DNA from: Dehalococcoidia bacterium
Lineage (GTDB): Bacteria > Chloroflexota > Dehalococcoidia > SZUA-161
Direction of reading: 5' to 3'
DNA: 64,000 bases
NCBI GenBank assembly: GCA_011174795.1
Contig: DUEY01000002.1
Location: 11,013-75,012, forward strand
The notes beneath the pieces are model-generated. The model had not been told where the DNA came from, did not search any database, and was given only the letters and a program-made list of their open reading frames with translations. Of this stretch, positions 1 through 64,000 are shown piece by piece. The translations under genes were made by a program, and so were the position numbers. The first letter of the stretch is position 1, and the number at the start of each line of letters is the position of its first letter.

Positions 1-153
1 GAATCCATGGTCATTTTTACACGATGAGAGGATGCTGCTCCAGCACCCCACCCGTTCTATTGTAAGCATGCGCCCTCGCGAAGTCCAGCCACACGCCTTG
101 ACCATACCGTTCGGTCATGGTTGGTATGATTCTTAAAGTATCGTGTTTTAAAA

Positions 154-211
154 CCGTTCGTGGTGAGCTTGTCGAACCATGAACGCCCTTCGACAGGCTC
201 AGGGCGAACGG
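154..211. repeat. 58-nt GC-rich compound hairpin / imperfect palindromic element (CCGTTCG..TGAGC..TGTCGAA-loop-TTCGACA..GCTCA..CGAACGG)
   Basis: Three stem segments (7+5+7 bp) are separated by small internal loops. A T-run follows on the minus strand and an A-run on the plus strand. Translating this element explains the short overlapping minus-strand ORFs 17..232 and 57..245. Confidence 0.4.
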
Positions 212-330
212 AAAATAATTGCCTAAACTCAACTATATACATCACCTAAAACCGAACGGTACCTTTACAGAGGCTAAACGCATACCCCAAACAGCTACCG
301 TCAAGACCCGGTTCATGTGATTGCCAACCG

Positions 331-360
331 TTGCCCCCCTTCGTCAATTTCAGGTATAAT
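331..360 (+). promoter_or_regulatory. sigma70-like promoter (TTGCCC-N18-TATAAT) for tRNA-Thr
   Basis: A consensus TATAAT -10 hexamer lies 17 nt upstream of the tRNA 5' end, with a weak -35 element. Confidence 0.4.
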
Positions 361-377
361 CAGTTGCGGGTTTTCAG

Positions 378-452
378 GCCAGCGTAGCTCAGCGGTAGAG
401 CAGCGGTTTCGTAAACCGCAGGCCGTCGGTTCGAATCCGACCGCTGGCTCCA
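378..452 (+). tRNA. tRNA-Thr (anticodon CGT)
   Basis: Cloverleaf with 7-bp acceptor stem GCCAGCG/CGCTGGC, D-arm GCTC..GAGC, anticodon loop TTCGTAA, T-loop GGTTCGAATCC and encoded CCA. Confidence 0.85.
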
Positions 453-472
453 CCTCTGGGGAATGAAATTTC

Positions 473-1333
473 GTGAGCAAAGTAGCAGTTGTTACCGACA
501 GCACATGCTGTCTCCCTGTTGAACTGATTAGGGACTACGATATCCACCTGGTACCCCTCTTTATAATCCACCAGGGCAAAAGTTACCGCGATGGAATCGA
601 CATAAGCCCTGACGAAGTCTACGAGATTATGCGGAGAAGAAAGGACTTACCCACCACCTCGACTCCATCAGCAGGAGACTTCCTCGAGGTATATCAACAG
701 TTGAGCCACGAGGCAGAGAGCATACTCTGCATAACCCTCACCGGGCAGCAGAGCAAAGTTTTCGAAGCCGCGCTCGTAGCCAAAGGAAAGTCGCAAGAAA
801 TGATACCGGGTACACCTATCGAGGTTATCGACAGCCGCGCTGTATCCGGCGCACTGGGCTTCGTCGTCCTCGAGGCCGCGCGGGTTGTCCGCCAGGGAGC
901 AGATTTAGCACAGGCAGCCGACGCCGCACGGGCCATGATCAGCAGAGTCAATCACATAGCCACACTGGACACACTCTACTATCTGGCGAGAACCGGTCGC
1001 ATTGGCAGAGCGGCGGCCTGGGCGGGCTCGGCACTGAATATAAAGCCTGTTGTCGAGCACTCCACCGCAATAGGTGAAACAAAGCCCGTGGCACGTCCCA
1101 GGACGAAGGTAAAAGCTGTTGAATGCCTGCTGAAGCTGATGGCAGAGAGAGTGGGCAACTCCAAAGTGCACGTCATTGTGCACCACGCCGGTGAACTGGA
1201 GGAAGGGAAAAAGCTCAAAGCAGAGATAGGAACCAGGTTTAACTGTGCGGAACTTCATCTCACAGAGTACACGCCGGGCATGGGGGTCCACGCCGGGCCC
1301 GGAGTACTTGCTATCTCCTTTTACACCGAGTAA
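473..1333 (+). CDS. DegV family fatty-acid-binding protein
   Basis: The N-terminus (KVAVVTDSTCCLP, then DGIDISPDEVYEIM) matches DegV/DUF194 family architecture. GTG start. Confidence 0.8.
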   Translation: MSKVAVVTDSTCCLPVELIRDYDIHLVPLFIIHQGKSYRDGIDISPDEVYEIMRRRKDLPTTSTPSAGDFLEVYQQLSHEAESILCITLTGQQSKVFEAALVAKGKSQEMIPGTPIEVIDSRAVSGALGFVVLEAARVVRQGADLAQAADAARAMISRVNHIATLDTLYYLARTGRIGRAAAWAGSALNIKPVVEHSTAIGETKPVARPRTKVKAVECLLKLMAERVGNSKVHVIVHHAGELEEGKKLKAEIGTRFNCAELHLTEYTPGMGVHAGPGVLAISFYTE

Positions 1334-1383
1334 GATGTTTACCCCATCAGGCAGTATCAACTAACAGCAAGCTGGGAGGGGGT

Positions 1384-2175
1384 ATGAGCAAACTACTAGA
1401 GAAGTTAGAGCTGCTATCCGAGGGAAGAGCCCAGCCCCTGGGTTTCGGGGCTGCTGCAGCCCGGGCAAAGAGCCCTCAGATGGTGGTAGTAGCCAGCGTA
1501 CCCGCGGGGGATATCAAGCTGGTAACGACAACCATAAAAGCAGGTGCCGATGCGGTATTAGTGACTATTGAGCATGAGTCCAAGAAGGAAGAGGCCCTGT
1601 CTCAACTCAGTAGGACTAAAATTGAGATTCCATGGGGTGTTTCACTGGACAAGGTAACAAGGGAAGAGGCCAGGCAACTCGCTGAGATAGGTTGTGACTT
1701 CGTCGTCTTCGCCCCTGCCGAGACACCGGCAGCGCTTTTAGGCGAGGAGAAAATCGGTAAAGTACTTCGGCTCGACGCTTCTCTGGAAGATAGCCTCACC
1801 AGGACTATAAACCGCCTCTCCGTCGACGCCATACTCCTCAGTCGGGCAGGTGAGGAGCAGTCTCCGCTTACCGTGCATCAACTCATGGTCTACGAGCGTC
1901 TTGCCGCCAGTGCGGGGAAGTACCTTCTCGCAGACATGCCGCCAGGATTGCCAACTGACGATGTAGAGAGCCTGTGGGAACTGGGGGTACGTGGTTTAGT
2001 GGTAGACCTGGCAGTTAAGGACCCCGAGCAGAGGCTGTCGCAGGTGCAGGAAGCGATTCAAAAGCTGCCGACAACCAGAAAAAAGAAAAGAGGGGGAATC
2101 GCCGCGACTCTACCTCTGGCAGGAGCGCAGTCAGAGATAACACAACCTGATGAAGATGATGAAGAGGATATCTAG
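1384..2175 (+). CDS. hypothetical protein with acidic C-terminal tail (possibly HpcH/HpaI aldolase/citrate-lyase-like TIM barrel; weak)
   Basis: Clean 263-aa ORF with an SD-like GGGAGGGGG upstream. No motif recognised with confidence. Confidence 0.45.
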   Translation: MSKLLEKLELLSEGRAQPLGFGAAAARAKSPQMVVVASVPAGDIKLVTTTIKAGADAVLVTIEHESKKEEALSQLSRTKIEIPWGVSLDKVTREEARQLAEIGCDFVVFAPAETPAALLGEEKIGKVLRLDASLEDSLTRTINRLSVDAILLSRAGEEQSPLTVHQLMVYERLAASAGKYLLADMPPGLPTDDVESLWELGVRGLVVDLAVKDPEQRLSQVQEAIQKLPTTRKKKRGGIAATLPLAGAQSEITQPDEDDEEDI

Positions 2176-2471
2176 CCCAGTATGAAAGCCAGTACGATGA
2201 GAACGAGAATCATGACCCCTGCCAGCAAACTGATCTTCCTCAGGTCATCCCTCACGTACTGATAGCCGTGCGCTGCCCGCTTCAACCCCGGTTTCGCTTT
2301 CGGTGCAGCTTTTGCCTCCGGGCTCTTAACGGGCGTGGGTTCAGCTACCTCCTGAGTCTGCTGTACGGGAAGTGCTCCCGTTGCTACAGGGAGTTTGCTC
2401 CGCTTCTTCTTCTTGCTCGCCCTGCTCAACTCCGAGTACTTGGCGGCTCTTCTGCGTGACTTCTTGGCCAT
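2172..2471 (-). CDS. small lysine-rich C-terminally anchored membrane protein (hypothetical)
   Basis: Internal Met of the 201-aa track ORF was chosen so that the gene does not overlap the divergent radical SAM gene. It has a K/R-rich N-terminal region and a single C-terminal TM helix (ISLLAGVMILVLIVLAFILG). Confidence 0.3.
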   Translation of the reverse strand: MAKKSRRRAAKYSELSRASKKKKRSKLPVATGALPVQQTQEVAEPTPVKSPEAKAAPKAKPGLKRAAHGYQYVRDDLRKISLLAGVMILVLIVLAFILG

Positions 2472-2642
2472 CCTACTTATCGCCCTGAACCCTTCACAGG
2501 CTTTGTCCAATTCTATCTCTTCAAGAGCGCTTTGGCAAGCGTCCCTGAAAATCTGTAAAGAGATAGACACAACCCCTGAGATATGATAGACTCTCGCTTG
2601 CCCCCGCTTTTTTAGGCAGGCTTGTTTTTGGGAGAGGATAGG

Positions 2643-3665
2643 ATGCGCGAGGCGATGCTCTACGAGAAACTGGCTGATGCCACCGTTCGCTGCAACGTAT
2701 GCCAGTGGCGCTGCATCATCAGGCCTGAAAAGTCCGGCCTTTGCCAGGTTCGGAAAAATACGGATGGCGTCCTCCATATCCTGAACTACGCCGAGGTGTC
2801 ATCAGTTGCAGTAGACCCCATCGAGAAGAAGCCGCTGTTCCACTTCCATCCCACCAGCATGGCCTTTTCCATCGGGGGCTGGGGCTGCAATTTTCACTGC
2901 AAGCACTGTCAGAACTGGGATATCTCATGCCAGACGCCATGGGAAAACAAGCAGGGCTCGAAACAAATATCGCCCGAGGAGTCAATCGCTCTCACCAAAC
3001 GCCACGGCTGTGAGGGGATCGCCTGGACCTATAACGAGCCCGGCATCTGGCTGGAATATACACTGGATGCGGCAAAGCTCGCCAAGGCAGAGGGACTATA
3101 TACCGTATATGTGACCAACGGCTACTCGACTCCCGAGGCGCTTGATGCTATAGGGCCTTACCTCGACGCCTGGAGAGTCGACGTCAAGGGATTCTCCGAC
3201 TCCTTCTACAGGCAACTGGCTAAGATACCGCAGTGGCGGGGCATACTGGAGGTCGCCGAAAGAGCGCAGGAGAAATGGGGCATGCATGTCGAGGTGGTGA
3301 CCAACATAATTCCTACCATGAACGACGACGATGAACAGCTTAAGGGTATCGCCACCTGGATACGCGACCGCCTGGGCGAACTGACTCCCTGGCATGTAAC
3401 CCGGTTCTACCCGCATCATAACCTTCAGCACCTCCCGCCGACTCCAGTAGCGACCATCGAGCATGCCTACAGTATCGGACAAAAGGCAGGCCTTCGCTTC
3501 ATTTACGTGGGCAACCTCCACGGCCACAGCGGAGAGAATACAACCTGCTACTCCTGCGGGCGGATTGTAGTACAGCGTATGGGATACCAGACCGAGCCAG
3601 TGGGGCTGGACGGCTCCACGTGCCGCTTCTGCGGAGCGGAACTGAATTTTAGGGTGAAACCCTGA
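2643..3665 (+). CDS. amrS: AmmeMemoRadiSam system radical SAM enzyme (AmrS)
   Basis: Radical SAM CxxxCxxC motif (CNFHCKHC). N-terminal Cys cluster (CNVCQWRC) and C-terminal Cys-rich tail (CYSCGR...CRFCG) are typical of AmrS. It lies adjacent to a Memo/AMMECR1 gene. Confidence 0.85.
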   Translation: MREAMLYEKLADATVRCNVCQWRCIIRPEKSGLCQVRKNTDGVLHILNYAEVSSVAVDPIEKKPLFHFHPTSMAFSIGGWGCNFHCKHCQNWDISCQTPWENKQGSKQISPEESIALTKRHGCEGIAWTYNEPGIWLEYTLDAAKLAKAEGLYTVYVTNGYSTPEALDAIGPYLDAWRVDVKGFSDSFYRQLAKIPQWRGILEVAERAQEKWGMHVEVVTNIIPTMNDDDEQLKGIATWIRDRLGELTPWHVTRFYPHHNLQHLPPTPVATIEHAYSIGQKAGLRFIYVGNLHGHSGENTTCYSCGRIVVQRMGYQTEPVGLDGSTCRFCGAELNFRVKP

Positions 3666-3680
3666 AGGGAGGAGGCTGCG

Positions 3681-5018
3681 ATGATCAGAGAACCGGTCGT
3701 AGCCGGGAGTTTCTATCCGGGCAAGCCCTCTTCGTTGGAAGCTGAGATTAAAGGGTTCACCGACGAGAAGGCCCCGAAAAAAGATGTTATTGGACTTGTC
3801 TCGCCTCATGCCGGATATATGTACTCCGGAGCGGTGGCTGGCGCTACAATCTCCCGGATTAAGTTCAAGGGCACATTTATCATCCTGGGCCCCAGCCACA
3901 CCGGGAGGGGCAAGCCCTTCAGCATTATGACCGAAGGCTCATGGAGGACGCCATTCGGCGAGGTGGAAATCGACTCCACGCTGGGGAAAGCGATACTTGC
4001 CAGGTCAAGACACCTCGAAGAGGACGCCGTTGCGCATCTCTATGAGCACTCCATCGAAGTCCAGCTACCCTTCCTCCAGTATTTCAAACGGGACATCAAA
4101 ATAGTGCCCATTGTCCTTTCACTCGCCCCCCCGTTTCTCTACACGGAGATCGGCGAGGAGATAGCCGATGTAATCATGAAGTCAAGGACCAAGCCGGTAA
4201 TCATCGCCAGCAGCGATATGACTCACTACGAGCCCCAGGAATCAGCCAAAAAGAAGGATACCGAGGCTATCAATGCGATATTGAACCTGGATGAAGACGA
4301 GCTCATGAGGCTGGTAATTGAGCGGAATCTGACGATGTGCGGGTACGCGCCGACGGCGGTCCTCATCGCAGCCGCTAAGAAGCTGGGAACAAAGGGGGCG
4401 GAACTCGTCGATTATAAGACAAGCGGCGACGTTACCAAAGACTACTCCAGCGTAGTAGGCTATGCGGGGATATTGATACTTAAGGGCAGAGCAAAGAAAG
4501 CGAAACCGAAGAAGATACACCCGCTGCCCAATCTGGCTAAGGAGACCGTTGAAAGCTATGTCAAAGATGGAAAGCTTCCCCGTCCCAAAGCGCTGACATC
4601 CACGATGAAAAAGCGGGCGGGCGTTTTCGTCACCATCAAGAAGCATGGCGAGCTGAGAGGCTGCATCGGCACCATAGAGCCCACGCAGCCCAACGTCGCC
4701 GAGGAGATAATCAGGAACGCAGTAAGCTCGTCAACACGCGACCCCCGCTTCCCTCCGGTGACGGCCAAGGAGCTGCCCGACTTGACCTACAGCGTCGATG
4801 TCCTCACCAAGCCCAAGCCGGTGTCAAGCGAAGAGCAGCTCGACCCGAAGAGATACGGCGTCATCGTGGAGATCGGACAGCGGCGCGGTCTGCTCCTCCC
4901 CAACCTGGAGGGAGTTGACACTATAGAGCAGCAGATAAGCATCTGCCGCCAGAAGGCAGGGATAGCTCCCGAAGAGCCGGTGAAGCTCTACAGGTTCGAG
5001 GTAAAGAGGTACAAGTAG
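3681..5018 (+). CDS. fused AmmeMemoRadiSam system protein B (Memo-like) and protein A (AMMECR1 domain)
   Basis: N-terminal Memo1 signature (VAGSFYPG...SPHAGYMYSG). The C-terminal ~180 aa form an AMMECR1 domain (RAGVFVTIKKHGELRGCIGTIEP). A Lys-rich linker (KGRAKKAKPKK) joins the two. Confidence 0.85.
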   Translation: MIREPVVAGSFYPGKPSSLEAEIKGFTDEKAPKKDVIGLVSPHAGYMYSGAVAGATISRIKFKGTFIILGPSHTGRGKPFSIMTEGSWRTPFGEVEIDSTLGKAILARSRHLEEDAVAHLYEHSIEVQLPFLQYFKRDIKIVPIVLSLAPPFLYTEIGEEIADVIMKSRTKPVIIASSDMTHYEPQESAKKKDTEAINAILNLDEDELMRLVIERNLTMCGYAPTAVLIAAAKKLGTKGAELVDYKTSGDVTKDYSSVVGYAGILILKGRAKKAKPKKIHPLPNLAKETVESYVKDGKLPRPKALTSTMKKRAGVFVTIKKHGELRGCIGTIEPTQPNVAEEIIRNAVSSSTRDPRFPPVTAKELPDLTYSVDVLTKPKPVSSEEQLDPKRYGVIVEIGQRRGLLLPNLEGVDTIEQQISICRQKAGIAPEEPVKLYRFEVKRYK

Positions 5019-5025
5019 CGAGTCG

Positions 5026-6384
5026 ATGAAAAGCCAGAAGAAGAGCCCGGACCTCTTCCGACACGTCAGCGACAGACAGCTGGCGAATGATGCGCCCCTC
5101 GCCGCCCGCATGAGGCCGAGGAATTTCGCCGAGTTCGTGGGCCAGGAGCACATGATAGGGGAAGAGCACGTGCTGAGGAAGAGCATCGAGGCCGACCAGC
5201 TTCCCTCAATCATCTTCTGGGGCCCGCCTGGGAGCGGCAAGACCACCCTCGCCCATATCATCGCCAGTGTCACCAAGTCGCATTTCAGCCCTATATCCGC
5301 GGTGGCGGCAGGCGTCGCTGACCTGCGCCGCGTGGTGGACGAGGCTATGGAGCGCCGCGGCATGTACCAGCAGAGGACCGTCCTCTTCATCGACGAGATA
5401 CACCGCTTCAACAAAGCGCAGCAGGACGCCATACTTCCTTACGTCGAGAACGGCACCATCACCCTGATAGGCGCTACCACCGAAAACCCCTCCTTCGAGG
5501 TAATCGCACCCCTGCTCTCGCGCTGCCGCGTGTTCACCCTGAACGCGCTCACCGATGAACAGGTCAGGCTCATAGTCCAGCAGGCGCTGGAAGACAAAGA
5601 GCGGGGCCTGGGGAATATGAAGGTAGAACTGGACGACGACGCCCTTGACTTCCTGTTAGTTATGTCAAATGGAGACGCCAGGGTTGCGCTCAATGCCCTG
5701 GAGCTCGCCGCCACAACAGCCCTGCCCTCGAAGGACGGCAAGCGCCGTATTAAGCTCAGCGACATCGAGGATGCCCTCCAGCACCACGCCCTGCTCTACG
5801 ATAGAGCCGGAGAGGAGCATTACAACATCATCTCCGCCCTTCATAAGTCGCTGCGGGACTCCGACCCCGACGGCGCTCTCTACTGGCTGGGGCGGATGCT
5901 GGAGGCCGGAGAGGACCCTCTTTACATCGCCCGGCGGCTGGTCAGGTTCGCCTCAGAGGACGTGGGCATGGCCGACCCCCAGGCGCTGGTCATCGCCACC
6001 TCCGCCCAGCAGGCAGTTCATTTCATCGGCATGCCGGAAGGCAACCTGGCACTGGCTCAGGCTGTGGTCTACCTCGCTACCGCGCCCAAGAGCAACTCCC
6101 TGTACAAGGCCTACACCAGCGTACAGCAGGACGTGGAGAAGACGAGAGCTGAGCCGGTCCCGCTCCACCTGCGCAACCCCGTAACGCCCCTGATGAAAAA
6201 GATGGGCTACGGCAAAGACTATAAGTACGCCCACAATTTCCCGAGGCATTTCGTCAGGCAGCAGCATCTCCCCGACCGGCTCAAAGGAAGGACATACTAC
6301 GAGCCCAGCAACCAGGGCTTCGAGCAAGAGATCGAGGAACGACTCAAGAAGTGGCGCAGCAAGGGAAAAGAGGACGTAAAGTAG
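5026..6384 (+). CDS. rarA: replication-associated recombination protein A (AAA+ ATPase)
   Basis: Walker A motif GPPGSGKTTLA, then the MgsA/RarA C-terminal region (LHKSLRDSDPDGALYWLGRML). Confidence 0.9.
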   Translation: MKSQKKSPDLFRHVSDRQLANDAPLAARMRPRNFAEFVGQEHMIGEEHVLRKSIEADQLPSIIFWGPPGSGKTTLAHIIASVTKSHFSPISAVAAGVADLRRVVDEAMERRGMYQQRTVLFIDEIHRFNKAQQDAILPYVENGTITLIGATTENPSFEVIAPLLSRCRVFTLNALTDEQVRLIVQQALEDKERGLGNMKVELDDDALDFLLVMSNGDARVALNALELAATTALPSKDGKRRIKLSDIEDALQHHALLYDRAGEEHYNIISALHKSLRDSDPDGALYWLGRMLEAGEDPLYIARRLVRFASEDVGMADPQALVIATSAQQAVHFIGMPEGNLALAQAVVYLATAPKSNSLYKAYTSVQQDVEKTRAEPVPLHLRNPVTPLMKKMGYGKDYKYAHNFPRHFVRQQHLPDRLKGRTYYEPSNQGFEQEIEERLKKWRSKGKEDVK

Positions 6385-6485
6385 CAAACCACATCTTCAG
6401 CATAAAAAGCCCCGGATTTCGACTACAGGGCATCTGACAGGACATTAGCGCACCACCCAGTCGGCAGGTTCAAGGAAGCTAAGCT

Positions 6486-7133
6486 ATGAGTGAAACCAGG
6501 GCAACATTTCCCTGCGATAACCTATCCCTCGAGGGGGTCTACAACGTCCCCGACGGCGAAGGCCACTTTGCCGCGGTGGTGGTCTGCCATCCCCATCCCC
6601 TCTATGGGGGCATGATGGACAACAATGTCGTCATCGCCGTCTGCCAGGCCCTGGCACAGGCGTCCATCATCTCCCTGAGGTTTAACTTCCGCGGCGTTGG
6701 TTTGAGCCAGGGGCAGCATGACAATAGCATCGGCGAGCAGGACGATATCGGCGCGGCGCTCTCCTTTATCGCGTCGCTCGAGCAGGTCGACCGTGAGAGG
6801 CTCGGGCTTTGCGGTTACTCCTTCGGCGCCGGCGTTGCCCTCGACGTCGCTGCCAGGGATGAGCGGGTGAAGGCACTGGCGCTGGTGTCGCCTCTACTTT
6901 CCCACCCCTCGCCCATAGAGAGCTATGGCAAGCCGAAGCTTCTCCTGTGGGGCAGCAGGGACCTCGCACTGCCCGCCGCTGACCTCAAGAGCTTCACCGA
7001 CGAGCTCCCGGAGCCCAGGCAATACGAGATAATCTCGGGAGCCGACCACTTCTGGTGGGGCTACGAGGGTGAGATAGCTCCCCGGATTGCCACCTTCTTT
7101 ACAGACACGCTTCACCCTGATTCGCAGAGCTAG
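6486..7133 (+). CDS. alpha/beta hydrolase (dienelactone-hydrolase-like)
   Basis: GxSxG nucleophile elbow (GYSFGAG). Overall length and pattern fit an alpha/beta hydrolase fold. Confidence 0.65.
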   Translation: MSETRATFPCDNLSLEGVYNVPDGEGHFAAVVVCHPHPLYGGMMDNNVVIAVCQALAQASIISLRFNFRGVGLSQGQHDNSIGEQDDIGAALSFIASLEQVDRERLGLCGYSFGAGVALDVAARDERVKALALVSPLLSHPSPIESYGKPKLLLWGSRDLALPAADLKSFTDELPEPRQYEIISGADHFWWGYEGEIAPRIATFFTDTLHPDSQS

Positions 7134-7582
7134 GGCATCTCCCCCCATTCAACAGACATCTTCCGTACATCCCTCCCACTATCGCCGAGACGGCGGCGAA
7201 ACTCTGTGAACGATGGCGCGGTGGGGAAATAGACCAGGTGGGAAACACACCCACATCCCGAGGAGCCGAAGCCAGCGACCGGCACCTTGGCCTGAGATAT
7301 ACCTGCTGCAGCCTGATACCAGCGACACTCGAGACTTTCATCGGAAACCAGATACCAGACCTCGACCACCCTCGCCTCCCGCCTCAGATAATCGATGTGC
7401 CAGTGGAGCTTGTTGCCACCCTTAATATGCCGCCTGACCCGGGGGAAAAGACCTCCCAGCGCGCTGCCAGCGTAGAGATAGTAACCCGCAGGGAAGGAAA
7501 ACTTGGTCAGCTTCCCCACAGTGATGGCAGAGTCTTTATCCAGAGCTAGGATAAGGGCGTACGTGCCCCTAGCAGGCTTCAC
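7130..7582 (-). CDS. DUF123 domain protein (GIY-YIG-like nuclease superfamily)
   Basis: Pattern GTYALILAL...GKL..F.AGYYLYAGSA...HWHIDYL is characteristic of DUF123. Confidence 0.55.
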   Translation of the reverse strand: MKPARGTYALILALDKDSAITVGKLTKFSFPAGYYLYAGSALGGLFPRVRRHIKGGNKLHWHIDYLRREARVVEVWYLVSDESLECRWYQAAAGISQAKVPVAGFGSSGCGCVSHLVYFPTAPSFTEFRRRLGDSGRDVRKMSVEWGEMP

Positions 7583-7682
7583 AATGCGATTCTAGGCTCC
7601 CCGCAGGCGGGTGTCAATTGAATGCCCCTACCGTATATGCTAAACTCGGAATCGTAAATAAAGGTGTCTTAAGCAGAGTACA

Positions 7683-8168
7683 ATGGCGAGACCACAGGTG
7701 CTTAACCACAGAGTGATAAAGGGGCTGCCCCTGCTGCTGACCGCCTTAGCGGTAATCGGTATCGACCAGCTCAGCAAGTGCCTGATCAGGGCCAATATGG
7801 ACCTAGGGCAGTCAATTCCCGAAGAGGGCATAGTGCGGCTCACCTACACCACCAATACCGGGGGGGCATTCGGGCTCTTCGCCAACCAGGCACTCCTTCT
7901 GGCAATAGTGGCCATCATCGGGATCGTGGTTCTCGTACTCTATCTGCGCTACCTGCCACCGGGGAGCAAGCTGCTCAAGGCAGGCCTCGGGCTCGACCTG
8001 GGAGGCGCTATAGGCAACCTTATCGACCGTATTCGCTTCGGGGAAGTCACCGATTTCATAGACGTAGGCTTCTGGCCGGTATTCAACCTCGCCGATTCGT
8101 CCATAGTCATCGGCACCTTCCTTATCGCCCTGTACCTGCTGCTCTCCGCCAGAAAGAGAGTCAGTTAA
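7683..8168 (+). CDS. lspA: lipoprotein signal peptidase (signal peptidase II)
   Basis: Conserved NTGGAFG and FNLADS motifs plus multiple TM helices. Confidence 0.85.
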   Translation: MARPQVLNHRVIKGLPLLLTALAVIGIDQLSKCLIRANMDLGQSIPEEGIVRLTYTTNTGGAFGLFANQALLLAIVAIIGIVVLVLYLRYLPPGSKLLKAGLGLDLGGAIGNLIDRIRFGEVTDFIDVGFWPVFNLADSSIVIGTFLIALYLLLSARKRVS

Positions 8169-8178
8169 GCGGCTTCTC

Positions 8179-9087
8179 ATGAACAAGCGGCTCGAATTTA
8201 CCGTAGACAGCCACGGCAGTCGCCTCGACAGGTATATAGCAGAGCACTGCCAGATATCACGTGCCTATGCCCATAAATTAATCGATGACGGCCATGTCCT
8301 CGTTAACGGCCACCACGCCAAAGCGAGCCACAGGCTCAACCCCGGCGAAAGCATCGAAGTCACCCTGCCACCCCCTGCGCCGATTGCCCTGACACCTGAG
8401 GCCATCCCGCTTAACGTTGTCTATGAGGATAACGACGTCATAGTAATCGACAAGCCGGCGGGACTGCTCGTTCACCCCGCTGCGGGACAGCGCAGCGGCA
8501 CGCTGGTAAACGCCCTCCTCGCCCGCTGCCCTGACCTCGGTGGAATCGACGGCTCCCTTCGCCCCGGCATCGTGCACCGGCTGGATAAGGATACCTCTGG
8601 GCTGATAATGGCGGCAAAGAACGACGCCGCCCAGATGAGCCTTTCACGCCAGATCAAGCAACGCACGATTACAAAGGGATACATAGCGCTGGTTTCAGGG
8701 CGCCTTTCCCCCGAGCGAGGCGCCATCGAGGCACCCGTTGGCCGCAACCCCAGGGACAGGAAACGTATGGCGGTTGTCTCCGGAGGCAGAGAGGCACGCA
8801 CAGAATATAAAGTGATGAAGTACCTAGAAGGCTACACCCTGCTCGAGGTAATGCCGGAAACAGGGCGCACTCACCAGATAAGGGTGCACCTCGCGGCGAT
8901 AGGACATCCTGTCTTCGGCGACCCTGTCTACGGGAAAAAGTCGCCCCTGTTGAGGCGGCAGTTCCTCCACGCCCACCGCCTCGGCTTCAGACTGCCCTCA
9001 AGCAGCGAGTATGTGGAGTTCAGTTCAGAGCTGCCCACGGAGCTGGAGGAAGTGCTGGAACGTGTCACCAGAGAGGCTAACGGTTAG
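8179..9087 (+). CDS. rluD: RluA-family 23S rRNA pseudouridine synthase (RluD-like)
   Basis: N-terminal S4 domain and catalytic motif HRLDKDTSGL. Confidence 0.85.
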   Translation: MNKRLEFTVDSHGSRLDRYIAEHCQISRAYAHKLIDDGHVLVNGHHAKASHRLNPGESIEVTLPPPAPIALTPEAIPLNVVYEDNDVIVIDKPAGLLVHPAAGQRSGTLVNALLARCPDLGGIDGSLRPGIVHRLDKDTSGLIMAAKNDAAQMSLSRQIKQRTITKGYIALVSGRLSPERGAIEAPVGRNPRDRKRMAVVSGGREARTEYKVMKYLEGYTLLEVMPETGRTHQIRVHLAAIGHPVFGDPVYGKKSPLLRRQFLHAHRLGFRLPSSSEYVEFSSELPTELEEVLERVTREANG

Positions 9088-9101
9088 CTATATCGTCTAT
9101 C

Positions 9102-10781
9102 CTATAGCTTCTTCTCGATCTTAGCCCACGTATCGCGCAGGGTAACCGTGCGGTTGAAGACCAGACGCCCACTGGAAGAGTCCTTCGAATCGACGCAGAA
9201 ATAGCCCAGCCGTTCGAACTGATACCGGTTTCCCGGGGCTGCGCCCGCCAGGCTGGATTCGACGCACCCCGTCACGGTCTCCAGCGAGTTGGGATTCAAG
9301 ACGCTCTCGAAATCCGCTACGTCTCCCGGGTCCTCCACGGTGAACAGCCGGTCATAAAGCCGCACCTCGGCCTCGAGCGCGTGAGCGGCAGAAACCCAGT
9401 GAATGGTCCCCTTGACCTTGCGCCCGTCGGGAGTTGTCCCTCCCCGCGTCTCAGGGTCATACGTACAATGCAGCTCGACCACTTCGCCAGTCCGCTCATC
9501 CTTCACCACATCCACGCACGTAATAAGGTAGGCATACCGCAGCCGCACCTCGCGGCCCGGGGCAAGCCGGAAGAACTTATCCGGCGGGTCCTCGCGGAAA
9601 TCGTCCTGTTCTATGTAAAGTACGCGTGAGAAAGGCACCTTCCGCATCCCCATATCGGGGTCCTCCGGATTGTTGACGGCGTCTACCTCTTCGGTCTGGC
9701 CTTCGGGATAGTTATCAATGACCACGCGCAGGGGACGTAACACGCCCATCACGCGCGGGGCGCGTTTGTTTAAATCCTCCCGGATGCAGTGCTCGAGGAG
9801 CGCAACATCGATGGTGCTGTCGGTCTTGGCAACACCGATACGCTCGCAGAAACTACGGATAGACTCCGGCGTGTATCCGCGCCTGCGCAGCCCCGAAACG
9901 GTCGGCATCCGGGGGTCGTCCCAGCCAGTAACATGTCCCCGCTCCACCAGTTGCAGCAGCCTTCGCTTGCTCATAATGGTGTAGGTAAGGTTGAGGCGGG
10001 CGAACTCGATCTGCTGCGGATGATAGACTCCCAGCTCTTCGAGAAACCAGTCGTACAGCGGGCGGTGGTCCTCGAATTCCAGCGTGCAGATGGAATGGGT
10101 AATCCCCTCGATGGAATCCTCGAGTCCATGTGCCCAGTCGTACATGGGGTAGATACACCACCTGTCGCCAGTGCGATGATGTTCCGCGTGCAGGATGCGG
10201 TACATGGCAGGGTCGCGCATATTCAGGTTCGGCGACGACATATCGATTTTTGCGCGGAGCACGCGGGAGCCGTCGGCGAACTCCCCCGCCCGCATGCGTT
10301 CAAATAAATCAAGGTTCTCCTCGACCGAACGGCTGCGGTGCGGGCTTTCCCTGCCGGGGTCGATGAGCGTGCCGCGGTACTGTCTGACCTCATCCGCACT
10401 CAGGTCATCGACATAGGCCTTACCGGCTTTGATCAACTGCACAGCGTACTCATACATTTGCTCGAAGTAGTCCGACCCGTAAAACAGCCGGTCCTGCCAA
10501 TCGAACCCCAGCCAGCGGACGTCTTCGATAATAGACTCGACGTACTCTTCCTCTTCCTTGACAGGATTGGTATCATCGAACCGCAGATTGCACAGGCCTC
10601 CGTACTGGGCTGCGATGCCGAAATTGAGGCAGATGGACTTGGCGTGCCCTATGTGCAAATAGCCGTTCGGCTCAGGAGGGAACCTCGTGTGCACACGCCC
10701 CCCGTATTTGCCAGTCTTAAGGTCTTCGTTAATGATAGCCCGAATGAAGTCGGTGGGAGCGGCTGTTCCGTGTGTAGTCAT
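9102..10781 (-). CDS. glnS: glutamine--tRNA ligase
   Basis: [18 protein letters not shown] (HIGH), [10 protein letters not shown] and VMSKR-like (TIMSKRRL) motifs. Close colinear match to class I GlnRS. Confidence 0.9.
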
Positions 10782-10975
10782 AATACCGTGATCACCTCTG
10801 CTATTCTACGCATTGAAGTGTTATAAAATGGACATCGTGTTTGAGTCATCCCTAAAATTACTATTTCCAATTGTTCCTGTCAAGGATTTGACTGCCTGTG
10901 TAAATGTCGAATAGACTCCCACTACCGATGATGCTAGAATATGAAAACAGCAGCTAGCGATATCAACGGTAAGCT

Positions 10976-12445
10976 ATGAGCGAACGAAATGTCCGGGTGC
11001 GCTTCGCACCCAGCCCAACCGGATACCCCCATATCGGGAATATCAGGACCGCGCTGTTCAACTGGCTCTTCGCCAGGCACAGCGGCGGCAGCTTTATCGT
11101 ACGTATCGAAGACACCGATGTAAGCCGCAAAGTAAAAGGAGCGATAGAAGCTATACTAGACGGGCTGCGCTGGCTGGGGATAGACTGGGACGAAGGGCCG
11201 GATATTGGCGGCGATTACGGGCCCTATTTCCAGTCACAGCGCCTGGACATCTACCAGAAGATTGCACGGCTCCTGGTAGCGGATGGCTATGCATATTACT
11301 GCTACTGCTCCCCGGGGCGACTCGCCAAGATGCGAGCCGAAATGGCCGAGCGCAAGGAATCGACGCGCAGCTATGACCGCCACTGCCGTAACCTGAGTCA
11401 GGAGGAACGGGACAAATTCGAAGCTCAGGGTATAACTCCCGTAGTCCGGTTCAAGACCCCCCTCGATGGTGAGACCAGCTTCAATGACTTGATTAAGGGA
11501 GAGGTGACGTTCGACAACAGCACCCTCGATGACTTCGTGCTGCTCAAGTCTGACGGATACCCGACCTATCACCTCGCCAACATAGTTGACGACCACCTGA
11601 TGGAAATCTCACACGTCCTCAGAGCCGACGAATGGTTGTCGAGCACCCCGCGCCATATCCTGCTCTACAGCGCCCTTGCCTACGAGCCGCCGCTGTTCAC
11701 ACACCTGCCTATGATCCTGGGAAGCGATGGCAGCAAGTTGAGCAAGAGGCACGGCGCTGTATCTATCACCGAATACCGCGACCAAGGATACCTGCCGCAG
11801 GCGATGATAAACTTCCTCACCCTGCTCGGCTGGTCGCTGGATGACCGTACCGAGCTCTTTACCACTGAGGAACTGGTGCGCCATTTCTCACTGGAGCGTA
11901 TCAGCAAGACCGGGGCTATATTCAGCCAGGACAAGCTGATGTGGATGAACGGGCACTACATCCGCAACATGAGCCCTGGGGAATTGAGAGAGCATTTGCT
12001 GCCCTTCCTGGAGAAACACCTGCCCGAAGAGGTAAAGCGGCCTGTATCACGGGAATATGTGCAGCAGATAATACCGCTAATCCAAGAGCGGTTGACGACT
12101 TTTAAAGAAGCAGCGGACCAATTCGCCTTCTTTTTCATAGACCAGCCCGATTACGAACCCGACCTTCTTCTCGGTAAGAAGCTAACCAGGGAAGCCGCAA
12201 TAGCAGCTCTCGTGGACGCTCTGACCCAGCTTCGAAAACTGACCTTCGAAGCGTCATCCCTCGAACTGGCGCTGCGTCCCCTTGCCTCTGAGTTGGGGAT
12301 GAAGACAGGCGATTTCTTCGGCCTGCTCAGGGTGGCGACTACGGGAAGCACCGCAGCCCCACCCCTCTTCCAGACCATGGCCGTGCTGGGTAAAGACAAG
12401 TGCCTCAAGCGCATTGAGGCTGCGCTTGATAAGCTTCGCAGGTAA
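10976..12445 (+). CDS. gltX: glutamate--tRNA ligase
   Basis: RFAPSPTGYPHIGN (HIGH-like) and KLSKRHG motifs. 489 aa. Confidence 0.9.
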   Translation: MSERNVRVRFAPSPTGYPHIGNIRTALFNWLFARHSGGSFIVRIEDTDVSRKVKGAIEAILDGLRWLGIDWDEGPDIGGDYGPYFQSQRLDIYQKIARLLVADGYAYYCYCSPGRLAKMRAEMAERKESTRSYDRHCRNLSQEERDKFEAQGITPVVRFKTPLDGETSFNDLIKGEVTFDNSTLDDFVLLKSDGYPTYHLANIVDDHLMEISHVLRADEWLSSTPRHILLYSALAYEPPLFTHLPMILGSDGSKLSKRHGAVSITEYRDQGYLPQAMINFLTLLGWSLDDRTELFTTEELVRHFSLERISKTGAIFSQDKLMWMNGHYIRNMSPGELREHLLPFLEKHLPEEVKRPVSREYVQQIIPLIQERLTTFKEAADQFAFFFIDQPDYEPDLLLGKKLTREAAIAALVDALTQLRKLTFEASSLELALRPLASELGMKTGDFFGLLRVATTGSTAAPPLFQTMAVLGKDKCLKRIEAALDKLRR

Positions 12446-12512
12446 CATTTGGAGAAATCGCCAGAATCAGAGCCTGTATCTAACCAATTGCCCAAATAGA
12501 AGGCACTGAAGT

Positions 12513-12722
12513 TCAGCCGCAGCACCGACCGCCCGGAAACACATAGCCACAGGCTATGCCGATACAATCGCAGCCGTCGTCAGTCCTGATCTCAGCCAGC
12601 TCCCTGCCGCACTCAGGGCAGATAATCTGCTCAACCGCTTCACCGTCACCCTCCACCCGGGACTCGAAGACCAGGGTCCTGTCGCAGTCGGGACAGTAAA
12701 TCCAGTGATATTCGTAATCCAT
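12513..12722 (-). CDS. small zinc-ribbon protein (hypothetical)
   Basis: Two CxxC pairs (CPDCD / CPECG) in 69 aa. Confidence 0.45.
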   Translation of the reverse strand: MDYEYHWIYCPDCDRTLVFESRVEGDGEAVEQIICPECGRELAEIRTDDGCDCIGIACGYVFPGGRCCG

Positions 12723-12817
12723 AGTAGCACAGCCAGTCTGTCCCCATTATACACTATCCGGTAGCACAAAGGGACAGCTCCTTTGTGATATCATGGAGCT
12801 AGAGAGAGCCAGAGGAG

Positions 12818-13084
12818 ATGGACGCTCGATCAAGCAAACACCCGTCTGGACAGGATAAGGGCTCGAGGTACTGCCCCAAACACAGGCGTTACTACGGGGC
12901 CGATGCCAGTTGCCCGATTTGTAAATACAAGGAATCCGCCTTTAAAAAGAGGGGAATAAACGCTCCCCGCGTACAGAAGTGCCCGGTCTGCGGAGAGATG
13001 TCTCTCTTCTGGTATCAGTGCAGTAACCGCTTTGAATGCCTCAATATCGACTGCAAGCTGAAGCAATCGGAGGCTGCGTATTAG
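12818..13084 (+). CDS. small double zinc-ribbon protein (hypothetical)
   Basis: CPKH...CPIC and CPVCG...C..C motifs. An 8-bp inverted repeat sits in its 5' leader. Confidence 0.45.
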   Translation: MDARSSKHPSGQDKGSRYCPKHRRYYGADASCPICKYKESAFKKRGINAPRVQKCPVCGEMSLFWYQCSNRFECLNIDCKLKQSEAAY

Positions 13085-13124
13085 CCCGTAACCGATACCA
13101 TAATACTGCGAGCTACCATTATAG

Positions 13125-13778
13125 CTAACTTACTACATATATAGTTATCCGTATTATGGTATCGCCTTCGTAATCCGGATTTTGAGAAGGGTCTCTCGGG
13201 GTGAGACTCTCCAAGACATCCATCCCCTCGATAAGCTGGCCGAAGACTGAGTACCTGCCATCGAGGTCGTGGCGGGGTACGTACGTAATAAAGAACTGGG
13301 AGCCGCCAGTGTTGGGAACACCGTAATTCGCCATAGATAAAGCACCGGCAACATGCGTGAGCCCGCTGATCTCGTCGCGAATGAAATAGCCAGGACCACC
13401 TGTTCCTGTCCCCGTTGGGTCACCGCCCTGCGCCATGAAGCCCGGTATTACACGGTGGAATGTGGTTCCGTCGTAGAACCCCTGATTTGCGAGGTAAATG
13501 AAGTTACTGACGGTGATAGGGGCATAGCTGGCATACAACTCCAGAGTCAGATTACCCTTTTCTGTTTCAATTATAGCGGCGTACTGTCTCGTGATATCAA
13601 CAATAGGTATTGCGATCTCGGTAGCCGTAGGCTGGATGGTTGGCGCGATCTCGGTAGCCGTAGGCTGGAAGGTTGGCTCTAGCGTCGGCGTGGCTGTAGG
13701 AACCACCTCCTCATCTCCACCGCAGCCACACACAAGAAGAGTTGCCACAACTATGATCAGGAGCAGAAGCCTTTTCAT
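13125..13778 (-). CDS. cyclophilin-type peptidyl-prolyl cis-trans isomerase, lipoprotein with Pro/Thr repeat linker
   Basis: Start set at MKRLLLL with a strong SD (GAGGAGGT). Lipoprotein-like signal (LLVCGC). Cyclophilin core motif [15 protein letters not shown]. Confidence 0.85.
13612..13677. repeat. 2 x 33-nt tandem direct repeat (1 mismatch) inside the cyclophilin gene, encoding PTATEIA linker repeats
   Basis: gcgatctcggtagccgtaggctgga(t/a)ggttggc occurs twice in tandem. Confidence 0.8.
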
Positions 13779-14164
13779 ATAGTCATACCTCCTCGAAAAA
13801 GGATACAATTGAGTCACGCCCGCTGTCAATAGAATAAGGCCCCGATACCATCCCTAATCCTCATGGCACCTTAATACCAAGCACACAATGTATACCGGGT
13901 TAACACACTGTAAGAGCTACGAAAAACGCCTTTAGCCATGTATAAAGAGAACTAATGTTCCGAACTAGCTTAAAGTACTATATTTTATGTTAATTATGTA
14001 AACCTTATGTCATCTACGTTCAGAACTTGCGTTCTATCCCAGGCTGCGCCTCACCCCAAAAGCACAGCGTCTTACCATTCAAAAGCCCTAGGTGCTGTGG
14101 GAAAAACGCCCAGATTTGGCTCTCAGGGCTTCTGTCGATTTCCCTGCCTCGATTACCCCGCACG

Positions 14165-14193
14165 TTGACAATAGAACCCCGCTCCACTACACT
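14165..14193 (+). promoter_or_regulatory. sigma70-like promoter TTGACA-N17-TACACT for the tRNA-Gln/tRNA-Glu pair
   Basis: Consensus -35 TTGACA, 17-nt spacer, -10 TACACT, placed about 24 nt upstream of tRNA-Gln. Confidence 0.5.
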
Positions 14194-14216
14194 ATTACCG
14201 TATTAATCCGGAGCGA

Positions 14217-14287
14217 TGGGGATTGGTCTAGCGGTAGGACAGCGGACTCTGGATCCGTAGGCCCAGGTTCGAATCCTGGATCCCCAG
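14217..14287 (+). tRNA. tRNA-Gln (anticodon CTG)
   Basis: Acceptor TGGGGAT/ATCCCCA (compare E. coli tRNA-Gln UGGGG...CCCCA), anticodon loop CTCTGGA, T-loop GGTTCGAATCC. CCA not encoded. Confidence 0.8.
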
Positions 14288-14317
14288 CTTTTTACCCTTA
14301 ACAAACTGGCTATACAC

Positions 14318-14394
14318 GGCGCATTCGTCTAGCGGCCTAGGACACCGCCCTCTCAAGGCGGAGATCAGGGGTTCGAATCCCCTATGCGCTACCA
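14318..14394 (+). tRNA. tRNA-Glu (anticodon CTC)
   Basis: GGCGCAT..GTCTAGCGGCCTAGGAC (typical tRNA-Glu D-arm), anticodon loop CTCTCAA, T-arm AGGGGTTCGAATCCCCT, encoded CCA. Confidence 0.85.
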
Positions 14395-14407
14395 TTTCGC
14401 AAGTAAG

Positions 14408-14728
14408 GTGTTGCAGGTGAGCGATATACTTGATGAAGCCGATGCTGTGGTGCAGTGCAAAGAATGCCCCTGGTATAAGTCCTGCGTCATGCCGATGAGG
14501 TATACCGCGGATGATATTAAAAGGCAGTTGCCAGCTTCACCCTTCGCTTCAGACGATGCCACCATGTCCAGATACTTTGCCGAACTCGCCGCAGCGACAC
14601 AGAATTTCCTCCTCGAGGGCTGCCCCGTATTCATCCAGAGGCTAAGGGCCAGCCCCAAACTTGCAGAGAGAATCAAGAAGCTGATGCAAAGCTGGGGAGC
14701 GGAAGAGGAGACCAGATCCCAGACCTAG
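14408..14728 (+). CDS. hypothetical protein (start uncertain; the track start 14384 would overlap the tRNA-Glu 3' end)
   Basis: 114-aa ORF with CxxC (CKECPW). An in-frame GTG start clear of the tRNA was chosen. Confidence 0.35.
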   Translation: MLQVSDILDEADAVVQCKECPWYKSCVMPMRYTADDIKRQLPASPFASDDATMSRYFAELAAATQNFLLEGCPVFIQRLRASPKLAERIKKLMQSWGAEEETRSQT

Positions 14729-14845
14729 AGCTATGCGAACACTGCTCGTGCGCCAGCTTTTCAGACACAGGTCCGTGTCCCATCTCCGCAGCCACCGCGA
14801 GATGGTATACTATAACCCGCAGATACTCCCAGAGATGAGAGCACT

Positions 14846-15526
14846 ATGATCGAATTGCGCAATGTCTGGCGACTGTACCGCATGGGTGACGAGACCATCA
14901 ATGCGCTTGCCGGCATCGATCTGGAGATCAGTCAAGGTGAATTCATATCTATCGTAGGACCGTCTGGCTCAGGCAAGAGCACGCTGCTTAATATCATCGG
15001 AGGGCTCGATTCCCCCACCACCGGCACAGTCGTAGTAGACGGACAGAACCTGAGTAAAGCCAGCGACAGAGAGCTCTCGCTATACCGCAATAAAAAGGTG
15101 GGCTTCGTCTTTCAAACCTTCAACCTTCAGCCCACGTATACAGCCTTAGAAAATGTGGCGCTGCCTCTCGTATTCGCCAAGGTCCCGCTGAGAAAGCGTA
15201 ATGAAATAGCCAGGGATACCTTGGAAACGGTTGAGCTAGCCGAACGTCTCGGTCATACGCCGGGACAGCTTTCAGGAGGTGAGAGGCAGCGGGTCGCCAT
15301 TGCACGCGCCCTGGTAAACGACCCCAGGATTTTGCTTGCCGATGAGCCTACAGGAAACCTCGACAGCAGGACAAGTGAGCTCATCGTGGAGCTTCTGCAA
15401 CGGTTGAGCAAGGAGCGTGGTATAACCATGCTGCTGGTTACCCACGAAATGATGATCGCCGAACATGCTAATCGAGTTATACACATGCTAGACGGCCAGA
15501 TAGCCAGGTCGACAGAAAGAAAGTAG
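14846..15526 (+). CDS. ABC transporter ATP-binding protein (MacB/LolD-like)
   Basis: Walker A GPSGSGKST, signature LSGGERQR, Walker B LLADEPTGNLD. Confidence 0.85.
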   Translation: MIELRNVWRLYRMGDETINALAGIDLEISQGEFISIVGPSGSGKSTLLNIIGGLDSPTTGTVVVDGQNLSKASDRELSLYRNKKVGFVFQTFNLQPTYTALENVALPLVFAKVPLRKRNEIARDTLETVELAERLGHTPGQLSGGERQRVAIARALVNDPRILLADEPTGNLDSRTSELIVELLQRLSKERGITMLLVTHEMMIAEHANRVIHMLDGQIARSTERK

Positions 15527-15530
15527 TATC

Positions 15531-16838
15531 TTGACTATAAGAGACCTTTTACGCAACGCGTTCTCCAACCTGCGGCGCAGGAAGCTGCGCAGCTTCCTGA
15601 CCATCTTCGCTGTCGTCATCGGGGCAGCTTTGGTATCGCTGCTCGTATCACTGGGAGTCGGTGCGCAGGAATTTCTCACCGCTCAGATCAGGGCGACTAT
15701 GCCCCCCGACGTACTGATGGTCGGCTCCAACCCAAACGCATTCCAGATAGGATTTGGCGCCATGGGCTTCGGCGGTAGCCCTGAGGAAATAACTGACGAC
15801 GAAGGCAGCCCCTATTCACTGGCCCCACTGACGCCGCAAGAAATCGAGAGTGTCCGTGCACTCGAGCATGTAGAGCGAGTGGATCCCTATATAATGGTCT
15901 CGGCAGACTCAGTCAGATTGCAGAACTCAGAGAAGAGATTCCGAACACAGCTCACAGCCTTACCAGACTATTTGATTACATCGAAAGAGCTCGTGGCGGG
16001 AAGGTACCTTAATGATGATTCACAGGGTGAGTGCATTATCGCCAATCAGTACCTCGAATCCTTCAACTTCGACCGGGCAGAGGACGCCCTGGGGCAAGAG
16101 GTAGTCATACAGGTCGGGCAGATAACCAGCTTCATAGGGCTACCAACCAAGACTAAGGACTATACCTTCGAGATAGTGGGAGTAGCCGAGAAAACGCTGA
16201 GTTCGACTCAGATTATGATCTCTATCGAAGACGGCAAGGAAATAGCCCGCTTTTGGGCGAATGAGCCGGAGCTTTATACTGATGAGGTGCCACCTGCCAT
16301 TCTGCAGGTAAAGGTCGAGGACAGTCAGTACGCTGACCAGGTAGCCGAAGCAGTCGAAGACCTCGACTTGGGCGCGCTCACGTCCGCCGATGTCTTGGGT
16401 CTTGTCGGCGACATCTTCACCATAATCCAGGCTGTTCTCAGCGTATTCGGGCTGATCGCCCTGGGCGTCGCCTCCCTGGGGATCATCAACACATTGATCA
16501 TGGCTATATACGAGCGCACAAGGGAAATCGGGGTGATGAAGGCGGTAGGAGCATCCCAGGGAACAGTTCGCAGGCTCTTTACTACCGAGGGAGCAGCCAT
16601 CGGTTTCCTGGGAGGGGTCATCGGTGTAGCTATAGGCTACGGCCTCGGCTTTATTATCAACCAGGTTTCCCACAGCACCTTTCTCGCGGATTTCGAGACA
16701 TTTAATATATCCGTTTTCCCGTGGTGGCTTATCGTGGGGGTCATCGCTCTCAGCACCCTGATCGCCCTCCTGGCCGCGCTTTATCCAGCCCACAGAGCCT
16801 CCCGTCTCGATCCCATCGAGGCACTGAGATACGAATAG
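15531..16838 (+). CDS. ABC transporter permease, FtsX/MacB family
   Basis: N-terminal TM helix, large periplasmic domain, C-terminal FtsX-like 3-TM bundle. Immediately follows the ATPase gene. Confidence 0.8.
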   Translation: MTIRDLLRNAFSNLRRRKLRSFLTIFAVVIGAALVSLLVSLGVGAQEFLTAQIRATMPPDVLMVGSNPNAFQIGFGAMGFGGSPEEITDDEGSPYSLAPLTPQEIESVRALEHVERVDPYIMVSADSVRLQNSEKRFRTQLTALPDYLITSKELVAGRYLNDDSQGECIIANQYLESFNFDRAEDALGQEVVIQVGQITSFIGLPTKTKDYTFEIVGVAEKTLSSTQIMISIEDGKEIARFWANEPELYTDEVPPAILQVKVEDSQYADQVAEAVEDLDLGALTSADVLGLVGDIFTIIQAVLSVFGLIALGVASLGIINTLIMAIYERTREIGVMKAVGASQGTVRRLFTTEGAAIGFLGGVIGVAIGYGLGFIINQVSHSTFLADFETFNISVFPWWLIVGVIALSTLIALLAALYPAHRASRLDPIEALRYE

Positions 16839-16872
16839 AACCGCATCGGGCAGCGGTGAACGGGGGAAGACG

Positions 16873-17361
16873 TTGAGCGGAAAAAAGAGAGAACAAGTCC
16901 CGATCGTGTTGAAGCCCATCGCCAGAGTAAAAAACAACGTCAAGGAGACAGGAATTCGCGACTGGTCTAAGGTAGTCTCCGAGCTGGTGTTCGAGCCCGG
17001 CTTCGAGGAGGCTATAGACGGTCTGGAGGACTTCTCTCATATAATAGTGCTTTTCTGGATGCACCTGTTCGCCGGCCAAGAACAAACTCCGTTAAAGACA
17101 CATCCCCAAATGAGGACGGACCTGCCTCTCGTTGGCATATTTGCCACCCGCAGCCCGGTACGGCCCAATCCGATAGGGATTGCCGTAGCAAAGCTTGTAG
17201 AGAGAAAAGGCAATGTACTAAAGGTTACTGTGCTTGATGCCATCGACGGCACCCCGGTGATAGATATCAAGCCCTACTTTCCCGGCGCTCCAGATACCGA
17301 GGTCAAAGTGCCCGATTGGGTTAACAAGCTGCAGCGGTATACCCTCAAAATGAGCGTCTGA
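16873..17361 (+). CDS. trmO: tRNA (N6-threonylcarbamoyladenosine37) methyltransferase TrmO/TsaA family
   Basis: UPF0066/TsaA-like core (RPNPIGIA...VLDAIDGTPVIDIKPYFPG). Confidence 0.7.
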   Translation: MSGKKREQVPIVLKPIARVKNNVKETGIRDWSKVVSELVFEPGFEEAIDGLEDFSHIIVLFWMHLFAGQEQTPLKTHPQMRTDLPLVGIFATRSPVRPNPIGIAVAKLVERKGNVLKVTVLDAIDGTPVIDIKPYFPGAPDTEVKVPDWVNKLQRYTLKMSV

Positions 17362-17374
17362 GCCCGAGGCTTCT

Positions 17375-18085
17375 ATGGTTAGGCAGAAATACTCCCAAGC
17401 TGCCGTTAGTGGAACCAGCGACCGTCCTTTAGAACGAACACTGGTTGAGGTCTATCAACATCTCATGGATTACTACGGGCCACAGCACTGGTGGCCGGGA
17501 GATTCCTCCTTCGAGGTCATTGTCGGCGCTATCCTGACCCAGTCCGCAGCATGGGGGAACGTGGAGAAGGCAATCTCAAACCTGAAAAATGCAGGAGCTT
17601 TGTCCCCTAGCTCCCTTCGAGAGATAACACTGGAGGAGTTGGCACACCTCATCTATCCCTCCGGCTATTATAATGCCAAGGCACTGAAGCTCAAATCTTT
17701 CGTCGAACACCTGGGAAGTGCTCACCAGGACTCCTTGGAGCAGCTTTTCGTCCTCGACATCTGCAGCCTGCGCAGCGAGCTGCTCTCAATTCACGGCATC
17801 GGAGATGAGACAGCGGATTCGATAATCCTCTATGCCGCACGGAAGCCGATATTTGTCATCGACGCCTACACCAGGCGCATTATTGCCAGGCTCGGGCTCA
17901 ACCCGCCGCGAAACGACTACGCCGCTTTCCAGTCGTTATTTATGGAGAACCTGCCCGCCGATGAGAAGCTGTTCAACGAATACCACGCCCTTCTCGTTCG
18001 CCACGGCAAAGAGGTATGCAAAAAGTCCCCACTTTGTGCACAGTGCTGCCTGAACAGCCTTTGCCCTCGCTTATTTCCAATATAA
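17375..18085 (+). CDS. HhH-GPD base-excision repair glycosylase (endonuclease III-related, [4Fe-4S] loop)
   Basis: HhH-GPD core plus C-terminal Cys loop C-x5-C-x2-C-x5-C. Confidence 0.7.
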   Translation: MVRQKYSQAAVSGTSDRPLERTLVEVYQHLMDYYGPQHWWPGDSSFEVIVGAILTQSAAWGNVEKAISNLKNAGALSPSSLREITLEELAHLIYPSGYYNAKALKLKSFVEHLGSAHQDSLEQLFVLDICSLRSELLSIHGIGDETADSIILYAARKPIFVIDAYTRRIIARLGLNPPRNDYAAFQSLFMENLPADEKLFNEYHALLVRHGKEVCKKSPLCAQCCLNSLCPRLFPI

Positions 18086-18269
18086 GCAGGCTACAACAGG
18101 AAAACGGCCCTGTAGCCTATGTGCCCTTCATTCAGGAGAGCAGGCTGCTTGAAGAAGACCCACACTGGCCGGATGACTTGACGCCAGCGAGCAGTAGCTT
18201 TAACATAGCACAACACCCCTATAATAATGATATGTGGCATCCTATTCAGGATGTAAAGAGAACGATAAG

Positions 18270-19067
18270 ATGATAATTGTAGGTGAGAAGATAAACACCA
18301 GCCGCCGGAGTATTGCGGAAGCCGTCGAGAAGCGGGATACTGACTTCATTGTCGGTGTGGCGAGAGAGCAAGCCGAAGCCGGCGCTAATTATATCGATGT
18401 CAATGCCGGAACTTTTTTAGAGCAAGAGGCTGATTGCCTCTGCTGGCTGGTCGAGACAGTACAGAACAGTATAGACCTGCCACTTTGCTTAGACAGTCCC
18501 AATCCAGCAGCACTATCCGAAGCAGCAAGGCGCCACAGAGGGGAACCGATGATCAATTCAATTTCACTGGAAGCAGACCGTTTCCAGTCCCTGCTCCCCG
18601 TGGTCACTTCCCAACCCTGTCATATCGTCGCCCTCTGCATGTCCGAAACATCAATGCCTATTACTACAGAGGAAAGAGTCCAGGTTGGTTCAGAACTCAT
18701 TAAGAAGCTTACAGACGAAGGTATTCCCCTTGGAAAGATTTATGTCGACCCATTGGTACAGCCTGTTTCCGTCGATATCCAAATGGGAATAGCTACGCTC
18801 AATGCTATAACGAGGCTTATGAATGACTTTCCCGGCGTTAACACCATTTGCGGCCTTTCCAACGTCTCTTTCGGGCTTCCGGAAAGACACCTGATCAATC
18901 GCAGCTTCCTGGCTCTTTGTATGGCGTCCGGCCTTTCTGCCGTTATTCTTGACCCGACTGATAAAAAACTCATGGCTACGCTCCTGGCCGTTGACATGCT
19001 TCTGGGACAAGACGAATACTGCGAAAAATACATAGATGCCTACCAGAACGGCACTATTGCTGGATAA
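18270..19067 (+). CDS. methyltetrahydrofolate:corrinoid methyltransferase (pterin-binding, MtrH/MeTr/AcsE-like)
   Basis: MIIVGEKINTSRR...GANYIDVNAG is the pterin-binding (DHPS-like) fold of MtrH/MeTr. Start moved to the MIIVGEKIN Met by analogy with the paralog at 34253-35062. Confidence 0.75.
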   Translation: MIIVGEKINTSRRSIAEAVEKRDTDFIVGVAREQAEAGANYIDVNAGTFLEQEADCLCWLVETVQNSIDLPLCLDSPNPAALSEAARRHRGEPMINSISLEADRFQSLLPVVTSQPCHIVALCMSETSMPITTEERVQVGSELIKKLTDEGIPLGKIYVDPLVQPVSVDIQMGIATLNAITRLMNDFPGVNTICGLSNVSFGLPERHLINRSFLALCMASGLSAVILDPTDKKLMATLLAVDMLLGQDEYCEKYIDAYQNGTIAG

Positions 19068-19108
19068 TAGCCATCCTTTTCCATTTGTACAGAAAAAGTT
19101 AAAGGGGG

Positions 19109-19753
19109 ATGAAAATGGGTGAGTATAAGGCATTAAACGGGGCTGTGCTCAAGGGGGATATCAATACAGCGACAGCGGAGATGCAAAAAGCCATAGATGC
19201 CGACAAAAACGTTCAGGATATCATCGACAACGGGCTCATTGCCGCCATGGACGAGGTTGGCGAGAGGTTCTCCAAAGGGCTGCTGTTCGTACCCCAGATG
19301 CTGCGCGCAGCCAAGACTATGCAGGAGTGCATGAAACTGATCGAGCCCCTTCTTCAGAAAGGCGATGTTACCCCCAAGGGAAAGGTGCTGATTGGCACAG
19401 TCAGGGGCGACCTTCACGACATCGGGAAAAACCTCGTTTCCATGATGATGGAGAGCGCAGGATTCATGATAACCGACCTGGGAGTGGATGTCCCCCCGGA
19501 GAAGTTTGTCCAAAAGGCACAAGAAGTGGAACCGGACATCGTCGCCATGTCAGCTTTGCTCTCCACCACCATGCCGGCCATGCCCCAGACCATCGAGGCT
19601 CTGGGCAAAGCCGGGCTCAGAGCCAAAGTCAAGGTGATGATTGGCGGAGCACCGGTTACCGAGAACTACGCCCATGAAATCAGGGCAGACGCCTATGCGT
19701 CCGATGCTGGTTCTGCCGTGAGCAAAGCTAAAAAGCTACTCGGTATTTCCTGA
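19109..19753 (+). CDS. cobalamin-binding corrinoid protein (MttC/MtbC-like)
   Basis: B12-binding DxHxxG motif (DLHDIGKN), N-terminal helical cap, Rossmann-like B12 domain. Confidence 0.8.
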   Translation: MKMGEYKALNGAVLKGDINTATAEMQKAIDADKNVQDIIDNGLIAAMDEVGERFSKGLLFVPQMLRAAKTMQECMKLIEPLLQKGDVTPKGKVLIGTVRGDLHDIGKNLVSMMMESAGFMITDLGVDVPPEKFVQKAQEVEPDIVAMSALLSTTMPAMPQTIEALGKAGLRAKVKVMIGGAPVTENYAHEIRADAYASDAGSAVSKAKKLLGIS

Positions 19754-19794
19754 GCAAGCTCAAAAAGATATCTCCGTCACAAAGGAGGAGAGCT

Positions 19795-21243
19795 ATGAAA
19801 TCATTAAATATCCCCACCTTTCTCCCCCGATTAAAAGTACTGAACCGAGAACAGGCGTTAGCAATACACCAGGCTGCTTTAGAAATCCTGGAAAAGACGG
19901 GATTTAAGATGGAGCACCCCGACGCCCATCAAATGCTTGTCGATGCCGGGGGCAAGGTTACCAATGACGGTCGGCTTACATTACCTGCTTACCTTGTTGA
20001 AGAGGCCTTAAAAACAACTCCGAAACAGATCGCACTTTATGACCAGAAGGGCAACAAAACGATGCCCCTGGTAGACGGCAATCCATTCTACGGCACAGGT
20101 TCGGACGCCACATTCACCCTGGACCTGGAGACCGGTCAACGTCGGCGAGCTGTCTTAAAAGACGTCGCCAATTTCGCCAGACTGGTGGACAACCTTGAAA
20201 ATATCTCCTTCGCCATGTCTATGGCCAATCCCGACGATGTTCCCGTAGAGGATATCTATGTCTACGTTTTTGCCGAGATGATTAAAAACATCAACAAACC
20301 CATCGTATTCATTGCAGACAGCGGCAGAGACATTGCCAAGATCTACGAAATCGCCTGCCTTGTGGCAGGCGGTGAAGAGGAATTTCAGAAAAAACCGTTT
20401 ATGCTCAATTACTCGGAAGCCATCAGCCCTCTGCGCTTCCCGCAAAACGTTATGGAAAAACTCATTTTCTGTGCCCGGAAAAAGATACCGATTTGCCTTC
20501 CATCAGGCTCCAATGCCGGAGGCGGAGCCCCGATCACGATTGCCGGTGCCATGGCTTTGGGGATCGCCGAGAACCTGGTCGGGCTCGCTGTCCATCAGTT
20601 GACCAATAAGGGGGCGCCTTTCCTTTTCGGTCCCAATGTAAGCACTTTGGATATGAAGTCCACCGTAGTTTCTTACGGCTGCCCTGAATGGAGTCTCAGC
20701 CAAGCTGCCCTCGCTGATATGCGTGATGAAATGTACGGCTTGCCCACCTGGGCCTATGCCGGGGCCTCAGATGCTAAAGTAATGGATGCCCAGGCAGGAG
20801 CCGAGGCCATGTTTTCCATTATCACCGCCATGCTCTCCCGCTCGAATTTGATTCACGATGTAGGTTTCTTGGAATATGGGAATACCTCTTCGCTAGAGAT
20901 GGTGACCATGGCGAACGAACTGGTAGCCATGAGCCGCTTTTTTACCGAGGGTATCCCTGTCAACGAAGGGACCTTAGCCCTCGACGTAATAGAGAGGGTG
21001 GCCACTGGTGGCCCCGGTTCCATCTTCCTCACAGACGATCACACCTTCGATTATTTCAGGGAGGCCCAGTTTCTTCCACAGCTTCTAGACCGCTCCCGAT
21101 ACGATTCATGGAAAGAGGCCGGAGCTATGGACCTCTATACAGTCTGCAATACCGAAGCAAAGAGGATACTCTCGGAACATCAGGTCGAACCTAAAACCGA
21201 TGAGGTGCTTAACGAAGTCGATCGAATCCTTAAAGGACGCTGA
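19795..21243 (+). CDS. MttB-superfamily (trimethylamine methyltransferase-like, non-pyrrolysine) substrate:corrinoid methyltransferase
   Basis: Full-length 482-aa TIM-barrel MttB-family protein with no in-frame amber codon. Strong SD AGGAGGAG. Confidence 0.85.
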   Translation: MKSLNIPTFLPRLKVLNREQALAIHQAALEILEKTGFKMEHPDAHQMLVDAGGKVTNDGRLTLPAYLVEEALKTTPKQIALYDQKGNKTMPLVDGNPFYGTGSDATFTLDLETGQRRRAVLKDVANFARLVDNLENISFAMSMANPDDVPVEDIYVYVFAEMIKNINKPIVFIADSGRDIAKIYEIACLVAGGEEEFQKKPFMLNYSEAISPLRFPQNVMEKLIFCARKKIPICLPSGSNAGGGAPITIAGAMALGIAENLVGLAVHQLTNKGAPFLFGPNVSTLDMKSTVVSYGCPEWSLSQAALADMRDEMYGLPTWAYAGASDAKVMDAQAGAEAMFSIITAMLSRSNLIHDVGFLEYGNTSSLEMVTMANELVAMSRFFTEGIPVNEGTLALDVIERVATGGPGSIFLTDDHTFDYFREAQFLPQLLDRSRYDSWKEAGAMDLYTVCNTEAKRILSEHQVEPKTDEVLNEVDRILKGR

Positions 21244-21257
21244 TACGAAGTAGAATC

Positions 21258-23306
21258 ATGGGAAATAGCCTGCCATTATACAGACCACTAACCCCGAAAG
21301 ATGTCCAGCACATCGACCAAGCTGGGCGCCGAATACTGGAACGCATCGGCATCAGTATCTATGACAGTAAATTCCTCGACATTCTGAAAGCAGCAGGAGC
21401 TCAGGTAGATTACGACAATCAGAGAGTACGCTTTCCAGGAGACTGGCTTGATGAAGCTCTGGGCAAAGCCCCCTCTCGCTTCACGCTATACTCTCGAGAT
21501 GGTCGAAATGACCTTCATCTAGGAGAAGGCAACGTCTACTTCACCAACGGAGGCCGGGTATTTCGAATTCTCGACATGGGAACAAGCAATTACCGCTACA
21601 CCATGATAAGACATGTGGCACGTACTGCCGCCCTCGTGGAGCACCTGGAGCACATTCGACTTTATATCATTGCCTGTCAGGCTCACGCTCTTGAACCTCA
21701 AATATATCATTTGAACGATTTTTTCCACGCCTTCAACCATACTACGAAACATGTAATGGGAGGCTGCGATAACCTGGCAGGCGCTGAACAGGTATGGGAA
21801 CTCGCAAGCTTTATCGCAGGAGGAGAGGGTAAACTTAAAAAAAAGCCCTTCGTCTCGGTAATCACAAATATGATAAGTCCCCTTACTATTGAGACGAAAG
21901 CACTGAATATACTCGACTTTTGCACGAAACATGGTATACCCACTACATGCGCACCTGCGCCTATCGCCGGAGCCACCTCGCCCGCAACCCTGGCAGGGAC
22001 ACTTGCCCAGATGCATGCTGAAGCCTTGGCAGGAGTTGCCCTGACACAGGTGTTCGCCCCCGGCGCCAAGGTGCTCTATGGAGCTGTTCCCACGATAATG
22101 GATTTGCGAAAAATGGACTTCACAATGGGCTCGGTGGAAATGGCGATGATGAACGCTGCCGCAGTCCAACTGGCGAAGCTCTACAACCTGCCTATCTATG
22201 CCTCGGCCGGAGTCACCGAGGCTAAAAGACCTGACATTCAGGCTGGCTTCGAAAAGACCTTTTCCGATTTGCTCGTGGCTATGGCAGGGGCGGATTTCGT
22301 CCACCTGGCTGCCGGAATGCTGGATTCAGGGAATACCATTTCCTATGAACAGTATGTCATAGACAACGAGATTATCGGAATGGTTCAGAGGATACTGGCG
22401 GGCATTAAAGTGAATAAGGGTACGCTAGGACTGGATATAATCGAGAAAGTTGGGCCCGGCGGGAACTATGTCACGGAAGATCACACCGTCGAACATATGA
22501 TGGATGAATTCTTCTACCCCGCGTTAAGCGTGCGATTAAACTTCGATATATGGGAGGAAAGGGGACGTCCCAGCATATTAAGCCGCGCTAAAGACAAAGC
22601 GCAAGAAATCCTGAAAGACAGCAAAGAAGGCCTCCTGGAACCAGACCTGGTCGCTGAGATAGAAAAGGCTTTCCCCGCTATACAAATGTCAATTACAAAA
22701 TCGCCGACCAGGGCCAAACAAGCTACACGTATTATAGCTTGCATGGTTTTCAAACCTGTCCTCGATCATCTTCAATTGGAAAAAAGATATCGTAACCTGC
22801 GTATAACCTACCTGCCAGCCAACCTGCATATGAACCCGCAGAAGTTAAAAAACTACCTGCTGAAACAGATAGCCGCAGCTGAGAAAAGAAACGAGCGAAT
22901 CATATGCCTTTACGGGGACTGCTTTCCAGATATTGACGACTTTTGCGAACAGCATGGAGCAATGAAAGCTCCTGGGACTCACTGCTATGAAATGCTTCTG
23001 GGGAGTGATCAATTCAAGCAGCTTACTGAAGAAACGGCAGGTACCTATTTTCTGGAGAAAGAACTTATTCTCAACTTCGACGAATTTTGTATTCAGCCCT
23101 TGGAACTCTATGATGAAGAAATGCGAAAATATTGCTTCGAACACTACAAGAGGCTGCTCTATGTGAGGCAGCCCTCAGACCCGGATGTCACGCCCCAGAC
23201 AAAAGAACTGGTTGAATTCTTAGAGTTGCCTCTGGAGATTAGAAACGCTGATTATTCAGATCTCGAGAGGAAGTTAATCAAGTTAATCGAGCCTAGACTT
23301 CTTTGA
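21258..23306 (+). CDS. MttB-superfamily methyltransferase fused to a C-terminal ~200-aa Cys-containing domain of unknown function (DUF1638-like by recollection)
   Basis: The N-terminal ~480 aa are colinear with the other MttB paralogs. Unrelated extra C-terminal domain (CLYGDCFPDIDDFC...HCYE). Confidence 0.8.
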   Translation: MGNSLPLYRPLTPKDVQHIDQAGRRILERIGISIYDSKFLDILKAAGAQVDYDNQRVRFPGDWLDEALGKAPSRFTLYSRDGRNDLHLGEGNVYFTNGGRVFRILDMGTSNYRYTMIRHVARTAALVEHLEHIRLYIIACQAHALEPQIYHLNDFFHAFNHTTKHVMGGCDNLAGAEQVWELASFIAGGEGKLKKKPFVSVITNMISPLTIETKALNILDFCTKHGIPTTCAPAPIAGATSPATLAGTLAQMHAEALAGVALTQVFAPGAKVLYGAVPTIMDLRKMDFTMGSVEMAMMNAAAVQLAKLYNLPIYASAGVTEAKRPDIQAGFEKTFSDLLVAMAGADFVHLAAGMLDSGNTISYEQYVIDNEIIGMVQRILAGIKVNKGTLGLDIIEKVGPGGNYVTEDHTVEHMMDEFFYPALSVRLNFDIWEERGRPSILSRAKDKAQEILKDSKEGLLEPDLVAEIEKAFPAIQMSITKSPTRAKQATRIIACMVFKPVLDHLQLEKRYRNLRITYLPANLHMNPQKLKNYLLKQIAAAEKRNERIICLYGDCFPDIDDFCEQHGAMKAPGTHCYEMLLGSDQFKQLTEETAGTYFLEKELILNFDEFCIQPLELYDEEMRKYCFEHYKRLLYVRQPSDPDVTPQTKELVEFLELPLEIRNADYSDLERKLIKLIEPRLL

Positions 23307-23350
23307 TAGTCAGAGCTTTTCAAACGAACCGTAGCCGGTCTTAAGCGGAT

Positions 23351-25306
23351 ATGGGAGTTAATATGAGGAAACATCAATTGGAAACGCCACAGCATGAAAA
23401 ATTTAGGAGAGGAAAACGCCCTATTGGAACCTCCGTGCTGAAAAAAAGTAGAACACAATACGTCTGGCTGAATGTTCTACCCGATGACCTCTGGCTGAAG
23501 GTTCGCCAGGGGGAAACTGTCTGGGGAGCTTTGAAAAGAGAAGGGGTTGAACTGGAAAGCGACTGTGGCGGACTGGGTAAATGCGGTAAATGCAAAGTGC
23601 GTGTCCTCTCTTCGATAGGGCCTCCATCTAAGGAAGAAGAAGAACTCCTCGATGAGGAGGAGTTGAAACAAGGCATCCGCCTCGCCTGCCGCACCGAAGT
23701 AGACAAAGACTTTGTGATTCATACCGAAGAAACCGATTTCGAGGCTGAGTATTTTCAGATTCTCAAAACCGGCCATCGGCCTTTTTTCCATACCCAGCCA
23801 CTTATAAACAAGCGGTTAATAACCCTGCCCCCAGATTTATTGGACGAGGGGATATCCGAGATGGACCGGATTAAAATGGTGATGGTCCCCGAATATCAAG
23901 ACCTTGTAGCCCCTATCCACTGTCTCCGTACGTTACCCGAAAGGCTAGATGCAACTGATTACCATGGAGCGGCAGTGCTCCATGAGAACTCACTGCTGGC
24001 CTGGCAAGACTGGGAGGAAGTGGACTGCCACTTCGGATTGGTCTACGACCTCGGTACCAGTACACTGGTGGGCAAGCTAATCAGTCTGATAGACGGAAGC
24101 GAAGTCGCCGTAGTCTCCTGCCTCAATAGCCAGATGAAGTACGGCTCAAATGTTATCAGTCGGCTCAAATACCTGCAGGACCATGCCAACGGCCTCGAAA
24201 GGTTCCATAACCTTCTCATCAATGACTTGAACCGCATCACTACACGCCTATTAAAAGCAGCCAATCTTCAGCCGAACGACGTTTTTATCGCCGTTGCGGC
24301 GGGTAACACCACCATGCAGCATTTTCTTCTTACACTGGACCCTTCAGGGATCGCCGAAGCGCCGTTCTCGCCTGTATTAACCGACGGGCTGATTGTGGGA
24401 GCAGCAGCCGTTGGCCTCGAATTGCACCCTGAAGCCCTCTGCTATGTGATGCCAACCAAATCCGGTTATATCGGCGGAGATCTAATCAGCGTCATCCTCA
24501 CCTCTGGAGCCTGGGAACAGGAGGATGAAATTATATTGGGGCTGGATCTTGGCACCAATGGAGAAATATTTCTCGGCAACCACAAGAGACTCCTGACATG
24601 CTCAGCTGCCGCCGGCCCTGCCCTCGAGGGCGCAACAATCTCACACGGGATGATTGCCAAGGCTGGAGCTATAGAAGGCGTCAGCGTAGAAGCGGACAAT
24701 GTGAGCTATCAGATCATCGGGAATATAAAGCCCAAAGGAGTTTGTGGGAGCGGACTGGTCGATTTAGTCGCAGTGTTGTTACATTGCGGCTATATAAACC
24801 ACGAAGGCCTGCTCCGTCCACCCCGTAAAAATAGAATAGAGAGCCTGGATTCAAAAATGATCAAGCGGGCAGGAGTTTATGAATTCCTCATCGCGTCCGC
24901 GGAGGAAAGTTATAGCAGTAGACCTATGTACCTCACGCAAAAAGACATTCGAGAACTCCAACTCGCCAAAGCTGCCGTAGCAGCCGGTATACAAATTTTA
25001 ATGAACGATATGGGCATCGTCACCGAGGACATCAAACACGTTTACCTCGCCGGTGCACTCGGTAATTATGTAGACCCGTTGAGTGCCATACGTACCGGTC
25101 TTATTCCTAGATTTAATCCAGAAATTGTCACGTCATTGGGCAACGCCGCCAGCACGGGGGCTTCAATGGCCCTTTTGTCCAAGAACTACTGGCGGATGGC
25201 TAACGAGCTTTCAGACTTCATCGAGCACGTTGAGCTTTCCTCTCGCCTCGACTTCAATGAATTTTTTGTCGAGAACATGGATTTTCCTAAAGGTAATATA
25301 TGGTAA
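23351..25306 (+). CDS. reductive activator of corrinoid enzymes (RACE/RamA-like ASKHA ATPase with N-terminal 2Fe-2S ferredoxin domain)
   Basis: N-terminal plant-type ferredoxin motif CGGLGKCGKCKV, followed by an acetate/sugar kinase-like ATPase domain as in corrinoid activases. Confidence 0.8.
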   Translation: MGVNMRKHQLETPQHEKFRRGKRPIGTSVLKKSRTQYVWLNVLPDDLWLKVRQGETVWGALKREGVELESDCGGLGKCGKCKVRVLSSIGPPSKEEEELLDEEELKQGIRLACRTEVDKDFVIHTEETDFEAEYFQILKTGHRPFFHTQPLINKRLITLPPDLLDEGISEMDRIKMVMVPEYQDLVAPIHCLRTLPERLDATDYHGAAVLHENSLLAWQDWEEVDCHFGLVYDLGTSTLVGKLISLIDGSEVAVVSCLNSQMKYGSNVISRLKYLQDHANGLERFHNLLINDLNRITTRLLKAANLQPNDVFIAVAAGNTTMQHFLLTLDPSGIAEAPFSPVLTDGLIVGAAAVGLELHPEALCYVMPTKSGYIGGDLISVILTSGAWEQEDEIILGLDLGTNGEIFLGNHKRLLTCSAAAGPALEGATISHGMIAKAGAIEGVSVEADNVSYQIIGNIKPKGVCGSGLVDLVAVLLHCGYINHEGLLRPPRKNRIESLDSKMIKRAGVYEFLIASAEESYSSRPMYLTQKDIRELQLAKAAVAAGIQILMNDMGIVTEDIKHVYLAGALGNYVDPLSAIRTGLIPRFNPEIVTSLGNAASTGASMALLSKNYWRMANELSDFIEHVELSSRLDFNEFFVENMDFPKGNIW

Positions 25307-27033
25307 GAAAAAATAAGAATAAACATCAAAGCAGTGTAACCATTGGTGTTGTCGGCGCCGGCGGCGATGGGGTTGTGGTGCTGGGCAGTTTCTTACAGAG
25401 ACTTGCTGCCTCACAGGGATATTTCAGCCAGATGCCCAGGTACTATGGTGCCCAGATTCGAGGTGGAAGCTCAGCAGTAAAACTGGAGTTGAATGCAGAA
25501 TCCCTATCACTGCCCAAAGATAGCCTAGACATTCTTGTATGTTTTAACTGGGATAAGTATCTGGAGTTTGAGCAGGAACTACCGCTTGCGGTTGATACCT
25601 TGGTAATCTACGAGACTAAACCCCAAGGCGCTATCAAATTGCCAGAGCCGTCATTTCAAGTCGATTTTTCTAAAAAAAGTAAAGAGGTAACCGGTTCAAC
25701 ACAAAACAAGAATATCGTAGCACTGGGATTACTGAAGAGAATTCTGGCCCTGCCTGATAAAAAGGTAAAGGTAGCTATTGAAACCGACATTGAATTAGAA
25801 CTGTTAAAGGCGAATCTTCCCGCCCTCGAAGCGGGTGAGCACTTATTTCCAGAATTGTCTCTCCCCGAGTTTAAATTAGCCCCGGCAACAGATAAGTCTG
25901 CTAAACTGATTATCCATGGAAATGCCGCTATGGCACAAGCTGCAATACACGCCGATTGCCGGGCTTTTTTTGGCTACCCCATTACACCCGCAGCAGAAAT
26001 TATGCAGGAAATGCAAAAGGAGCTTTCCCGGAATAAGGGCGTCTTCCTTCAAACAGAGGACGAGATTGCTTCAGCAGGACTTGTTATCGGTTCTTCCATC
26101 GTTGGTGCGAAGTCGATGACCTCCACCAGCGGTCCGGGACTCGATTTGATGACCGAGATGATGGGCCTAGCTTCTGCCGCTGAAATTCCGATGGTTATCA
26201 TCGATGTACAGCGCTGCGGGCCATCTACCGGCATACCGTCCAAGTCCGAGCAGTCAGACCTCAATCATGCCATCTACGGCGGTCACGGTGACGGACCCAG
26301 AGTGGTTCTGGCTCCCTACGACGTAGAAGGGTGTTACCGCCTCGTTATCGAGGGTTTCAGTATCGCTCAATATTTCCAGACCCCTGTCGTTATACTCTCC
26401 GATCAGTGGCTGGGACAAACCTTTCTCGCAATAAACAACAGATTCATGACTGAAGACTACCCAAGCCATGCAAGAATAAGCCCCGCAGTAAATGAGCTCG
26501 CTGATTATCACCGTTACCAGTTGACAGATAAGCTGATTTCGCCGATGGCAGCCGTAGGGGACGAAGGATTTACGTATCAAACAACCGGCCTTACTCACAA
26601 TGAGGAGGGGGCGCCGGCCTTCGATTTCGAGACCCATCAGAGAATGCATGAGAAAAGGTGGAGGAAACTGGCGCCGCTTTGCCAGAGGAATGATCTGGTT
26701 AAGGTTTTTGGTAAAGAGGAATCAAGCACAGGAATAATAACCTGGGGCTCCTCCGCTCAGGTTGTCCTGGAAACGGTCAAAGCCCTCGGGTTAGAGCATA
26801 GTCTCAAGCTTTGTGTACCAGAACTGGTCCACCCTCTACCAATAGGGGTCGAGAGGTTTATAAGCTCCATAAAAAAACTTCTAGTGGTCGAGATGAATTA
26901 TTCCGGGCAGTTTTATCATTATCTTCGGTCTCAAATAGACTTGCCCAAGAAAACCGAGCTCTACGCAAGGGCTGGAGGTCGACTCTTCAGCAGGAAAGAG
27001 CTTGCCCAACCCATAACAAAGGTGGCGAAATGA
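25300..27033 (+). CDS. 2-oxoacid:ferredoxin oxidoreductase, fused gamma-alpha subunit
   Basis: N-terminal gamma-like domain (GVVGAGGDG) and KorA/PorA core (GNAAMAQAAIHADCRAFFGYPITPA). Start overlaps the RACE stop by 7 nt (ATGGTAA). Confidence 0.8.
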   Translation: MVRKNKNKHQSSVTIGVVGAGGDGVVVLGSFLQRLAASQGYFSQMPRYYGAQIRGGSSAVKLELNAESLSLPKDSLDILVCFNWDKYLEFEQELPLAVDTLVIYETKPQGAIKLPEPSFQVDFSKKSKEVTGSTQNKNIVALGLLKRILALPDKKVKVAIETDIELELLKANLPALEAGEHLFPELSLPEFKLAPATDKSAKLIIHGNAAMAQAAIHADCRAFFGYPITPAAEIMQEMQKELSRNKGVFLQTEDEIASAGLVIGSSIVGAKSMTSTSGPGLDLMTEMMGLASAAEIPMVIIDVQRCGPSTGIPSKSEQSDLNHAIYGGHGDGPRVVLAPYDVEGCYRLVIEGFSIAQYFQTPVVILSDQWLGQTFLAINNRFMTEDYPSHARISPAVNELADYHRYQLTDKLISPMAAVGDEGFTYQTTGLTHNEEGAPAFDFETHQRMHEKRWRKLAPLCQRNDLVKVFGKEESSTGIITWGSSAQVVLETVKALGLEHSLKLCVPELVHPLPIGVERFISSIKKLLVVEMNYSGQFYHYLRSQIDLPKKTELYARAGGRLFSRKELAQPITKVAK

Positions 27034-27857
27034 GGGCACGTGCCGATTACAGGACAACTCTCAAGCCAGTCTGGTGCGCGGGCTGTGGTAATTTCGGCCT
27101 GCTCAACGCCCTAACCAAGAGAGTGCTGCCCGAGATCGGGATTCCCAACTATCAAACCCTTATCATTTCCGGCATCGGCTGCTCCTCGCGGATCCCTGCT
27201 TATATAGACACCTACGGTTTTAATAGCATACATGGCCGAGCACTGGTTATCGCACAGGGAGCGAAACTGGCAAAACCTGAGCTGACGGTAGTAGCCGTAG
27301 GTGGTGACGGTGATTTCTTCAGCATCGGAGCAGGCCATCTTCCCCACGCAGTGCGAAGAAACATCGATATCACCTGCATCATGGTCAACAACTTTGTCTA
27401 TGCCCTGACGAAAGGGCAGATTAGCCCCACAACACCACACCTGCTAAGAGGTGAAGGGCCTTTTCTTTCACTGGAACAGTACCCACCGGTCGACCCACTT
27501 CTGGATATGATCAGCTACAGCCTTTCAACCCGGGCTAGCTTCATCGCCCAGGGGATAACCACGGATATCCCTCATCTCGAATGGCTCATAAAGGAAGGGA
27601 TTGAACACAAAGGGTTTTCCTACATAAGTGTGTTCTCGCACTGCGTTACCTTCAATCCGCCGGAGCTATTCAGCACAATAAGAGCGAATGCACGCTATCT
27701 GCAAGAGGGCGAACTAGTCGAATTGCCAGCATCATCAAGAGAGAAGCCCTGGAGACACGACCTGAGCGACATAAGCCGCGCTCTACAACTGGCCCAGATC
27801 TCACTTCTCGATGAACCGCTTCTGGGGATATTCTTCCGAGGAAAAGAAGTCTATTGA
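27030..27857 (+). CDS. 2-oxoacid:ferredoxin oxidoreductase beta subunit (TPP-binding)
   Basis: CAGCGNFG and TPP motif GGDGDFF. ATGA start/stop overlap with the alpha subunit. Confidence 0.8.
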   Translation: MRARADYRTTLKPVWCAGCGNFGLLNALTKRVLPEIGIPNYQTLIISGIGCSSRIPAYIDTYGFNSIHGRALVIAQGAKLAKPELTVVAVGGDGDFFSIGAGHLPHAVRRNIDITCIMVNNFVYALTKGQISPTTPHLLRGEGPFLSLEQYPPVDPLLDMISYSLSTRASFIAQGITTDIPHLEWLIKEGIEHKGFSYISVFSHCVTFNPPELFSTIRANARYLQEGELVELPASSREKPWRHDLSDISRALQLAQISLLDEPLLGIFFRGKEVY

Positions 27858-27870
27858 AGCTGAAATTTCG

Positions 27871-28719
27871 TTATACAGTTACCTGCATGCCATCGTAAGC
27901 AAAGCGTATCCTCTTATCTTTTGACTCCAGGGCCTGATAGTCATCGTAACTGCGGTTCCAGTACTCCTCAAGGTGAACGAAGAGAACCTTCTTAGCCCTT
28001 ATGCGTCCAGCAAGCTCGAGGGTCTGCTCAAAGGTGTAGAGTGTCATCCTGGAGATATGATCGGCCGGATACCTGAAATTGTGTTTCAATCCCTCCTCGA
28101 ATATCCCCGGCTGGATAATCAACAGGTCGGCCTGCTGAACCTCGCCCCTGTGCTCAGGGAAGGGCTTGATATCGCAGGGGGCATAGACCACCTTGCAGCC
28201 CGACTGCTCGAAAACATAAATAAACGACAACTGAGAATCACGGTCAACCGGTATAGCAGTAACCTGAATATCTCCAATCCGGACTTTTTCCTGAAAGGTC
28301 TCCAGCCTGATAAAACCGCTCTCCTGGTAAAAGTCGAGCAGTGGCCCATACTGTGAGCGTATCTTCCTTAATGGCTCACGCAGCTCCTCGGGGAGCAGCA
28401 GGCAAATCTGCTTCTCTGGATAAGCACGCCAAGTACGAAAATCAAGCGAAATCTGTTCTACTACACGGAATCCCTCCACGTGGTCAGGGTCGAGATGAGT
28501 GAAAGTCAGGTAGTCGACACGACGTATAGCTGAACGGTTCAACAGTGTTATAATCTCAGCCGGGGTATCGATTAACAGGTTGATATCATGCAATAAAGCG
28601 GAGGGGCCTGCCCTAGCATAGGGAACACCCCTCTTCCTAGCTTCCCGGCAGACCCGGCAGCGGCACAGGGGCTTGGGGATGACCATACACCCCCCGGAGC
28701 CCAATATTGTGAATTCCAT
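27871..28719 (-). CDS. MBL-fold metallo-hydrolase
   Basis: Metallo-beta-lactamase motif THLDPDHVEG (HxHxDH-like). Confidence 0.7.
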   Translation of the reverse strand: MEFTILGSGGCMVIPKPLCRCRVCREARKRGVPYARAGPSALLHDINLLIDTPAEIITLLNRSAIRRVDYLTFTHLDPDHVEGFRVVEQISLDFRTWRAYPEKQICLLLPEELREPLRKIRSQYGPLLDFYQESGFIRLETFQEKVRIGDIQVTAIPVDRDSQLSFIYVFEQSGCKVVYAPCDIKPFPEHRGEVQQADLLIIQPGIFEEGLKHNFRYPADHISRMTLYTFEQTLELAGRIRAKKVLFVHLEEYWNRSYDDYQALESKDKRIRFAYDGMQVTV

Positions 28720-28767
28720 TAGGCCATCATAAAAGCGGTCTTACGGTTACCTCTCCCTATCACCCGC

Positions 28768-30357
28768 TCAGTGCACATGTTTCAAGTCGCCATCCATCGT
28801 GCCCCTCACCTTCTCCCTCTCCTCGGCAAAATCGAAACCCGTCCAGATTCCGATTGAACCAAGCACCGAGTCCTGAGGATGGTACTTACGGAAGATTTTA
28901 AAATAGTATGCCGCTTCCCGGCTGTTTATCTTCGCCAAAGGATTCTCAGCCTTGATGCGCTCGAAATCATCCTCACTTATTTCACTGTGAGCCAGCTTTT
29001 CCCCAAGGTCTTCGCAGCCCGCTCCCTGTGTGTACTGCACCTTGTAGCGCCATAGTATATCGTCGGGGAGGTAACCGGTATCTTCAAACGCCTTGCGCAG
29101 AATCCACTTCTCTATCCTATCCCCGACATATTCAGACTCACGAATCTTGAGCTCGGGAGGAATCTTCATAGCGAGGTCGACCATAGCTACATCCAAGAAA
29201 GGCACCCGTAACTCCAGGCTGAAGTACATCCCCATTCGGTCCGCACGCTGCAGGTTTATATTATGGAGATTGCCGATGCAGCGCCTCGCCTCCTTATTGA
29301 GAACATCAATGGGATAATGCTTCATATAGTGATAGCCCGTGAATATCTCGTCCGCCCCCTCACCTGTGAGCACCACCGTCACGTAATCGGCAGCCAGCTT
29401 GCAGGTGAAATAACAGGGAACGGCACAGCGTACAAGTGAAGGATCGTAGCTCTCAAGCTCCTTTATAACAATCGGCAGCGCCTCATAGTATTCATCCTCG
29501 GTAAATATCAACTCGTGATGTGTTGAGCCAATATGTTTTGCCGCAATACGGGAGGCCTTAAGGTCATCGCTCTCATCGCCGGATTCATCCTTCATGCCCA
29601 CCACGAAGGTGTGAAGATGAGGTATCTCTTCAGCAGCTATTGCAGCCACCAAGCTGCTGTCCAAACCGCCACTGCAGAAGGAGCCCACATGGATCTCCTT
29701 ATCCGACAACAACCTTTTCTTAACCGCCCGAATAAACGTTTCCCTGATTTTCATACAGGTCTGGTCTATATCCGTCAACATATGATCTTCGATAGGCGGA
29801 ATCTCATAGTACTGTACAAACCCCTCCTTAGGGGTGTAATAGTGCCCGGCGGGAAACTCATGACACTCCTCCACACCAGCCAGCGTCATAGCACCGAGTT
29901 CCGAGGAGAAATAAAGCTTGTCCTCAACATAGCCATAGTAGAGGGGTTTAATACCGATAGGATCGCGGGCCAGCATAAAATCATCACCATCGAAGATGGC
30001 AAATGCGAACATACCATCGAGTTCTTCTACACACCGAGGTCCTTTCTCTCGGTAAAGATGAAGAATTGATTCAGTATCCGACTGGGTCAGGAACTCGTAT
30101 TTAGAGATGAGCTTCTGCCGTAACTCCCGGTAGTTGTAGATTTCACCATTACAGATTATCCCCGTCCTTCCACCATTTACCAGAATGGGCTGATGGCCTT
30201 TAGCAACATCGACAATAGACAGCCTGGTGTGACCAAATACCGTGTTGTTGAAAGTATGGAGTCCGCGGTCATCTGGCCCTCGATGAGGCAGTGCGTCCAG
30301 CATTCGATTGATTGTCTTTTCGTCTCTGGTGCCAAAACAACCTGCTATGCCACACAT
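28768..30357 (-). CDS. asnB: asparagine synthase (glutamine-hydrolysing) family protein
   Basis: N-terminal MCGIAG Cys nucleophile, RLSIVD glutamine-binding motif, PP-loop SGGLDSS. Confidence 0.85.
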   Translation of the reverse strand: MCGIAGCFGTRDEKTINRMLDALPHRGPDDRGLHTFNNTVFGHTRLSIVDVAKGHQPILVNGGRTGIICNGEIYNYRELRQKLISKYEFLTQSDTESILHLYREKGPRCVEELDGMFAFAIFDGDDFMLARDPIGIKPLYYGYVEDKLYFSSELGAMTLAGVEECHEFPAGHYYTPKEGFVQYYEIPPIEDHMLTDIDQTCMKIRETFIRAVKKRLLSDKEIHVGSFCSGGLDSSLVAAIAAEEIPHLHTFVVGMKDESGDESDDLKASRIAAKHIGSTHHELIFTEDEYYEALPIVIKELESYDPSLVRCAVPCYFTCKLAADYVTVVLTGEGADEIFTGYHYMKHYPIDVLNKEARRCIGNLHNINLQRADRMGMYFSLELRVPFLDVAMVDLAMKIPPELKIRESEYVGDRIEKWILRKAFEDTGYLPDDILWRYKVQYTQGAGCEDLGEKLAHSEISEDDFERIKAENPLAKINSREAAYYFKIFRKYHPQDSVLGSIGIWTGFDFAEEREKVRGTMDGDLKHVH

Positions 30358-30426
30358 GGGTCTCGCCTTCTTAGCTTAGTCTACTCGTTTTTTGTTACGT
30401 CCATATTTCAAAGTTCAACGAACCGG

Positions 30427-31908
30427 TTATGCATTATCCAGGAAGAAAGCCGGCCTGAAAGGATCCCACCTGCCTACTAACCTATCGAAGGCAGGATCGG
30501 GGAATGTCTCCTTGAACATCCGGTAGTAATACAACTCCTCAACTGACGACAACCAGGGGGTATCCTCGGTCCTGTTGTGTTCTGCCAGGTCGATTGATGA
30601 GAGGTGCTTCTCAGCCTCCTCACGCATAGCATACGCTACACCAGAGCCCTGAGCGAAGAACCGCTTCGTCTGGTAGATGATGTGGTCGGGCAAACAACCC
30701 TCAAAGGCCTGTCGCAGGACCCACTTCCCCGTCTGCTCAGGGCCATGAATCTTGCAACTTAGTGGGATCTTCAGACAAAAGTCCATCACCCTTGCATCGA
30801 GGAACGGTGTGCGGCTTTCATACGAATTCGCAGCATTCAGTCTATCCAGCCGTTGTAGTGCTGTATTATGAGCAACATTGATAAGCTGGTCGACTATACT
30901 GGCGATCTCCTCAAGGTTTTTTCCCTGCCTGAACTGGCCGTCATACCCGGCTAAGAACTCATCAGCCCCTTCCCCAGTAAGAACGCACTTAGCATGCGGG
31001 CTGACAAAGCGCCCTGCCAAGAAATTGGCGATTGCACCGTGTACACAGCTTTCCTCATACATCTCCTGATGATAGATGGCCAAAGGCAGTATCTCGCTTA
31101 TCTCTTTTTCGCTAAACATCAAGATATGATGCTTAAGGCCAAGGTACTCCGTCACATCCTTTGCCAGCGGCAGGTCCTGCCCCTCCTCCATACTCACCGT
31201 AAAGCATTCGATATCCGGCTTTACCTCGTGGGCCATATAGGCAATAAGGCTGCTGTCCAGACCGCCACTCAGGAGGATACCTTTTACAGCGTTGTCCCTC
31301 ATCCTCTTTTCAGTTGCTTCCATTAAAAGCTGCTTTACCACTTTCTTGGCTTGCTCATAATCCTCGAAATCCGGTGTTTCGACGGCCTCGGAAGTCGGAT
31401 ACTTCTGGAATCCCAGTTCGCGGGAGTAAACGTATCCGGGCGGGAACTCCCTGACATCTCTAGAGATGCCCACCAGTGCTTTTGCCTCAGATGCAAAGCA
31501 CAGGCTCCCATCACTGTTATGCCCGTAGTATATCGGTTTAATACCAGCCCAATCACGAGCCAGTATTAGCTTGCCATTATCCGACACGGCACAGGCAAAG
31601 TCGCCGTTTATCTTAGCGGCAAAGCGGGTGCCGAACCTGACGTACAGGTCAAGCACAGCCTCAGCGTCGGCTTTAGTTCCCTTATCCGAATTGTAAACAC
31701 GCCCATCGAGAACGACCGCTACCTTGCCGTCAGAGGTATAATGGGAGCCATCCCTGCAGTCTGCACCCATATTCAGCTCATTGCAACCTACATTCACCTC
31801 GCCTTCGCGGCTCGTCCAAGTCTCGTGAGGGCCTCTGTGCTTGATCCGCTCAAGCATTCGGTCTAGCTCACCGTTATCAGCACCCTGAACTCCCGCTATT
31901 CCTGCCAA
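30427..31908 (-). CDS. AsnB-family ATP-dependent amidoligase with degenerate glutaminase domain (Cys1 replaced by Ala; beta-lactam-synthetase-like architecture)
   Basis: The N-terminus is MAGIAG (no Cys), and the glutamine-binding RLSI motif is replaced. The PP-loop SGGLDSS is retained. Confidence 0.75.
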   Translation of the reverse strand: MAGIAGVQGADNGELDRMLERIKHRGPHETWTSREGEVNVGCNELNMGADCRDGSHYTSDGKVAVVLDGRVYNSDKGTKADAEAVLDLYVRFGTRFAAKINGDFACAVSDNGKLILARDWAGIKPIYYGHNSDGSLCFASEAKALVGISRDVREFPPGYVYSRELGFQKYPTSEAVETPDFEDYEQAKKVVKQLLMEATEKRMRDNAVKGILLSGGLDSSLIAYMAHEVKPDIECFTVSMEEGQDLPLAKDVTEYLGLKHHILMFSEKEISEILPLAIYHQEMYEESCVHGAIANFLAGRFVSPHAKCVLTGEGADEFLAGYDGQFRQGKNLEEIASIVDQLINVAHNTALQRLDRLNAANSYESRTPFLDARVMDFCLKIPLSCKIHGPEQTGKWVLRQAFEGCLPDHIIYQTKRFFAQGSGVAYAMREEAEKHLSSIDLAEHNRTEDTPWLSSVEELYYYRMFKETFPDPAFDRLVGRWDPFRPAFFLDNA

Positions 31909-31931
31909 GAATCACCTCTTTCTAGGAGATT

Positions 31932-31961
31932 AATATATCTATGATATATCATAGATATATT
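31932..31961. promoter_or_regulatory. perfect 30-bp AT-rich palindrome (candidate operator) between the corrinoid-protein gene stop and the AsnB-like gene start
   Basis: taatatatctatgatatatcatagatatat is an exact reverse-complement match over 28-30 bp, about 24 nt upstream of the 31908 start codon. Confidence 0.5.
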
Positions 31962-31978
31962 TGATTCTACGCCCACGC

Positions 31979-32653
31979 CTACTGGTAGGCGTCCAGTACC
32001 TTAACAGCATCGAAGCCATCCACACAATAGGCATCCGCCCCTATCTCGCTGGCGTACTCATCGGACACCGCTGCCCCACCAATGAGAACCTTAACCTTGT
32101 CCCTGAGGCCACTCTCCTCCAGCGCCTTAATTACATTACCCATGACTACCATCGTGGTTGTCAGTAGAGCGGACAGCCCCAGATACTGAGGCTTCTCTTC
32201 CCTGACGAACTCAACAATCTTCTCCGTGGGCACATCTATACCCAGGTCATGCACCTCGTATCCCGCCCCTTTGAGCAAAATGGACACAATGTTCTTCCCG
32301 ATATCGTGTATATCACCCTGAACCGTGGCTATAGCGAATTTCCCCTTGGTCTCCACATTAGAAGCTTCCAGATGCGGCTTGAGCACATCCATGGCTGCGC
32401 CTACCGCCTCGGCAGAGGCAAGCATATCGGGGATGAAGTATTCCTTCGTAGAGAATTTCTCACCTACCACCTGCATCCCCGCAGTCAAACCCTCCGTGAT
32501 TATCACCTGCGGTGAGATACCCTTATCCAGAGCCTCCTTCGTCAACTCAAGAACACCGGGACCCGTGAGTTCCTCATCTATCCCTTCATCTTCCTCGGTT
32601 TTTCTTCCCTGGATAACGTTCTCCTTCATTGCCGCAATAATGTCCTCGCCCAT
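31979..32653 (-). CDS. cobalamin-binding corrinoid protein (second copy)
   Basis: DxHxxG motif (DIHDIGKN). Paralog of the 19109-19753 protein. Confidence 0.8.
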   Translation of the reverse strand: MGEDIIAAMKENVIQGRKTEEDEGIDEELTGPGVLELTKEALDKGISPQVIITEGLTAGMQVVGEKFSTKEYFIPDMLASAEAVGAAMDVLKPHLEASNVETKGKFAIATVQGDIHDIGKNIVSILLKGAGYEVHDLGIDVPTEKIVEFVREEKPQYLGLSALLTTTMVVMGNVIKALEESGLRDKVKVLIGGAAVSDEYASEIGADAYCVDGFDAVKVLDAYQ

Positions 32654-32655
32654 TT

Positions 32656-34197
32656 TTATCTCCTTTCCTCATATACGTTTAGTCTCGGCAACAAGCCGGG
32701 AATCTCCTGGAATATCTTAGCTGTTGTAGCCTTATCAATATGCTCTACCGGCTTCTCCAGGAGTTCCTGCATCCTGTCATATGCTATTTTAAATACGCTG
32801 TCCGTCTCCCCATCACCCTCAAAGGGATAGGGCGGCGAGAGTTGCCCGCTACGCATAACCTTGCGGATATAGCTGATATAAAGCTTCTGTGGTGTCGTTA
32901 CGACCTCCCGTATCTGCTTCAAGACCTCAGCAATCTCAGTTTCGTCAATACGCGGCGGCCTTAGGAAAAACTTAATCATCTGGAAGTGGGCATCATCCAG
33001 CACAGCCTGAAGAAGGCAGAAAACGGAATTGCAGTCAAGCAGACCGTATGCGCAGTGCAAGTACTGGGGCCCGCTCAAGGTAACCAATATGTCTGAGAAT
33101 AAACGCTCTATCGATGCTTGCTGTCCGGGCGTCTTCGTATCACAGACGCCCGCAGTCGAATAGTTAGGTATCCTGTAGAATCGCGCCATCTGGACGCAGT
33201 CGACATTGTACTGGCTGGTTTCAACAGCACCGTAGGAATCGCCGAGGGTATCCATGCGAGCCCGAACGGGGACGCTTCCATAAATGACCGGCGTACCCTT
33301 ATTTACCAGCTGACTCAAGGTTATACCCGCTAGAACCTCCGCGTTTATCTGAGCCATGATACCTGCTTCCTTGATAGGAGCGGTGCTCCCCGCCTGGGGT
33401 GACGAAGAAACCACCAGTGGCAGTCCCCTTCGGCAAATCTCGATAAATGTATCCGTAGTGTCCTCGACAAATTGCAGGGGGCTCTTGACCAGACAGGTGA
33501 TGAAGGAGATGATGGGATTCTCCCTAAGCTCTTCCTCCCCACCCACTATTATCTTCGCCATATTCACAACATTATCTAGTTGCTTCAGGCTGGTTAACCC
33601 CGACATAAAATGCTTGGTGTTATTATTCAAAGAGGCGAAATATTTATTGACGTCCTTATTCTCCTCTGTTATGTCCCTATCCTGAATGTTAACTGTACGG
33701 ATGTAGCCATCCACAGTCTCCAGATGCTCACAGACATGTGCTGACTTGCAGAGGTCAGCCACAGTACCGCGTCGCGGGTGGAACTCAGGCACCTGAATCT
33801 CCGTAGCAGGGTCGGATTTCTTCACATAGGTCGGGAAATCGACATCCAGCCAGATATTGGTTTCAGAGCCCGTGATAAAACGTACCCTTGGCTCTTCGCC
33901 ATCCAGTATCAGCATGTTCTCGGGATTCCTAGCGCCTAATTTAACCGTCTTGGGTGCGCTATCGAGGGCCTCGATAACTACCTTCTCCGGGATTCTCACC
34001 AGCCAGCACGGATGGTCGCTGGGGGAAACCGGCGTAACCTCCGCACCTTTGCCATCGAATATCTCAGCGGCCTCACGATTGAAAGACATCAGGCCAGGGT
34101 CGCTCAATATCTCTATGGAAGCCTGGTGAATCTGTTCCACCTGCTCTCTGGTCATCCTTTCGTAAGGCTTCTCAACTAAGATTCCTTCCCTAGGCAC
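32656..34197 (-). CDS. MttB-superfamily methyltransferase (non-pyrrolysine)
   Basis: 513 aa, colinear with the other MttB paralogs, uninterrupted ORF. Confidence 0.85.
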   Translation of the reverse strand: MPREGILVEKPYERMTREQVEQIHQASIEILSDPGLMSFNREAAEIFDGKGAEVTPVSPSDHPCWLVRIPEKVVIEALDSAPKTVKLGARNPENMLILDGEEPRVRFITGSETNIWLDVDFPTYVKKSDPATEIQVPEFHPRRGTVADLCKSAHVCEHLETVDGYIRTVNIQDRDITEENKDVNKYFASLNNNTKHFMSGLTSLKQLDNVVNMAKIIVGGEEELRENPIISFITCLVKSPLQFVEDTTDTFIEICRRGLPLVVSSSPQAGSTAPIKEAGIMAQINAEVLAGITLSQLVNKGTPVIYGSVPVRARMDTLGDSYGAVETSQYNVDCVQMARFYRIPNYSTAGVCDTKTPGQQASIERLFSDILVTLSGPQYLHCAYGLLDCNSVFCLLQAVLDDAHFQMIKFFLRPPRIDETEIAEVLKQIREVVTTPQKLYISYIRKVMRSGQLSPPYPFEGDGETDSVFKIAYDRMQELLEKPVEHIDKATTAKIFQEIPGLLPRLNVYEERR

Positions 34198-34252
34198 GTT
34201 ATTCCTCCTGATTAACTCAACAATTAGCAGAGCCCTGGTATCTATATCGCGG

Positions 34253-35062
34253 CTACTCTACCAGCAGGCCCTTCCTGTGAGCCCTGATAAAGCCTTTACA
34301 CGATGGGTCATTCCCCGTAAGCATATCAGCAACCCTGATGAAACTCATCATCCTAGCATCCAGTGGGTTCAGAATAGCGGCATCGAGCCCCGCAGAAGCT
34401 GCCATTACAAGAAAGGCACGGTTGACCAAACCCCGGTTCGGCAATCCGTAAGAGATGTTGCTGAGCCCGACCACAGTTTTTGCGGAAGGATAACGGGACT
34501 TAATCCCCTCAATAGTCTTCAGCGTGACGAACCCCTGGTTAGAATCTACAGAAACGGGAAGCACCAGAGGGTCGAAGAATATCTGCTCCTCCTGCATCCC
34601 CAGACGAGTCAAGTGCACCATGATCGACTCAGCAGCGTCGAGACGCTCGTCAACGGTGGGAGGGATTCCCCCCTCTCCCATAACCAGCGCCACCAGCGAA
34701 GCCCGGCGCTCCGCTGCTAATCTACCCACAGGTTCCAGCCTGTCAGGCTCGGCATTGACCGAATTGATCATCACATTGTCACCACGGTATTTACGCAAGC
34801 CAGCCTCAATAATGGAGGGAGTATCGCTATCAATAGCCAGCGGCTTCTCCGTTACTGACTGAACGATATCCACTAACCACTCCATCGCCATCGCAGGATT
34901 CTCCCAGGTGCCGTGGCCAACCCCAGCGTTTACATCTATGAAATCGGCCCCGGCAGCATCCTGCTCCCTAGTAAGGTTCTCCAGGAACTCCTGATTTTTA
35001 TTCGATATTGCCTCACCAACCGACTTGTTGGAGGCATTTATCTTCTCACCAATTACTAGCAA
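34253..35062 (-). CDS. methyltetrahydrofolate:corrinoid methyltransferase (MtrH/MeTr-like), second copy
   Basis: MLVIGEKINASNK...GADFIDVNAG. Paralog of the 18270-19067 protein. TTG start. Confidence 0.75.
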   Translation of the reverse strand: MLVIGEKINASNKSVGEAISNKNQEFLENLTREQDAAGADFIDVNAGVGHGTWENPAMAMEWLVDIVQSVTEKPLAIDSDTPSIIEAGLRKYRGDNVMINSVNAEPDRLEPVGRLAAERRASLVALVMGEGGIPPTVDERLDAAESIMVHLTRLGMQEEQIFFDPLVLPVSVDSNQGFVTLKTIEGIKSRYPSAKTVVGLSNISYGLPNRGLVNRAFLVMAASAGLDAAILNPLDARMMSFIRVADMLTGNDPSCKGFIRAHRKGLLVE

Positions 35063-35078
35063 CTTTCTACACTCCCAT

Positions 35079-36521
35079 CTACGATTCTACGATGCCTTTT
35101 ATCTCAGACAACACTCTGGCTCTTATGTCAACAGGCAAGCTATAGCCGTCTTTTGCCAAGATATCATCCACCCTCGCCGCCGCCCTCTCCCATGTTTTCT
35201 TAGCCCCTCCAGCCTCCCAATCCCCTCGGCTATTCCTATCGCTGAGCGCAGGCTGATAATGTTGATCTCGCATAAACCGCCTGGTATGCTTGGCGGAAAC
35301 GAAATTACCCCCCGGCCCCACCTCCTTAATGAGGTCAAAGGCCATCGTCTCCTCGTTCACCTCTATACCCTGAACAGCCCTCATCACCATCCCCAGTATC
35401 TCGTTATCCACAACATATTTCTCATAGCATGCAGTCAGAGCAAACTCCATAAGACCTGCAGCGTCGTGGATATAATTTGCGCCAGCCAGAGCATTGAGAA
35501 GTCCAGTGATAGCAGACTCATATCCGCTCTGTGCATCCACAACCTTAGCGTCAGTCATGCCTCCGGTGGAATAGAAGGGGAGCTGGTAAAACTGCGCCAT
35601 CTGTGCCCCACCCGCGTTAATGAGGCCCATCTCAACAGAGCCAGCCAGATAATTGAAGTTACTGAGGTCTGTGCTCGTTGCCACCGAGCCCAGAATAACA
35701 GGCGTCCCCGGACTCGCGAGTTGGGTAAGCATCACGCCCATCAATGAGTCTACTGTTTGCATTAATATATTACCGGCGAGCGTCACCGGCGAGGTAGCCC
35801 CACAGAGCGGTTCTGCGGGGCAGACCACAGGTATGCCGCTTCTTGCGATAGCTATCATAAAGTCGCCGTACTCTTTGTCTATCTTCAACGGGCTTATGGT
35901 ACAGGCTATCATCGATATAATAGGACGCTGGCGAAGGCTATCGGCAGAACCGGCGATAATCTCCGCCATCTTTATCACCTGCTTCAGACCATCCATGGTA
36001 TATAGCCCGCCCATAACATGCTTGCTGGTATTGTCCAAGCCTGCGAAGAAGCGATTTATGTCCACCTGCTCTATTGGCAAATCGTTAGGGTATGTAGGCA
36101 GCAGGAAGAAGTGGATATTATCCAGGTGGTCAACCAGCTTGGCGATGCACCTCAGGTCATCCAGGGTGGCAGGTGTCTTTTCACCCGTAGCCTGCCGAAA
36201 GATGTTCAGGGCAGTCCCCCCCGTCCCTGCATAGACACGAGTTCCACCCAGATGAAGATCGTGCTTCTCCTCTTGACCGCAGAGCGTTATCTCAGACGGC
36301 GCCATCTCTATCAGTTCCATCGCCTTCTCAGTTGGTAAACGCACCAGCCTCTTTTCGTCATCCACCAAAGCCCCCGCCCTCCTGAAAAGGTCCAGTCCGT
36401 TATCGGAATGAACCTGAAAGCCTACTTCCTCGATTACTCTCATGACATTCAGGTGCATCATCTGAATGCCCTCTTCGGTAATCGGCTTAAAGCTGCCGCC
36501 GGGTAATCCCCTCCGTATCAT
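35079..36521 (-). CDS. MttB-superfamily methyltransferase (non-pyrrolysine)
   Basis: Start set at the internal Met preceded by a strong SD (AGGAGGTG), which avoids a 62-nt overlap with the upstream gene. 480 aa. Confidence 0.8.
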   Translation of the reverse strand: MIRRGLPGGSFKPITEEGIQMMHLNVMRVIEEVGFQVHSDNGLDLFRRAGALVDDEKRLVRLPTEKAMELIEMAPSEITLCGQEEKHDLHLGGTRVYAGTGGTALNIFRQATGEKTPATLDDLRCIAKLVDHLDNIHFFLLPTYPNDLPIEQVDINRFFAGLDNTSKHVMGGLYTMDGLKQVIKMAEIIAGSADSLRQRPIISMIACTISPLKIDKEYGDFMIAIARSGIPVVCPAEPLCGATSPVTLAGNILMQTVDSLMGVMLTQLASPGTPVILGSVATSTDLSNFNYLAGSVEMGLINAGGAQMAQFYQLPFYSTGGMTDAKVVDAQSGYESAITGLLNALAGANYIHDAAGLMEFALTACYEKYVVDNEILGMVMRAVQGIEVNEETMAFDLIKEVGPGGNFVSAKHTRRFMRDQHYQPALSDRNSRGDWEAGGAKKTWERAAARVDDILAKDGYSLPVDIRARVLSEIKGIVES

Positions 36522-36528
36522 ATAGGTT

Positions 36529-37203
36529 TCACCTCCTGCCCAGACAATCGTATTTACGACAGGTTTCACAGGGATTGTAATTCTTCGCACCGCTATCGGG
36601 CGTACTTATACCAATAATACCTGAGATTGACTTTTGGGGAACCATAAGATAACCCTCGGTAAGTTGAACCCCTATCGAATCTCCTTCCAAAGCCGTAAAA
36701 ACCATCTCCTGCTGACTTATGTCCCAGTCACAATAGCCTGGGCTGAAGCGCCGACTGGTAACAAGTCCCTCAACCCTGGCTTTGTCATCCAGAATCCCCT
36801 TAACGAAATCTGCTAATTTTTCGACTGCATCTGACCCTATTGCATCCAGAACGTACGACTGAAGTATAAGCCCGTCTTCAGCCAGCCTATTAGCCATTTC
36901 CTCAAGATATTTCCCTATTGTTACTACAAATAACGCAACCTTACAACACCTGTCCAGCAGGCGAGCAATAACCTCGCCGTTAAACACGATCGACCCTTCA
37001 ATATAGATGTTAGAGCCCACCACCTGCTCGATATCCCTGATAATATATACGTACAACGGCTCGATTAGATTGTGAGCCTCTCCCATATATTCTTTAATCA
37101 AAGAAGAAATACGCAACGATGGTTTAATGCCATTGCGATATCCCAGATGGCGACACACGTTTTTTCTATCGATTTTTATATCTATATGATCGCTAGTAAC
37201 CAT
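36529..37203 (-). CDS. standalone vitamin-B12-dependent methionine synthase activation (reactivation) domain homolog
   Basis: RRFSPGYCDWDIS and LTEGYLMVPQKSISGIIG align with E. coli MetH RPAPGYPACPEHT and LTESFAMWPGASVSGWYF of the AdoMet-binding reactivation domain. Confidence 0.7.
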   Translation of the reverse strand: MVTSDHIDIKIDRKNVCRHLGYRNGIKPSLRISSLIKEYMGEAHNLIEPLYVYIIRDIEQVVGSNIYIEGSIVFNGEVIARLLDRCCKVALFVVTIGKYLEEMANRLAEDGLILQSYVLDAIGSDAVEKLADFVKGILDDKARVEGLVTSRRFSPGYCDWDISQQEMVFTALEGDSIGVQLTEGYLMVPQKSISGIIGISTPDSGAKNYNPCETCRKYDCLGRR

Positions 37204-37566
37204 ATGCTGTTCAGACCTCTTTCTTAGAGCAAAAGAAACACATTGAGCAGCCTTTCCCCTTATGATTCGAGATTAAGGAGATACGTTGCTAACAGAGAGG
37301 TTCGACTGTGGGGACTACCTTAAAAATAAATTGCTTGAGCGGAACTGAAGACCGCACGGAGTTATTAGAGGGTTAAAGGGGAAAACCAGGATGCTATCTA
37401 AACACGGGATAAGGTGCAGATAGAGGCCCCCCTGCTCACACGTCCCTTTCTACATCAGACCACTTTGCGCCCTCCTAGCCACATATGATACTCCTCTCCT
37501 ACCATTCTGTCTTGGGCAGAAACATAATAGCATATCCGCTCCCTGCTGTCCAGACTTCTCAGGGCT

Positions 37567-37586
37567 CTTTACAAATTTATGTAAAG
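37567..37586. promoter_or_regulatory. palindrome CTTTACA-N6-TGTAAAG in the 465-bp divergent intergenic region
   Basis: 7-bp perfect inverted arms lying between the minus-strand methyltransferase locus and the plus-strand thiC leader. Confidence 0.3.
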
Positions 37587-37667
37587 TACTAAGTCAATAC
37601 TCACCACGAAGGTTCACACTTGCATTCCGACCTGATTTGATGTATACTAAAGTCAAACCGAATATGG

Positions 37668-37757
37668 AACCGCTGGGGGAGCTCAGAGGCTGAGAGTCCG
37701 CCAAGGCGGACAACCCTTGGAACCTGACCTCGGTAATGCGAGCGTAGGAAAGCGGGA
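37668..37757 (+). ncRNA. TPP (THI-box) riboswitch
   Basis: CTGGGGGAGC..CTGAGAG...ACCCTTGGAACCTGACCTCGGTAATGCGAGCGTAGGAA matches the THI element consensus (CUGAGA, ACCCUUUGAACCUGAUCUGGUUAAUACCAGCGUAGGGAA). Confidence 0.85.
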
Positions 37758-37772
37758 GCTTCGAAGAAGAAA

Positions 37773-37806
37773 GGCCGCGAACCTAGGTTTGCGGCCTCTT
37801 TTTTGG
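37773..37806 (+). terminator. riboswitch expression-platform intrinsic terminator
   Basis: GGCCGCGAACCTAGGTTTGCGGCC hairpin followed by TCTTTTTTG, 12 nt before the thiC start. Confidence 0.7.
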
Positions 37807-37818
37807 GGAAACGAAATA

Positions 37819-39114
37819 ATGACGCAGTTAGAATTGGCAAGAGATGGCACTTTATCGCCGGAGATGAATGCTGTTGCCGAGAAGGAAGGACTCGACCCTG
37901 AGACAGTATGCTCAGGTGTGGCAGAAGGCACTATCGTGATCCCGGCCAATATAAACCGCAAAGGACTGAAGCCCTGTGGAATCGGTAAAGGGCTGTGCAC
38001 AAAGGTCAACGCCAATATCGGCACATCATCAGACTATGGCGATATAAATACCGAACTGGAAAAGCTTGAGGCAGCCACATCCGCCAGGGCAGACACGGTA
38101 ATGGACTTGAGCACGGGCGGCGATATCAGCGCTATTCGCCGCGCCCTCATCGCCTCGACTTCCCTTCCCCTAGGTACTGTTCCTCTTTATCAGGCAGGAA
38201 TAGAGGCTATAGACAAGTGGGGATCGATAGTTGCCATGCCAGTAAACCACCTCTTCAACGTAATCCAAGAGCAGGCAGAGGATGGAGTCGACTTCATGAC
38301 CGTGCACTGCGGCGTAACCCAAAAAGCAGTCAGCCGTTTGAGAGAATCCCCGAGAGTGACGGACGTCGTTTCCCGCGGCGGTGCTTTTGTGATCGGCTGG
38401 ATGCTTCACAACGAGCAGGAGAACCCGCTCTATGAGCACTTCGACCGCCTGCTCGAGATCGCCCGTAAATACGATGTCACGCTCAGCCTAGGGGACGGGC
38501 TTCGTCCCGGAAGCCTGGCAGATGCTTCAGATCGCGCCCAGATAGAGGAACTGCTGACTATCGGCGAGCTAGTAGAACGAAGCCGGGCAGCTGGGGTACA
38601 GGTGATGGTCGAAGGGCCAGGACATATGCCGCTGGACCAGATAGCAGCCAATGTAGAACTAGAGAAGGTGGTCTGCAAAGGAGCGCCCTTCTACGTGCTG
38701 GGACCACTGGTAACCGATGTCGCTGCTGGCTATGACCACATCAGCGCCGCAATAGGTGGCACCGTCGCTGCCGCAGCCGGCGCAGACTACCTTTGTTACG
38801 TTACCCCCTCGGAGCATCTATCCCTCCCCGACTCTGAGGATGTGAGAGAGGGTGTCGTCGCAACCCGTATCGCCGCCCATGCTGGCGATATCGTGAAAGG
38901 GGTTAAAGGCGCCCGCGATTGGGACCTGAAGATGTCTCTCGCCCGCAAGAACCTTGACTGGCGAGAGCAGATCAAGCTGTCTATAGACCCTCTCAGAGCC
39001 GAGAAGGCTCGTGCCCAGCATGAGACATCAGGCTCAGGTTGCAGCATGTGCGGCCAATACTGTGCAATGGAGCTTGTTGCTAATTATTTAAAAACCAAAG
39101 CAGGGCGCTGCTAG
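37819..39114 (+). CDS. thiC: phosphomethylpyrimidine synthase (short anaerobic-type ThiC)
   Basis: Radical SAM ThiC C-terminal CxxCxxxxC (CSMCGQYC). Length 431 aa. Lies downstream of the TPP riboswitch. Confidence 0.9.
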
Positions 39115-39140
39115 TATTACCAGCACTGGAGGAAAGAAAA

Positions 39141-39935
39141 ATGCCGTTGTTCCATCCCGTAAAAGAGAGCGATGTCACACGCGCCATCGTCAGCAACTTC
39201 CTGCGCCAGTTTGAAGAGTACGCCGAGAGCGATGTCATCATCGTCGGCGGCGGGCCCAGTGGCCTGATTGCGGGGAAGGAGCTGGCTAAGGCCGGTCTCA
39301 AGGTAGCTTTAATAGAGAGGAACAACTACCTTGGTGGCGGTTTCTGGATCGGCGGCTACTTCATGAACAAGTTCACGCTGAGAGAGCCGTCACAAGAGGT
39401 ACTGGATGAGCTGGGAGTGCCCTACGAGAAGGCTACTGCCGGATTATACGTGGCGGACGCTCCCCACGCATGCGCAAGCCTCATCGCCGCTGCCTGCAAT
39501 GCCGGGCTCAAAATATTCAACCTGACCCTACTCGAGGACATCATACTACACGAAAACGACCGCATGGCGGGTGTAGTGGTCAACTGGAGCCCGATTATCC
39601 ACATGCCCAAGGAGTTGACCGCACTCGACCCTGTGCCGATGGAATCTAGGGTCGTGATCGACGCTACCGGCCATGATGCCGTGGTGCTAAAAAAGCTCGA
39701 GAAGCGGCAACTGATCCAGCTTGCGGGCGAGGGCGCACTGTGGATTGACAAATCGGAGGACGCAGTAGTAGAGCACACTGGTGAGGCTTATCCCGGCCTA
39801 GTCGTGACCGGTATGGCGGTGGGTGCGGTATACGGTCTGCCCCGCATGGGCCCTACCTTCGGCGCTATGCTCCTTTCTGGAAAGAGAGCAGCAGAGGTCA
39901 CCCTTGGAATAGTAAAAAAAGCCGCTATACCCTAG
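39141..39935 (+). CDS. thi4: Thi4-family thiazole synthase
   Basis: FAD-binding GGGPSGL then LIERNNYLGGG, characteristic of Thi4/THI1. Confidence 0.8.
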   Translation: MPLFHPVKESDVTRAIVSNFLRQFEEYAESDVIIVGGGPSGLIAGKELAKAGLKVALIERNNYLGGGFWIGGYFMNKFTLREPSQEVLDELGVPYEKATAGLYVADAPHACASLIAAACNAGLKIFNLTLLEDIILHENDRMAGVVVNWSPIIHMPKELTALDPVPMESRVVIDATGHDAVVLKKLEKRQLIQLAGEGALWIDKSEDAVVEHTGEAYPGLVVTGMAVGAVYGLPRMGPTFGAMLLSGKRAAEVTLGIVKKAAIP

Positions 39936-40036
39936 CCAATAGGCAGAGTGCCCTCATTTTTTTCCTACCCTACCTTGGGTAGATTATAGCTTAGTGAGCA
40001 CAGGCAATAGCATCAGTCCACAAGGAACCACCCCTG

Positions 40037-41458
40037 ATGAAGACGCTTATTGTTCATTTTCGCTCTGCCCCTGATAGAGACCTAAAGGAAGAGTTGGCAG
40101 ACGCAGACCCACTGGACTCAGCAGGCACAGACGGCGTCTCCCTGGAGATGGCGAAACGTCAAACCCTGCTTAAAGAAATGGGCCACGAGGTTGCGATTTG
40201 CTCAGCATACGACTGGGCGGATTTCCCAGTGCCTGCGCTGGAGTTCAACCGAGAACAAGTGACAATGCTGGTACGTAATCTCTACGGGGCTGGGATAACG
40301 GAATTTACCAGCGAAGCCGAACTCAGAAGTGCCTTCGATGCATCTCGACTGGAGTTGCAACGACAGTTGCGTAGTGTGATCGAGTGTTTTGCACCCGACC
40401 TGCTCTTTATACACAATATATTCTCCCTCCCCGTTCATCCGGCAGCCACCGTGAGCCTGACGGGACTTCTTCGAGAAAAGCAAATACCCTGCGCTGCTAT
40501 ACACCATGACATGCTCAGTGAAGGGGCATACAAATTCACGCCGACATGTGACCTGGCTAAATCTATACTCAGTGAATATTATCCCCCAAGCATGGCTAAT
40601 ATCAGGCACTGGACGATAAATACGCGTAATAAAAAAGCCCTTTGGGACAAGGGTGTAGATGCCAAAGTGATTCATGACTCAATGGATTTTGAGCAACGTC
40701 CCGAGCCCTCAGAGCGTGCCAGAATACGGGCTATTCTGCGAGCTAAATACGGTATTGATTCACATGACGTTGTCCTTTTCTCAGGTGCACGTATAGTGCC
40801 CAACAAGCAGACTGAACTGGCGGGACACCTGACCGCTGCTATGCTCAGCCTGCGCCAAGAGATTATAGGAAAGAAGCTCTACCATGGCGATGTATTTTCA
40901 GACAAGAGCAAAGTATTTCTCGTTCTCGCCGGCCGACCGGAGCGGGCTTTTCTAGACTACCGAAAGAACCTCTTCGAGCTTTTCGATACGCTGAAGATTC
41001 AATGGAGCTACGTAGGTGACGATGTACGCCCGCATCGCAACATAGATGAAGGTCTCTATGCACTATATCCCGATTTCTATACAATAGCCGACTTTGTCCT
41101 CTACCCCACAGGTTGGGAGGGATTCGGCAACCAGCTTCTCGAGGCATTAGCCGCTGAACTGCCAGTTGCGGTCTTTGAATATCCGGTTTTTAAGGAGGAT
41201 ATAGCTCCCACAGGCGTTAAGATTGTGTCTCTTGGAGACAAACTGCTGCCGGAGAAAGATGGCAGAGGTCTTGTTAAACTTCCCTATGAGGTGCTGCAAC
41301 AAGCAGGCCGCGAGATAATTGCCATTCTCACCAGCCCCGAGGTATTTCGGAGCATTACCGACCACAATGTCGCTGTTGGAAAGAAATATTTTAGCTACGA
41401 TGTGCTCAGAGCCCACCTGCGTGACGCACTGCAATGGGCCAAAACATGTAACGGCTAG
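40037..41458 (+). CDS. GT4-family (GT-B) glycosyltransferase
   Basis: C-terminal E-x7-E motif (EGFGNQLLE) typical of retaining GT4 enzymes. Confidence 0.6.
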   Translation: MKTLIVHFRSAPDRDLKEELADADPLDSAGTDGVSLEMAKRQTLLKEMGHEVAICSAYDWADFPVPALEFNREQVTMLVRNLYGAGITEFTSEAELRSAFDASRLELQRQLRSVIECFAPDLLFIHNIFSLPVHPAATVSLTGLLREKQIPCAAIHHDMLSEGAYKFTPTCDLAKSILSEYYPPSMANIRHWTINTRNKKALWDKGVDAKVIHDSMDFEQRPEPSERARIRAILRAKYGIDSHDVVLFSGARIVPNKQTELAGHLTAAMLSLRQEIIGKKLYHGDVFSDKSKVFLVLAGRPERAFLDYRKNLFELFDTLKIQWSYVGDDVRPHRNIDEGLYALYPDFYTIADFVLYPTGWEGFGNQLLEALAAELPVAVFEYPVFKEDIAPTGVKIVSLGDKLLPEKDGRGLVKLPYEVLQQAGREIIAILTSPEVFRSITDHNVAVGKKYFSYDVLRAHLRDALQWAKTCNG

Positions 41459-41575
41459 TCTATCTATTACCGTAAAGTACTCTACCTTATCAACGAAAAA
41501 TATGATAATCTGTATTGGTTTGGCAACACTATTAATCACCTTTCCCGCTAGAACAAGGAATAAACCTATATTAAA

Positions 41576-44500
41576 ATGACGAGCAAAGATATCGCGGAAC
41601 TTGAAGCCTTATACGCAGAGTCGCTAGGCAAACCCCTCAAAGAGGCCAAAAAAATTGGAGATGCTGACATAGTAGTCGGCATCACTCTGCAAAATGAAGC
41701 CGGCACAGTCACTAACATGTGCCGGCAAATAGCGAAAGCGGCCTCAAAGCTCTTCCCCGATAGAAAAAGCGTTTTGGTCTGCGCTGGCGATCCAGATAGT
41801 AAGCAAGCAATAAAAGCCGTTCAAGAAACACGTCCAGAACGGGATATGAAGAGAATTGCTTTTTCTATGAAGGACAAACGCCTGAGCGGCAAGGCTTGGC
41901 GTCTCAGGGCGATGATGGAGATAGCAAATAGTCTGAAAGCCGATTTGGTTGTTCTGGATGCCAACCTCGAGAGCAGGAAATCCAGGAACGAAACCGAAGA
42001 TACAGCCCTGGAATGGTTCAAGCACCTATTGACACCGATAGAGAAAGAAGGGATTGACCTCGTTATACCCAGGTCTAACGGTCATCATCTCGACGTTCCA
42101 GATTTCACTCATCTGGTTCGTCCCCTGCTTGCCTCTATATTCAATCTCAAAATTGGAAGCTTGCCCAATCAAGCGTTCGGGGTCTCGAGCAAGCTCGTTG
42201 GGATCTATATGGCTGACCCCGACGTCTGGTCCGCCCGCATCGGCGATCACGGCATCGGTACATGGCTCGTCATAACCGCCGTCACCAGTAATGCTCAAAT
42301 ATGTGAAACCAGTCTAGGGTGGAAAAGCTATCAGGCTTACCCAGACAAGGAGCTGGTATGGAGACAGCAGACTGAGGTGCTCTTTGAACAGATAGCAGCA
42401 TGGAAAGAATGGTGGCGGCAAAGAGGGGACCTAATCCATCCTCTGGCCATATTTCAGGATAGCAGGAACCACTGGCCAGAGGTTGTGATGCCAGATACTA
42501 ATACCCTGATAGAGCGATACAAGCAGGGGTACAACGAGTTCCAAGGCTTATATGCAGAGGTGTTATCTCGAGACGCGTCAAGAGAGCTCAGGAAGCTGTC
42601 AGGAAGCGAGCCAGAGAAATTTATGTTTCCTTCGCATCTCTGGGTAGAGATAGTCTATGACTTCCTAGTCGCCTATTGTCTGGAGCAGGAATTCAATAAA
42701 ACCAACTTGCTCAATTCCTTCATTACCCTATGCTATGGGAGAGAAGCCGGATTCATTCAGGAGCTTAAAACACTTGAGGAACGGTTGGCAGCCGCAATAC
42801 CTGATAAGGCAGACCATTTGACAGCTCTCATGGCAGAATGGGAGATCGAGCGTCAGAGCCAGGAATCTATAAAGCAGAAGCCCGGTTTCCTGGCGAGATG
42901 GCGAGAGATAGAGACAGAACGCAAACCGCTTCTCCCCAAGGTGACCTACCGCGAATTTATTCCCGGAGTACCCTTAATAGTACTCAAGGAGCTTGTTTCC
43001 CCTTCAGGTGATATCATTAGAACAGATGACATCTATAGAAATATACTTCAAAGATACCACAAGGAATTTGAGAAGTTCATTCACGAGAGGCTCAATCTCC
43101 GTTCAACAGCAACTCCCGAGGATATCGTTAAGTCCATCACCGATTTGATGTTACAGGTAGAGGATGATTTAGATAAACTCTTGATACCTGGCGACCTCTC
43201 AAGTATAGACGGAACCCAAGCCGTCGCCCAGGCTATATTCCGCCATTTCCCCCACTCTGAAACATTCGCCCTGAAACCTGAAGTAGCTTCCTGGATTCTG
43301 CGGCGAAATCCCCCATCCAATCTATTCATACGGTTCAGCGCAGCTAACCTCGCTGAGCTTGAGAAAAAATTCGGTCCAAATGATCTCCTGGCTCTATCAA
43401 GCGTATCGGAGGAAACAGCATATACATCGGGTGTATGGGAATGGATAGCAGGAAATGCCCGTTCTGAACACTTTGCACCATTGAACTTAGAGCCACTGGC
43501 CGTAAACTCTGAGGACTTCCGCATGCTCACCATTCTCAAAGAGACCTCTACCTTGAGCAAGCTTACGGGAAGAGTAATTATAGGCAATCTGCTTAAAGGA
43601 ACAGGCGGCAAATTCCCCAAGCTGCGTTACTTCATCACGATGGCCAAGAATATCGTCGAGGCTGAGAGTTTAGGGAAAATATGGGAACAGTTTGCCCGGG
43701 AGAGAAAGGAGTTTGGCACGAGGGTCGTAAATTCGCTCAGAGGGCACTGGGGAAAAGAGCCTTTATCAGCCCACAACATATTTGAAAATAAAATCCAGAG
43801 GATATTGATTGAGCGGCTTAGGGGCATGAATAAGGACTGGCATGAAAGGGGCGAACCCACAATGTCCCGCCTCGTTTCAAATATAAACAACGTTGTGGAT
43901 TGTTATCACCTTGCTTCGTCTTTTCCAGACGGGACATTCATTCCCTGCTCTGCCTGGACATGGGCAAGTTACAGCTTCAAAGGTGGCAAAGGAATGCCCA
44001 CGCCTCTGTCACTGCATGTAGAGAGGGACTGGGCATCGAGGGAGTTCCTCGTGGAGTTAGTTAAAGCCCTAGGTGGCAGCGAGGAGCATATTGACAGGAA
44101 GATTACGGAACTGATGGGAGAGGGGAGAGAGTCAGAAAATCTGGCTACGGTAATTCTCCCTGGGTGGGACACTGTGCAGGAGGTTATCCCTGAGCAATTA
44201 CCACTGCCCGCAGAGCCCGAGGCCGGCAAGCTGAGCAGGTTCCCTGATAATCCGATTCTGAGAGCAATAGAAGATCACCCCTGGGAATCCAAATATGTGT
44301 TCAATCCAGGTGTCATCAGGCTAGATAGTAAAATATATATCTTTTACCGCGCATTTGGAGATGACCAAATCTCCCGAATCGGACTGGCAATAAGCTCAGA
44401 TGGCTTTCATATCGATGAGAGGCTGGAAAGCCCTATATACGAGCCAAAGGAGAAATGGGAGAAAAAAGGCTGCGAGGACCCCAGACTGGTATTGATAGGG

Positions 44501-45190
44501 GAACGCATCTACATGACTTATACTGCATACGACGGCGTTGTGGCCCAGATTGCCCTAGCCTCAATTGAGCTAGCAGATTTTCTCGCCCGCCGCTGGGATA
44601 AATGGGAACGATGCGGTCTCGCTTTTCCCGGGTTCGAGGACAAGGATGCAACGCTGTTTCCCCAGCTGTTCAATGGACGATATATGCTCTATCACAGGAT
44701 AGAGCCAAGTATCTGGATTTCTTCATTTGAACGTATAGAATGCCCCTGGCCCCGTGAAGAACACCGTATACTGATAGGTCCAGGCGCAGGTATGGTCTGG
44801 GATGGCCTGAAGATCGGAGGCGGCTCACAGCCTATAAAGACAAAATATGGCTGGCTCCTTATCTACCACGGCGTTGACAACTCCTGGGTTTATAGGCTGG
44901 GCGTACTGCTGGTAGCACTGGACAACCCGGGACGGGTGATCTATCGCTCCCCCAATCACGTGTTAGAACCCGAGGCTAGCTGTGAGCTCGGCGAAGAGGG
45001 TTGCTTCGTGCCTCACGTTGTATTCACCTGTGGCGCCGTTTCCGGTGTGGACAAAGCGATGCTTGATGATGATGATGAGGTCATCATTTACTACGGGGCA
45101 GCAGATACAGCGATTTGTGTCGCCACAGCAAAGGTCTCAGAGCTTATACCAGAGGAAATCAGGCTAAGCAGAAACCACGGATTCTATTAG
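41576..45190 (+). CDS. 1204-aa multidomain protein with a C-terminal GH130-like glycoside phosphorylase/hydrolase beta-propeller domain and an N-terminal GT-A-like domain
   Basis: The last ~330 aa resemble GH130 mannoside phosphorylases (FNPGVIRLDSKIYIFYRAFGDD..., CEDPRLVLIGERIYMTYTAYDG). The N-terminal ~230 aa have a GT-A-like pattern (VVGITLQNE..., LVVLDANLE). Confidence 0.65.
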   Translation: MTSKDIAELEALYAESLGKPLKEAKKIGDADIVVGITLQNEAGTVTNMCRQIAKAASKLFPDRKSVLVCAGDPDSKQAIKAVQETRPERDMKRIAFSMKDKRLSGKAWRLRAMMEIANSLKADLVVLDANLESRKSRNETEDTALEWFKHLLTPIEKEGIDLVIPRSNGHHLDVPDFTHLVRPLLASIFNLKIGSLPNQAFGVSSKLVGIYMADPDVWSARIGDHGIGTWLVITAVTSNAQICETSLGWKSYQAYPDKELVWRQQTEVLFEQIAAWKEWWRQRGDLIHPLAIFQDSRNHWPEVVMPDTNTLIERYKQGYNEFQGLYAEVLSRDASRELRKLSGSEPEKFMFPSHLWVEIVYDFLVAYCLEQEFNKTNLLNSFITLCYGREAGFIQELKTLEERLAAAIPDKADHLTALMAEWEIERQSQESIKQKPGFLARWREIETERKPLLPKVTYREFIPGVPLIVLKELVSPSGDIIRTDDIYRNILQRYHKEFEKFIHERLNLRSTATPEDIVKSITDLMLQVEDDLDKLLIPGDLSSIDGTQAVAQAIFRHFPHSETFALKPEVASWILRRNPPSNLFIRFSAANLAELEKKFGPNDLLALSSVSEETAYTSGVWEWIAGNARSEHFAPLNLEPLAVNSEDFRMLTILKETSTLSKLTGRVIIGNLLKGTGGKFPKLRYFITMAKNIVEAESLGKIWEQFARERKEFGTRVVNSLRGHWGKEPLSAHNIFENKIQRILIERLRGMNKDWHERGEPTMSRLVSNINNVVDCYHLASSFPDGTFIPCSAWTWASYSFKGGKGMPTPLSLHVERDWASREFLVELVKALGGSEEHIDRKITELMGEGRESENLATVILPGWDTVQEVIPEQLPLPAEPEAGKLSRFPDNPILRAIEDHPWESKYVFNPGVIRLDSKIYIFYRAFGDDQISRIGLAISSDGFHIDERLESPIYEPKEKWEKKGCEDPRLVLIGERIYMTYTAYDGVVAQIALASIELADFLARRWDKWERCGLAFPGFEDKDATLFPQLFNGRYMLYHRIEPSIWISSFERIECPWPREEHRILIGPGAGMVWDGLKIGGGSQPIKTKYGWLLIYHGVDNSWVYRLGVLLVALDNPGRVIYRSPNHVLEPEASCELGEEGCFVPHVVFTCGAVSGVDKAMLDDDDEVIIYYGAADTAICVATAKVSELIPEEIRLSRNHGFY

Positions 45191-45239
45191 TAATATAGAG
45201 GAGCAGTTTTTTCCTACAACGTTCTTTCTCTCTCAAGCA

Positions 45240-45539
45240 TCAGCCGGCCTGCTTAGCCCTACCCCTTCGCTTCCAGCCCAGCATAACCAGGAGCTCCCCA
45301 ACAGCAGCATCCGTGTCTTCATCCTTGAGAGGCACATCCGAGTGAATTCTGTACTGATTCTGCCTGCCCACCTTGGTCTTTGTAATGTACCCTTCCCTTT
45401 CGAGATCGTTTATTATTTTGTGGGCTGCCCTCTCGGTTATACCGACAGCATCGCCGATCTCCCTGGCTGTACTGCGCGGACGTTTGGCAATAGCGGCTAA
45501 TATAAGACCGTGGTTTGTAATGAAGCTCCATTCAGGCAT
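45240..45539 (-). CDS. winged-helix transcriptional regulator (MarR/ArsR-like)
   Basis: HTH segment STAREIGDAVGITERAAHKIINDLEREGYI. Confidence 0.6.
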   Translation of the reverse strand: MPEWSFITNHGLILAAIAKRPRSTAREIGDAVGITERAAHKIINDLEREGYITKTKVGRQNQYRIHSDVPLKDEDTDAAVGELLVMLGWKRRGRAKQAG

Positions 45540-45906
45540 TTTTGTAAAATTCTCCTACAATATTCCGACAACCACTTGACAAGCCCCTCATATTATGCAT
45601 ACTTAAAACTGCTATATATTTCATGTTATATAGACGTAGCAGTAATTATCTAGTATAATATAGCAGTTGTTATTATTCACGAAATAATTAGCACACTCCA
45701 TACTTCTTGTAATGTCTTTCCTGAAAACTTGAGTAGAATTATTCCACAGAAAACCCTGTCTGTCAAGCCCCGTAGGAATATGGCAGTTAAAAGATGAAGT
45801 TAAATCGTACGCGTAATGACAGAGTGATTATATGGAATTTCTAGATGACTATGATTTTCCCGCGGATTATTATGAATTATTCGAGTGGAGCCTCGTAAAA
45901 AACTGC

Positions 45907-45935
45907 TTGACAATCAGTCTTTTATAACCTAGTAT
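45907..45935 (+). promoter_or_regulatory. candidate promoter TTGACA-N17-TAGTAT
   Basis: Consensus -35 with correctly spaced -10-like hexamer, inside the AT-rich island upstream of the 46043 gene. Confidence 0.3.
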
Positions 45936-46042
45936 ACAGGTGGCCAAGCGCGTTTTCCACAATTGCCCCTACTGGCCTATGTGCCATTCATCTGCAGAGG
46001 CAAGCGGGAGGTGTGGGTGGCTCCGACACAAGGGAGGATTGG

Positions 46043-47338
46043 ATGGCATATATTACTTTTATCACAACATATAAACCAATAATCTGTGGAATCGCGGACT
46101 ACTCAGACTTCCTCACCAGAGAGAGCACGCCCGGTACATGGGCTGTGATCACGTTCGATCTTGACAACTTCGTTGTACCGTTCAGCGACGACCTGATCGA
46201 ACTCACCACTCCCGTAAGCTACTGCATACCCAGCCGAGAGGACTACACCGCCGACTCCATTTCAAAATGGCTGAAGCTAAAAGAAGCCCATGTTCTCTGG
46301 TTTCAACACGAATTCGGCATCTGGGGCAACGGGGTTCGATTCACTAACATGCTCAGAGAGCTAAACGATGTTACAGTGGTATCCCCGCACACACTCCATT
46401 TTCAAAGCAACGAGACCACGTATGGACTGCGTAAATTTGAAGATTCCTTCCTGCGTTCGCTCCTGCCCAGCACGGATGCAATTACAGTGTTCAGCGATGG
46501 CGTTTATAGTGCAGTAACCCGTGCATTCCCTGAGTACAGCGACAAGGTGCATGTAATGAGGCACGGCACTCATTGCTACCCGACGATAGCCAGAATGAGC
46601 AGAGCGGAAGCTAAAGCTAAGATCTATGACTACCTGATGTACGAATCGAATCTAGACCAGGCAAGCAAGGATAGGATACAGCGGGAAAATGTGTTTACCG
46701 ACCCTGCCACAACGCTCATAGGCGGAACAGGGTTTATCACAGCGAACAAAGGTATCGAGCTCATCTACCAGGTACGCAATACACTGCTGAAGATGCTGCC
46801 TCAGCAGAAGATGGTAGCGGTATATGTAGGCTTCCTGAGGGAACCCGATAATATCATTGATGGAGGGTGTGCTGCCAAATTGCGGGCCAAATATAACGGC
46901 TCGGGACAGTTCTTCTTGGAGAATTATCTGCCAGAAGAGATGCTACCTATTATGCTTAGAGCCTTTGATATCCATTTCTACTGGCCGGGAGACTGCACTC
47001 AGAGCGGAATCATTGCCCATGCCCTCGGTGCCGGCGCTACGATTGCCTGCCGTGATATGGAGGGTGTAGGCGAAACGGTAAAAATGGCGGGTGGACTCGC
47101 CCGGTCAGAACTGGGGCAGCTCATCACAGGGATCAAGGAGCTTATCCTCAACCCTGAACTCAGGGACGAAATATCTCAGAGAGCGGTGAGATACGCCATG
47201 AAGTTCTCGTGGAAAAATCAGGCCCTGAAGCACTTTGAGCTGGCAGAAGAATTATGCCGTTCCAAGGCTAAGCGTTCAATTACAGGTTCTACCCTTCTTC
47301 TCAGCGCCTCGTTAAAAGAAAACCGTCTCCCACTGTAA
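46043..47338 (+). CDS. hypothetical protein (possible GT-B-like glycosyltransferase; weak)
   Basis: Start set at the ATG preceded by the GGGAGG SD. No diagnostic motif recognised. Confidence 0.45.
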   Translation: MAYITFITTYKPIICGIADYSDFLTRESTPGTWAVITFDLDNFVVPFSDDLIELTTPVSYCIPSREDYTADSISKWLKLKEAHVLWFQHEFGIWGNGVRFTNMLRELNDVTVVSPHTLHFQSNETTYGLRKFEDSFLRSLLPSTDAITVFSDGVYSAVTRAFPEYSDKVHVMRHGTHCYPTIARMSRAEAKAKIYDYLMYESNLDQASKDRIQRENVFTDPATTLIGGTGFITANKGIELIYQVRNTLLKMLPQQKMVAVYVGFLREPDNIIDGGCAAKLRAKYNGSGQFFLENYLPEEMLPIMLRAFDIHFYWPGDCTQSGIIAHALGAGATIACRDMEGVGETVKMAGGLARSELGQLITGIKELILNPELRDEISQRAVRYAMKFSWKNQALKHFELAEELCRSKAKRSITGSTLLLSASLKENRLPL

Positions 47339-47433
47339 AGAGACAATCAGTATATCCTGAGAATCTGGGTGTCACACATTCCACAGTCTTTGTGATATAT
47401 ACTGCCTCCACAGTTACCCCCCAAGTGTTTGAG

Positions 47434-47442
47434 TGGTATAAT
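47434..47442 (+). promoter_or_regulatory. extended -10 element TGgTATAAT upstream of cinA
   Basis: TGnTATAAT about 60 nt upstream of the cinA start. Confidence 0.3.
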
Positions 47443-47500
47443 CAAAAAAAGCGAGGATACCTGTTTACGGATAGCACCGCTAGGCCATATCCAGAGACAC

Positions 47501-48733
47501 ATGAAGGCTGAGATCATTTCCATCGGCACCGAGCTACTGCTGGGGCAGATAACCGATACCAATGCCGCGTATCTTGCCTCCGAACTACCTCTGCTGGGCA
47601 TCGACCTCTACTGGATAACCCAGGTGGGTGACAACCGCAGCCGGCTGGTAGATGCCTTAAGGCGGGCCTGCGAGCGCTCCGATATCGTCATCACCACGGG
47701 AGGCCTAGGCCCCACCGAGGACGACGTGACTCGTGAAGCTATTGCCGAACTGCTAGGCGAGGAAATGACTGTTGACCCTGAGATCGAGCAGTGGATACGG
47801 GACATGTTCCAGAAGATGGATATTGACATGCCTGAATGTAATATCAGGCAAGCGAACCTGATCCCCTCGGCACGGGCTATCATCAACCTGCGGGGGACAG
47901 CTCCCGGGTGGTGGGTGGAGCACGAGAATAGGATAATCCTGACTATGCCCGGCCCCCCTAGTGAAATGCAGCAGATGTGGGAAAGGGAGATAAAACCCGA
48001 ACTAAAGAAAAGACTGAGTGGTGATATTATTGTTTCGCGTACCGTCAAGACACTGGGGCTCACCGAGGCCAGGGTAGACGAAATGGTGACCCCGCTTTTA
48101 CACTCGACAAACCCCACTCTGGCGGTCTACGCTAAGCTCGACGGTATACACCTCCGCCTTACTGCCAAGCACCGCGAGCAAGCAAAGGCGAGAGAACTGA
48201 TTGCACAAGCAGAAGAGCAGCTAAGCGACATTTTGGGACAATATATCTGGGGATTCGACGAAGATACCCTTGAAAGCATTATCGGCTCAATGCTTAGACA
48301 AAAGATGCTTAGCCTGGCAACTATGGAGTCATGCACCGGTGGTCTTCTTGCCAGCACTATTACCGATGTCCCCGGCAGTTCCGATTATTTCAAAGGGGGC
48401 CTGGTCGCCTATTCTGCAGAGATGAAGGCTACTTTTGGAGTTGACGATGCACTCCTCGCCGAAAAGGGCACTGTGGCCTCAGAAGTAGCAGCAGCGATGG
48501 CTCAGGCAGCGCGCCTCAAATTAAAGGCTGATATCGGCATCGGCATCACCGGCGTCGCAGGCCCTGCCGAACTCGAGTGGAAAACAGCCGGTACCGTTCA
48601 CATCGCAATCGATGCCGATGGAAAAGTAAGCTCGCTCTCGACTCGCTTTCCACCACGACGCCAGGAGGTCAAGCGCCGCGCTGTATTCGCCGCCCTCTTT
48701 ATACTCAGACAGCTTCTAATCGACTGGAAATAG
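47501..48733 (+). CDS. cinA: competence/damage-inducible protein CinA (MoCF-biosynthesis-like plus nicotinamide-nucleotide amidase domains)
   Basis: MKAEIISIGTELLLGQITDTNAAYLA at the N-terminus and a C-terminal CinA domain. Confidence 0.85.
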   Translation: MKAEIISIGTELLLGQITDTNAAYLASELPLLGIDLYWITQVGDNRSRLVDALRRACERSDIVITTGGLGPTEDDVTREAIAELLGEEMTVDPEIEQWIRDMFQKMDIDMPECNIRQANLIPSARAIINLRGTAPGWWVEHENRIILTMPGPPSEMQQMWEREIKPELKKRLSGDIIVSRTVKTLGLTEARVDEMVTPLLHSTNPTLAVYAKLDGIHLRLTAKHREQAKARELIAQAEEQLSDILGQYIWGFDEDTLESIIGSMLRQKMLSLATMESCTGGLLASTITDVPGSSDYFKGGLVAYSAEMKATFGVDDALLAEKGTVASEVAAAMAQAARLKLKADIGIGITGVAGPAELEWKTAGTVHIAIDADGKVSSLSTRFPPRRQEVKRRAVFAALFILRQLLIDWK

Positions 48734-48739
48734 CCTGGC

Positions 48740-49330
48740 TCACTTCAGCCCACCTGAGCCGAAGACCAAATTCAGGAACTGGTCCAGTATTATGGCAGTG
48801 ATACCTGTTATTCTATGCTCTCCGAACTGATAATGGACCCAAGGGTGAAGCCTGCCCTCGGAATCCGGAGTTTGCGTACTGAAGCAGGACGGGTCCATAA
48901 GTGCCGTTACAGATGCCTCTACCAATGCCTCCACCTCTTCACGATTTACCTTGAACTCATATGGATATGGAATGACACCGACGAAAGGCGTGATAGCAAA
49001 ACGGCTTGTTGCCGTTGCCTGGTCATCCAGCTTACCGAGTATTTCCACATCACCGGGTCGAATCCCGACCTCCTCGTAAGCCTCCCGGAGTGCAGTAGTC
49101 TCCAAGTTACCGTCCTCATCGTCATAAGCCCCGCCGGGAAACGCCATCTGCCCTTTATGATGCTCTACATCCTGCGTCCTCTTAGTAAGCACGATGTAAT
49201 ACTCTCCGCCCCTTTTATAGATGGGAACCAGCACCGCTGATGGCGCCAGCCCTTTTCTGGTGATTACCCTCCTCCGTCTTTGAGACAGTATTTCCGCGAT
49301 TCTTCGCTTCCAGGATTCTTCTTTATTCAT
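48740..49330 (-). CDS. NUDIX hydrolase (CoA pyrophosphatase-like)
   Basis: Nudix box GGAYDDEDGNLETTALREAYEEVGI. Confidence 0.75.
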   Translation of the reverse strand: MNKEESWKRRIAEILSQRRRRVITRKGLAPSAVLVPIYKRGGEYYIVLTKRTQDVEHHKGQMAFPGGAYDDEDGNLETTALREAYEEVGIRPGDVEILGKLDDQATATSRFAITPFVGVIPYPYEFKVNREEVEALVEASVTALMDPSCFSTQTPDSEGRLHPWVHYQFGEHRITGITAIILDQFLNLVFGSGGLK

Positions 49331-49356
49331 AATTCGATTTCAATATGCACACAGGG

Positions 49357-49962
49357 CTAGTCGGTTGTTAACGACCCAAGCGCCTGCCAGAGCCCAAGGA
49401 CTTTTTCCTCGAGCGTATCGATGTCGGCATCATTTTCAATAACTACGTGAGCGTGTTTCACTCGCTCAGCTATGGACATTTGAGCGTTTAAACGTGCTCT
49501 TGCCTGATCCTCGGTGAACCCTTTCTGTTCCCGCAGCCGATTAATCACGGTAGCCTCCGAGGCGGCTACAACCCAAACCTGGTCCACAAGGTCAGTCCAG
49601 TTGGCCTCGATAAGCAACGCAGCCTCCAAAATCACTACCTTGACTTTACGGCGGCGCAATGCCTCAATTCTTTGCTCTACTACGCGACGCATTCTTGGGT
49701 GCATAATCTTGTTGAGTTGCTCCAGAGCCTGCGGATTATTAAACACAATTTCGGCAAGCTTGCCCCGGTCAACCTCGTTGGTTTGGTCAAGGATACCGTT
49801 GCTGAAGGCGGCTATTACTTCCCCCCGGGCTTCGCTGCCGCTACGAAGGGCTTCATGCCCTACCCTATCAGCGTCGATAAGGGTGGCTCCCAACCTCGAG
49901 AGCATACGGGACACAGTGCTCTTACCACTGGCAATTCCACCTGTCAGACCGATAACAATCAT
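49357..49962 (-). CDS. coaE: dephospho-CoA kinase
   Basis: MIVIGLTGGIASGKSTV P-loop at the N-terminus. 201 aa. Confidence 0.9.
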   Translation of the reverse strand: MIVIGLTGGIASGKSTVSRMLSRLGATLIDADRVGHEALRSGSEARGEVIAAFSNGILDQTNEVDRGKLAEIVFNNPQALEQLNKIMHPRMRRVVEQRIEALRRRKVKVVILEAALLIEANWTDLVDQVWVVAASEATVINRLREQKGFTEDQARARLNAQMSIAERVKHAHVVIENDADIDTLEEKVLGLWQALGSLTTD

Positions 49963-50003
49963 TTGTTATTCCCGAAGCCAAGCCCGTGCCGGGCTATTCT
50001 ATT

Positions 50004-50035
50004 AAAAAGCCCAAGCCTTACGGGCCTGGGCTTTT
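50004..50035. terminator. bidirectional intrinsic-terminator-like hairpin (A-run, GC stem, T-run)
   Basis: AAAAAGCCCAAGCCTTACGGGCCTGGGCTTTT. A second hairpin AGCCCGtgcCGGGCT lies at 49981-49995. Confidence 0.45.
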
Positions 50036-50070
50036 CGACAGCAACCATGTCAAACAGCCTGAAAACATCT

Positions 50071-50397
50071 CTAGTTTTTAGAAAACAGACTCGCGATATC
50101 TCCCTCGAAATCCTTCAAGAGATTATGTACATCCAGAACGTCATCTATCCCCACCACCTCGCCATCAGTAAATCTATCGTACTCATCCTCGGTAAAATCG
50201 GTAATAACTTCGGCAATAGTGCCATCCTGAACAACTGCGGCTATCAACCCCTGAGTTCGACAGGAGTTGCAGTAGACACTGAGAACCCAAAGCCCGTCCT
50301 CCTGGTCGATCACCTTGATATTCGACATATCATAGCGCTGACCACAAATCCCGCACTCTACTTTAGAAAAAAGCCGCTTCAGGAATGACTCACGCAT
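50071..50397 (-). CDS. hypothetical zinc-ribbon protein
   Basis: CGICGQ...CNSC motifs. Immediately downstream of the bifunctional nuclease gene on the same strand. Confidence 0.45.
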   Translation of the reverse strand: MRESFLKRLFSKVECGICGQRYDMSNIKVIDQEDGLWVLSVYCNSCRTQGLIAAVVQDGTIAEVITDFTEDEYDRFTDGEVVGIDDVLDVHNLLKDFEGDIASLFSKN

Positions 50398-50411
50398 CTC
50401 GCAGCACCTCC

Positions 50412-50939
50412 CTAAGAGTCCGATTTTCCCTTGTCAAAGTCCGAAAGGTCAAGACTCTCGATAAAATCGCGGAATGCAGACATCTGCTCCAGTTCCTCAG
50501 GAGGGATATCACGTACTGGTGTCGGCTTTCCAGTCTCCGGATCGATAACAATCCCCGCCTTCTCGAGCACGGCTTCCTCCGCGTAGATGGGCGATTGCGT
50601 CCTCACTGCCAGCGCTATAGCATCGCTGGGACGTGAATCCACTTCCATCTGCTTGCCGTCAACAGCAAGGATGATCTTTGCGAAGAAGGTATCGTTTTGC
50701 AGGTCACAAACGACAATCGATTCCACAGTGGCTCCGAGGGTGCTGATAACAGAGCCCAACAGGTCATGCGTTAAGGGACGGGGCACCTGATAATCCTGGA
50801 GTTTAACGGCTATAGCATCAGCCTCAGCGGGGCCTATCCAGATTGGCAGGTAGCGTTCCGCTTCCTTCTCTTTGAGGATAACCACCCTCTGGTAATTGAG
50901 AGTGCTCACACGTATACTCTCAATAACCATCTCAAGCAT
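50412..50939 (-). CDS. bifunctional nuclease family protein (DUF151/BFN domain)
   Basis: LPIWIGPAEADAIAVKLQ...RPLTHDL is typical of the BFN domain. Confidence 0.7.
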   Translation of the reverse strand: MLEMVIESIRVSTLNYQRVVILKEKEAERYLPIWIGPAEADAIAVKLQDYQVPRPLTHDLLGSVISTLGATVESIVVCDLQNDTFFAKIILAVDGKQMEVDSRPSDAIALAVRTQSPIYAEEAVLEKAGIVIDPETGKPTPVRDIPPEELEQMSAFRDFIESLDLSDFDKGKSDS

Positions 50940-51039
50940 AACCCACCCCTCGCAGGAAGTATATTTTACCTTATGGGCAGCCTCAGTGTCAAGGTTGACA
51001 AAGCTGAGCCTTTGGGCTATATTTTTACACTGCCAGCAA

Positions 51040-51100
51040 GGGCGGTTAGCTCAGGGGTTAGAGCGCCCCGATGAATCGGGGAGGTCACTGAGCGAGACCC
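51040..51100 (+). pseudogene. tRNA-Val 5' fragment duplicate (positions 1-27 identical to the downstream tRNA-Val, then a substitute stem-loop and no T-arm or acceptor 3' strand)
   Basis: gggcggttagctcaggggttagagcgc is identical to 51411-51437. It is followed by CCCCGATGAATCGGGGAGGTCAC and then diverges. Confidence 0.6.
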
Positions 51101-51101
51101 C

Positions 51102-51350
51102 ATGTATTATGTATATATTCTAAAGAGTCAGAGAAAAGGTGGCTTCTACACCGGCTTCACTAAAGATGTAGTGAAAAGGCTCTCGCAACATAATACCGGA
51201 AAGGTCAAGTCAACTAAACATTTAATACCTTTTGACCTTGTTTACAGCGAAGCTTACCAAAATGCTGCTGAAGCAAGAAAGCGAGAGTATTATATCAAGT
51301 CCCAGAAAAGCCGGCAGTTCATAGAACAATTAATAGCGAAGGCTAGTTAG
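51102..51350 (+). CDS. GIY-YIG nuclease family protein (small, standalone)
   Basis: MYYVYILKS..GGFYTGFT..R..QHN matches the GIY-YIG N-terminal motif. 82 aa. Confidence 0.8.
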   Translation: MYYVYILKSQRKGGFYTGFTKDVVKRLSQHNTGKVKSTKHLIPFDLVYSEAYQNAAEARKREYYIKSQKSRQFIEQLIAKAS

Positions 51351-51366
51351 CTTAGCAGTTTGAAAG

Positions 51367-51391
51367 CCCCGATATAATCGGGGTAGGTCAC
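51367..51391. repeat. stem-loop CCCCGATATAATCGGGG-T-AGGTCAC, imperfect direct repeat of 51066-51088 (CCCCGATGAATCGGGG-A-GGTCAC), flanking the GIY-YIG gene
   Basis: Both copies are perfect 7-bp inverted repeats followed by GGTCAC, a sequence also present in the variable/T-stem region of tRNA-Val. Confidence 0.6.
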
Positions 51392-51410
51392 AGGTAATCA
51401 TTGACAAGAA

Positions 51411-51486
51411 GGGCGGTTAGCTCAGGGGTTAGAGCGCTGCGTTGACATCGCAGAGGTCACTGGTTCAAATCCAGTATCGCCCACCA
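51411..51486 (+). tRNA. tRNA-Val (anticodon GAC)
   Basis: Full cloverleaf with acceptor GGGCGGT/ATCGCCC, anticodon loop TTGACAT, T-arm ACTGGTTCAAATCCAGT and encoded CCA. Confidence 0.9.
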
Positions 51487-51631
51487 TTCATTCTACTTCG
51501 TTCATAGTGTCCCACCCAGTTACCACCAGATAAGGGATTTCAATTCTCTTGTGCAGAGAGACAAAATAATGTAATATTTTTAAAGTGAACCTCTCGTTCC
51601 ATACGGGCGGGAGGTTCTGCTTTCGAATCCA

Positions 51632-53398
51632 TTGAAAGGTTGTGTGGTGCCTGGCAGGAAAATTGAGGACGCTCAGAAAGCAGAGCAACGTGAGGGCACA
51701 CGCCACTCGGCAGCTCATATCATGGCCGAAGCGGTATTATCGCTCTTTCCCGAAGCCAAATTCGGCATAGGACCCGCCACAGCCGACGGCTTCTACTATG
51801 ACTTCGACCTGCCACGTGCACTGACGCCAGAAGACCTGGCTACCATCGAGACCAAGATGCACGAGAGCATAGCCTCTAATCATCCTTTCTTCAGAGAGGA
51901 AGTCAGCAAGGATGCAGCCCGCGAGATGTTCAGCGCCCAGCCCTATAAGCTCGAGCTTATCGATGAGTTGCCCGATGATACAGTTACGGTTTACCGGCAC
52001 GGCTCCTTCGTAGACCTCTGCCGTGGCCCTCACGTGACCTCGACGGGTGAGATCAAGGCCTTCAAGCTGCTGAGCATTGCCGGAGCTTACTGGAGAGGCG
52101 ATGAGCAACGCCCTATGCTGCAGCGGATATATGGCACCGCCTTCGACACCGCGGAAGAGTTGGAGAGCCATCTCGAGAAGCTGGATGAAGCTGCAAAGCG
52201 CGACCACAGGAAGCTGGGTAAGTCGCTTGACCTGTTCAGCATCCACGATGAGGCAGGAGCAGGGCTCGTCTACTGGCACCCAAAGGGTGCCCTCATACGC
52301 AACATCATCGAGGACTTCTGGAAAAGCGAGCACTTCAAGCGGGGCTACGATATCATACACACACCTCATATCGCGAAAATCGGCCTTTGGCAGAGCAGCG
52401 GTCATCTGGAATTCTACAAAGATAGTATGTATCCACCCATCGACATCGAGGGGCAGAACTATCTGATAAAGCCGATGAATTGCCCCGGCCATATCCTCAT
52501 ATATAAGACACAACTCCGCAGCTATAGACAGTTACCACTTCGCTGGGCAGAACTGGGTACCGTTTACCGCTGGGAAAGGTCCGGTGTCCTCCACGGGCTA
52601 ACCCGCGTACGAGGCTTCACCCAAGACGATGCCCACATATTCTGCCGCCCCGACCAACTGGAGGACGAAGTAGTCGGTGTGGTAGAATTCGCCTGCTTCA
52701 TGCTCCGCATCTTCGGCTTCGATGAATACGATGTCATGCTCTCCACACGTCCTGAGAAATACGCGGGCACTATCGAGGTCTGGGACCAAGCAACAGATAC
52801 GTTAAAGAGAGCGCTCGAGCGCCTCCACATAGACTATGAAATAGACCCTGGAGAAGGTGTATTCTACGGCCCTAAGATAGATATCTCGCTCAGAGACTCA
52901 CTTGGGCGAACCTGGCAAGGACCTACCACGCAGGTAGATTTCAACCTGCCCGAGCGGTTCGACGTCAACTACATCGGCGATGATGGACTTGAGCACCGGG
53001 TAGTGATGATACACCGCACCGTTCTGGGAAGTATGGAACGCTTCCTGGGCTGCCTCATAGAGCACTATGGCGGCGCATTTCCGCCGTGGCTTGCACCTAT
53101 CCAGGTAGAGGTAATACCCATAGCCGACCAGCATCTGGACTATGCGCACAAGGTAGCCCTTGAGCTTGAGAGCGAGGGGATAAGGGTTGAAACAGATGAG
53201 CGCAGCGAGAGGATGAACTTGAAGATACGCGATGCACAGCTTCGGAAGGTGCCCTACATGTTGATTGTAGGCAATGAAGAGGAGGCAAGCTCGACGGTCT
53301 CGGTTCGCCTCCGTAATGGCGAGAACTTAAAATCCCAATCCCTATCCCAGTTCAAGTCCCTCGTTAAGGTAATCGTGGAATCAAAGAAAAACGTTTGA
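51632..53398 (+). CDS. thrS: threonine--tRNA ligase (lacks the N-terminal TGS domain; start codon uncertain)
   Basis: Editing-domain HSAAHIMAEAV and class II catalytic core. Confidence 0.85.
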   Translation: MKGCVVPGRKIEDAQKAEQREGTRHSAAHIMAEAVLSLFPEAKFGIGPATADGFYYDFDLPRALTPEDLATIETKMHESIASNHPFFREEVSKDAAREMFSAQPYKLELIDELPDDTVTVYRHGSFVDLCRGPHVTSTGEIKAFKLLSIAGAYWRGDEQRPMLQRIYGTAFDTAEELESHLEKLDEAAKRDHRKLGKSLDLFSIHDEAGAGLVYWHPKGALIRNIIEDFWKSEHFKRGYDIIHTPHIAKIGLWQSSGHLEFYKDSMYPPIDIEGQNYLIKPMNCPGHILIYKTQLRSYRQLPLRWAELGTVYRWERSGVLHGLTRVRGFTQDDAHIFCRPDQLEDEVVGVVEFACFMLRIFGFDEYDVMLSTRPEKYAGTIEVWDQATDTLKRALERLHIDYEIDPGEGVFYGPKIDISLRDSLGRTWQGPTTQVDFNLPERFDVNYIGDDGLEHRVVMIHRTVLGSMERFLGCLIEHYGGAFPPWLAPIQVEVIPIADQHLDYAHKVALELESEGIRVETDERSERMNLKIRDAQLRKVPYMLIVGNEEEASSTVSVRLRNGENLKSQSLSQFKSLVKVIVESKKNV

Positions 53399-53511
53399 TT
53401 TCTTTGAACAGTTGTGTTATAAAAGTATGCTAGCTCATTCTTGGGAGGGAAAGTATAGTTAAACACTTTACGGCGCGGGAGCGTGTAAGCAAGCAGTACC
53501 GAATCAATAGC

Positions 53512-54063
53512 ATGATCAGGGCTAAAGAGGTCCGGGTGATCGGGGAGAACGGTGAGCAGCATGGTATTCTATCACTGAAGGACGCCCTTAATCTCGCCCA
53601 GGACAAAGAGGTTGACCTGGTCGAAGTAGCTCCCACCGCCGACCCACCGGTCTGCCGCCTGCTCGATTACGGCAAATTCAAGTACGAGCAGCAGAAGAAG
53701 GAGCGGCAGGCACACAAGAAGCAGACCACGATCTCCATAAGACAGGTGCGTCTTCGGCCGAAGACCGGTGAGCATGACCTGTGGTTCAAGACAGCCCTGG
53801 TAAAGAAGCTGCTCGATAAGGGTAACAAGGTCAAGGTTCTGGTGCTCTTCCGCGGACGTGAGATTTCACACCCTCAATTGGGAAAGGAATTGCTAGACAA
53901 AGTAGCCAACGCCCTGAAGGAAAGGGCAAGTGTGGAACGGCCGGCTTCTATAGAGGGACGCTCCATGAGCATGATACTTTCCCCCCAGACAATTAGGAAA
54001 CCCAAGAAAGAACAAAACGAAGTGGCTGAAGAGGTTGCAGATGCCCAAAATGAAAACTCATAA
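53512..54063 (+). CDS. infC: translation initiation factor IF-3
   Basis: MIRAKEVRVIGENGEQHGILSLKDALNLAQDKEVDLVEVAP. Confidence 0.9.
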   Translation: MIRAKEVRVIGENGEQHGILSLKDALNLAQDKEVDLVEVAPTADPPVCRLLDYGKFKYEQQKKERQAHKKQTTISIRQVRLRPKTGEHDLWFKTALVKKLLDKGNKVKVLVLFRGREISHPQLGKELLDKVANALKERASVERPASIEGRSMSMILSPQTIRKPKKEQNEVAEEVADAQNENS

Positions 54064-54238
54064 GGGAGCTAAGGACCGTTTCCATATTACCGGAAGTGGT
54101 AAGATTATGCGCGTAAAAATCGGCAAAAGCCACCTGCGCCGTAAGAAGCCAAAACGGGTGCGACGGCTGTATGATGAAACGATTCCCCTCCACCCTACGG
54201 CAAGGAAGCGAATAAGAAGGTTGCTGCCGGGGGTCTAA
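54035..54238 (+). CDS. rpmI: 50S ribosomal protein L35
   Basis: [24 protein letters not shown]. Confidence 0.9.
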
Positions 54239-54332
54239 AGAGCTAATCGGGCTTAGAAAGGCCCGCCCACAGATAGAATTGTGGGAAAGGATTTCCAGCC
54301 TTGAAATCATATATTGCCACAGGAGGATTACC

Positions 54333-54704
54333 TTGCCTCGAGTAACAGGCGGAACAACAACCCGCCACCGTCATAAGAAAGTACTGAAGCTAACCAAGGG
54401 GCACCGGGCCACCAAGCACTCTCTCTACCGGCGAGCCCATGAATCGATGCTGAAGTCGCTGTCATATGCGTATCGCCATCGAAGAGAACGCAAGGGCGAT
54501 ATGCGCCGGCTGTGGATTACTCGAATTAATGCCGCGACAAGACTCGAAGGTCTTTCCTACAGCAGGTTTATCGAGGGTTTAAGTAGAGCTGGAATAGCCC
54601 TCGATCGCAAGATGCTCGCCGAGTTAGCAGTAACGGACCCCACCGCTTTCGCCCAGTTGGTGGCAGTAGCCAAGGAGAATATCCAGCAAGTAGATGAAAG
54701 ATAA
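54333..54704 (+). CDS. rplT: 50S ribosomal protein L20 (TTG start)
   Basis: (M)[28 protein letters not shown]. Start moved to the TTG that gives the canonical N-terminus. Confidence 0.85.
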
Positions 54705-55734
54705 GCTTGACGAGCTCCGATCAAAGGCGATCAGCGAGCTCGACAGCATCGATGCACCGAGCGACCTCGATTCCTGGCGTGTCCGCTATCTGGGCCGCAA
54801 GAGCGCCCTGACACAGGTTCTGCGTGGATTAGCGACGTTGCCCCTGGAGGAGAAACGGTCAGTAGGGGCAGCCGCCAATGAACTCAGAGCCTTCCTGGAA
54901 AAGAGCCTGGCACTTAAAGAAGAATCGGTCAGGGAGTCTGAGGTGGCCCGGTCTATCGAGAGGGGACGCCTCGATGTTACCCTGCCCGGCCGCCCCCCTG
55001 CCCTCGGTCGGTTGCACCCCGCTACCCAGATGCTTCGTCATATCTGCGATATTTTCCTGTCCATGGGCTTCGAGGTAGTCGAGGGGCCCGATGTGGAATG
55101 GGAATACTATAACTTTGATGCGCTTAACATACCCCCTGACCATCCCGCCCGCGATATGTGGGACACGCTGTGGATAGATTTCGAGACCGAAGATGGGCAG
55201 CGGCCAATGCTCCTCCGCACCCACACCTCTCCCATGCAGATTCGAGTTATGGAGTCCCGGCTTCCACCTGTGCGGGTGATAGTGCCGGGCAAAGTCTATA
55301 GATACGAGGCAACCGATGCCACCCACGAAGCCATATTCTACCAGATAGAAGGATTCGCAGTTGACAGGAATATCACCCTCGCCGACCTGAAGGGAACCCT
55401 GTTCGAGTTCGCCAAGCAGCTTTTCGGAGAGGAGCGGAAGGTGAGGTTCAGATGCGACTACTTCCCCTTCGTTGAACCGGGAGTCGAGATGGCAATCGAC
55501 TGCTTCGCGTGTAACGGCGCCGGCTGCTCGCTTTGCTCAGGAAGCGGCTGGATCGAGATACTGGGCGCGGGAATGGTGCATCCCGATGTCCTGCGCAGGG
55601 TGAACTACGACCCCGAGGTCTATACCGGCTTCGCCTTCGGACTGGGAGTAGAGCGTATGTCCATGCTCAAGTACGGCATCGAAGATATCCGTCTCTTCTA
55701 CTCAAATGACCTGAGATTTTTGCGGCAGTTTTAG
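54694..55734 (+). CDS. pheS: phenylalanine--tRNA ligase alpha subunit
   Basis: Class II core motifs, including the FPFVEPGVE region. Confidence 0.9.
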
Positions 55735-55736
55735 CT

Positions 55737-58139
55737 ATGAGAGTCTCCCTCAAATGGCTAAAGGATTATGTTAAGCTATCTGTGCCCGCTGAGGAGCTGG
55801 CCGCAAAGCTGACCATGTCAGGAAACGAGGTCGGCGAGATAGATGTCGTTGGCGCTACCTGGGAGGGTGTCTCCGTAGGCCAGGTGAAAGCGCTGGAAAA
55901 GCATCCCGACGCCGACCGCCTTTTGCTAGCGACAATTGACATCGGTAAAGAAACTATAACTGTGGTCACCGGCGCTCCTAACCTCGAGGCGGGCCAGAAA
56001 GTGCCCTTCGCCCGCGTCGGAACGCAGCTCATAGATGGCCACACAGGCAAACTAATAAAGCTCAAACCCGCCACTATTAGGGGCATACGGTCGGAGGGAA
56101 TGGCTTGCTCGGAAAAGGAACTCGGCATCTCCGAACGACACGAGGGGATAATGGTCCTGCCCGAGGAAGCACCAGTGGGCATGCCCCTCTCCCAATACCT
56201 GGGAGATACCATCATCGACATCACAACAACACCCAACCGTCCCGACTGCCTCTCGGTTATCGGTATCGCCCGAGAGGTTGCAGCCCTTACAGGGCATGAA
56301 GCGCATATACCCGAGATTACCTATGAAGAGCAAGGGGCGCCTATCCAAGACGCTGCCTCGGTTGAGATCGACGACCCCGACCTGTGCTCCAGATACTGTG
56401 CCAGCCTGGTAACCGGAGTGACAGTGGGGCCCTCACCACAATGGATGCAACAGCGGATTATCGCCTCCGGCATGCGCCCTATCAGCAACATCGTAGACAT
56501 CACCAACTATGTGATGATGGAGTACGGGCAGCCCCTCCACGCCTTCGACTACGAGCAGATCAAGGAGAGGAAGATAATCGTACGGCGGGCGAGGGATGAC
56601 GAATCGCTCTACACACTCGATGGGATGAAGAGGGAGTTAAACAGCGATATGCTTATTATCGCCGACGCAACGGAACCCATCGCCCTCGCCGGTGTCATGG
56701 GAGGAGCTGACAGCGAGGTAATCGATTCTACAACATCCATCCTGCTCGAGTCGGCGAACTTCAACGCAGGCAGCATCAGAAGAACCTCCATGAGATTAGG
56801 CCTGCGCAGCGAGGCCTCCGCCCGCTTCGAAAGAAGCATCAGCCCGGAGCTTGCGCCGATTGCGCTGCGCCGCGCCACCCAACTGCTCGTAGAGCTGGGC
56901 GGCGGCAAGGCAGCCAGGGGGATAATCGACGTCTACCCGGGTAAAAGCGAGAGGAAGCCTATCCTGCTAACCCAAGAGCGGGTAGATCGTATTCTTGGAG
57001 TAGCAGTGGAAACGGAGCGCGTAAGGCAAGTGCTAACATCGCTGGGGTTCAGCAGTGAGCCCTCGGGGGTTTCCAGCGAACTGCTGGTAACAGTCCCCTA
57101 CTGGCGTACCGATATTCGACTTGCCGATGACCTTATCGAAGAAATAGCACGCATCATAGGCTATGACGAGATACCAACCACCATGCTCAGCAGCGGAATC
57201 CCCGAACGGGCACCAGCGCCTTTGCTATCCCTGAAAGAGACTATCCGCGACCTCCTCGTCGGAAGCGGCATGCAGGAAGTAATCACCTACTCCCTGGTCA
57301 GTAGAGCCACACTGGAAAAGATAGACCCTCAACAGAAGCTGGGTTCTGCGCTTCGAACAGCCAACCCTATGACCCTGGAGCAGGAATACCTGCGTACCTC
57401 TCTGCGGGGAGGCCTGCTCGCTACCTTCTCAGCAAACGAGAGGCATGAAGAGGACGGCATCAAGCTGTTTGAGGTAGGCAAGATATACCTCCCCAAGCAA
57501 AACGACCTCCCCGAAGAACGAGAGGCGCTGGCGGGTATCCTTGGAGGCACGCGTCTTGACCGCTCCTGGCTATCCGGGGAGGAAACGCTCGATTTCTTCG
57601 ACGCCAAAGGCATTGTAGAAACGGTTTTCAACAGATTGCATGTCGAGGCCAGCTTTCAGCCAGCCGAGGCCCAAGGCCTTATCCCCGGGAGAACGGCAGC
57701 GGTAATTGTCGACGGGCAACAACTGGGAGTCCTGGGAGAGGTGCACCCTAAAACCGCTGCGCTGTTCGACATCTCGACAGAACCGGTAGTTCTTTTCGAG
57801 ATCGACCTGGAGAAACTGCTGCCCTTCGCCGGCGCAGTACCCAGATATCAACCCCTGCCCCGCCTCCCTGCAATAGACCGCGACCTGGCGCTGGTGGTGG
57901 ATGCCGATATTGCTGCAAATCAAATTCAAGCTATCATACGAAGCTTTCCGCTGGTAAGCGAAGTTACCCTTTTTGACGTGTACAGCGGTAAGCAGGTACC
58001 CGAGGGCAAGAAGTCCCTGGCTTTCTCCGTCCGCTACCGTTCACCGCAGCGTACCCTCACCGACGAAGAGGTCGACCGAACGCAGCAGAAGATACTGGAG
58101 CACCTGGAGCGTGAGTTCGGCGCAACCTTGAGAAGCTAG
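55737..58139 (+). CDS. pheT: phenylalanine--tRNA ligase beta subunit
   Basis: 800 aa with the typical PheT domain order. Immediately downstream of pheS. Confidence 0.9.
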   Translation: MRVSLKWLKDYVKLSVPAEELAAKLTMSGNEVGEIDVVGATWEGVSVGQVKALEKHPDADRLLLATIDIGKETITVVTGAPNLEAGQKVPFARVGTQLIDGHTGKLIKLKPATIRGIRSEGMACSEKELGISERHEGIMVLPEEAPVGMPLSQYLGDTIIDITTTPNRPDCLSVIGIAREVAALTGHEAHIPEITYEEQGAPIQDAASVEIDDPDLCSRYCASLVTGVTVGPSPQWMQQRIIASGMRPISNIVDITNYVMMEYGQPLHAFDYEQIKERKIIVRRARDDESLYTLDGMKRELNSDMLIIADATEPIALAGVMGGADSEVIDSTTSILLESANFNAGSIRRTSMRLGLRSEASARFERSISPELAPIALRRATQLLVELGGGKAARGIIDVYPGKSERKPILLTQERVDRILGVAVETERVRQVLTSLGFSSEPSGVSSELLVTVPYWRTDIRLADDLIEEIARIIGYDEIPTTMLSSGIPERAPAPLLSLKETIRDLLVGSGMQEVITYSLVSRATLEKIDPQQKLGSALRTANPMTLEQEYLRTSLRGGLLATFSANERHEEDGIKLFEVGKIYLPKQNDLPEEREALAGILGGTRLDRSWLSGEETLDFFDAKGIVETVFNRLHVEASFQPAEAQGLIPGRTAAVIVDGQQLGVLGEVHPKTAALFDISTEPVVLFEIDLEKLLPFAGAVPRYQPLPRLPAIDRDLALVVDADIAANQIQAIIRSFPLVSEVTLFDVYSGKQVPEGKKSLAFSVRYRSPQRTLTDEEVDRTQQKILEHLEREFGATLRS

Positions 58140-58265
58140 ACCAGCTATCTCCAACCACAATCCCTTGCTTATACCCTGTACTTTTTATTGGAATCTAGAG
58201 AGCTAGTTGCTGGTTCAGACTTATGTTAGAATGAACCGTAATCCTAACTTGGTTTAAACGGAGAC

Positions 58266-58994
58266 TTGCCTGAAGATATGGAGATAATCCCTGCTATCGA
58301 CCTCAGAAACGGGAAATGCGTCCGTCTCTACCAGGGCGACTACGGGAAGGAGACCGTATTCTCCGATGACCCCATATCAGTTGCCCTGCGCTGGCAGTCG
58401 GAGGGAGCTAGAAGACTGCACCTGGTCGACCTCGATGGAGCCGCCAAAGGCGAGCCCTGCAATATCAATGCCATCGAGAAGATAACAGCAGCGGTCGAGA
58501 TTCCCACTCAGGTCGGCGGAGGCGTGCGACGACTGGATACTATAGCGCAACTCCTCGAACTCGGCGTCGGGCGTGTGATCCTAAGTACGATGGCAGTAGA
58601 GAATCCCGACCTGATGCAGGAGGCATGCCGCCGGTTCAATGAGCAGGTCATTATCGGCATCGATGCCCGCGACGGTATAATTTCTACCCGGGGCTGGCTT
58701 GAGCAGTCAGCGGTCACAGCCAGTGAACTGGCAGACAGGATGGTTGGCATCGGGGCGAGGCGCTTCATCTATACCGACATCAGCCGCGACGGCACCCTCA
58801 CCAGCCCCAATTTCGAAGCAGTTTCCGAGCTGATATCACAAGTAAGTGTGCCGGTGATCGCCGCCGGAGGGATAAGCTTGGTCGAGCACCTGACCAAGCT
58901 CGCTGAACTGGGGGCGGAAGGCGCCATCGTGGGACGCGCCATCTACACCGGAGACGTAAACCTGATAGAGGCACTGAAGATTATTCCGCAATAA
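58266..58994 (+). CDS. hisA: 1-(5-phosphoribosyl)-5-[(5-phosphoribosylamino)methylideneamino]imidazole-4-carboxamide isomerase
   Basis: [21 protein letters not shown]-terminus and a (beta/alpha)8 HisA pattern. Confidence 0.85.
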
Positions 58995-59016
58995 ACTTGA
59001 AAAGGGATATACAAAC

Positions 59017-59358
59017 ATGAAATTCGACGAAAATGGTTTGCTACCTGCCATAGCTCAGGACGCAGATACGGGCGAGGTGCTTATGCTCGCTTATATGAAC
59101 AAAGAAGCTCTGGAGAAGACCCTCTCAACAGGACAGGCATGGTTCTACAGCCGGAGCCGTCAAGAACTGTGGCATAAAGGGGCAACGTCGGGCAACTACC
59201 TGAATGTGAAGAAGGTGCTCATCGATTGCGATGAGGATACGGTCCTGCTACTGGTGGACGCCACCGGACCCGTCTGCCATACCGGTAACAGGAGCTGCTT
59301 CTTCCGCAAGCTCGACAGCGGATTTGAGATCAGCATCGAGGACTCTCCTCAGGGCTGA
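59017..59358 (+). CDS. hisI: phosphoribosyl-AMP cyclohydrolase
   Basis: [26 protein letters not shown] motif set. Confidence 0.85.
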
Positions 59359-60228
59359 GATAGCGACCTCCAACTGACTGTCGTCCGGCTCGCGCGTGGT
59401 CATCGACTGGAGGAGGAGACCGGGTTTAATCGTAAGTCGCACCAGACTGTTCTTGATATTAGCAGCGCTGAACCGTATCATCTCGTAGCTAAGCGCACCT
59501 ATAACAGGCAGAATAGCGAGCCGCTCCAGAAAGCGCAGCCACCAGTCAGGTCGCCCCAGAAAGGCATGGGCTATGATAGCAATTACCAGCACAATGAGTA
59601 TAAAGCCCGTCCCGCAGCGGGTATGGGCAGTGCTGTAATTTCGAATCCTATCCACCTCAAGAGGTTCCCCGGCTTCGTAGGCATTTATGGTCTTATGCTC
59701 CGCGCCATGATAGGCCCATACCCGGCGAATGTCAGGGATCAAGGTTACCACCCTGAGGTAAATAAGAAATATTACCAGGCGAATAAATCCGTCGGCAACA
59801 TTGCTAACGACATCGGACATATAGGGATCGAGATAGTGGACGATCAACAGCGGCAGCGCCAGGAACAGCCCCAGCGCAAAGATAATGCCCACAGCAGCCA
59901 TACCCCATAGCATCGTCGGGGTAACCTCCTGCTCCTCTTCAAATGCCACTGAGGCCGAGTAAAGCAGGGCGCGCACGCCGAGGACAAAGGTCTCTATCAG
60001 GACAATAGGGCCCCGCACTAATGGAATCTGCCGAAGCCGCCCGGTAAAAAAACCGCTCAGCGGCTCATGGCGGACAACGATTTCACCATCGGGGCGGCGG
60101 ACGGCTATCGACACGCTACCACGGCCGCGCATCATTACCCCTTCAATGACCGCCTGCCCGCCGTAGTAGAATTTCTTATCCACTATCTCAACTAAATGAA
60201 AAGGGCGAGACTTGCTCGCCCCTGTCAC
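59248..60228 (-). CDS. DUF1385 domain-containing membrane-associated protein
   Basis: [19 protein letters not shown]-terminal signature of DUF1385 (YqhQ-like). Confidence 0.7.
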
Positions 60229-60247
60229 TCACCAGCACTTGTTGCCA

Positions 60248-60454
60248 CTAGTCCTTTATCTTATATCTGCGCTTAAAGCGTTCAACCTGTCCTGCCGTAT
60301 CCACAATCCTGCGCTGACCCCCGCTGAAAAAGGGATGGCACTTGCTGCATATCTCTACCTTCAGTGTAGGCCTGGTGGCTTTAGTCTCAAAGGTATTGCC
60401 ACAGGCGCAGGTTACCGTGGCATTCACATACTCAGGATGAATATCCTTCTTCAC
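60248..60454 (-). CDS. rpmE: 50S ribosomal protein L31 (Zn-binding type)
   Basis: MKKDIHPEY..CxC..C..C. Confidence 0.9.
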
Positions 60455-60723
60455 TGTGCCTTCTCCCCCTCATCAGCGTACACGCTCACCATTCGCCTCT
60501 CCTTTGAAGCCGGTTCATATTTCACGATGCCGTCCCTAAGAGCGAACAGCGTGTGATCTCGTCCCAAGCCCACATTGTTCCCCTGGCGAATGCGCGTGCC
60601 TCGCTGCCTCACCAGTATCGTGCCAGCGCGTACGAACTGACCGTCGTAGCGCTTGACTCCTAGCCGCTTGGGCTTGCTATCGCGCCCCAGGCGCGTGCTG
60701 CCACCACCCTTCTTATGCGCCAT
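60451..60723 (-). CDS. rpmA: 50S ribosomal protein L27
   Basis: [16 protein letters not shown]. Confidence 0.9.
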
Positions 60724-61054
60724 CTGCCTTCTTTCTCCTTCTCTTTGCGGTGACTATCTCTTTAATAGCCAGCCTGGTATAGGGCTGGCGATGTCCTTTC
60801 TTCCTGCGGTACCTAACCTTCGACTTGTACTTAAAAACAAGTACTTTGTCACCCCTGCCCTCCTCGACCACGTCAGCGATAACCTTAGCCCCATCTATCG
60901 TCGGCCTGCCCAGGGTGACCTTTTTACCGTCAGAGACGAGGTGCACCTTATCCAGCTCGACGGTTTTGCCACCGGCAGGAAGCTTCTCAACGTCGATTGT
61001 TTGACCGGGGGAGACTTTGTACTGCTTGCCCCCGGTTTCAACTATAGCGTAAAT
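60713..61054 (-). CDS. rplU: 50S ribosomal protein L21 (apparent AUU initiation codon)
   Basis: The track ORF lacks the N-terminus. Extending upstream gives [25 protein letters not shown], the canonical L21 start, with ATT at the Met position. A GGAGG sits 7 nt upstream, and no in-frame ATG/GTG/TTG lies between the preceding TAG stop and this ATT. Confidence 0.75.
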
Positions 61055-61190
61055 CGCCGTCCTCCAAAGATAGCGTACTTTGAGATTCTACCAACTCACG
61101 CTCACACTGTCAAGCTGCTTCACTCTGTGCCTACGGTTCATACAGGTAGGGGCGTTCAATTGAACGCCCCTACATCACCATCAAAGATTA

Positions 61191-63617
61191 TTACCCGGCT
61201 TCCCTGCTGAACACCAGCCCCTCGGGGCTGAGGTCGACATTAACCGTGTCGCCTTCTTTGAACTCACCGAGAAGTATCTTCCTTGAAAGCGGGTTCTCCA
61301 CCTCACGCTGGATAGTACGCCTCAAGGGACGGGCACCGAAGCTGGGATCGAAGCCCTCCCTGGCCAGCCAGGACTTGGCTTCCTCGGTTAGAACCACAGT
61401 TATCTTCCGGTCGTCGATTCTTCCCTGTACCTCTTTCATCATGAGGTCGACAATTTGCCTTATCTGTTCCTCCGTGAGCGGCTCGAAGATGATGGTTTCG
61501 TCGACACGGTTCAGGAACTCGGGACGAAACGTTTGCTTCAGAGCACTTTCGACTGAACTCCGCAGCCGCTTCTGCTCGCTCTTGGACTGCTTCTCATGGT
61601 GAAAGCCCAGGGAGCCGCGCTGAAATTCCTGGCTTCCCAGGTTCGAGGTCATGATGACTACGGTGTTCTTGAAATCAACGGTCCTGCCATGACCATCGGT
61701 CAGCCGTCCGTCCTCCATAATCTGGAGCAGTATATTGAACACATCGGGGTGAGCCTTCTCCACCTCGTCGAACAGTATGACCTTATAGGGGCGACGGCGC
61801 ACCGCCTCGGTGAGCTGCCCCCCCTCTTCATAGCCGATGTATCCCGGAGGAGCACCGATGAGGCGGGACACAGTGTGCTTCTCCATGTACTCCGACATAT
61901 CGAGCCGCACCATCGCTTCCTCCTCATCGAAGAGGAATTCTGCCAGAGCCCGGGCAAGCTCCGTCTTACCAACGCCGGTAGGGCCGAGGAAGATGAAGCT
62001 GCCGATAGGCCTCTTGGGATCCTTCAGCCCCGCCCGTGCCCTTCTTATGGCATCCGAAACTGCGCTTATCGCCTCGTCCTGCCCGATGACCCGCTGGTGC
62101 AGCGCCTCCTCCATGTGCACGAGTTTCTCCGTCTCGCCCTCCATCATGCGGCTTACGGGGATGCCGGTCCACTTGGAGACGAGTTCAGCGATGGTCTCCT
62201 CATGAACAACATTATCGATCTTCTTATCCTTAAGCCACTTGTTCTTGGCTTTGTTGTATTTCTCTTCCAGGCCAATACGTTCGGTCTTGAGCTTAGCTGC
62301 CTGTTCAAAGTCACCGCGCTGGGACACTGCCTCTTCTTCGTCTACCAGTTGCTTAAGCTTCTTCTCCATAGTCTTGACTTCAGGAGGAGCGCTCTCAGCA
62401 TCGATTCTCAGCTTGGATGCAGCCTCATCTATGAGGTCAATAGCCTTGTCAGGCAGAAAGCGGTCGGAGATGTAACGCTGGCTGAGCCTAGCTGCGGCTA
62501 CCAGCGCCGCATCCTCTATCTGTATCTTGTGATGAGCCTCATATCGCGGCCTCAGCCCCCTCAGCATCTCGATAGTATCCTCCACGCTGGGCTCGTCGAT
62601 AAACACCGGCTGAAACCTTCTCTCAAGGGCGCGGTCTTTCTCCACGTGCTCGCGGTACTCATCGAGCGTGGTCGCACCCACGCACTGGAGCTCGCCCCGC
62701 GCCAGCGCTGGTTTGAGCATGTTGGAGGCATCTATAGCTCCCTCGGCAGCACCGGCACCAACGACGGTATGAAGCTCATCGATGAAGAGCACTATCTCGC
62801 CCTGGGCACGGCGAACCTCTTCCATAACCGCCTTGAGCCGCTCCTCGAACTCTCCCCGGAACTTGCTGCCGGCAACCAGCGAGCCCATATCGAGAGCAAT
62901 GACCCTGCGTCCTTTCAGGGAGTCGGGCACATCGCCAGCCACGATCTTCTGCGCCAGACCCTCGGCAATAGCCGTCTTGCCTACGCCGACCTCACCGATG
63001 ATGACAGGATTGTTCTTGGTGCGCCGTGTCAGCACCTGAATCACCCTTTTTATCTCCTCCTCACGCCCTATCACCGGGTCCAGCTTCCCCTGCTTGGCAA
63101 GCTCGGTAAGGTCGCGGCTGTACTTCTCCAGGGCGCGGTACTTGCTCTCCGCCCTGGGGTCGGTAATCCGCTGCCCGCCACGTATTTTCTGGAGAGCGCC
63201 ATAGATCTTCTCCTCGTCTATACCTAACTCCTTTAGAATTTTGGCTGACTCTCCACCCCACTCGCCGGCAATGGCGATGAACAAGTGTTCACTGCCTATG
63301 AACTCGTCATTGAATCTCTCTGCCTCGCTCGCGGCAGCGCGAAATACACCCTCTATACGCGGTGTGGGGTAAATCTGCTTCCCTTCATAGGCAACAGTCG
63401 GGGTGCGCGTAAGCGCCTGCTCCACCTTCCCCCGCACCGGCTCGATGTCAACACCGAGCTCTTCCAGTATCTCGGCGGTAACGCCGCCCTCCTGCTCCAG
63501 TAGCGCAAGCAGGATATGCTCCACATCCCACTGGCTATGCCGGTAGCGCCGAACTATCTCTTGGGAAGCAGCGAGTACCTCCTGTGCCTGTTCTGTGAAT
63601 TTAGGTGGCTGCATCAT
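61191..63617 (-). CDS. clpC: ATP-dependent Clp protease ATP-binding subunit, ClpC-like (two AAA+ modules, short M-domain)
   Basis: Clp N-domain repeats, two Walker A motifs (GEVGVGKT / GPTGVGKT) and a short linker ([10 protein letters not shown]) resembling the ClpC middle domain rather than the long ClpB coiled coil. Confidence 0.8.
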
Positions 63618-63660
63618 GGCTTAACTCCTTTACCACAACCATTCGTTTATCAGCTATAGC

Positions 63661-63987
63661 CTACCTCTGCGAAAGCTCCGCATCAGTGATGCGTTTAATC
63701 TTCTTCTCCAGTGCCTGTATCTCCCTGTCCATCTCGGACATGCGCTGGGCCATCCTCATTATCACCTCCACCCCGGCCAGGTTGACGCCGAGGTCGTCGA
63801 TGAGGGTCTTTATCCGACGCAGCCTCTCTATATCATCCGTCGAGTAGAGCCTGCGGTTACCCTTAGACCGGGATGGCGAGATTATACCCACCCGCTCGTA
63901 ATATCTCAGGGTTTGAGCATGCACACCGAGCATCCGGGCGGCAACGCTTATTACATAACAGGGTTCAGTATCTTCGAATTCCATCAT
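63661..63987 (-). CDS. hspR: MerR-family heat-shock regulator (HspR-like)
   Basis: MerR HTH YVISVAARMLGVHAQTLRYYERVGII. Immediately upstream of clpC on the same strand. Confidence 0.7.
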   Translation of the reverse strand: MMEFEDTEPCYVISVAARMLGVHAQTLRYYERVGIISPSRSKGNRRLYSTDDIERLRRIKTLIDDLGVNLAGVEVIMRMAQRMSEMDREIQALEKKIKRITDAELSQR

Positions 63988-64000
63988 TTTTCACCCCCAA

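Follow-up and report, generated by a model that had tools for sequence, protein, structure and literature searches.

A conserved three-module protein of Dehalococcoidia joins a glycosyl-glycerate-synthase-like module to a predicted beta-1,2-mannoside phosphorylase

According to existing descriptions, GH130 phosphorylases serve in the catabolism of mannans and nearly always consist of a single module. They act on beta-mannosides, whereas enzymes of families GT81, GT78 and GT4 form alpha-linkages, and the MGG of Petrotoga and Rhodopirellula is alpha-mannosylated. Li et al. (2020; PMC7660257) counted 6 multimodular proteins among 1592 CAZy GH130 entries, of the types GH130-GT81 and GH130-GH130, all uncharacterised. 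In Petrotoga, MggS acts after a GgS, the two making up the non-phosphorylating MGG route, and both MggA and MggS belong to GT4 (PMC3736172); the notion of MggA as a GH130-type enzyme is therefore wrong. GgS is not mentioned in the review PMC11009771. The fused architecture described below appears never to have been characterised by anyone.

The window, the whole stretch of DNA analysed here, comprises 64,000 nucleotides from a Dehalococcoidia bacterium. Two neighbouring open reading frames, GT4a and the much larger BIG, lie where the initial annotation had placed them, and BIG is uninterrupted throughout, as had been claimed (Table 1). The BIG gene is real and its protein family widely conserved: a homologue search found 110 relatives, nearly all full length, and relatives occur in 418 species genomes from Dehalococcoidia, thermophilic Bacillota and methanogen-related archaea. 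The same fusion is kept in these relatives and is not accidental. Three recorded contigs carry a 100% identical copy of BIG; two of them were read (ENA, Logan), and JGI is also named as a source. The carriers include archaea of peat bogs, where salt or heat stress is not obvious. A sequence scan found no hydrophobic segment and no signal-like N-terminus in BIG or GT4a, none of the proteins carries a membrane or secretion signal, and on these grounds BIG is a soluble cytoplasmic enzyme of a widespread family. Elsewhere in the window there is no further gene of GgS-like, GH130, X-domain or (alpha/alpha)6-like type.

Table 1 Coordinates of the modules of BIG and of the neighbouring genes in the window
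Feature	Residues	Position	Strand	Description
GT4a		40037..41458	+	473 aa, GT-B, MggS-like branch of GT4
BIG		41576..45190	+	1204-aa three-module protein: GgS/GT81-like module, X domain, GH130
Glycosyl-glycerate-synthase-like module	19-448	41630..42919	+	GT-A domain ~25-285 plus helical domain ~300-450
Linker motif VTYREFIPGVP	456-466	42941..42973	+	Nearly invariant; modelled at low confidence
X domain	467-870	42974..44185	+	Mostly helical, small sheets; confident model, pLDDT 83.9
GH130 five-bladed propeller	886-1195	44231..45160	+	Predicted inverting beta-1,2-mannoside phosphorylase
Winged-helix regulator, MarR/HTH_24-type		45240..45539	-	99 aa, divergent from GT4b
GT4b		46043..47338	+	Divergent GT-B/GT4-like, 431 aa from ATG 46043; mechanical GTG start 46013

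No part of BIG is better conserved than the GH130 module. Its assignment to GH130 by the initial annotation is borne out by Pfam PF04041, which spans residues 887-1191 at 175.5 bits (cutoff 26; E=1.7e-51), covers positions 3-315 of the 320 in the profile and matches all of the aligned homologues (36/36). The nearest solved structures are beta-1,2-mannobiose and beta-1,2-oligomannan phosphorylases (7fip, 9fj8; E ~1e-50). Direct sequence and profile searches of BIG against the PDB gave no match outside GH130, the profile leaving the N-terminal region without a direct match. The key GH130 residues are R925, E967-D968, K1023, H1040-R1041, K1079, H1098 and D1177; of these, R925, E967-D968, K1023, R1041, K1079, H1098 and D1177 are invariant among the 36 sequences. 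The invariant residues align with E136, K184, R202 and R242 of Uhgb_MS, residues named in PMC12814180, and with the neighbouring Asp (D137, counted on the alignment). The features that distinguish the phosphorylase class (PMC7660257) are present as the Asp donor D968 and the phosphate binders R1041, H1098 and K1079, and the pair of catalytic bases typical of the hydrolase subfamily is absent. According to the same study, an E/K pair, with Glu before the catalytic Asp and Lys at the position of Uhgb_MS K184, marks beta-1,2-specific GH130 enzymes; E967 and K1023 form this +1-subsite pair in BIG and fit the beta-1,2 rule of GH130_4 and GH130_6. The L2 loop is short, as in the Teth514 enzymes. Judged by homology, the module holds every residue for inverting phosphorolysis of a beta-1,2-mannoside, with the predicted reaction beta-Man-1,2-R + Pi <-> alpha-Man-1-P + R. 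Because the NCBIfam mannobiose phosphorylase equivalog gives 228 bits, short of its cutoff of 450, we do not claim an exact substrate.

The N-terminal module has no Pfam or NCBIfam match in the window copy, although Glycos_transf_2 matches 12 of the 36 homologues. Its AlphaFold model (pLDDT 85.6) finds the GT81 enzyme GpgS first in Foldseek (5jud; E=7e-8, TM 0.54), followed by MpgS (3o3p). A profile of residues 19-448 aligns over 402 columns with that of a large family of stand-alone proteins of ~420 residues (hhalign probability 100%, E=1e-72), and the profile HMM of that family matches the BIG open reading frame at 3e-69. The stand-alone family carries Pfam MGS_GT, and its profile matches GpgS (2.5e-12), MpgS (6.8e-6) and the GT78 MGS (3e-5). 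Identity of the BIG module to GpgS itself is ~19%. From these comparisons the N-terminal module is a complete homologue of the stand-alone family, within the superfamily of glycosyl-glycerate synthases. Some stand-alone members bear the IMG name 'glucosylglycerate synthase', a label that is a database annotation only, and one stand-alone GgS-like gene sits among otsA, otsB, a TreT-like GT4 gene and a gene for an MscS-type mechanosensitive channel.

The nucleotide-sugar glycosyltransferase that had been proposed at the N-terminus is thus upheld as a GT-A fold, by the model and by profile homology; as an active synthase it is doubtful in the window copy. We considered six ligand positions, conserved both in the family and in GpgS, with roles taken from work on GpgS (PMC2581804): the ribose Glu, the Lys of PGK, the DXD (metal on the second Asp), the acid equivalent to GpgS E232 and the His equivalent to H258. 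The window copy keeps E41, K106 and D128, while N130, G228 and Y252 (aligned with GpgS D136, E232 and H258) replace the metal-binding Asp, the sugar-binding acid and the His, so that the DXD equivalent reads D-A-N where the family consensus is E-A-D. With these metal and sugar ligands gone, the glycosyltransferase module of the window copy is probably no active synthase. The nearest relative, P0002, shares the losses at the N130 and G228 positions. The full set E-K-E-D-D-H is intact in 32 of the 72 homologues from the loci (~45%).

Between the two ends, the initial annotation had left about 600 residues without a family. Part of this is now accounted for, as residues ~300-450 form the helical C-terminal domain of the synthase-like module; the ~400 residues of the X domain still match no Pfam or NCBIfam family. 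A Foldseek search of the model of the middle region against the PDB returned nothing significant (best E=0.086, TM <0.2), and a search with the X domain found only 190 matches in 1.84 billion representatives. The preceding linker is invariant or nearly so in columns T457-G464, and its pLDDT falls below 50 at model residues 172-185. Conserved in the X domain are E529, E612, E697, S731, E737, Y777, D785, C791, W796, S800, G803-G804, E816 and W819, and the acidic, His, Cys and Trp residues that the domain conserves hint at a ligand site. This signature is largely retained in variants that lack GH130 or have a TreT-like GT4 in its place. One of them, P0117, has the TreT-like GT4 where GH130 would stand, which indicates that the N-terminal modules are reused with different second sugar-transfer enzymes. 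An MggB-like phosphatase was considered for the middle region and dropped, MggB being HAD-like and no phosphatase family matching BIG.

The GT4 assignment of the gene upstream of BIG stands, with a match to Pfam Glycos_transf_1 (PF00534; 31.2 bits against a cutoff of 26.4) and an E-x7-E motif, EGFGNQLLE. By far its best match is NCBIfam NF041101, mannosylglucosylglycerate synthase (E=2e-78, residues 31-463 of 473), at 264 bits, below the equivalog cutoff of 640, which places GT4a in a paralogous branch of MggS. More than 690 homologues are found, mostly in Dehalococcoidia and with generic names. GT4a lies beside the fusion in the closest clade (the window, L001, L004, L005, L006, L017, L043) and in L026, and adjoins it in 2 of 44 well-flanked loci; rather than an integral member of the module, as had been proposed, it is a clade-specific accessory. 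The idea that GT4a compensates for a dead glycosyltransferase module is weakly supported, as L043 and L017 have GT4a yet keep the DXD Asp; the His ligand is missing in many clades without GT4a.

The conserved partner of the fusion is GT4b, which lies outside the span 40037-45190 originally annotated. Either GT4b by itself or a version of it joined to an (alpha/alpha)6-like domain lies no more than a few kb from the fusion in 28 of the 44 well-flanked loci. By eye its sequence has no canonical E-x7-E; as a single sequence it matches only Glyco_transf_4 in Pfam, weakly (E=0.01), and NCBIfam gives only weak GT4 matches. The profile of its family matches MshA (6.6e-8), GlgM (1.4e-7) and TreT (1.6e-6), and also PimA and PimB; the matches to the GT4 structures of MshA, GlgM, TreT and PimA range from 1e-7 to 1e-5. 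None of GT4a, GT4b and the (alpha/alpha)6-like neighbour domain, as single sequences, has a match in the PDB. Promoter-like sites occur on both strands at 45576-45959, and the MarR/HTH_24-type protein is possibly a local regulator; a homologue was detected in one other locus (L019), some 7 kb away from the fusion, and it therefore does not count as a conserved neighbour.

These neighbourhoods bear on two readings of the locus. One, drawn from generic 'cell wall biosynthesis glycosyltransferase' annotations, is assembly of a cell-envelope or protein glycan. The source names of GT4a and of the stand-alone glycosyltransferase family point that way, and members of the GT4b family weakly match GT4 models for EPS and protein glycosylation; those names are automatic, however, the locus contains no membrane segments, lipid-carrier enzymes, flippases or polymerases, and phosphorylases require cytoplasmic Pi (PMC7660257). 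We regard this reading as highly improbable. The other is salvage, in which GH130 would phosphorolyse imported or envelope-derived beta-1,2-mannosides to supply the synthesis of GDP-mannose, a role that has been proposed in Thermoanaerobacter, while the remaining modules would serve in regulation or as scaffolds. The Thermoanaerobacter cluster does join GH130 enzymes to a GT4 alpha-mannosyltransferase and a Man-1-P guanylyltransferase, and the strong conservation of the GH130 module is in keeping with salvage. Against this, no transporter, solute-binding protein or guanylyltransferase is conserved beside the fusion, an ABC ATPase cluster in 14 loci is heterogeneous, and the largely conserved X-domain signature, together with the ligand set intact in nearly half of the homologues, argues for more than scaffolding. 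Salvage is accordingly rated as decidedly improbable.

BIG probably serves in the synthesis or recycling of a mannose-containing molecule, either a cell solute or a reserve sugar. The initial annotation, in its strong form, would have one polypeptide hold a working synthase and a working phosphorylase for a single compatible solute, and GT4a would complete a self-contained module as its essential third enzyme. Its domain calls were confirmed, the fusion is conserved and GT4a is MggS-like. Yet it is doubtful that this chain carries both enzymes for a single glycoside: the ligand losses described above affect the window copy, GT4a adjoins few of the loci, and a retaining glycosyltransferase and an inverting, beta-specific GH130 cannot share one bond, so that the two ends of BIG cannot make and break the same linkage. 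In that form the proposal is quite improbable. Its guess of a glycosyl-glycerate solute fared better, given the homology of the N-terminal ~450 residues to a GgS-named family and the closeness of GT4a to MggS; what fails is the 'self-contained' logic, since the glycosyltransferase module of this copy looks inactive. A compatible solute has gained support in the analysis and is a plausible candidate product.

Our best explanation overall, held tentatively and short of an even chance, is that the synthase-like module, GH130 and GT4b cycle a heteroside of the mannosylglucosylglycerate class. It is based on the closeness of GT4a to MggS, on the otsA/otsB/TreT-like/MscS context of the stand-alone relative and on the GgS-named homologous family. 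In most family members the N-terminal module would be an active retaining Leloir transferase making a glycoside of the alpha-hexosyl-glycerate type. This compound, either as such or after the partner GT4 has extended it, would be the aglycone R that GH130 reversibly beta-mannosylates. Acting with GT4b, the locus would assemble and recycle a small mannose-containing heteroside inside the cell, and breakdown would keep the energy of the glycosidic bond as Man-1-P. In the window copy the glycosyltransferase module is probably just binding or structural, Leloir chemistry would fall to GT4a and GT4b, and BIG would add the phosphorylase step. Because known MGG is alpha-mannosylated and GH130 can neither make nor cleave that linkage, a new beta-linked compound must be postulated. 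Counting against the heteroside are the peat-bog carriers, the lack of GDP-mannose or Man-1-P genes conserved near the fusion, and the solo GH130 genes that flank it in a few loci, which fit an oligomannan equally.

The main rival to a solute is a mannogen-like reserve, for which the glycosyltransferase module or GT4b would make a primer and GH130 would elongate a beta-1,2-mannan from Man-1-P or GDP-Man and degrade it with Pi, in the manner of the Leishmania GT108 MTPs. The enzymes nearest to the GH130 module are Teth514_1788/1789, phosphorylases acting on oligomannan and mannobiose, the short L2 loop is that of enzymes taking long beta-1,2 chains and GDP-Man, and the solo GH130 genes beside the fusion agree with this. 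GT81 GpgS is known to make the primer of a polysaccharide stored inside the cell, the mycobacterial MGLP (PMC2581804, PMC3240985, PMC2674218). A carbon reserve also suits archaea of non-saline peat better than an osmolyte does. On the other side, the MggS-like gene next to BIG and the osmoadaptation setting in which stand-alone relatives occur favour small solutes, and we know of no beta-1,2-mannan reserve in bacteria or archaea. Thermoanaerobacter has no source of beta-1,2-mannan according to PMC4264767, and the authors of PMC12814180 doubt the physiological weight of the glycosyltransferase side-activity of GH130. We consider the reserve unlikely, if worth keeping in mind. Rather unlikely, too, is a more far-reaching proposal, in which the product is new to prokaryotes (a glucosyl- or mannosyl-glycerate bearing a beta-1,2-linked mannose, or a beta-1,2-mannan 'mannogen' primed with glycerate), the X domain is a new fold whose own catalytic or ligand site couples the Leloir synthase to the phosphorylase, and the window copy is a pseudo-glycosyltransferase whose synthase role has passed to a recruited MggS-like GT4.

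The BIG family shows GH130 permanently fused, over three phyla of anaerobes and archaea, to a synthase-like module and a large domain without a known fold. If the coupling is true, Dehalococcoidia, thermophilic Firmicutes and methane-cycling archaea would possess a novel solute or reserve containing mannose, together with ATP-sparing recycling of that compound, and beta-1,2 GH130 enzymes such as those of Thermoanaerobacter would gain a physiological context. For structural genomics the X domain offers a well-defined target, and since cultured carriers exist (Tepidanaerobacter acetatoxydans, Thermosediminibacter litoriperuensis, Syntrophomonas erecta) the idea is directly testable.

Among known systems, the C-terminal module of BIG can be aligned along its whole length with Teth514_1788 and Teth514_1789 of Thermoanaerobacter sp. 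(E ~1e-50), with which it has in common the proton donor, the phosphate ligands, the E/K pair at +1 and the short L2 loop. A cytoplasmic location and a nearby GT4 are shared by the two systems, but the Teth514 enzymes are single-module proteins of ~300 residues, whereas BIG has 885 more residues at its N-terminus. The GT108 mannosyltransferase/phosphorylases of Leishmania likewise use a GH130-like propeller to build and phosphorolyse cytoplasmic beta-1,2-mannosides (mannogen cycling); they differ in being of another family, eukaryotic and single-module, with no GT-A partner module. The N-terminal module shares its GT-A fold and PGK/DXD/acid/His layout with GpgS (M. tuberculosis Rv1208, M. hassiacum), MpgS (Rubrobacter) and the GT78 MGS (Rhodothermus), and its extra C-terminal helical domain with the stand-alone family; in contrast to all of these, it is fused to two further modules. 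GT4a matches MggS of the Petrotoga mobilis/Thermotoga maritima type (GT4) over its full length and keeps E-x7-E. Similar in architecture to BIG are the CAZy GH130-GT81 proteins. PMC7660257 makes no mention of an X domain, a GT4b partner or decayed glycosyltransferase variants in them, but they have the same two catalytic families on one chain and, matched by description alone, are likely to belong to the BIG family.

The open reading frames of the GT4 glycosyltransferase GT4a and of the uninterrupted three-module protein BIG, both described in the initial annotation, were recovered with the same boundaries (see the table). No terminator-like site was found in the 117-nt spacer between them. 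A 100% identical copy of BIG is recorded on three contigs (JGI is also a source), and in the two that we examined, from ENA and Logan, the downstream neighbours are the same. The 110 homologues, at 34–72% identity, are nearly all full length, so that the joining of a GT-A-like and a GH130 part on one chain is kept in relatives, and when one genome per species was scanned with a pattern, 418 genomes proved to encode a relative. Thus, BIG and its fusion are real and under selection. The carriers are mostly Dehalococcoidia, together with Bacillota (Thermosediminibacter litoriperuensis, Tepidanaerobacter, Thermovenabulum, Moorellales, Halanaerobiales, Syntrophomonas erecta) and archaea (peat Methanomicrobia, Methanophagales, Thermoplasmata). 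In one Syntrophomonadaceae MAG the fusion appears to be in two pieces, a 904-aa gene for GT+X and then a GH130 gene of its own (P0142 and P0284, consecutive accessions MCR4399411/MCR4399412); a fused 1186-aa member, P0288, falls in the same 90% cluster, and a frameshift or pseudogene, instead of a true split, may account for the separation.

Features of the locus and its surroundings (window positions)
Feature	Position	Strand	Details
Methyltransferase cluster	~31900-37200	-	two MttB-family genes; B12-binding corrinoid, pterin-binding and Met_synt_B12 activation-domain proteins
Rfam PYLIS_3 (pyrrolysine insertion element of mttB)	35459-35558	-	53.6 bits; inside ORF 35079..36590
TPP riboswitch (RF00059)	37665-37767	+	70.9 bits; directly upstream of the ThiC/Thi4 pair
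Thiazole synthase	39141..39935	+	Thi4 type; NCBIfam name sulfide-dependent ADP-thiazole synthase
GT4a ORF	40037..41458	+	473 aa
BIG ORF	41576..45190	+	1204 aa, no internal stop
MarR-type regulator	between BIG and GT4b	opposite	99 aa
GT4b gene	46043..47338	+	

The GH130 phosphorylase-like domain claimed for the C-terminus is matched by Pfam GH130 at residues 887–1191 (E = 1.7e-51). The top NCBIfam model is beta-1,2-mannobiose phosphorylase, at 228 bits and below its equivalog cutoff of 450. The nearest solved structures are Teth514_1789 (7fip) and Teth514_1788 (9fj8), with E ~1e-50, followed by Uhgb_MS, TM1225 and Lin0857. According to Li et al. (PMC7660257), beta-1,2 phosphorylases are recognised by an Asp that serves as proton donor, by Arg and His residues that bind phosphate and by an E/K pair in the +1 subsite. 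Alignment with Uhgb_MS places BIG E967-D968 at E136 and the next Asp, K1023 at K184, R1041 at R202 and K1079 at R242, with R925, H1098 and D1177 occupying the other conserved sites; none of these residues varies across 36 homologues. The L2 loop is short, like that of the Teth514 enzymes, and GH130 enzymes with a short L2 loop also accept GDP-mannose as a weak donor (Ladeveze et al., PMC12814180). We predict with good confidence that the C-terminus is an inverting beta-1,2-mannoside phosphorylase.

At the other end of the protein, neither Pfam nor NCBIfam matches the window copy, and Glycos_transf_2 is found in 12 of the 36 homologues. An AlphaFold model of residues 1–300 built from the family alignment (pLDDT 85.6) has as its top PDB neighbours the GT81 glucosyl-3-phosphoglycerate synthases, GpgS (5jud, E = 7e-8, TM 0.54), then Rubrobacter MpgS, PcManGT and GtrB. 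An exhaustive HMMER search with residues 281–885 gave only 190 matches among 1.84 billion representatives, and residues ~300–405 aligned with the C-terminal portion of numerous stand-alone proteins, 405–437 aa long. Alignment of 23 such proteins (A4) matches BIG end to end over residues 19–448 (hhalign probability 100%, E = 1e-72, 402 columns), bearing out the GT-A-like N-terminus claimed earlier; the helical-domain motif FxFPxxLWxxIVYDF...PLYxGR is common to both, and the A4 HMM finds the window ORF at 3e-69. Against the PDB, the A4 profile finds GpgS (2.5e-12), MpgS (6.8e-6) and mannosylglycerate synthase (3e-5). Members of this family carry Pfam MGS_GT, and several are named 'glucosylglycerate synthase' (GgS) by IMG. 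The family is very large: with E ≤ 1e-20 as the limit it has at least 8000 clusters, among them proteins of Nitrospirota, Acidobacteriota, NC10 and further groups. The end-to-end match and the links to GpgS, MpgS and mannosylglycerate synthase argue that residues 1–450 are a single evolutionary unit, a predicted glycosyl-glycerate-synthase-like enzyme. This reading fits the CAZy entries: the GH130 and GT81 pair is already on record there, as a few 'GH130-GT81' modular proteins (PMC7660257).

In GpgS, Glu54 binds ribose and Lys114 is part of the PGK motif; the metal is held by the second Asp of Asp134-x-Asp136 and probably also by His258, while Glu232 is the sugar-binding residue and is paired with both Lys114 and Asp134 (Pereira et al., PMC2581804). 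These roles were carried to BIG through the A4–GpgS and BIG–A4 alignments. Across the family the consensus reads E, K, E, D, D, H, and 32 of 72 loci homologues show precisely these six; the window copy has E41, K106, D128, N130, G228 and Y252, with other residues in place of the Asp that binds the metal, the acid that binds the sugar and the His. The nearest relative, P0002 (72% identical), shares the first two losses (EIH, GTGTW), which argues for lineage-specific decay and against sequencing error. Identity to the three nearest homologues rises from 52–59% in the GT-A domain through 63–68% (helical domain) and 69–74% (X domain) to 76–84% (GH130), and the order is the same across 76 loci; in both comparisons the GT-A domain is the fastest-evolving part. 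The GT module of the window copy is probably inactive or strongly altered. Of the self-contained pairing of synthase and phosphorylase envisaged at first, the phosphorylase end stands, with its invariant residues, and the synthase end is doubtful in this copy.

The middle ~600 aa formerly left without a family shrink to 400 residues (the X domain, 467–870), which do remain without a known one: no Pfam or NCBIfam model matched in the 36 homologues, and a Foldseek search of the PDB gave no fold neighbour (the best hit has E = 0.086 and TM below 0.2). The model of residues 281–885 (pLDDT 83.9) consists mainly of helices, plus some small sheets. The preceding linker, VTYREFIPGVP (456–466), is almost invariant and has low model confidence, behaviour that would be typical of a segment docking elsewhere. 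Conserved X-domain residues are E529, E612, E697, S731, E737, Y777, D785, C791, W796, S800, GG803-804, E816 and W819. This signature is largely kept in proteins of other architecture: P0117 (1314 aa), with a TreT-like GT4 replacing GH130 after the GgS-like module and X; P0131 and P0136 (~888 aa), without GH130; P0123 (1029 aa), GH130-GH130-X; and P0125 (3140 aa), with RidA and alanine-dehydrogenase/PNT-type domains added after GH130. The conserved site therefore appears to be a property of the X domain itself. P0127 is also among the proteins with X in alternative architectures.

GT4a is a GT-B enzyme of a big Dehalococcoidia family, with E-x7-E retained. Its sole strong family match is MggS (NF041101; E = 2e-78, full length, 264 bits, below the cutoff of 640). 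The initial annotation made it a member of the module, but it adjoins the fusion only in the closest clade (≥60% identity) and at one more locus, L026, that is, in 2 of 44 loci when only those flanked by 3 kb or more on each side are counted. The conserved partner is instead the GT4b type, lying a few kb or less from the fusion in 28 of these 44 loci and in all clades, usually immediately upstream on the same strand. Its family profile finds MshA, GlgM, TreT and PimA/PimB at 1e-7 to 1e-5, enzymes glycosylating small soluble acceptors being among the top matches; the single GT4b sequence barely registers as GT4, and the canonical E-x7-E was not seen in it. The partner occurs alone or, in many genomes, fused to or followed by a domain of ~345 aa, probably an (alpha/alpha)6 barrel, which has no PDB sequence match and is absent from the 64-kb window. 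This domain gives only weak GH88 and C5-epimerase-like Pfam matches; it is stand-alone at L010, L037, L049, L059, L061, L066, L069, L072, L073, L077 and L079 and fused to GT4 at L015, L044, L048, L051, L057, L064, L067, L068, L074, L075 and L078.

The BIG–GT4b intergenic region has many promoter-like sites on both strands, and the remaining genes around the locus are housekeeping (ThiC/Thi4, CinA, NUDIX, CoaE, ThrRS). Because the TTG start called mechanically for the ThiC ORF, at 37717, falls within the riboswitch, translation of ThiC probably begins at a codon beyond 37767. Thi4 is the archaeal and eukaryotic type of thiazole synthase, as against bacterial ThiG, and occurs here in an apparent Dehalococcoidia genome. 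The MttB-family ORF with the PYLIS_3 match lacks an in-frame TAG (TAT TCC ACC GGA GGC are the codons that immediately precede the match), which makes it a non-pyrrolysine homologue with a retained PYLIS-like sequence. Its cluster looks typical of quaternary-amine or methylamine demethylation, as in Dehalococcoidia-like anaerobes.

No hydrophobic segment or signal-like N-terminus was found in BIG, GT4a or GT4b. Salvage of external mannosides and synthesis of an envelope glycan are the less likely readings, transporters being absent in the first case and membrane components in the second. Taken together, the evidence is best accommodated by a cytoplasmic pathway to a small heteroside that contains mannose and has a glycosyl-glycerate as its base. 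This is suggested by the TreT-like GT4 in place of GH130 in P0117, and by the stand-alone GgS-like gene P0193 (L083 4113-10306, contig ERZ27247235:k141_425114), which sits with DUF5752, a TreT-like GT4, an MscS-type channel gene, otsB and otsA in what looks like an osmoadaptation island, suggesting a pathway that leads to a diglycosyl-glycerate or is linked to trehalose. For the GH130 module we propose attachment or removal of beta-1,2-mannose via Man-1-P and Pi, phosphorolysis keeping the bond energy in energy-limited anaerobes. If the synthase end of the window copy is dead, as it looks, GT4a and GT4b would take over the Leloir steps and leave BIG mainly a phosphorylase. The chief alternative is a reserve of beta-1,2-mannan resembling mannogen, whose primer the GT module would make; the parallels are GpgS, which primes MGLP in mycobacteria, and the Leishmania GT108 enzymes; closeness of the GH130 module to oligomannan phosphorylase, extra solo GH130 genes at some loci and carriers from non-saline peat all speak for it.

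Our literature search found no characterisation of GH130-GT81 proteins, and no description of the N-terminal 450 residues being homologous throughout to the GgS-like family, of an X domain lacking a fold neighbour, or of the GT4b partner, the TreT-swapped variant and the decayed GT module of the window clade. Cultured carriers exist, such as Tepidanaerobacter acetatoxydans, Thermosediminibacter litoriperuensis DSM 16647 and Syntrophomonas erecta, which makes the heteroside hypothesis testable. In the non-phosphorylating route of Petrotoga to mannosylglucosylglycerate (MGG), GgS is followed by MggS (PMC3736172). The window likewise has an MggS-like gene, GT4a, beside a GgS-like module, a further reason for favouring the heteroside pathway. 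Known MGG is alpha-mannosylated, and for this reason the substrate of the GH130 module would have to be a different, beta-linked compound.

Follow-up and report, generated by a model that had tools for sequence, protein, structure and literature searches.

In a genome of the Dehalococcoidia, a gene for a minimal GIY-YIG nuclease lies between a truncated duplicate of the 5' end of a tRNA-Val gene and the intact gene itself. The locus is probably a free-standing homing-type selfish element, consisting of a gene for an ~80-aa GIY-YIG protein and a cognate palindrome (H), in which the intact tRNA has been kept. It is located in a 64-kb stretch of DNA, referred to here as the window, and its features are listed in Table 1.

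Table 1. Features of the tRNA-Val/GIY-YIG locus, in window coordinates.
Feature	Position	Strand	Basis or remark
Promoter-like site, sigma-70-type, TTGACA-17 nt-TATATT	50995..51023	+	Consensus scan, 11/12 matches
Native tRNA 5' flank, 12 nt, CACTGCCAGCAA	51028..51039	+	Repeat family D2
Copy A part 1, tRNA-Val positions 1-27 (acceptor 5' strand and D-arm)	51040..51066	+	Exact duplicate
Palindrome H_A, CCCCGAT-GA-ATCGGGG (CCCCGATGAATCGGGG)	51066..51081	.	In place of the 17-nt anticodon arm
AGGTCACTG, tRNA-Val positions 44-52 (variable loop and T-stem start)	51082..51090	+	End of tRNA-derived remnant
Linker AGCGAGACCCC, directly 5' of ATG	51091..51101	+	Complementary to remnant 5' part
GIY-YIG nuclease gene, 82 aa, stand-alone	51102..51350	+	Pfam PF01541 match
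Copy B part 1, decayed duplicate of tRNA-Val positions 1-26/27, GGCTAGTTAGCTTAGCAGTTTGAAAG	51341..51366	+	Family D1
Palindrome H_B, CCCCGAT-ATA-ATCGGGG (CCCCGATATAATCGGGG)	51367..51383	.	Fold -9.9 kcal/mol
T+AGGTCAC, copy B remnant of tRNA 44-50	51384..51391	+	Family D4
Spacer, 19 nt, site of second ORF in intact tandem arrays	51392..51410	+	Last 12 nt resemble native 5' flank
Intact host-type tRNA-Val(GAC)	51411..51486	+	ARAGORN; Rfam 69 bits

A sequence-only reading of this stretch had described an exact copy of the first 27 nt of tRNA-Val, continued by a substitute stem-loop and a GGTCAC tract and lacking a T-arm and an acceptor 3' strand, and this description holds. The 27-nt 5' end of tRNA-Val has two matches in the window, with 0 mismatches, against 0.00 expected from shuffled sequences, and copy A is without the 3' half of the T-arm and the acceptor 3' strand. 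The fragment does not turn out to be a divergent but complete tRNA, as ARAGORN and Rfam (E up to 10) call none there. The repeat shared by copy A and the intact gene reaches 12 nt 5' of the tRNA (51028-39 versus 51399-410, 9/12 identical) and, as family D2, spans 51028-51074 and 51399-51445 at 85% identity. H_A, the hairpin of which folds at -9.2 kcal/mol, is an element-specific module of the 'CCCGAT' type. Since the linker is complementary to the 5' part of the remnant, 51040-51101 can form a single long hairpin with H_A at its tip (MFE -29.2 kcal/mol, z = -2.8). A Shine-Dalgarno sequence at normal spacing is absent from this linker, and in the related locus L174 its position is occupied by AGCAAGACCCC.

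The GIY-YIG gene is the sole ORF inside an insert of ~370 nt. A third, degenerate copy of the tRNA 5' end (copy B, 51341-51391) shares 74% identity with copy A over 51339-51373 (family D1), and both the C-terminus of the ORF and its TAG stop (51348-50) come from copy B, with TAG being the equivalent of U8-A9-G10 of the tRNA. The second stem-loop and GGTCAC tract noted before the intact tRNA are present, but their interpretation as a separate element flanking the cassette does not stand; they belong to decayed copy B, which makes the locus a tandem array of two units, the second of which has lost its ORF. The window represents a late stage, with unit 1 intact (copy A, H_A and the ORF) and unit 2 consisting of copy B and H_B, followed by the native tRNA-Val. 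Compared with L174, the window has ~70 nt extra at copy B. The spacer was considered as a relic of the 3' end of the second ORF and this was rejected, with an in-register match of 7/19 positions, against 11/19 for the native 5' flank, including 9 of the final 12. An analogous second unit with a deleted ORF is present in L181, and there the spacer is clearly a relic of the ORF 3' end.

The TTGACA/TATATT site is the native tRNA-Val promoter, now upstream of truncated copy A, and the consensus scan found it to be the sole promoter-like site on the + strand of 50900-51700. The same arrangement is found ahead of the plain tRNA-Val in L102, an empty site, and ahead of copy A in L174-L176. By the same scan, the intact tRNA-Val has no promoter-like site of its own and is thus presumably transcribed jointly with copy A and the ORF.

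Integration at tRNA genes classically leaves partial tRNA duplicates as a scar, and conventional explanations of the locus would be an att-type scar of an integrase island or prophage, or a tRNA group I intron with a homing endonuclease. Bacterial tRNA group I introns can indeed carry such enzymes (PMC13011429). Taken as a general account these explanations are highly improbable, and for the window they are refuted. The insert has no tyrosine or serine integrase, the nuclease being its only ORF, and the tRNA 5' end is duplicated, not the 3' end, of which there is no second copy in the window; an integrase island was rejected on these grounds. The functional tRNA is continuous and uninterrupted according to ARAGORN and Rfam, and there is no ribozyme core, which rules out a group I intron; no such intron or other Rfam family was found in 50900-51650 (E up to 10) or in 8 related loci (gathering score).

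Related Dehalococcoidia carry the same site in empty, nested and tandem forms. Empty sites, with a plain promoter-tRNA-Val-ThrRS order, are found in L102, L094 and L095 and contrast with the filled sites of the window, L174, L001 and L002. In L102, a BFN gene with a product 90% identical to that of the window is followed by the same promoter, a plain tRNA-Val 1 nt apart from that of the window, and then ThrRS; for L002, the corresponding empty form is seen in L094 and L095. In filled sites the native promoter and 5' flank lie directly against the remnant, and in empty ones directly against the intact tRNA. Relatives differ in whether this one conserved site is occupied, a polymorphism by which free-standing homing endonuclease genes are recognised. 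L174 is a nested single copy (remnant-ORF-tRNA-spacer-3' remnant), L001 and L002 have two tandem units each, and L175 and L176 have at least two, encoding an identical protein. These empty sites, the tandem doublets (L001, L002, L175, L176), the nested L174 and relatives at 16 tRNA isotypes in many phyla support the original proposal of a selfish cassette that integrated at tRNA-Val, duplicating part of it, and that may have tRNA genes as its targets.

In every lineage, positions 1-27 of the remnant equal those of the intact tRNA, including lineage-specific D-loop variants, and this lineage-by-lineage identity would support concerted evolution. Within the Dehalococcoidia clade, the ORF and the neighbouring BFN gene have diverged to a similar extent, with nucleotide identities of 82-86% and 77-82%, respectively. 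An invade-decay-loss cycle is typical of homing endonuclease genes, but from these sequences the clade pattern looks more like long-term vertical maintenance, which counts against the homing-type model. Description of the window as a 'recent insertion' is therefore not applicable, with the cassette mostly vertically inherited in the clade and under purifying selection.

The initial identification of a GIY-YIG ORF 3' of copy A was confirmed by profile searching, in which the 82-aa protein matched Pfam GIY-YIG PF01541 over residues 1-71 (61.6 bits, cut-off 22.6, E = 8.8e-17). Residues Y5, Y16, G18, R26, H30 and E62, which correspond to the catalytic set of the superfamily (Tyr of GIY, Tyr and Gly of YIG, an Arg, a His or Tyr and a metal-binding Glu), and K66 are invariant across 44 relatives. 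An AlphaFold2 model (pLDDT 93.6) agrees with the superfamily fold of a three-stranded sheet with flanking helices, shows the order beta-beta-alpha-beta-alpha-alpha and has Foldseek matches to 1zg2, SLX1 and I-TevI, with ranks 1-8 taken by UPF0213 proteins and SLX1. Sequence matches were to 1zg2 (E = 1.6e-19), 1ywl (1.2e-15) and SLX1 (1e-5 to 1e-6, including 1.6e-6), and the I-TevI structures 1ln0/1mk0 were matched only weakly. The window protein is thus predicted to be a minimal, single-domain UPF0213/SLX1-like nuclease; GIY-YIG fills 71/82 residues and a separate DNA-binding domain, as found in I-TevI and Seg proteins, where it confers specificity for a long site, is absent. The protein has no NCBIfam match, and membership of a defence system is ruled out by the absence of PADLOC defence-family matches for the protein and its neighbours. 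The ORF is under purifying selection, and its pN/pS of 0.19-0.31 (about 0.2), the invariant catalytic residues and the confident modelled fold support a probably functional nuclease.

According to the homing-type model, the nuclease would break the DNA of a plain tRNA gene within or close to the arm later held by H, here the anticodon arm. Homologous recombination would repair the break with an allele carrying the element as template, and conserved tRNA sequence would act as homology arms. This would leave a displaced tRNA fragment marked by H, followed by the ORF and by a complete tRNA that keeps tRNA function. The ORF would use the tRNA promoter and take its stop codon from tRNA U8-A9-G10. 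Subsequent recombination between tRNA repeats could amplify the unit in tandem, remove the 3' remnant and delete internal parts. It is in this conditional sense that cleavage by the enzyme and its site, copying through recombination, joint transcription and any role of H are discussed here. Counterpoints are that the protein is limited to a catalytic domain, which makes recognition of a specific site harder to explain, and that cutting of plain tRNA genes should make the retained intact tRNA of every host a target too. In addition, simple homing does not explain the nested direct repeats [17-27]H[44-52] or the use of a constant, conserved palindrome as the interrupter.

Most tRNA-adjacent loci of the family have a partial tRNA copy beside a GC-rich palindrome. 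Palindromes of the 'CCCGAT' type occur in L001, L002 and L174-L181, at Val, Pro and Ala tRNAs. Proteins associated with the same palindrome type share 53.9% identity, versus 44.3%, with 0/2000 permutations as extreme, and palindrome type agrees with that of the nearest protein neighbour in 36/43 cases. These comparisons support the view that palindrome types are distributed according to protein relatedness, irrespective of host phylum and tRNA isotype. To compare H as an RNA hairpin with H as a DNA palindrome, mismatches were counted in imperfect hairpins around all loci (53 G-T versus 26 A-C), in a scan that also takes up terminators and chance hairpins and is given no weight here. In the mirror-image arrangements of L038, L022 and L041, H is downstream of the ORF and always within a tRNA remnant, which weakens the case for H as a 5'-UTR or operator element.

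The co-variation of H types with protein clades is also compatible with a transposon-like mechanism, to which we assign a minor but appreciable likelihood. Here, a nuclease homodimer would read H, or its hairpin/cruciform, and H or a split H would be the terminus of the element. Cut-and-copy, in place of allelic homing, would occur into hairpin-forming tRNA arms, and closed H would represent ORF-less miniatures, by analogy with REP/RAYT. Consistent with this, inverted repeats of 14-22 bp bracket the ORF exactly, both in the P0017 loci and in L020, and a recently exchanged unit ends at these repeats. The position of H within tRNAs varies (20-23, 35/36, replacing 28-43, 57/58), even within the single locus L089, the direct repeats of the nested forms are roughly centred on H, and solo palindromes of the same type are found away from tRNAs in L105 and L046; those in L105 have no tRNA pieces, which also counts against the homing-type model. 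Moreover, in structure the protein is closest to SLX1 nucleases, which are structure-specific. Against a transposon-like mechanism, no transposase (DDE or HUH) or recombinase domain was found at the locus, and we know of no GIY-YIG hydrolase with strand-transfer activity. H is not dispersed, with only two copies in the 64-kb window, both at the locus, and its interpretation as a REP-like repeat of the genome was rejected for the same reason. The tRNA parts of remnants are host-specific and equal to the resident tRNA, and one exchanged block (L033/L046) ends at tRNA borders, so that the homologous recombination of the homing-type model fits better.

The association with tRNA genes was surveyed at 80 genome loci, one per species, picked by protein similarity alone. 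In a species-level genome set, tblastn upheld more than 516 family members among the first 600 listed pattern matches, and cultured carriers include Zunongwangia pacifica (L013) and Luteirhabdus pelagi (L016). A relative of the ORF is located <=130 nt from a same-strand tRNA in 60/80 loci. For 49/80 primary ORFs, a same-strand tRNA starts -60 to +110 nt from the stop, and 8 further loci have a same-strand tRNA just 5' of the primary ORF; taken together, these 57 loci, scored by their primary ORFs, include 16 tRNA isotypes, and 100/108 of their tRNAs are co-oriented with the ORF. The commonest tRNA offset is -9 from the stop, placing the stop codon within tRNA positions 8-10. A partial copy of the adjacent tRNA is present in 37/60 tRNA-adjacent loci and is abutted by a palindrome in 29/37, and more than one ORF occurs in nine loci.

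Among proteins that are closely related, the isotype of the partner tRNA switches freely. L003 and L004 are ~99% identical only over the inverted repeat-ORF-inverted repeat, inside divergent tRNA-Ala genes, and L033 and L046 share a ~520-nt block, 98% identical, that is bounded by the outer tRNA-Cys borders and has unrelated flanks. Both pairs, which are relatives outside the clade of the window, have a near-identical element in divergent backgrounds, and the blocks point to recent exchange. A phage origin is countered by a viral collection of 2.9 million contigs, in which just one relative, a distant one, was found.

A further alternative is that a YhbQ-like nuclease has been domesticated for the benefit of the host, being transcribed together with tRNA genes and serving, for example, to maintain or amplify them or to guard those that are integration hot spots, with the partial copies as by-products of local recombination. 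The low pN/pS over substantial divergence, the largely vertical inheritance in the clade, the tight coupling to tRNA transcription units with strict co-orientation and the gains of phages from SegB-driven tRNA amplification would all suit such a role. However, the gene is missing from the same site in close relatives with no visible compensation, copy number differs between near-identical strains, and identical elements reside within unrelated flanks. Together with the free change of partner isotype and the lack of a PADLOC match, these observations make a host-beneficial function improbable, and the selfish, homing-type element remains the favoured interpretation.

By analogy, the closest precedent for such an element appears to be SegB of phages T4/T6. 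SegB is a free-standing GIY-YIG homing endonuclease within the T4/T6 tRNA gene cluster, which cuts tRNA-gene DNA and, through double-strand breaks and homologous recombination, drives tandem [tRNA + segB] amplification that relies on homology of the tRNA 5' end to the 3' end of segB; a 28-aa C-terminal truncation has been reported in the amplified segB copies (PMC2330249; PMC13096335). The window gene is similarly embedded at a tRNA gene and forms tandem repeats of tRNA and nuclease gene. In contrast to SegB, which is larger and has a C-terminal region past the catalytic domain, the window protein has only the UPF0213/SLX1-like catalytic domain in its 82 aa. Moreover, the family described here is cellular, with that single relative among the viral contigs, whereas SegB is phage-borne and multi-domain, and it differs from SegB in having a cognate palindrome and H-marked truncated tRNA copies, or a complete tRNA nested in a split one.

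The best sequence and fold matches, UPF0213/YhbQ/YazA (PDB 1zg2, 1ywl) and the nuclease domain of SLX1, share the minimal GIY-YIG core. In the literature searched, neither UPF0213/YhbQ/YazA nor SLX1 is reported to be linked to tRNA genes, to have a palindrome or to be mobile. SLX1 is structure-specific, cutting branched and stem-loop DNA, but requires SLX4 and has an extra RING/PHD domain. I-TevI and other intron-encoded GIY-YIG enzymes share the catalytic fold of the window protein and the selfish strategy of interrupting a gene that is both conserved and highly expressed; unlike I-TevI and tRNA group I introns, the window has no ribozyme and no DNA-binding domain, and its functional tRNA is uninterrupted. 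REP/RAYT systems and MITEs are similar in that a short GC-rich palindrome family flanks and co-varies with a small nuclease gene, and in the existence of ORF-less copies. REP/RAYT, however, uses an HUH Y1 transposase, whereas the enzyme here is GIY-YIG, is associated with tRNA genes, and has palindromes that are not dispersed in the window. A likeness is also seen in fungal mitochondrial GIY-YIG cases, where an essential gene is entered, the displaced segment is resupplied and the old segment persists as a nearby pseudogene fragment. These cases differ in involving protein-coding genes with a duplicated 3' end, no palindrome module and multi-domain enzymes. In 1994, Paquin, Laforest and Lang reportedly described one such mobile GIY-YIG ORF of fungal mitochondria, in Allomyces atp6, that brings a replacement piece of the host gene.

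No published account of a cellular, tRNA-linked minimal GIY-YIG element was found in open-access papers and bioRxiv, an absence that is not proof of novelty. It is conceivable, although we hold this only tentatively, that the loci constitute a previously unrecognised, phylum-spanning class of mobile element. Such a class would combine the smallest known stand-alone GIY-YIG protein (~80 aa) with a cognate interrupted palindrome as dimeric recognition/cleavage site, would spare its host by regenerating the tRNA that it splits or by carrying a complete copy of it, and would be a hidden source of tRNA gene duplication, tandem tRNA arrays and tRNA pseudogenes in bacteria. The same reading may extend to the rRNA-operon tRNA-Ala of candidate-phyla-radiation (CPR) bacteria.

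If the model is true, thousands of genes known from annotation only as 'GIY-YIG nuclease family protein' would represent selfish elements with a specialisation on tRNA genes, in hosts including Bacteroidota, Chlorobiota, Chloroflexota, Omnitrophota, Patescibacteria and others. Their existence would explain truncated tRNA copies, nested and split tRNA genes and tandem tRNA-ORF arrays that mislead annotation. An 80-aa nuclease with a 15-20-bp palindrome would be one of the most compact nuclease systems known with specificity for a sequence or a structure. The recently demonstrated principle of SegB-tRNA amplification would reach beyond phages to cellular genomes, and duplicating or carrying the target would be a third mode of residing in an essential gene, beside introns and inteins.

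The sequence-only reading held that the first 27 nt of the tRNA-Val gene are duplicated upstream of a small GIY-YIG nuclease gene, and that the duplicate (copy A) continues with a substitute stem-loop and the GGTCAC tract. All of this was borne out, the copy passing into a palindrome and then into tRNA positions 44-52. A second stem-loop, placed by that reading beyond the ORF, also exists together with its AGGTCAC tract, but it belongs to a third, decayed tRNA 5' copy (copy B) that had been missed. The final codons of the ORF fall within copy B, and so does its TAG stop, which corresponds to U8-A9-G10 of the tRNA. The 12 nt preceding copy A and the 12 nt preceding the intact tRNA-Val are alike at nine positions, and the promoter-like site upstream of copy A is the sole one on the + strand in a scan of 50900-51700. 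Transcription of the ORF probably starts from the tRNA promoter. In the window's lineage, nucleotides 51040-51101 can be folded as one long hairpin ending at the AUG (-29 kcal/mol, z = -2.8).

Features of the tRNA-Val locus and its surroundings in the window
Feature	Position	Strand	Remarks
108-aa protein gene	50071-50397	-	after BFN; two CxxC pairs, no Pfam match; CoaE next
Bifunctional-nuclease-domain (BFN) gene	50412-50939	-	PF02577, 4.7e-42; divergent from tRNA promoter region
TTGACA-17-TATATT	50995-51023	+	promoter-like; upstream of copy A
Copy A, part 1	51040-51066		exact duplicate of first 27 nt of tRNA-Val; 0 such matches expected by chance
CCCCGATGAATCGGGG	51066-81		in place of 17-nt anticodon arm
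AGGTCACTG	51082-90		tRNA positions 44-52
Linker			11 nt, between AGGTCACTG and the ATG of the ORF
ORF, 82 codons	51102-51350		Pfam GIY-YIG, E = 8.8e-17
Copy B, stretch matching copy A	51339-51373		74% identity to copy A (repeat finder); continues into CCCCGATATAATCGGGG + AGGTCAC
tRNA-Val(GAC)	51411-51486		sole tRNA found here by ARAGORN and Rfam
GC-rich hairpin CCTCTCG...CGGGAGG + T-rich tail	51575-51625		between tRNA-Val and ThrRS start

The hairpin downstream of tRNA-Val, which has counterparts at the equivalent place in the related loci L102, L002, L094 and L095, is probably a tRNA terminator or a thrS leader element. It was not flagged in the terminator scan and gave only a weak ohsC-like Rfam match (E = 0.15).

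Among close relatives, the window's site occurs in three states: tandem filled, nested filled and empty. In the tandem loci L001 and L002, two perfect units of ~303 nt (in the order tRNA 1-27, palindrome, tRNA 44-60, ORF) precede the intact tRNA-Val, and the TAG of the following tRNA copy serves as the stop of each ORF. Two further tandem loci, L175 and L176, share their protein with L174, but in them the ORF is followed directly by a second tandem unit. The nested locus L174, whose protein is 86% identical to the window's and which has the same CoaE, 108-aa and BFN neighbours, contains one unit and the intact tRNA, a 34-nt spacer, and then a 3' remnant made up of the 3' part of the D-arm, the palindrome and tRNA 44-76 with CCA. 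A Dehalococcoidia MAG encodes a protein with 100% identity to the window's own. The window has ~70 nt more than L174, namely copy B and a spacer, and an ORF-deleted second unit of this kind is also present at the tRNA-Ala(CGC) of L181; the window's locus is therefore a two-unit array that has lost its second ORF. The sequence-only reading had proposed looking for empty sites and for further cassette copies. Further copies were found at many other tRNAs as well as in the tandem and nested loci, and a scan of metagenome contigs for the downstream ThrRS gave plain tRNA-Val sites in L102, L094 and L095. In L102, where the BFN protein is 90% identical to the window's, the same TTGACA/TATATT promoter is followed by a plain tRNA-Val, differing from the window's by 1 nt, and then by ThrRS. 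L094 and L095 have an opposite-strand tRNA-Ala(GGC), the same conserved flank upstream, then a plain tRNA-Val and ThrRS, which is the empty form of L002. Where the site is filled, it is the truncated copy that adjoins the native promoter and flank, so the displaced 5' part occupies the former gene start, with the functional gene behind the ORF.

The BFN, 108-aa and CoaE trio is kept beside the cassette in L001 and L174-L176, and does not belong to the element, since at least BFN also adjoins the empty site L102. In the stretch downstream of tRNA-Val (window 51487-53398, L174 2143-3203, L001 1983-4918), ThrRS is found in the window and L002, an opposite-strand histidine-kinase-like gene in L174 and thiolase/MaoC genes in L001; such variation among close relatives marks the locus as a rearrangement break point. 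At L166, another ThrRS-linked tRNA cluster, tRNA-Cys and tRNA-Val(GAC) flank a distant GIY-YIG homologue (~509-739, 26% identity), with palindromes CTGCCTGCCGGCAGGCAG at 256-273 and 5348-5365; it looks as though another clade of the family had settled independently at this tRNA.

Seven residues of the protein are invariant across 44 relatives, among them the GIY-YIG catalytic set Y5, Y16, G18, R26, H30 and E62, and the AlphaFold2 model is confident (pLDDT 93.6). In both sequence and fold the protein comes closest to UPF0213 proteins (1zg2, 1ywl) and to the nuclease domain of SLX1, matching the catalytic domain of I-TevI less well, and 82 aa leave no room for a DNA-binding domain. Values of pN/pS of 0.19-0.31, at pS 0.18-0.56 (window, L174, L001, L002), indicate that the ORF is maintained by selection, and its divergence is similar to that of the neighbouring BFN gene, suggesting mainly vertical inheritance in the window's clade. 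That the gene has been domesticated for a host function is considered improbable.

The association with tRNA genes extends across the family. A GTDB set with one genome per species was scanned with the family alignment, and tblastn confirmed 516 of the 600 matches listed, giving at least 516 relatives; the loci analysed were the best 80 of these, selected on protein similarity alone. Their hosts include Bacteroidota, Chlorobiota, Omnitrophota, Planctomycetota, Patescibacteria and MAGs labelled Gammaproteobacteria. A same-strand tRNA starts between -60 and +110 nt from the stop of the primary ORF in 49 of the 80, most commonly at -9, such that the stop coincides with tRNA positions 8-10, and lies solely just upstream in another eight. 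Chance adjacency was estimated at near 0.2%, assuming ~1 tRNA gene per 50 kb. Sixteen isotypes are represented around the primary ORFs of these 80 loci, and 100 of 108 tRNAs are co-oriented with the ORF. When every ORF copy is counted, 60/80 loci have an adjacent intact tRNA; a partial copy of that tRNA lies nearby in 37 of the 60, abutted by a GC-rich perfect palindrome in 29 of the 37. Two or more ORF copies are present in 9/80. The parts are arranged as remnant with palindrome, ORF and tRNA; as the mirror image (three units in L038, for example); or nested, with a split outer tRNA around the ORF and a complete inner tRNA (L036 Glu, L177-L180 Pro, L174 Val, L033/L046 and the P0017 loci). Nested forms contain direct repeats centred on the palindrome. 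The gene split in the P0017 loci, tRNA-Ala(UGC), belongs to an rRNA operon, with tRNA-Ile upstream and 23S rRNA downstream. On the AT-rich, CPR-like contigs of this group (L003 2945-3421, L004 2946-3412, also L005-L012), the split falls at anticodon position 35/36, and the insert comprises a GIY-YIG ORF within 22-bp inverted repeats together with a second, complete tRNA-Ala within its own long inverted repeat.

Several palindrome families were distinguished: the window type, CCCCGAT-N3-ATCGGGG; CCTGCCTGCCGGCAGGCAGG; a doublet of TCAGCC-N3-GGCTGA with TCCGCC-N3-GGCGGA; CCCCGCC-N3-GGCGGGG; and GTCTGGC-N3-GCCAGAC. Protein identity is 53.9% between loci with a common type versus 44.3% without (0 of 2000 label permutations as large), and the type equals that of the nearest protein neighbour in 36 of 43 cases. 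One type is common to Flavobacteriia, Chlorobiota, Peribacteria and Saccharibacteria, at tRNA-Arg, Phe and Leu; the window type accompanies tRNA-Val, Pro, Ala(CGC), Ala(UGC), Lys and Ser. Since type follows protein across isotypes and hosts, the palindrome moves with the ORF, whereas the tRNA-derived parts are host-specific; on sequence comparison, palindrome and ORF have been shown to be co-inherited. A transposon-like mechanism, with the palindrome as putative site of the enzyme or terminus of the element, is possible but rather doubtful.

Palindromes also occur in other settings. At L105, a related ThrRS locus, two intergenic palindromes of window type (GTCCCGAT-N3-ATCGGGAC; 1588-1606 and 1676-1694) lie 88 nt apart, with no tRNA pieces or GIY-YIG gene nearby, and may be ORF-less solo copies. 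Downstream of tRNA-Cys in L089 (1835-1956), a 45-nt unit of tRNA positions 38-48, palindrome GTCTGGCGAAGCCAGAC and an acceptor-3'-like piece is repeated three times in tandem; upstream of the ORF, the palindrome stands in place of other tRNA positions (24-33). In L021 (1240-1308), an ORF-less full-length pseudo-tRNA-Cys, with CCCGTCTCAGACGGG in place of positions 39-56, lies just upstream of an intact tRNA-Cys and GIY-YIG gene.

Recent exchange is evident between some loci. L003 and L004 encode an identical protein. Their ~99% identity begins at the anticodon-loop junction and covers the 22-bp inverted repeat, ORF and second inverted repeat; the outer tRNA-Ala halves, inner tRNA and flanks diverge. 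L033 (Moranbacteria) and L046 (Parcubacteria group) have in common a ~520-nt block, 98% identical, whose limits are the 5' and 3' ends of the outer split tRNA-Cys, with unrelated flanks on both sides, as would be expected of homologous replacement limited to the tRNA gene. Within Dehalococcoidia, remnant positions 1-27 are identical to the resident tRNA, down to D-loop variants peculiar to each lineage (window, GGGGTTAG; L001, GTGGTAAG; L002, GTTGGTAAG with GAGTG), despite ORF differences of 8-18%. This suggests that remnant and tRNA gene continue to undergo gene conversion.

For the window, an integrase scar at the tRNA gene and a tRNA intron were both excluded. The favoured reading, held with moderate confidence, is that the cassette is a free-standing homing-type element. 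The nuclease would break a plain tRNA gene in the region taken by the palindrome in remnants, and repair from the element-bearing allele would copy palindrome, ORF and tRNA, with conserved tRNA sequence as homology arms and a working tRNA retained by the host. Recombination between repeated tRNA segments could then convert nested to tandem forms, amplify units and delete ORFs, the window representing the ORF-deletion stage. Phage SegB provides an experimental precedent, with GIY-YIG-driven, recombination-dependent tandem amplification of units of tRNA and nuclease gene (PMC2330249; PMC13096335). In open-access papers and preprints, no description was found of a cellular tRNA-linked minimal GIY-YIG element, and GIY-YIG genes go unmentioned in a recent survey of Patescibacteria tRNA introns. 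SegB already exemplifies both the selfish logic and the pairing of GIY-YIG nuclease with tRNA; the chance is substantial that the palindrome, the minimal nuclease and the replacement tRNA together constitute a class of their own.
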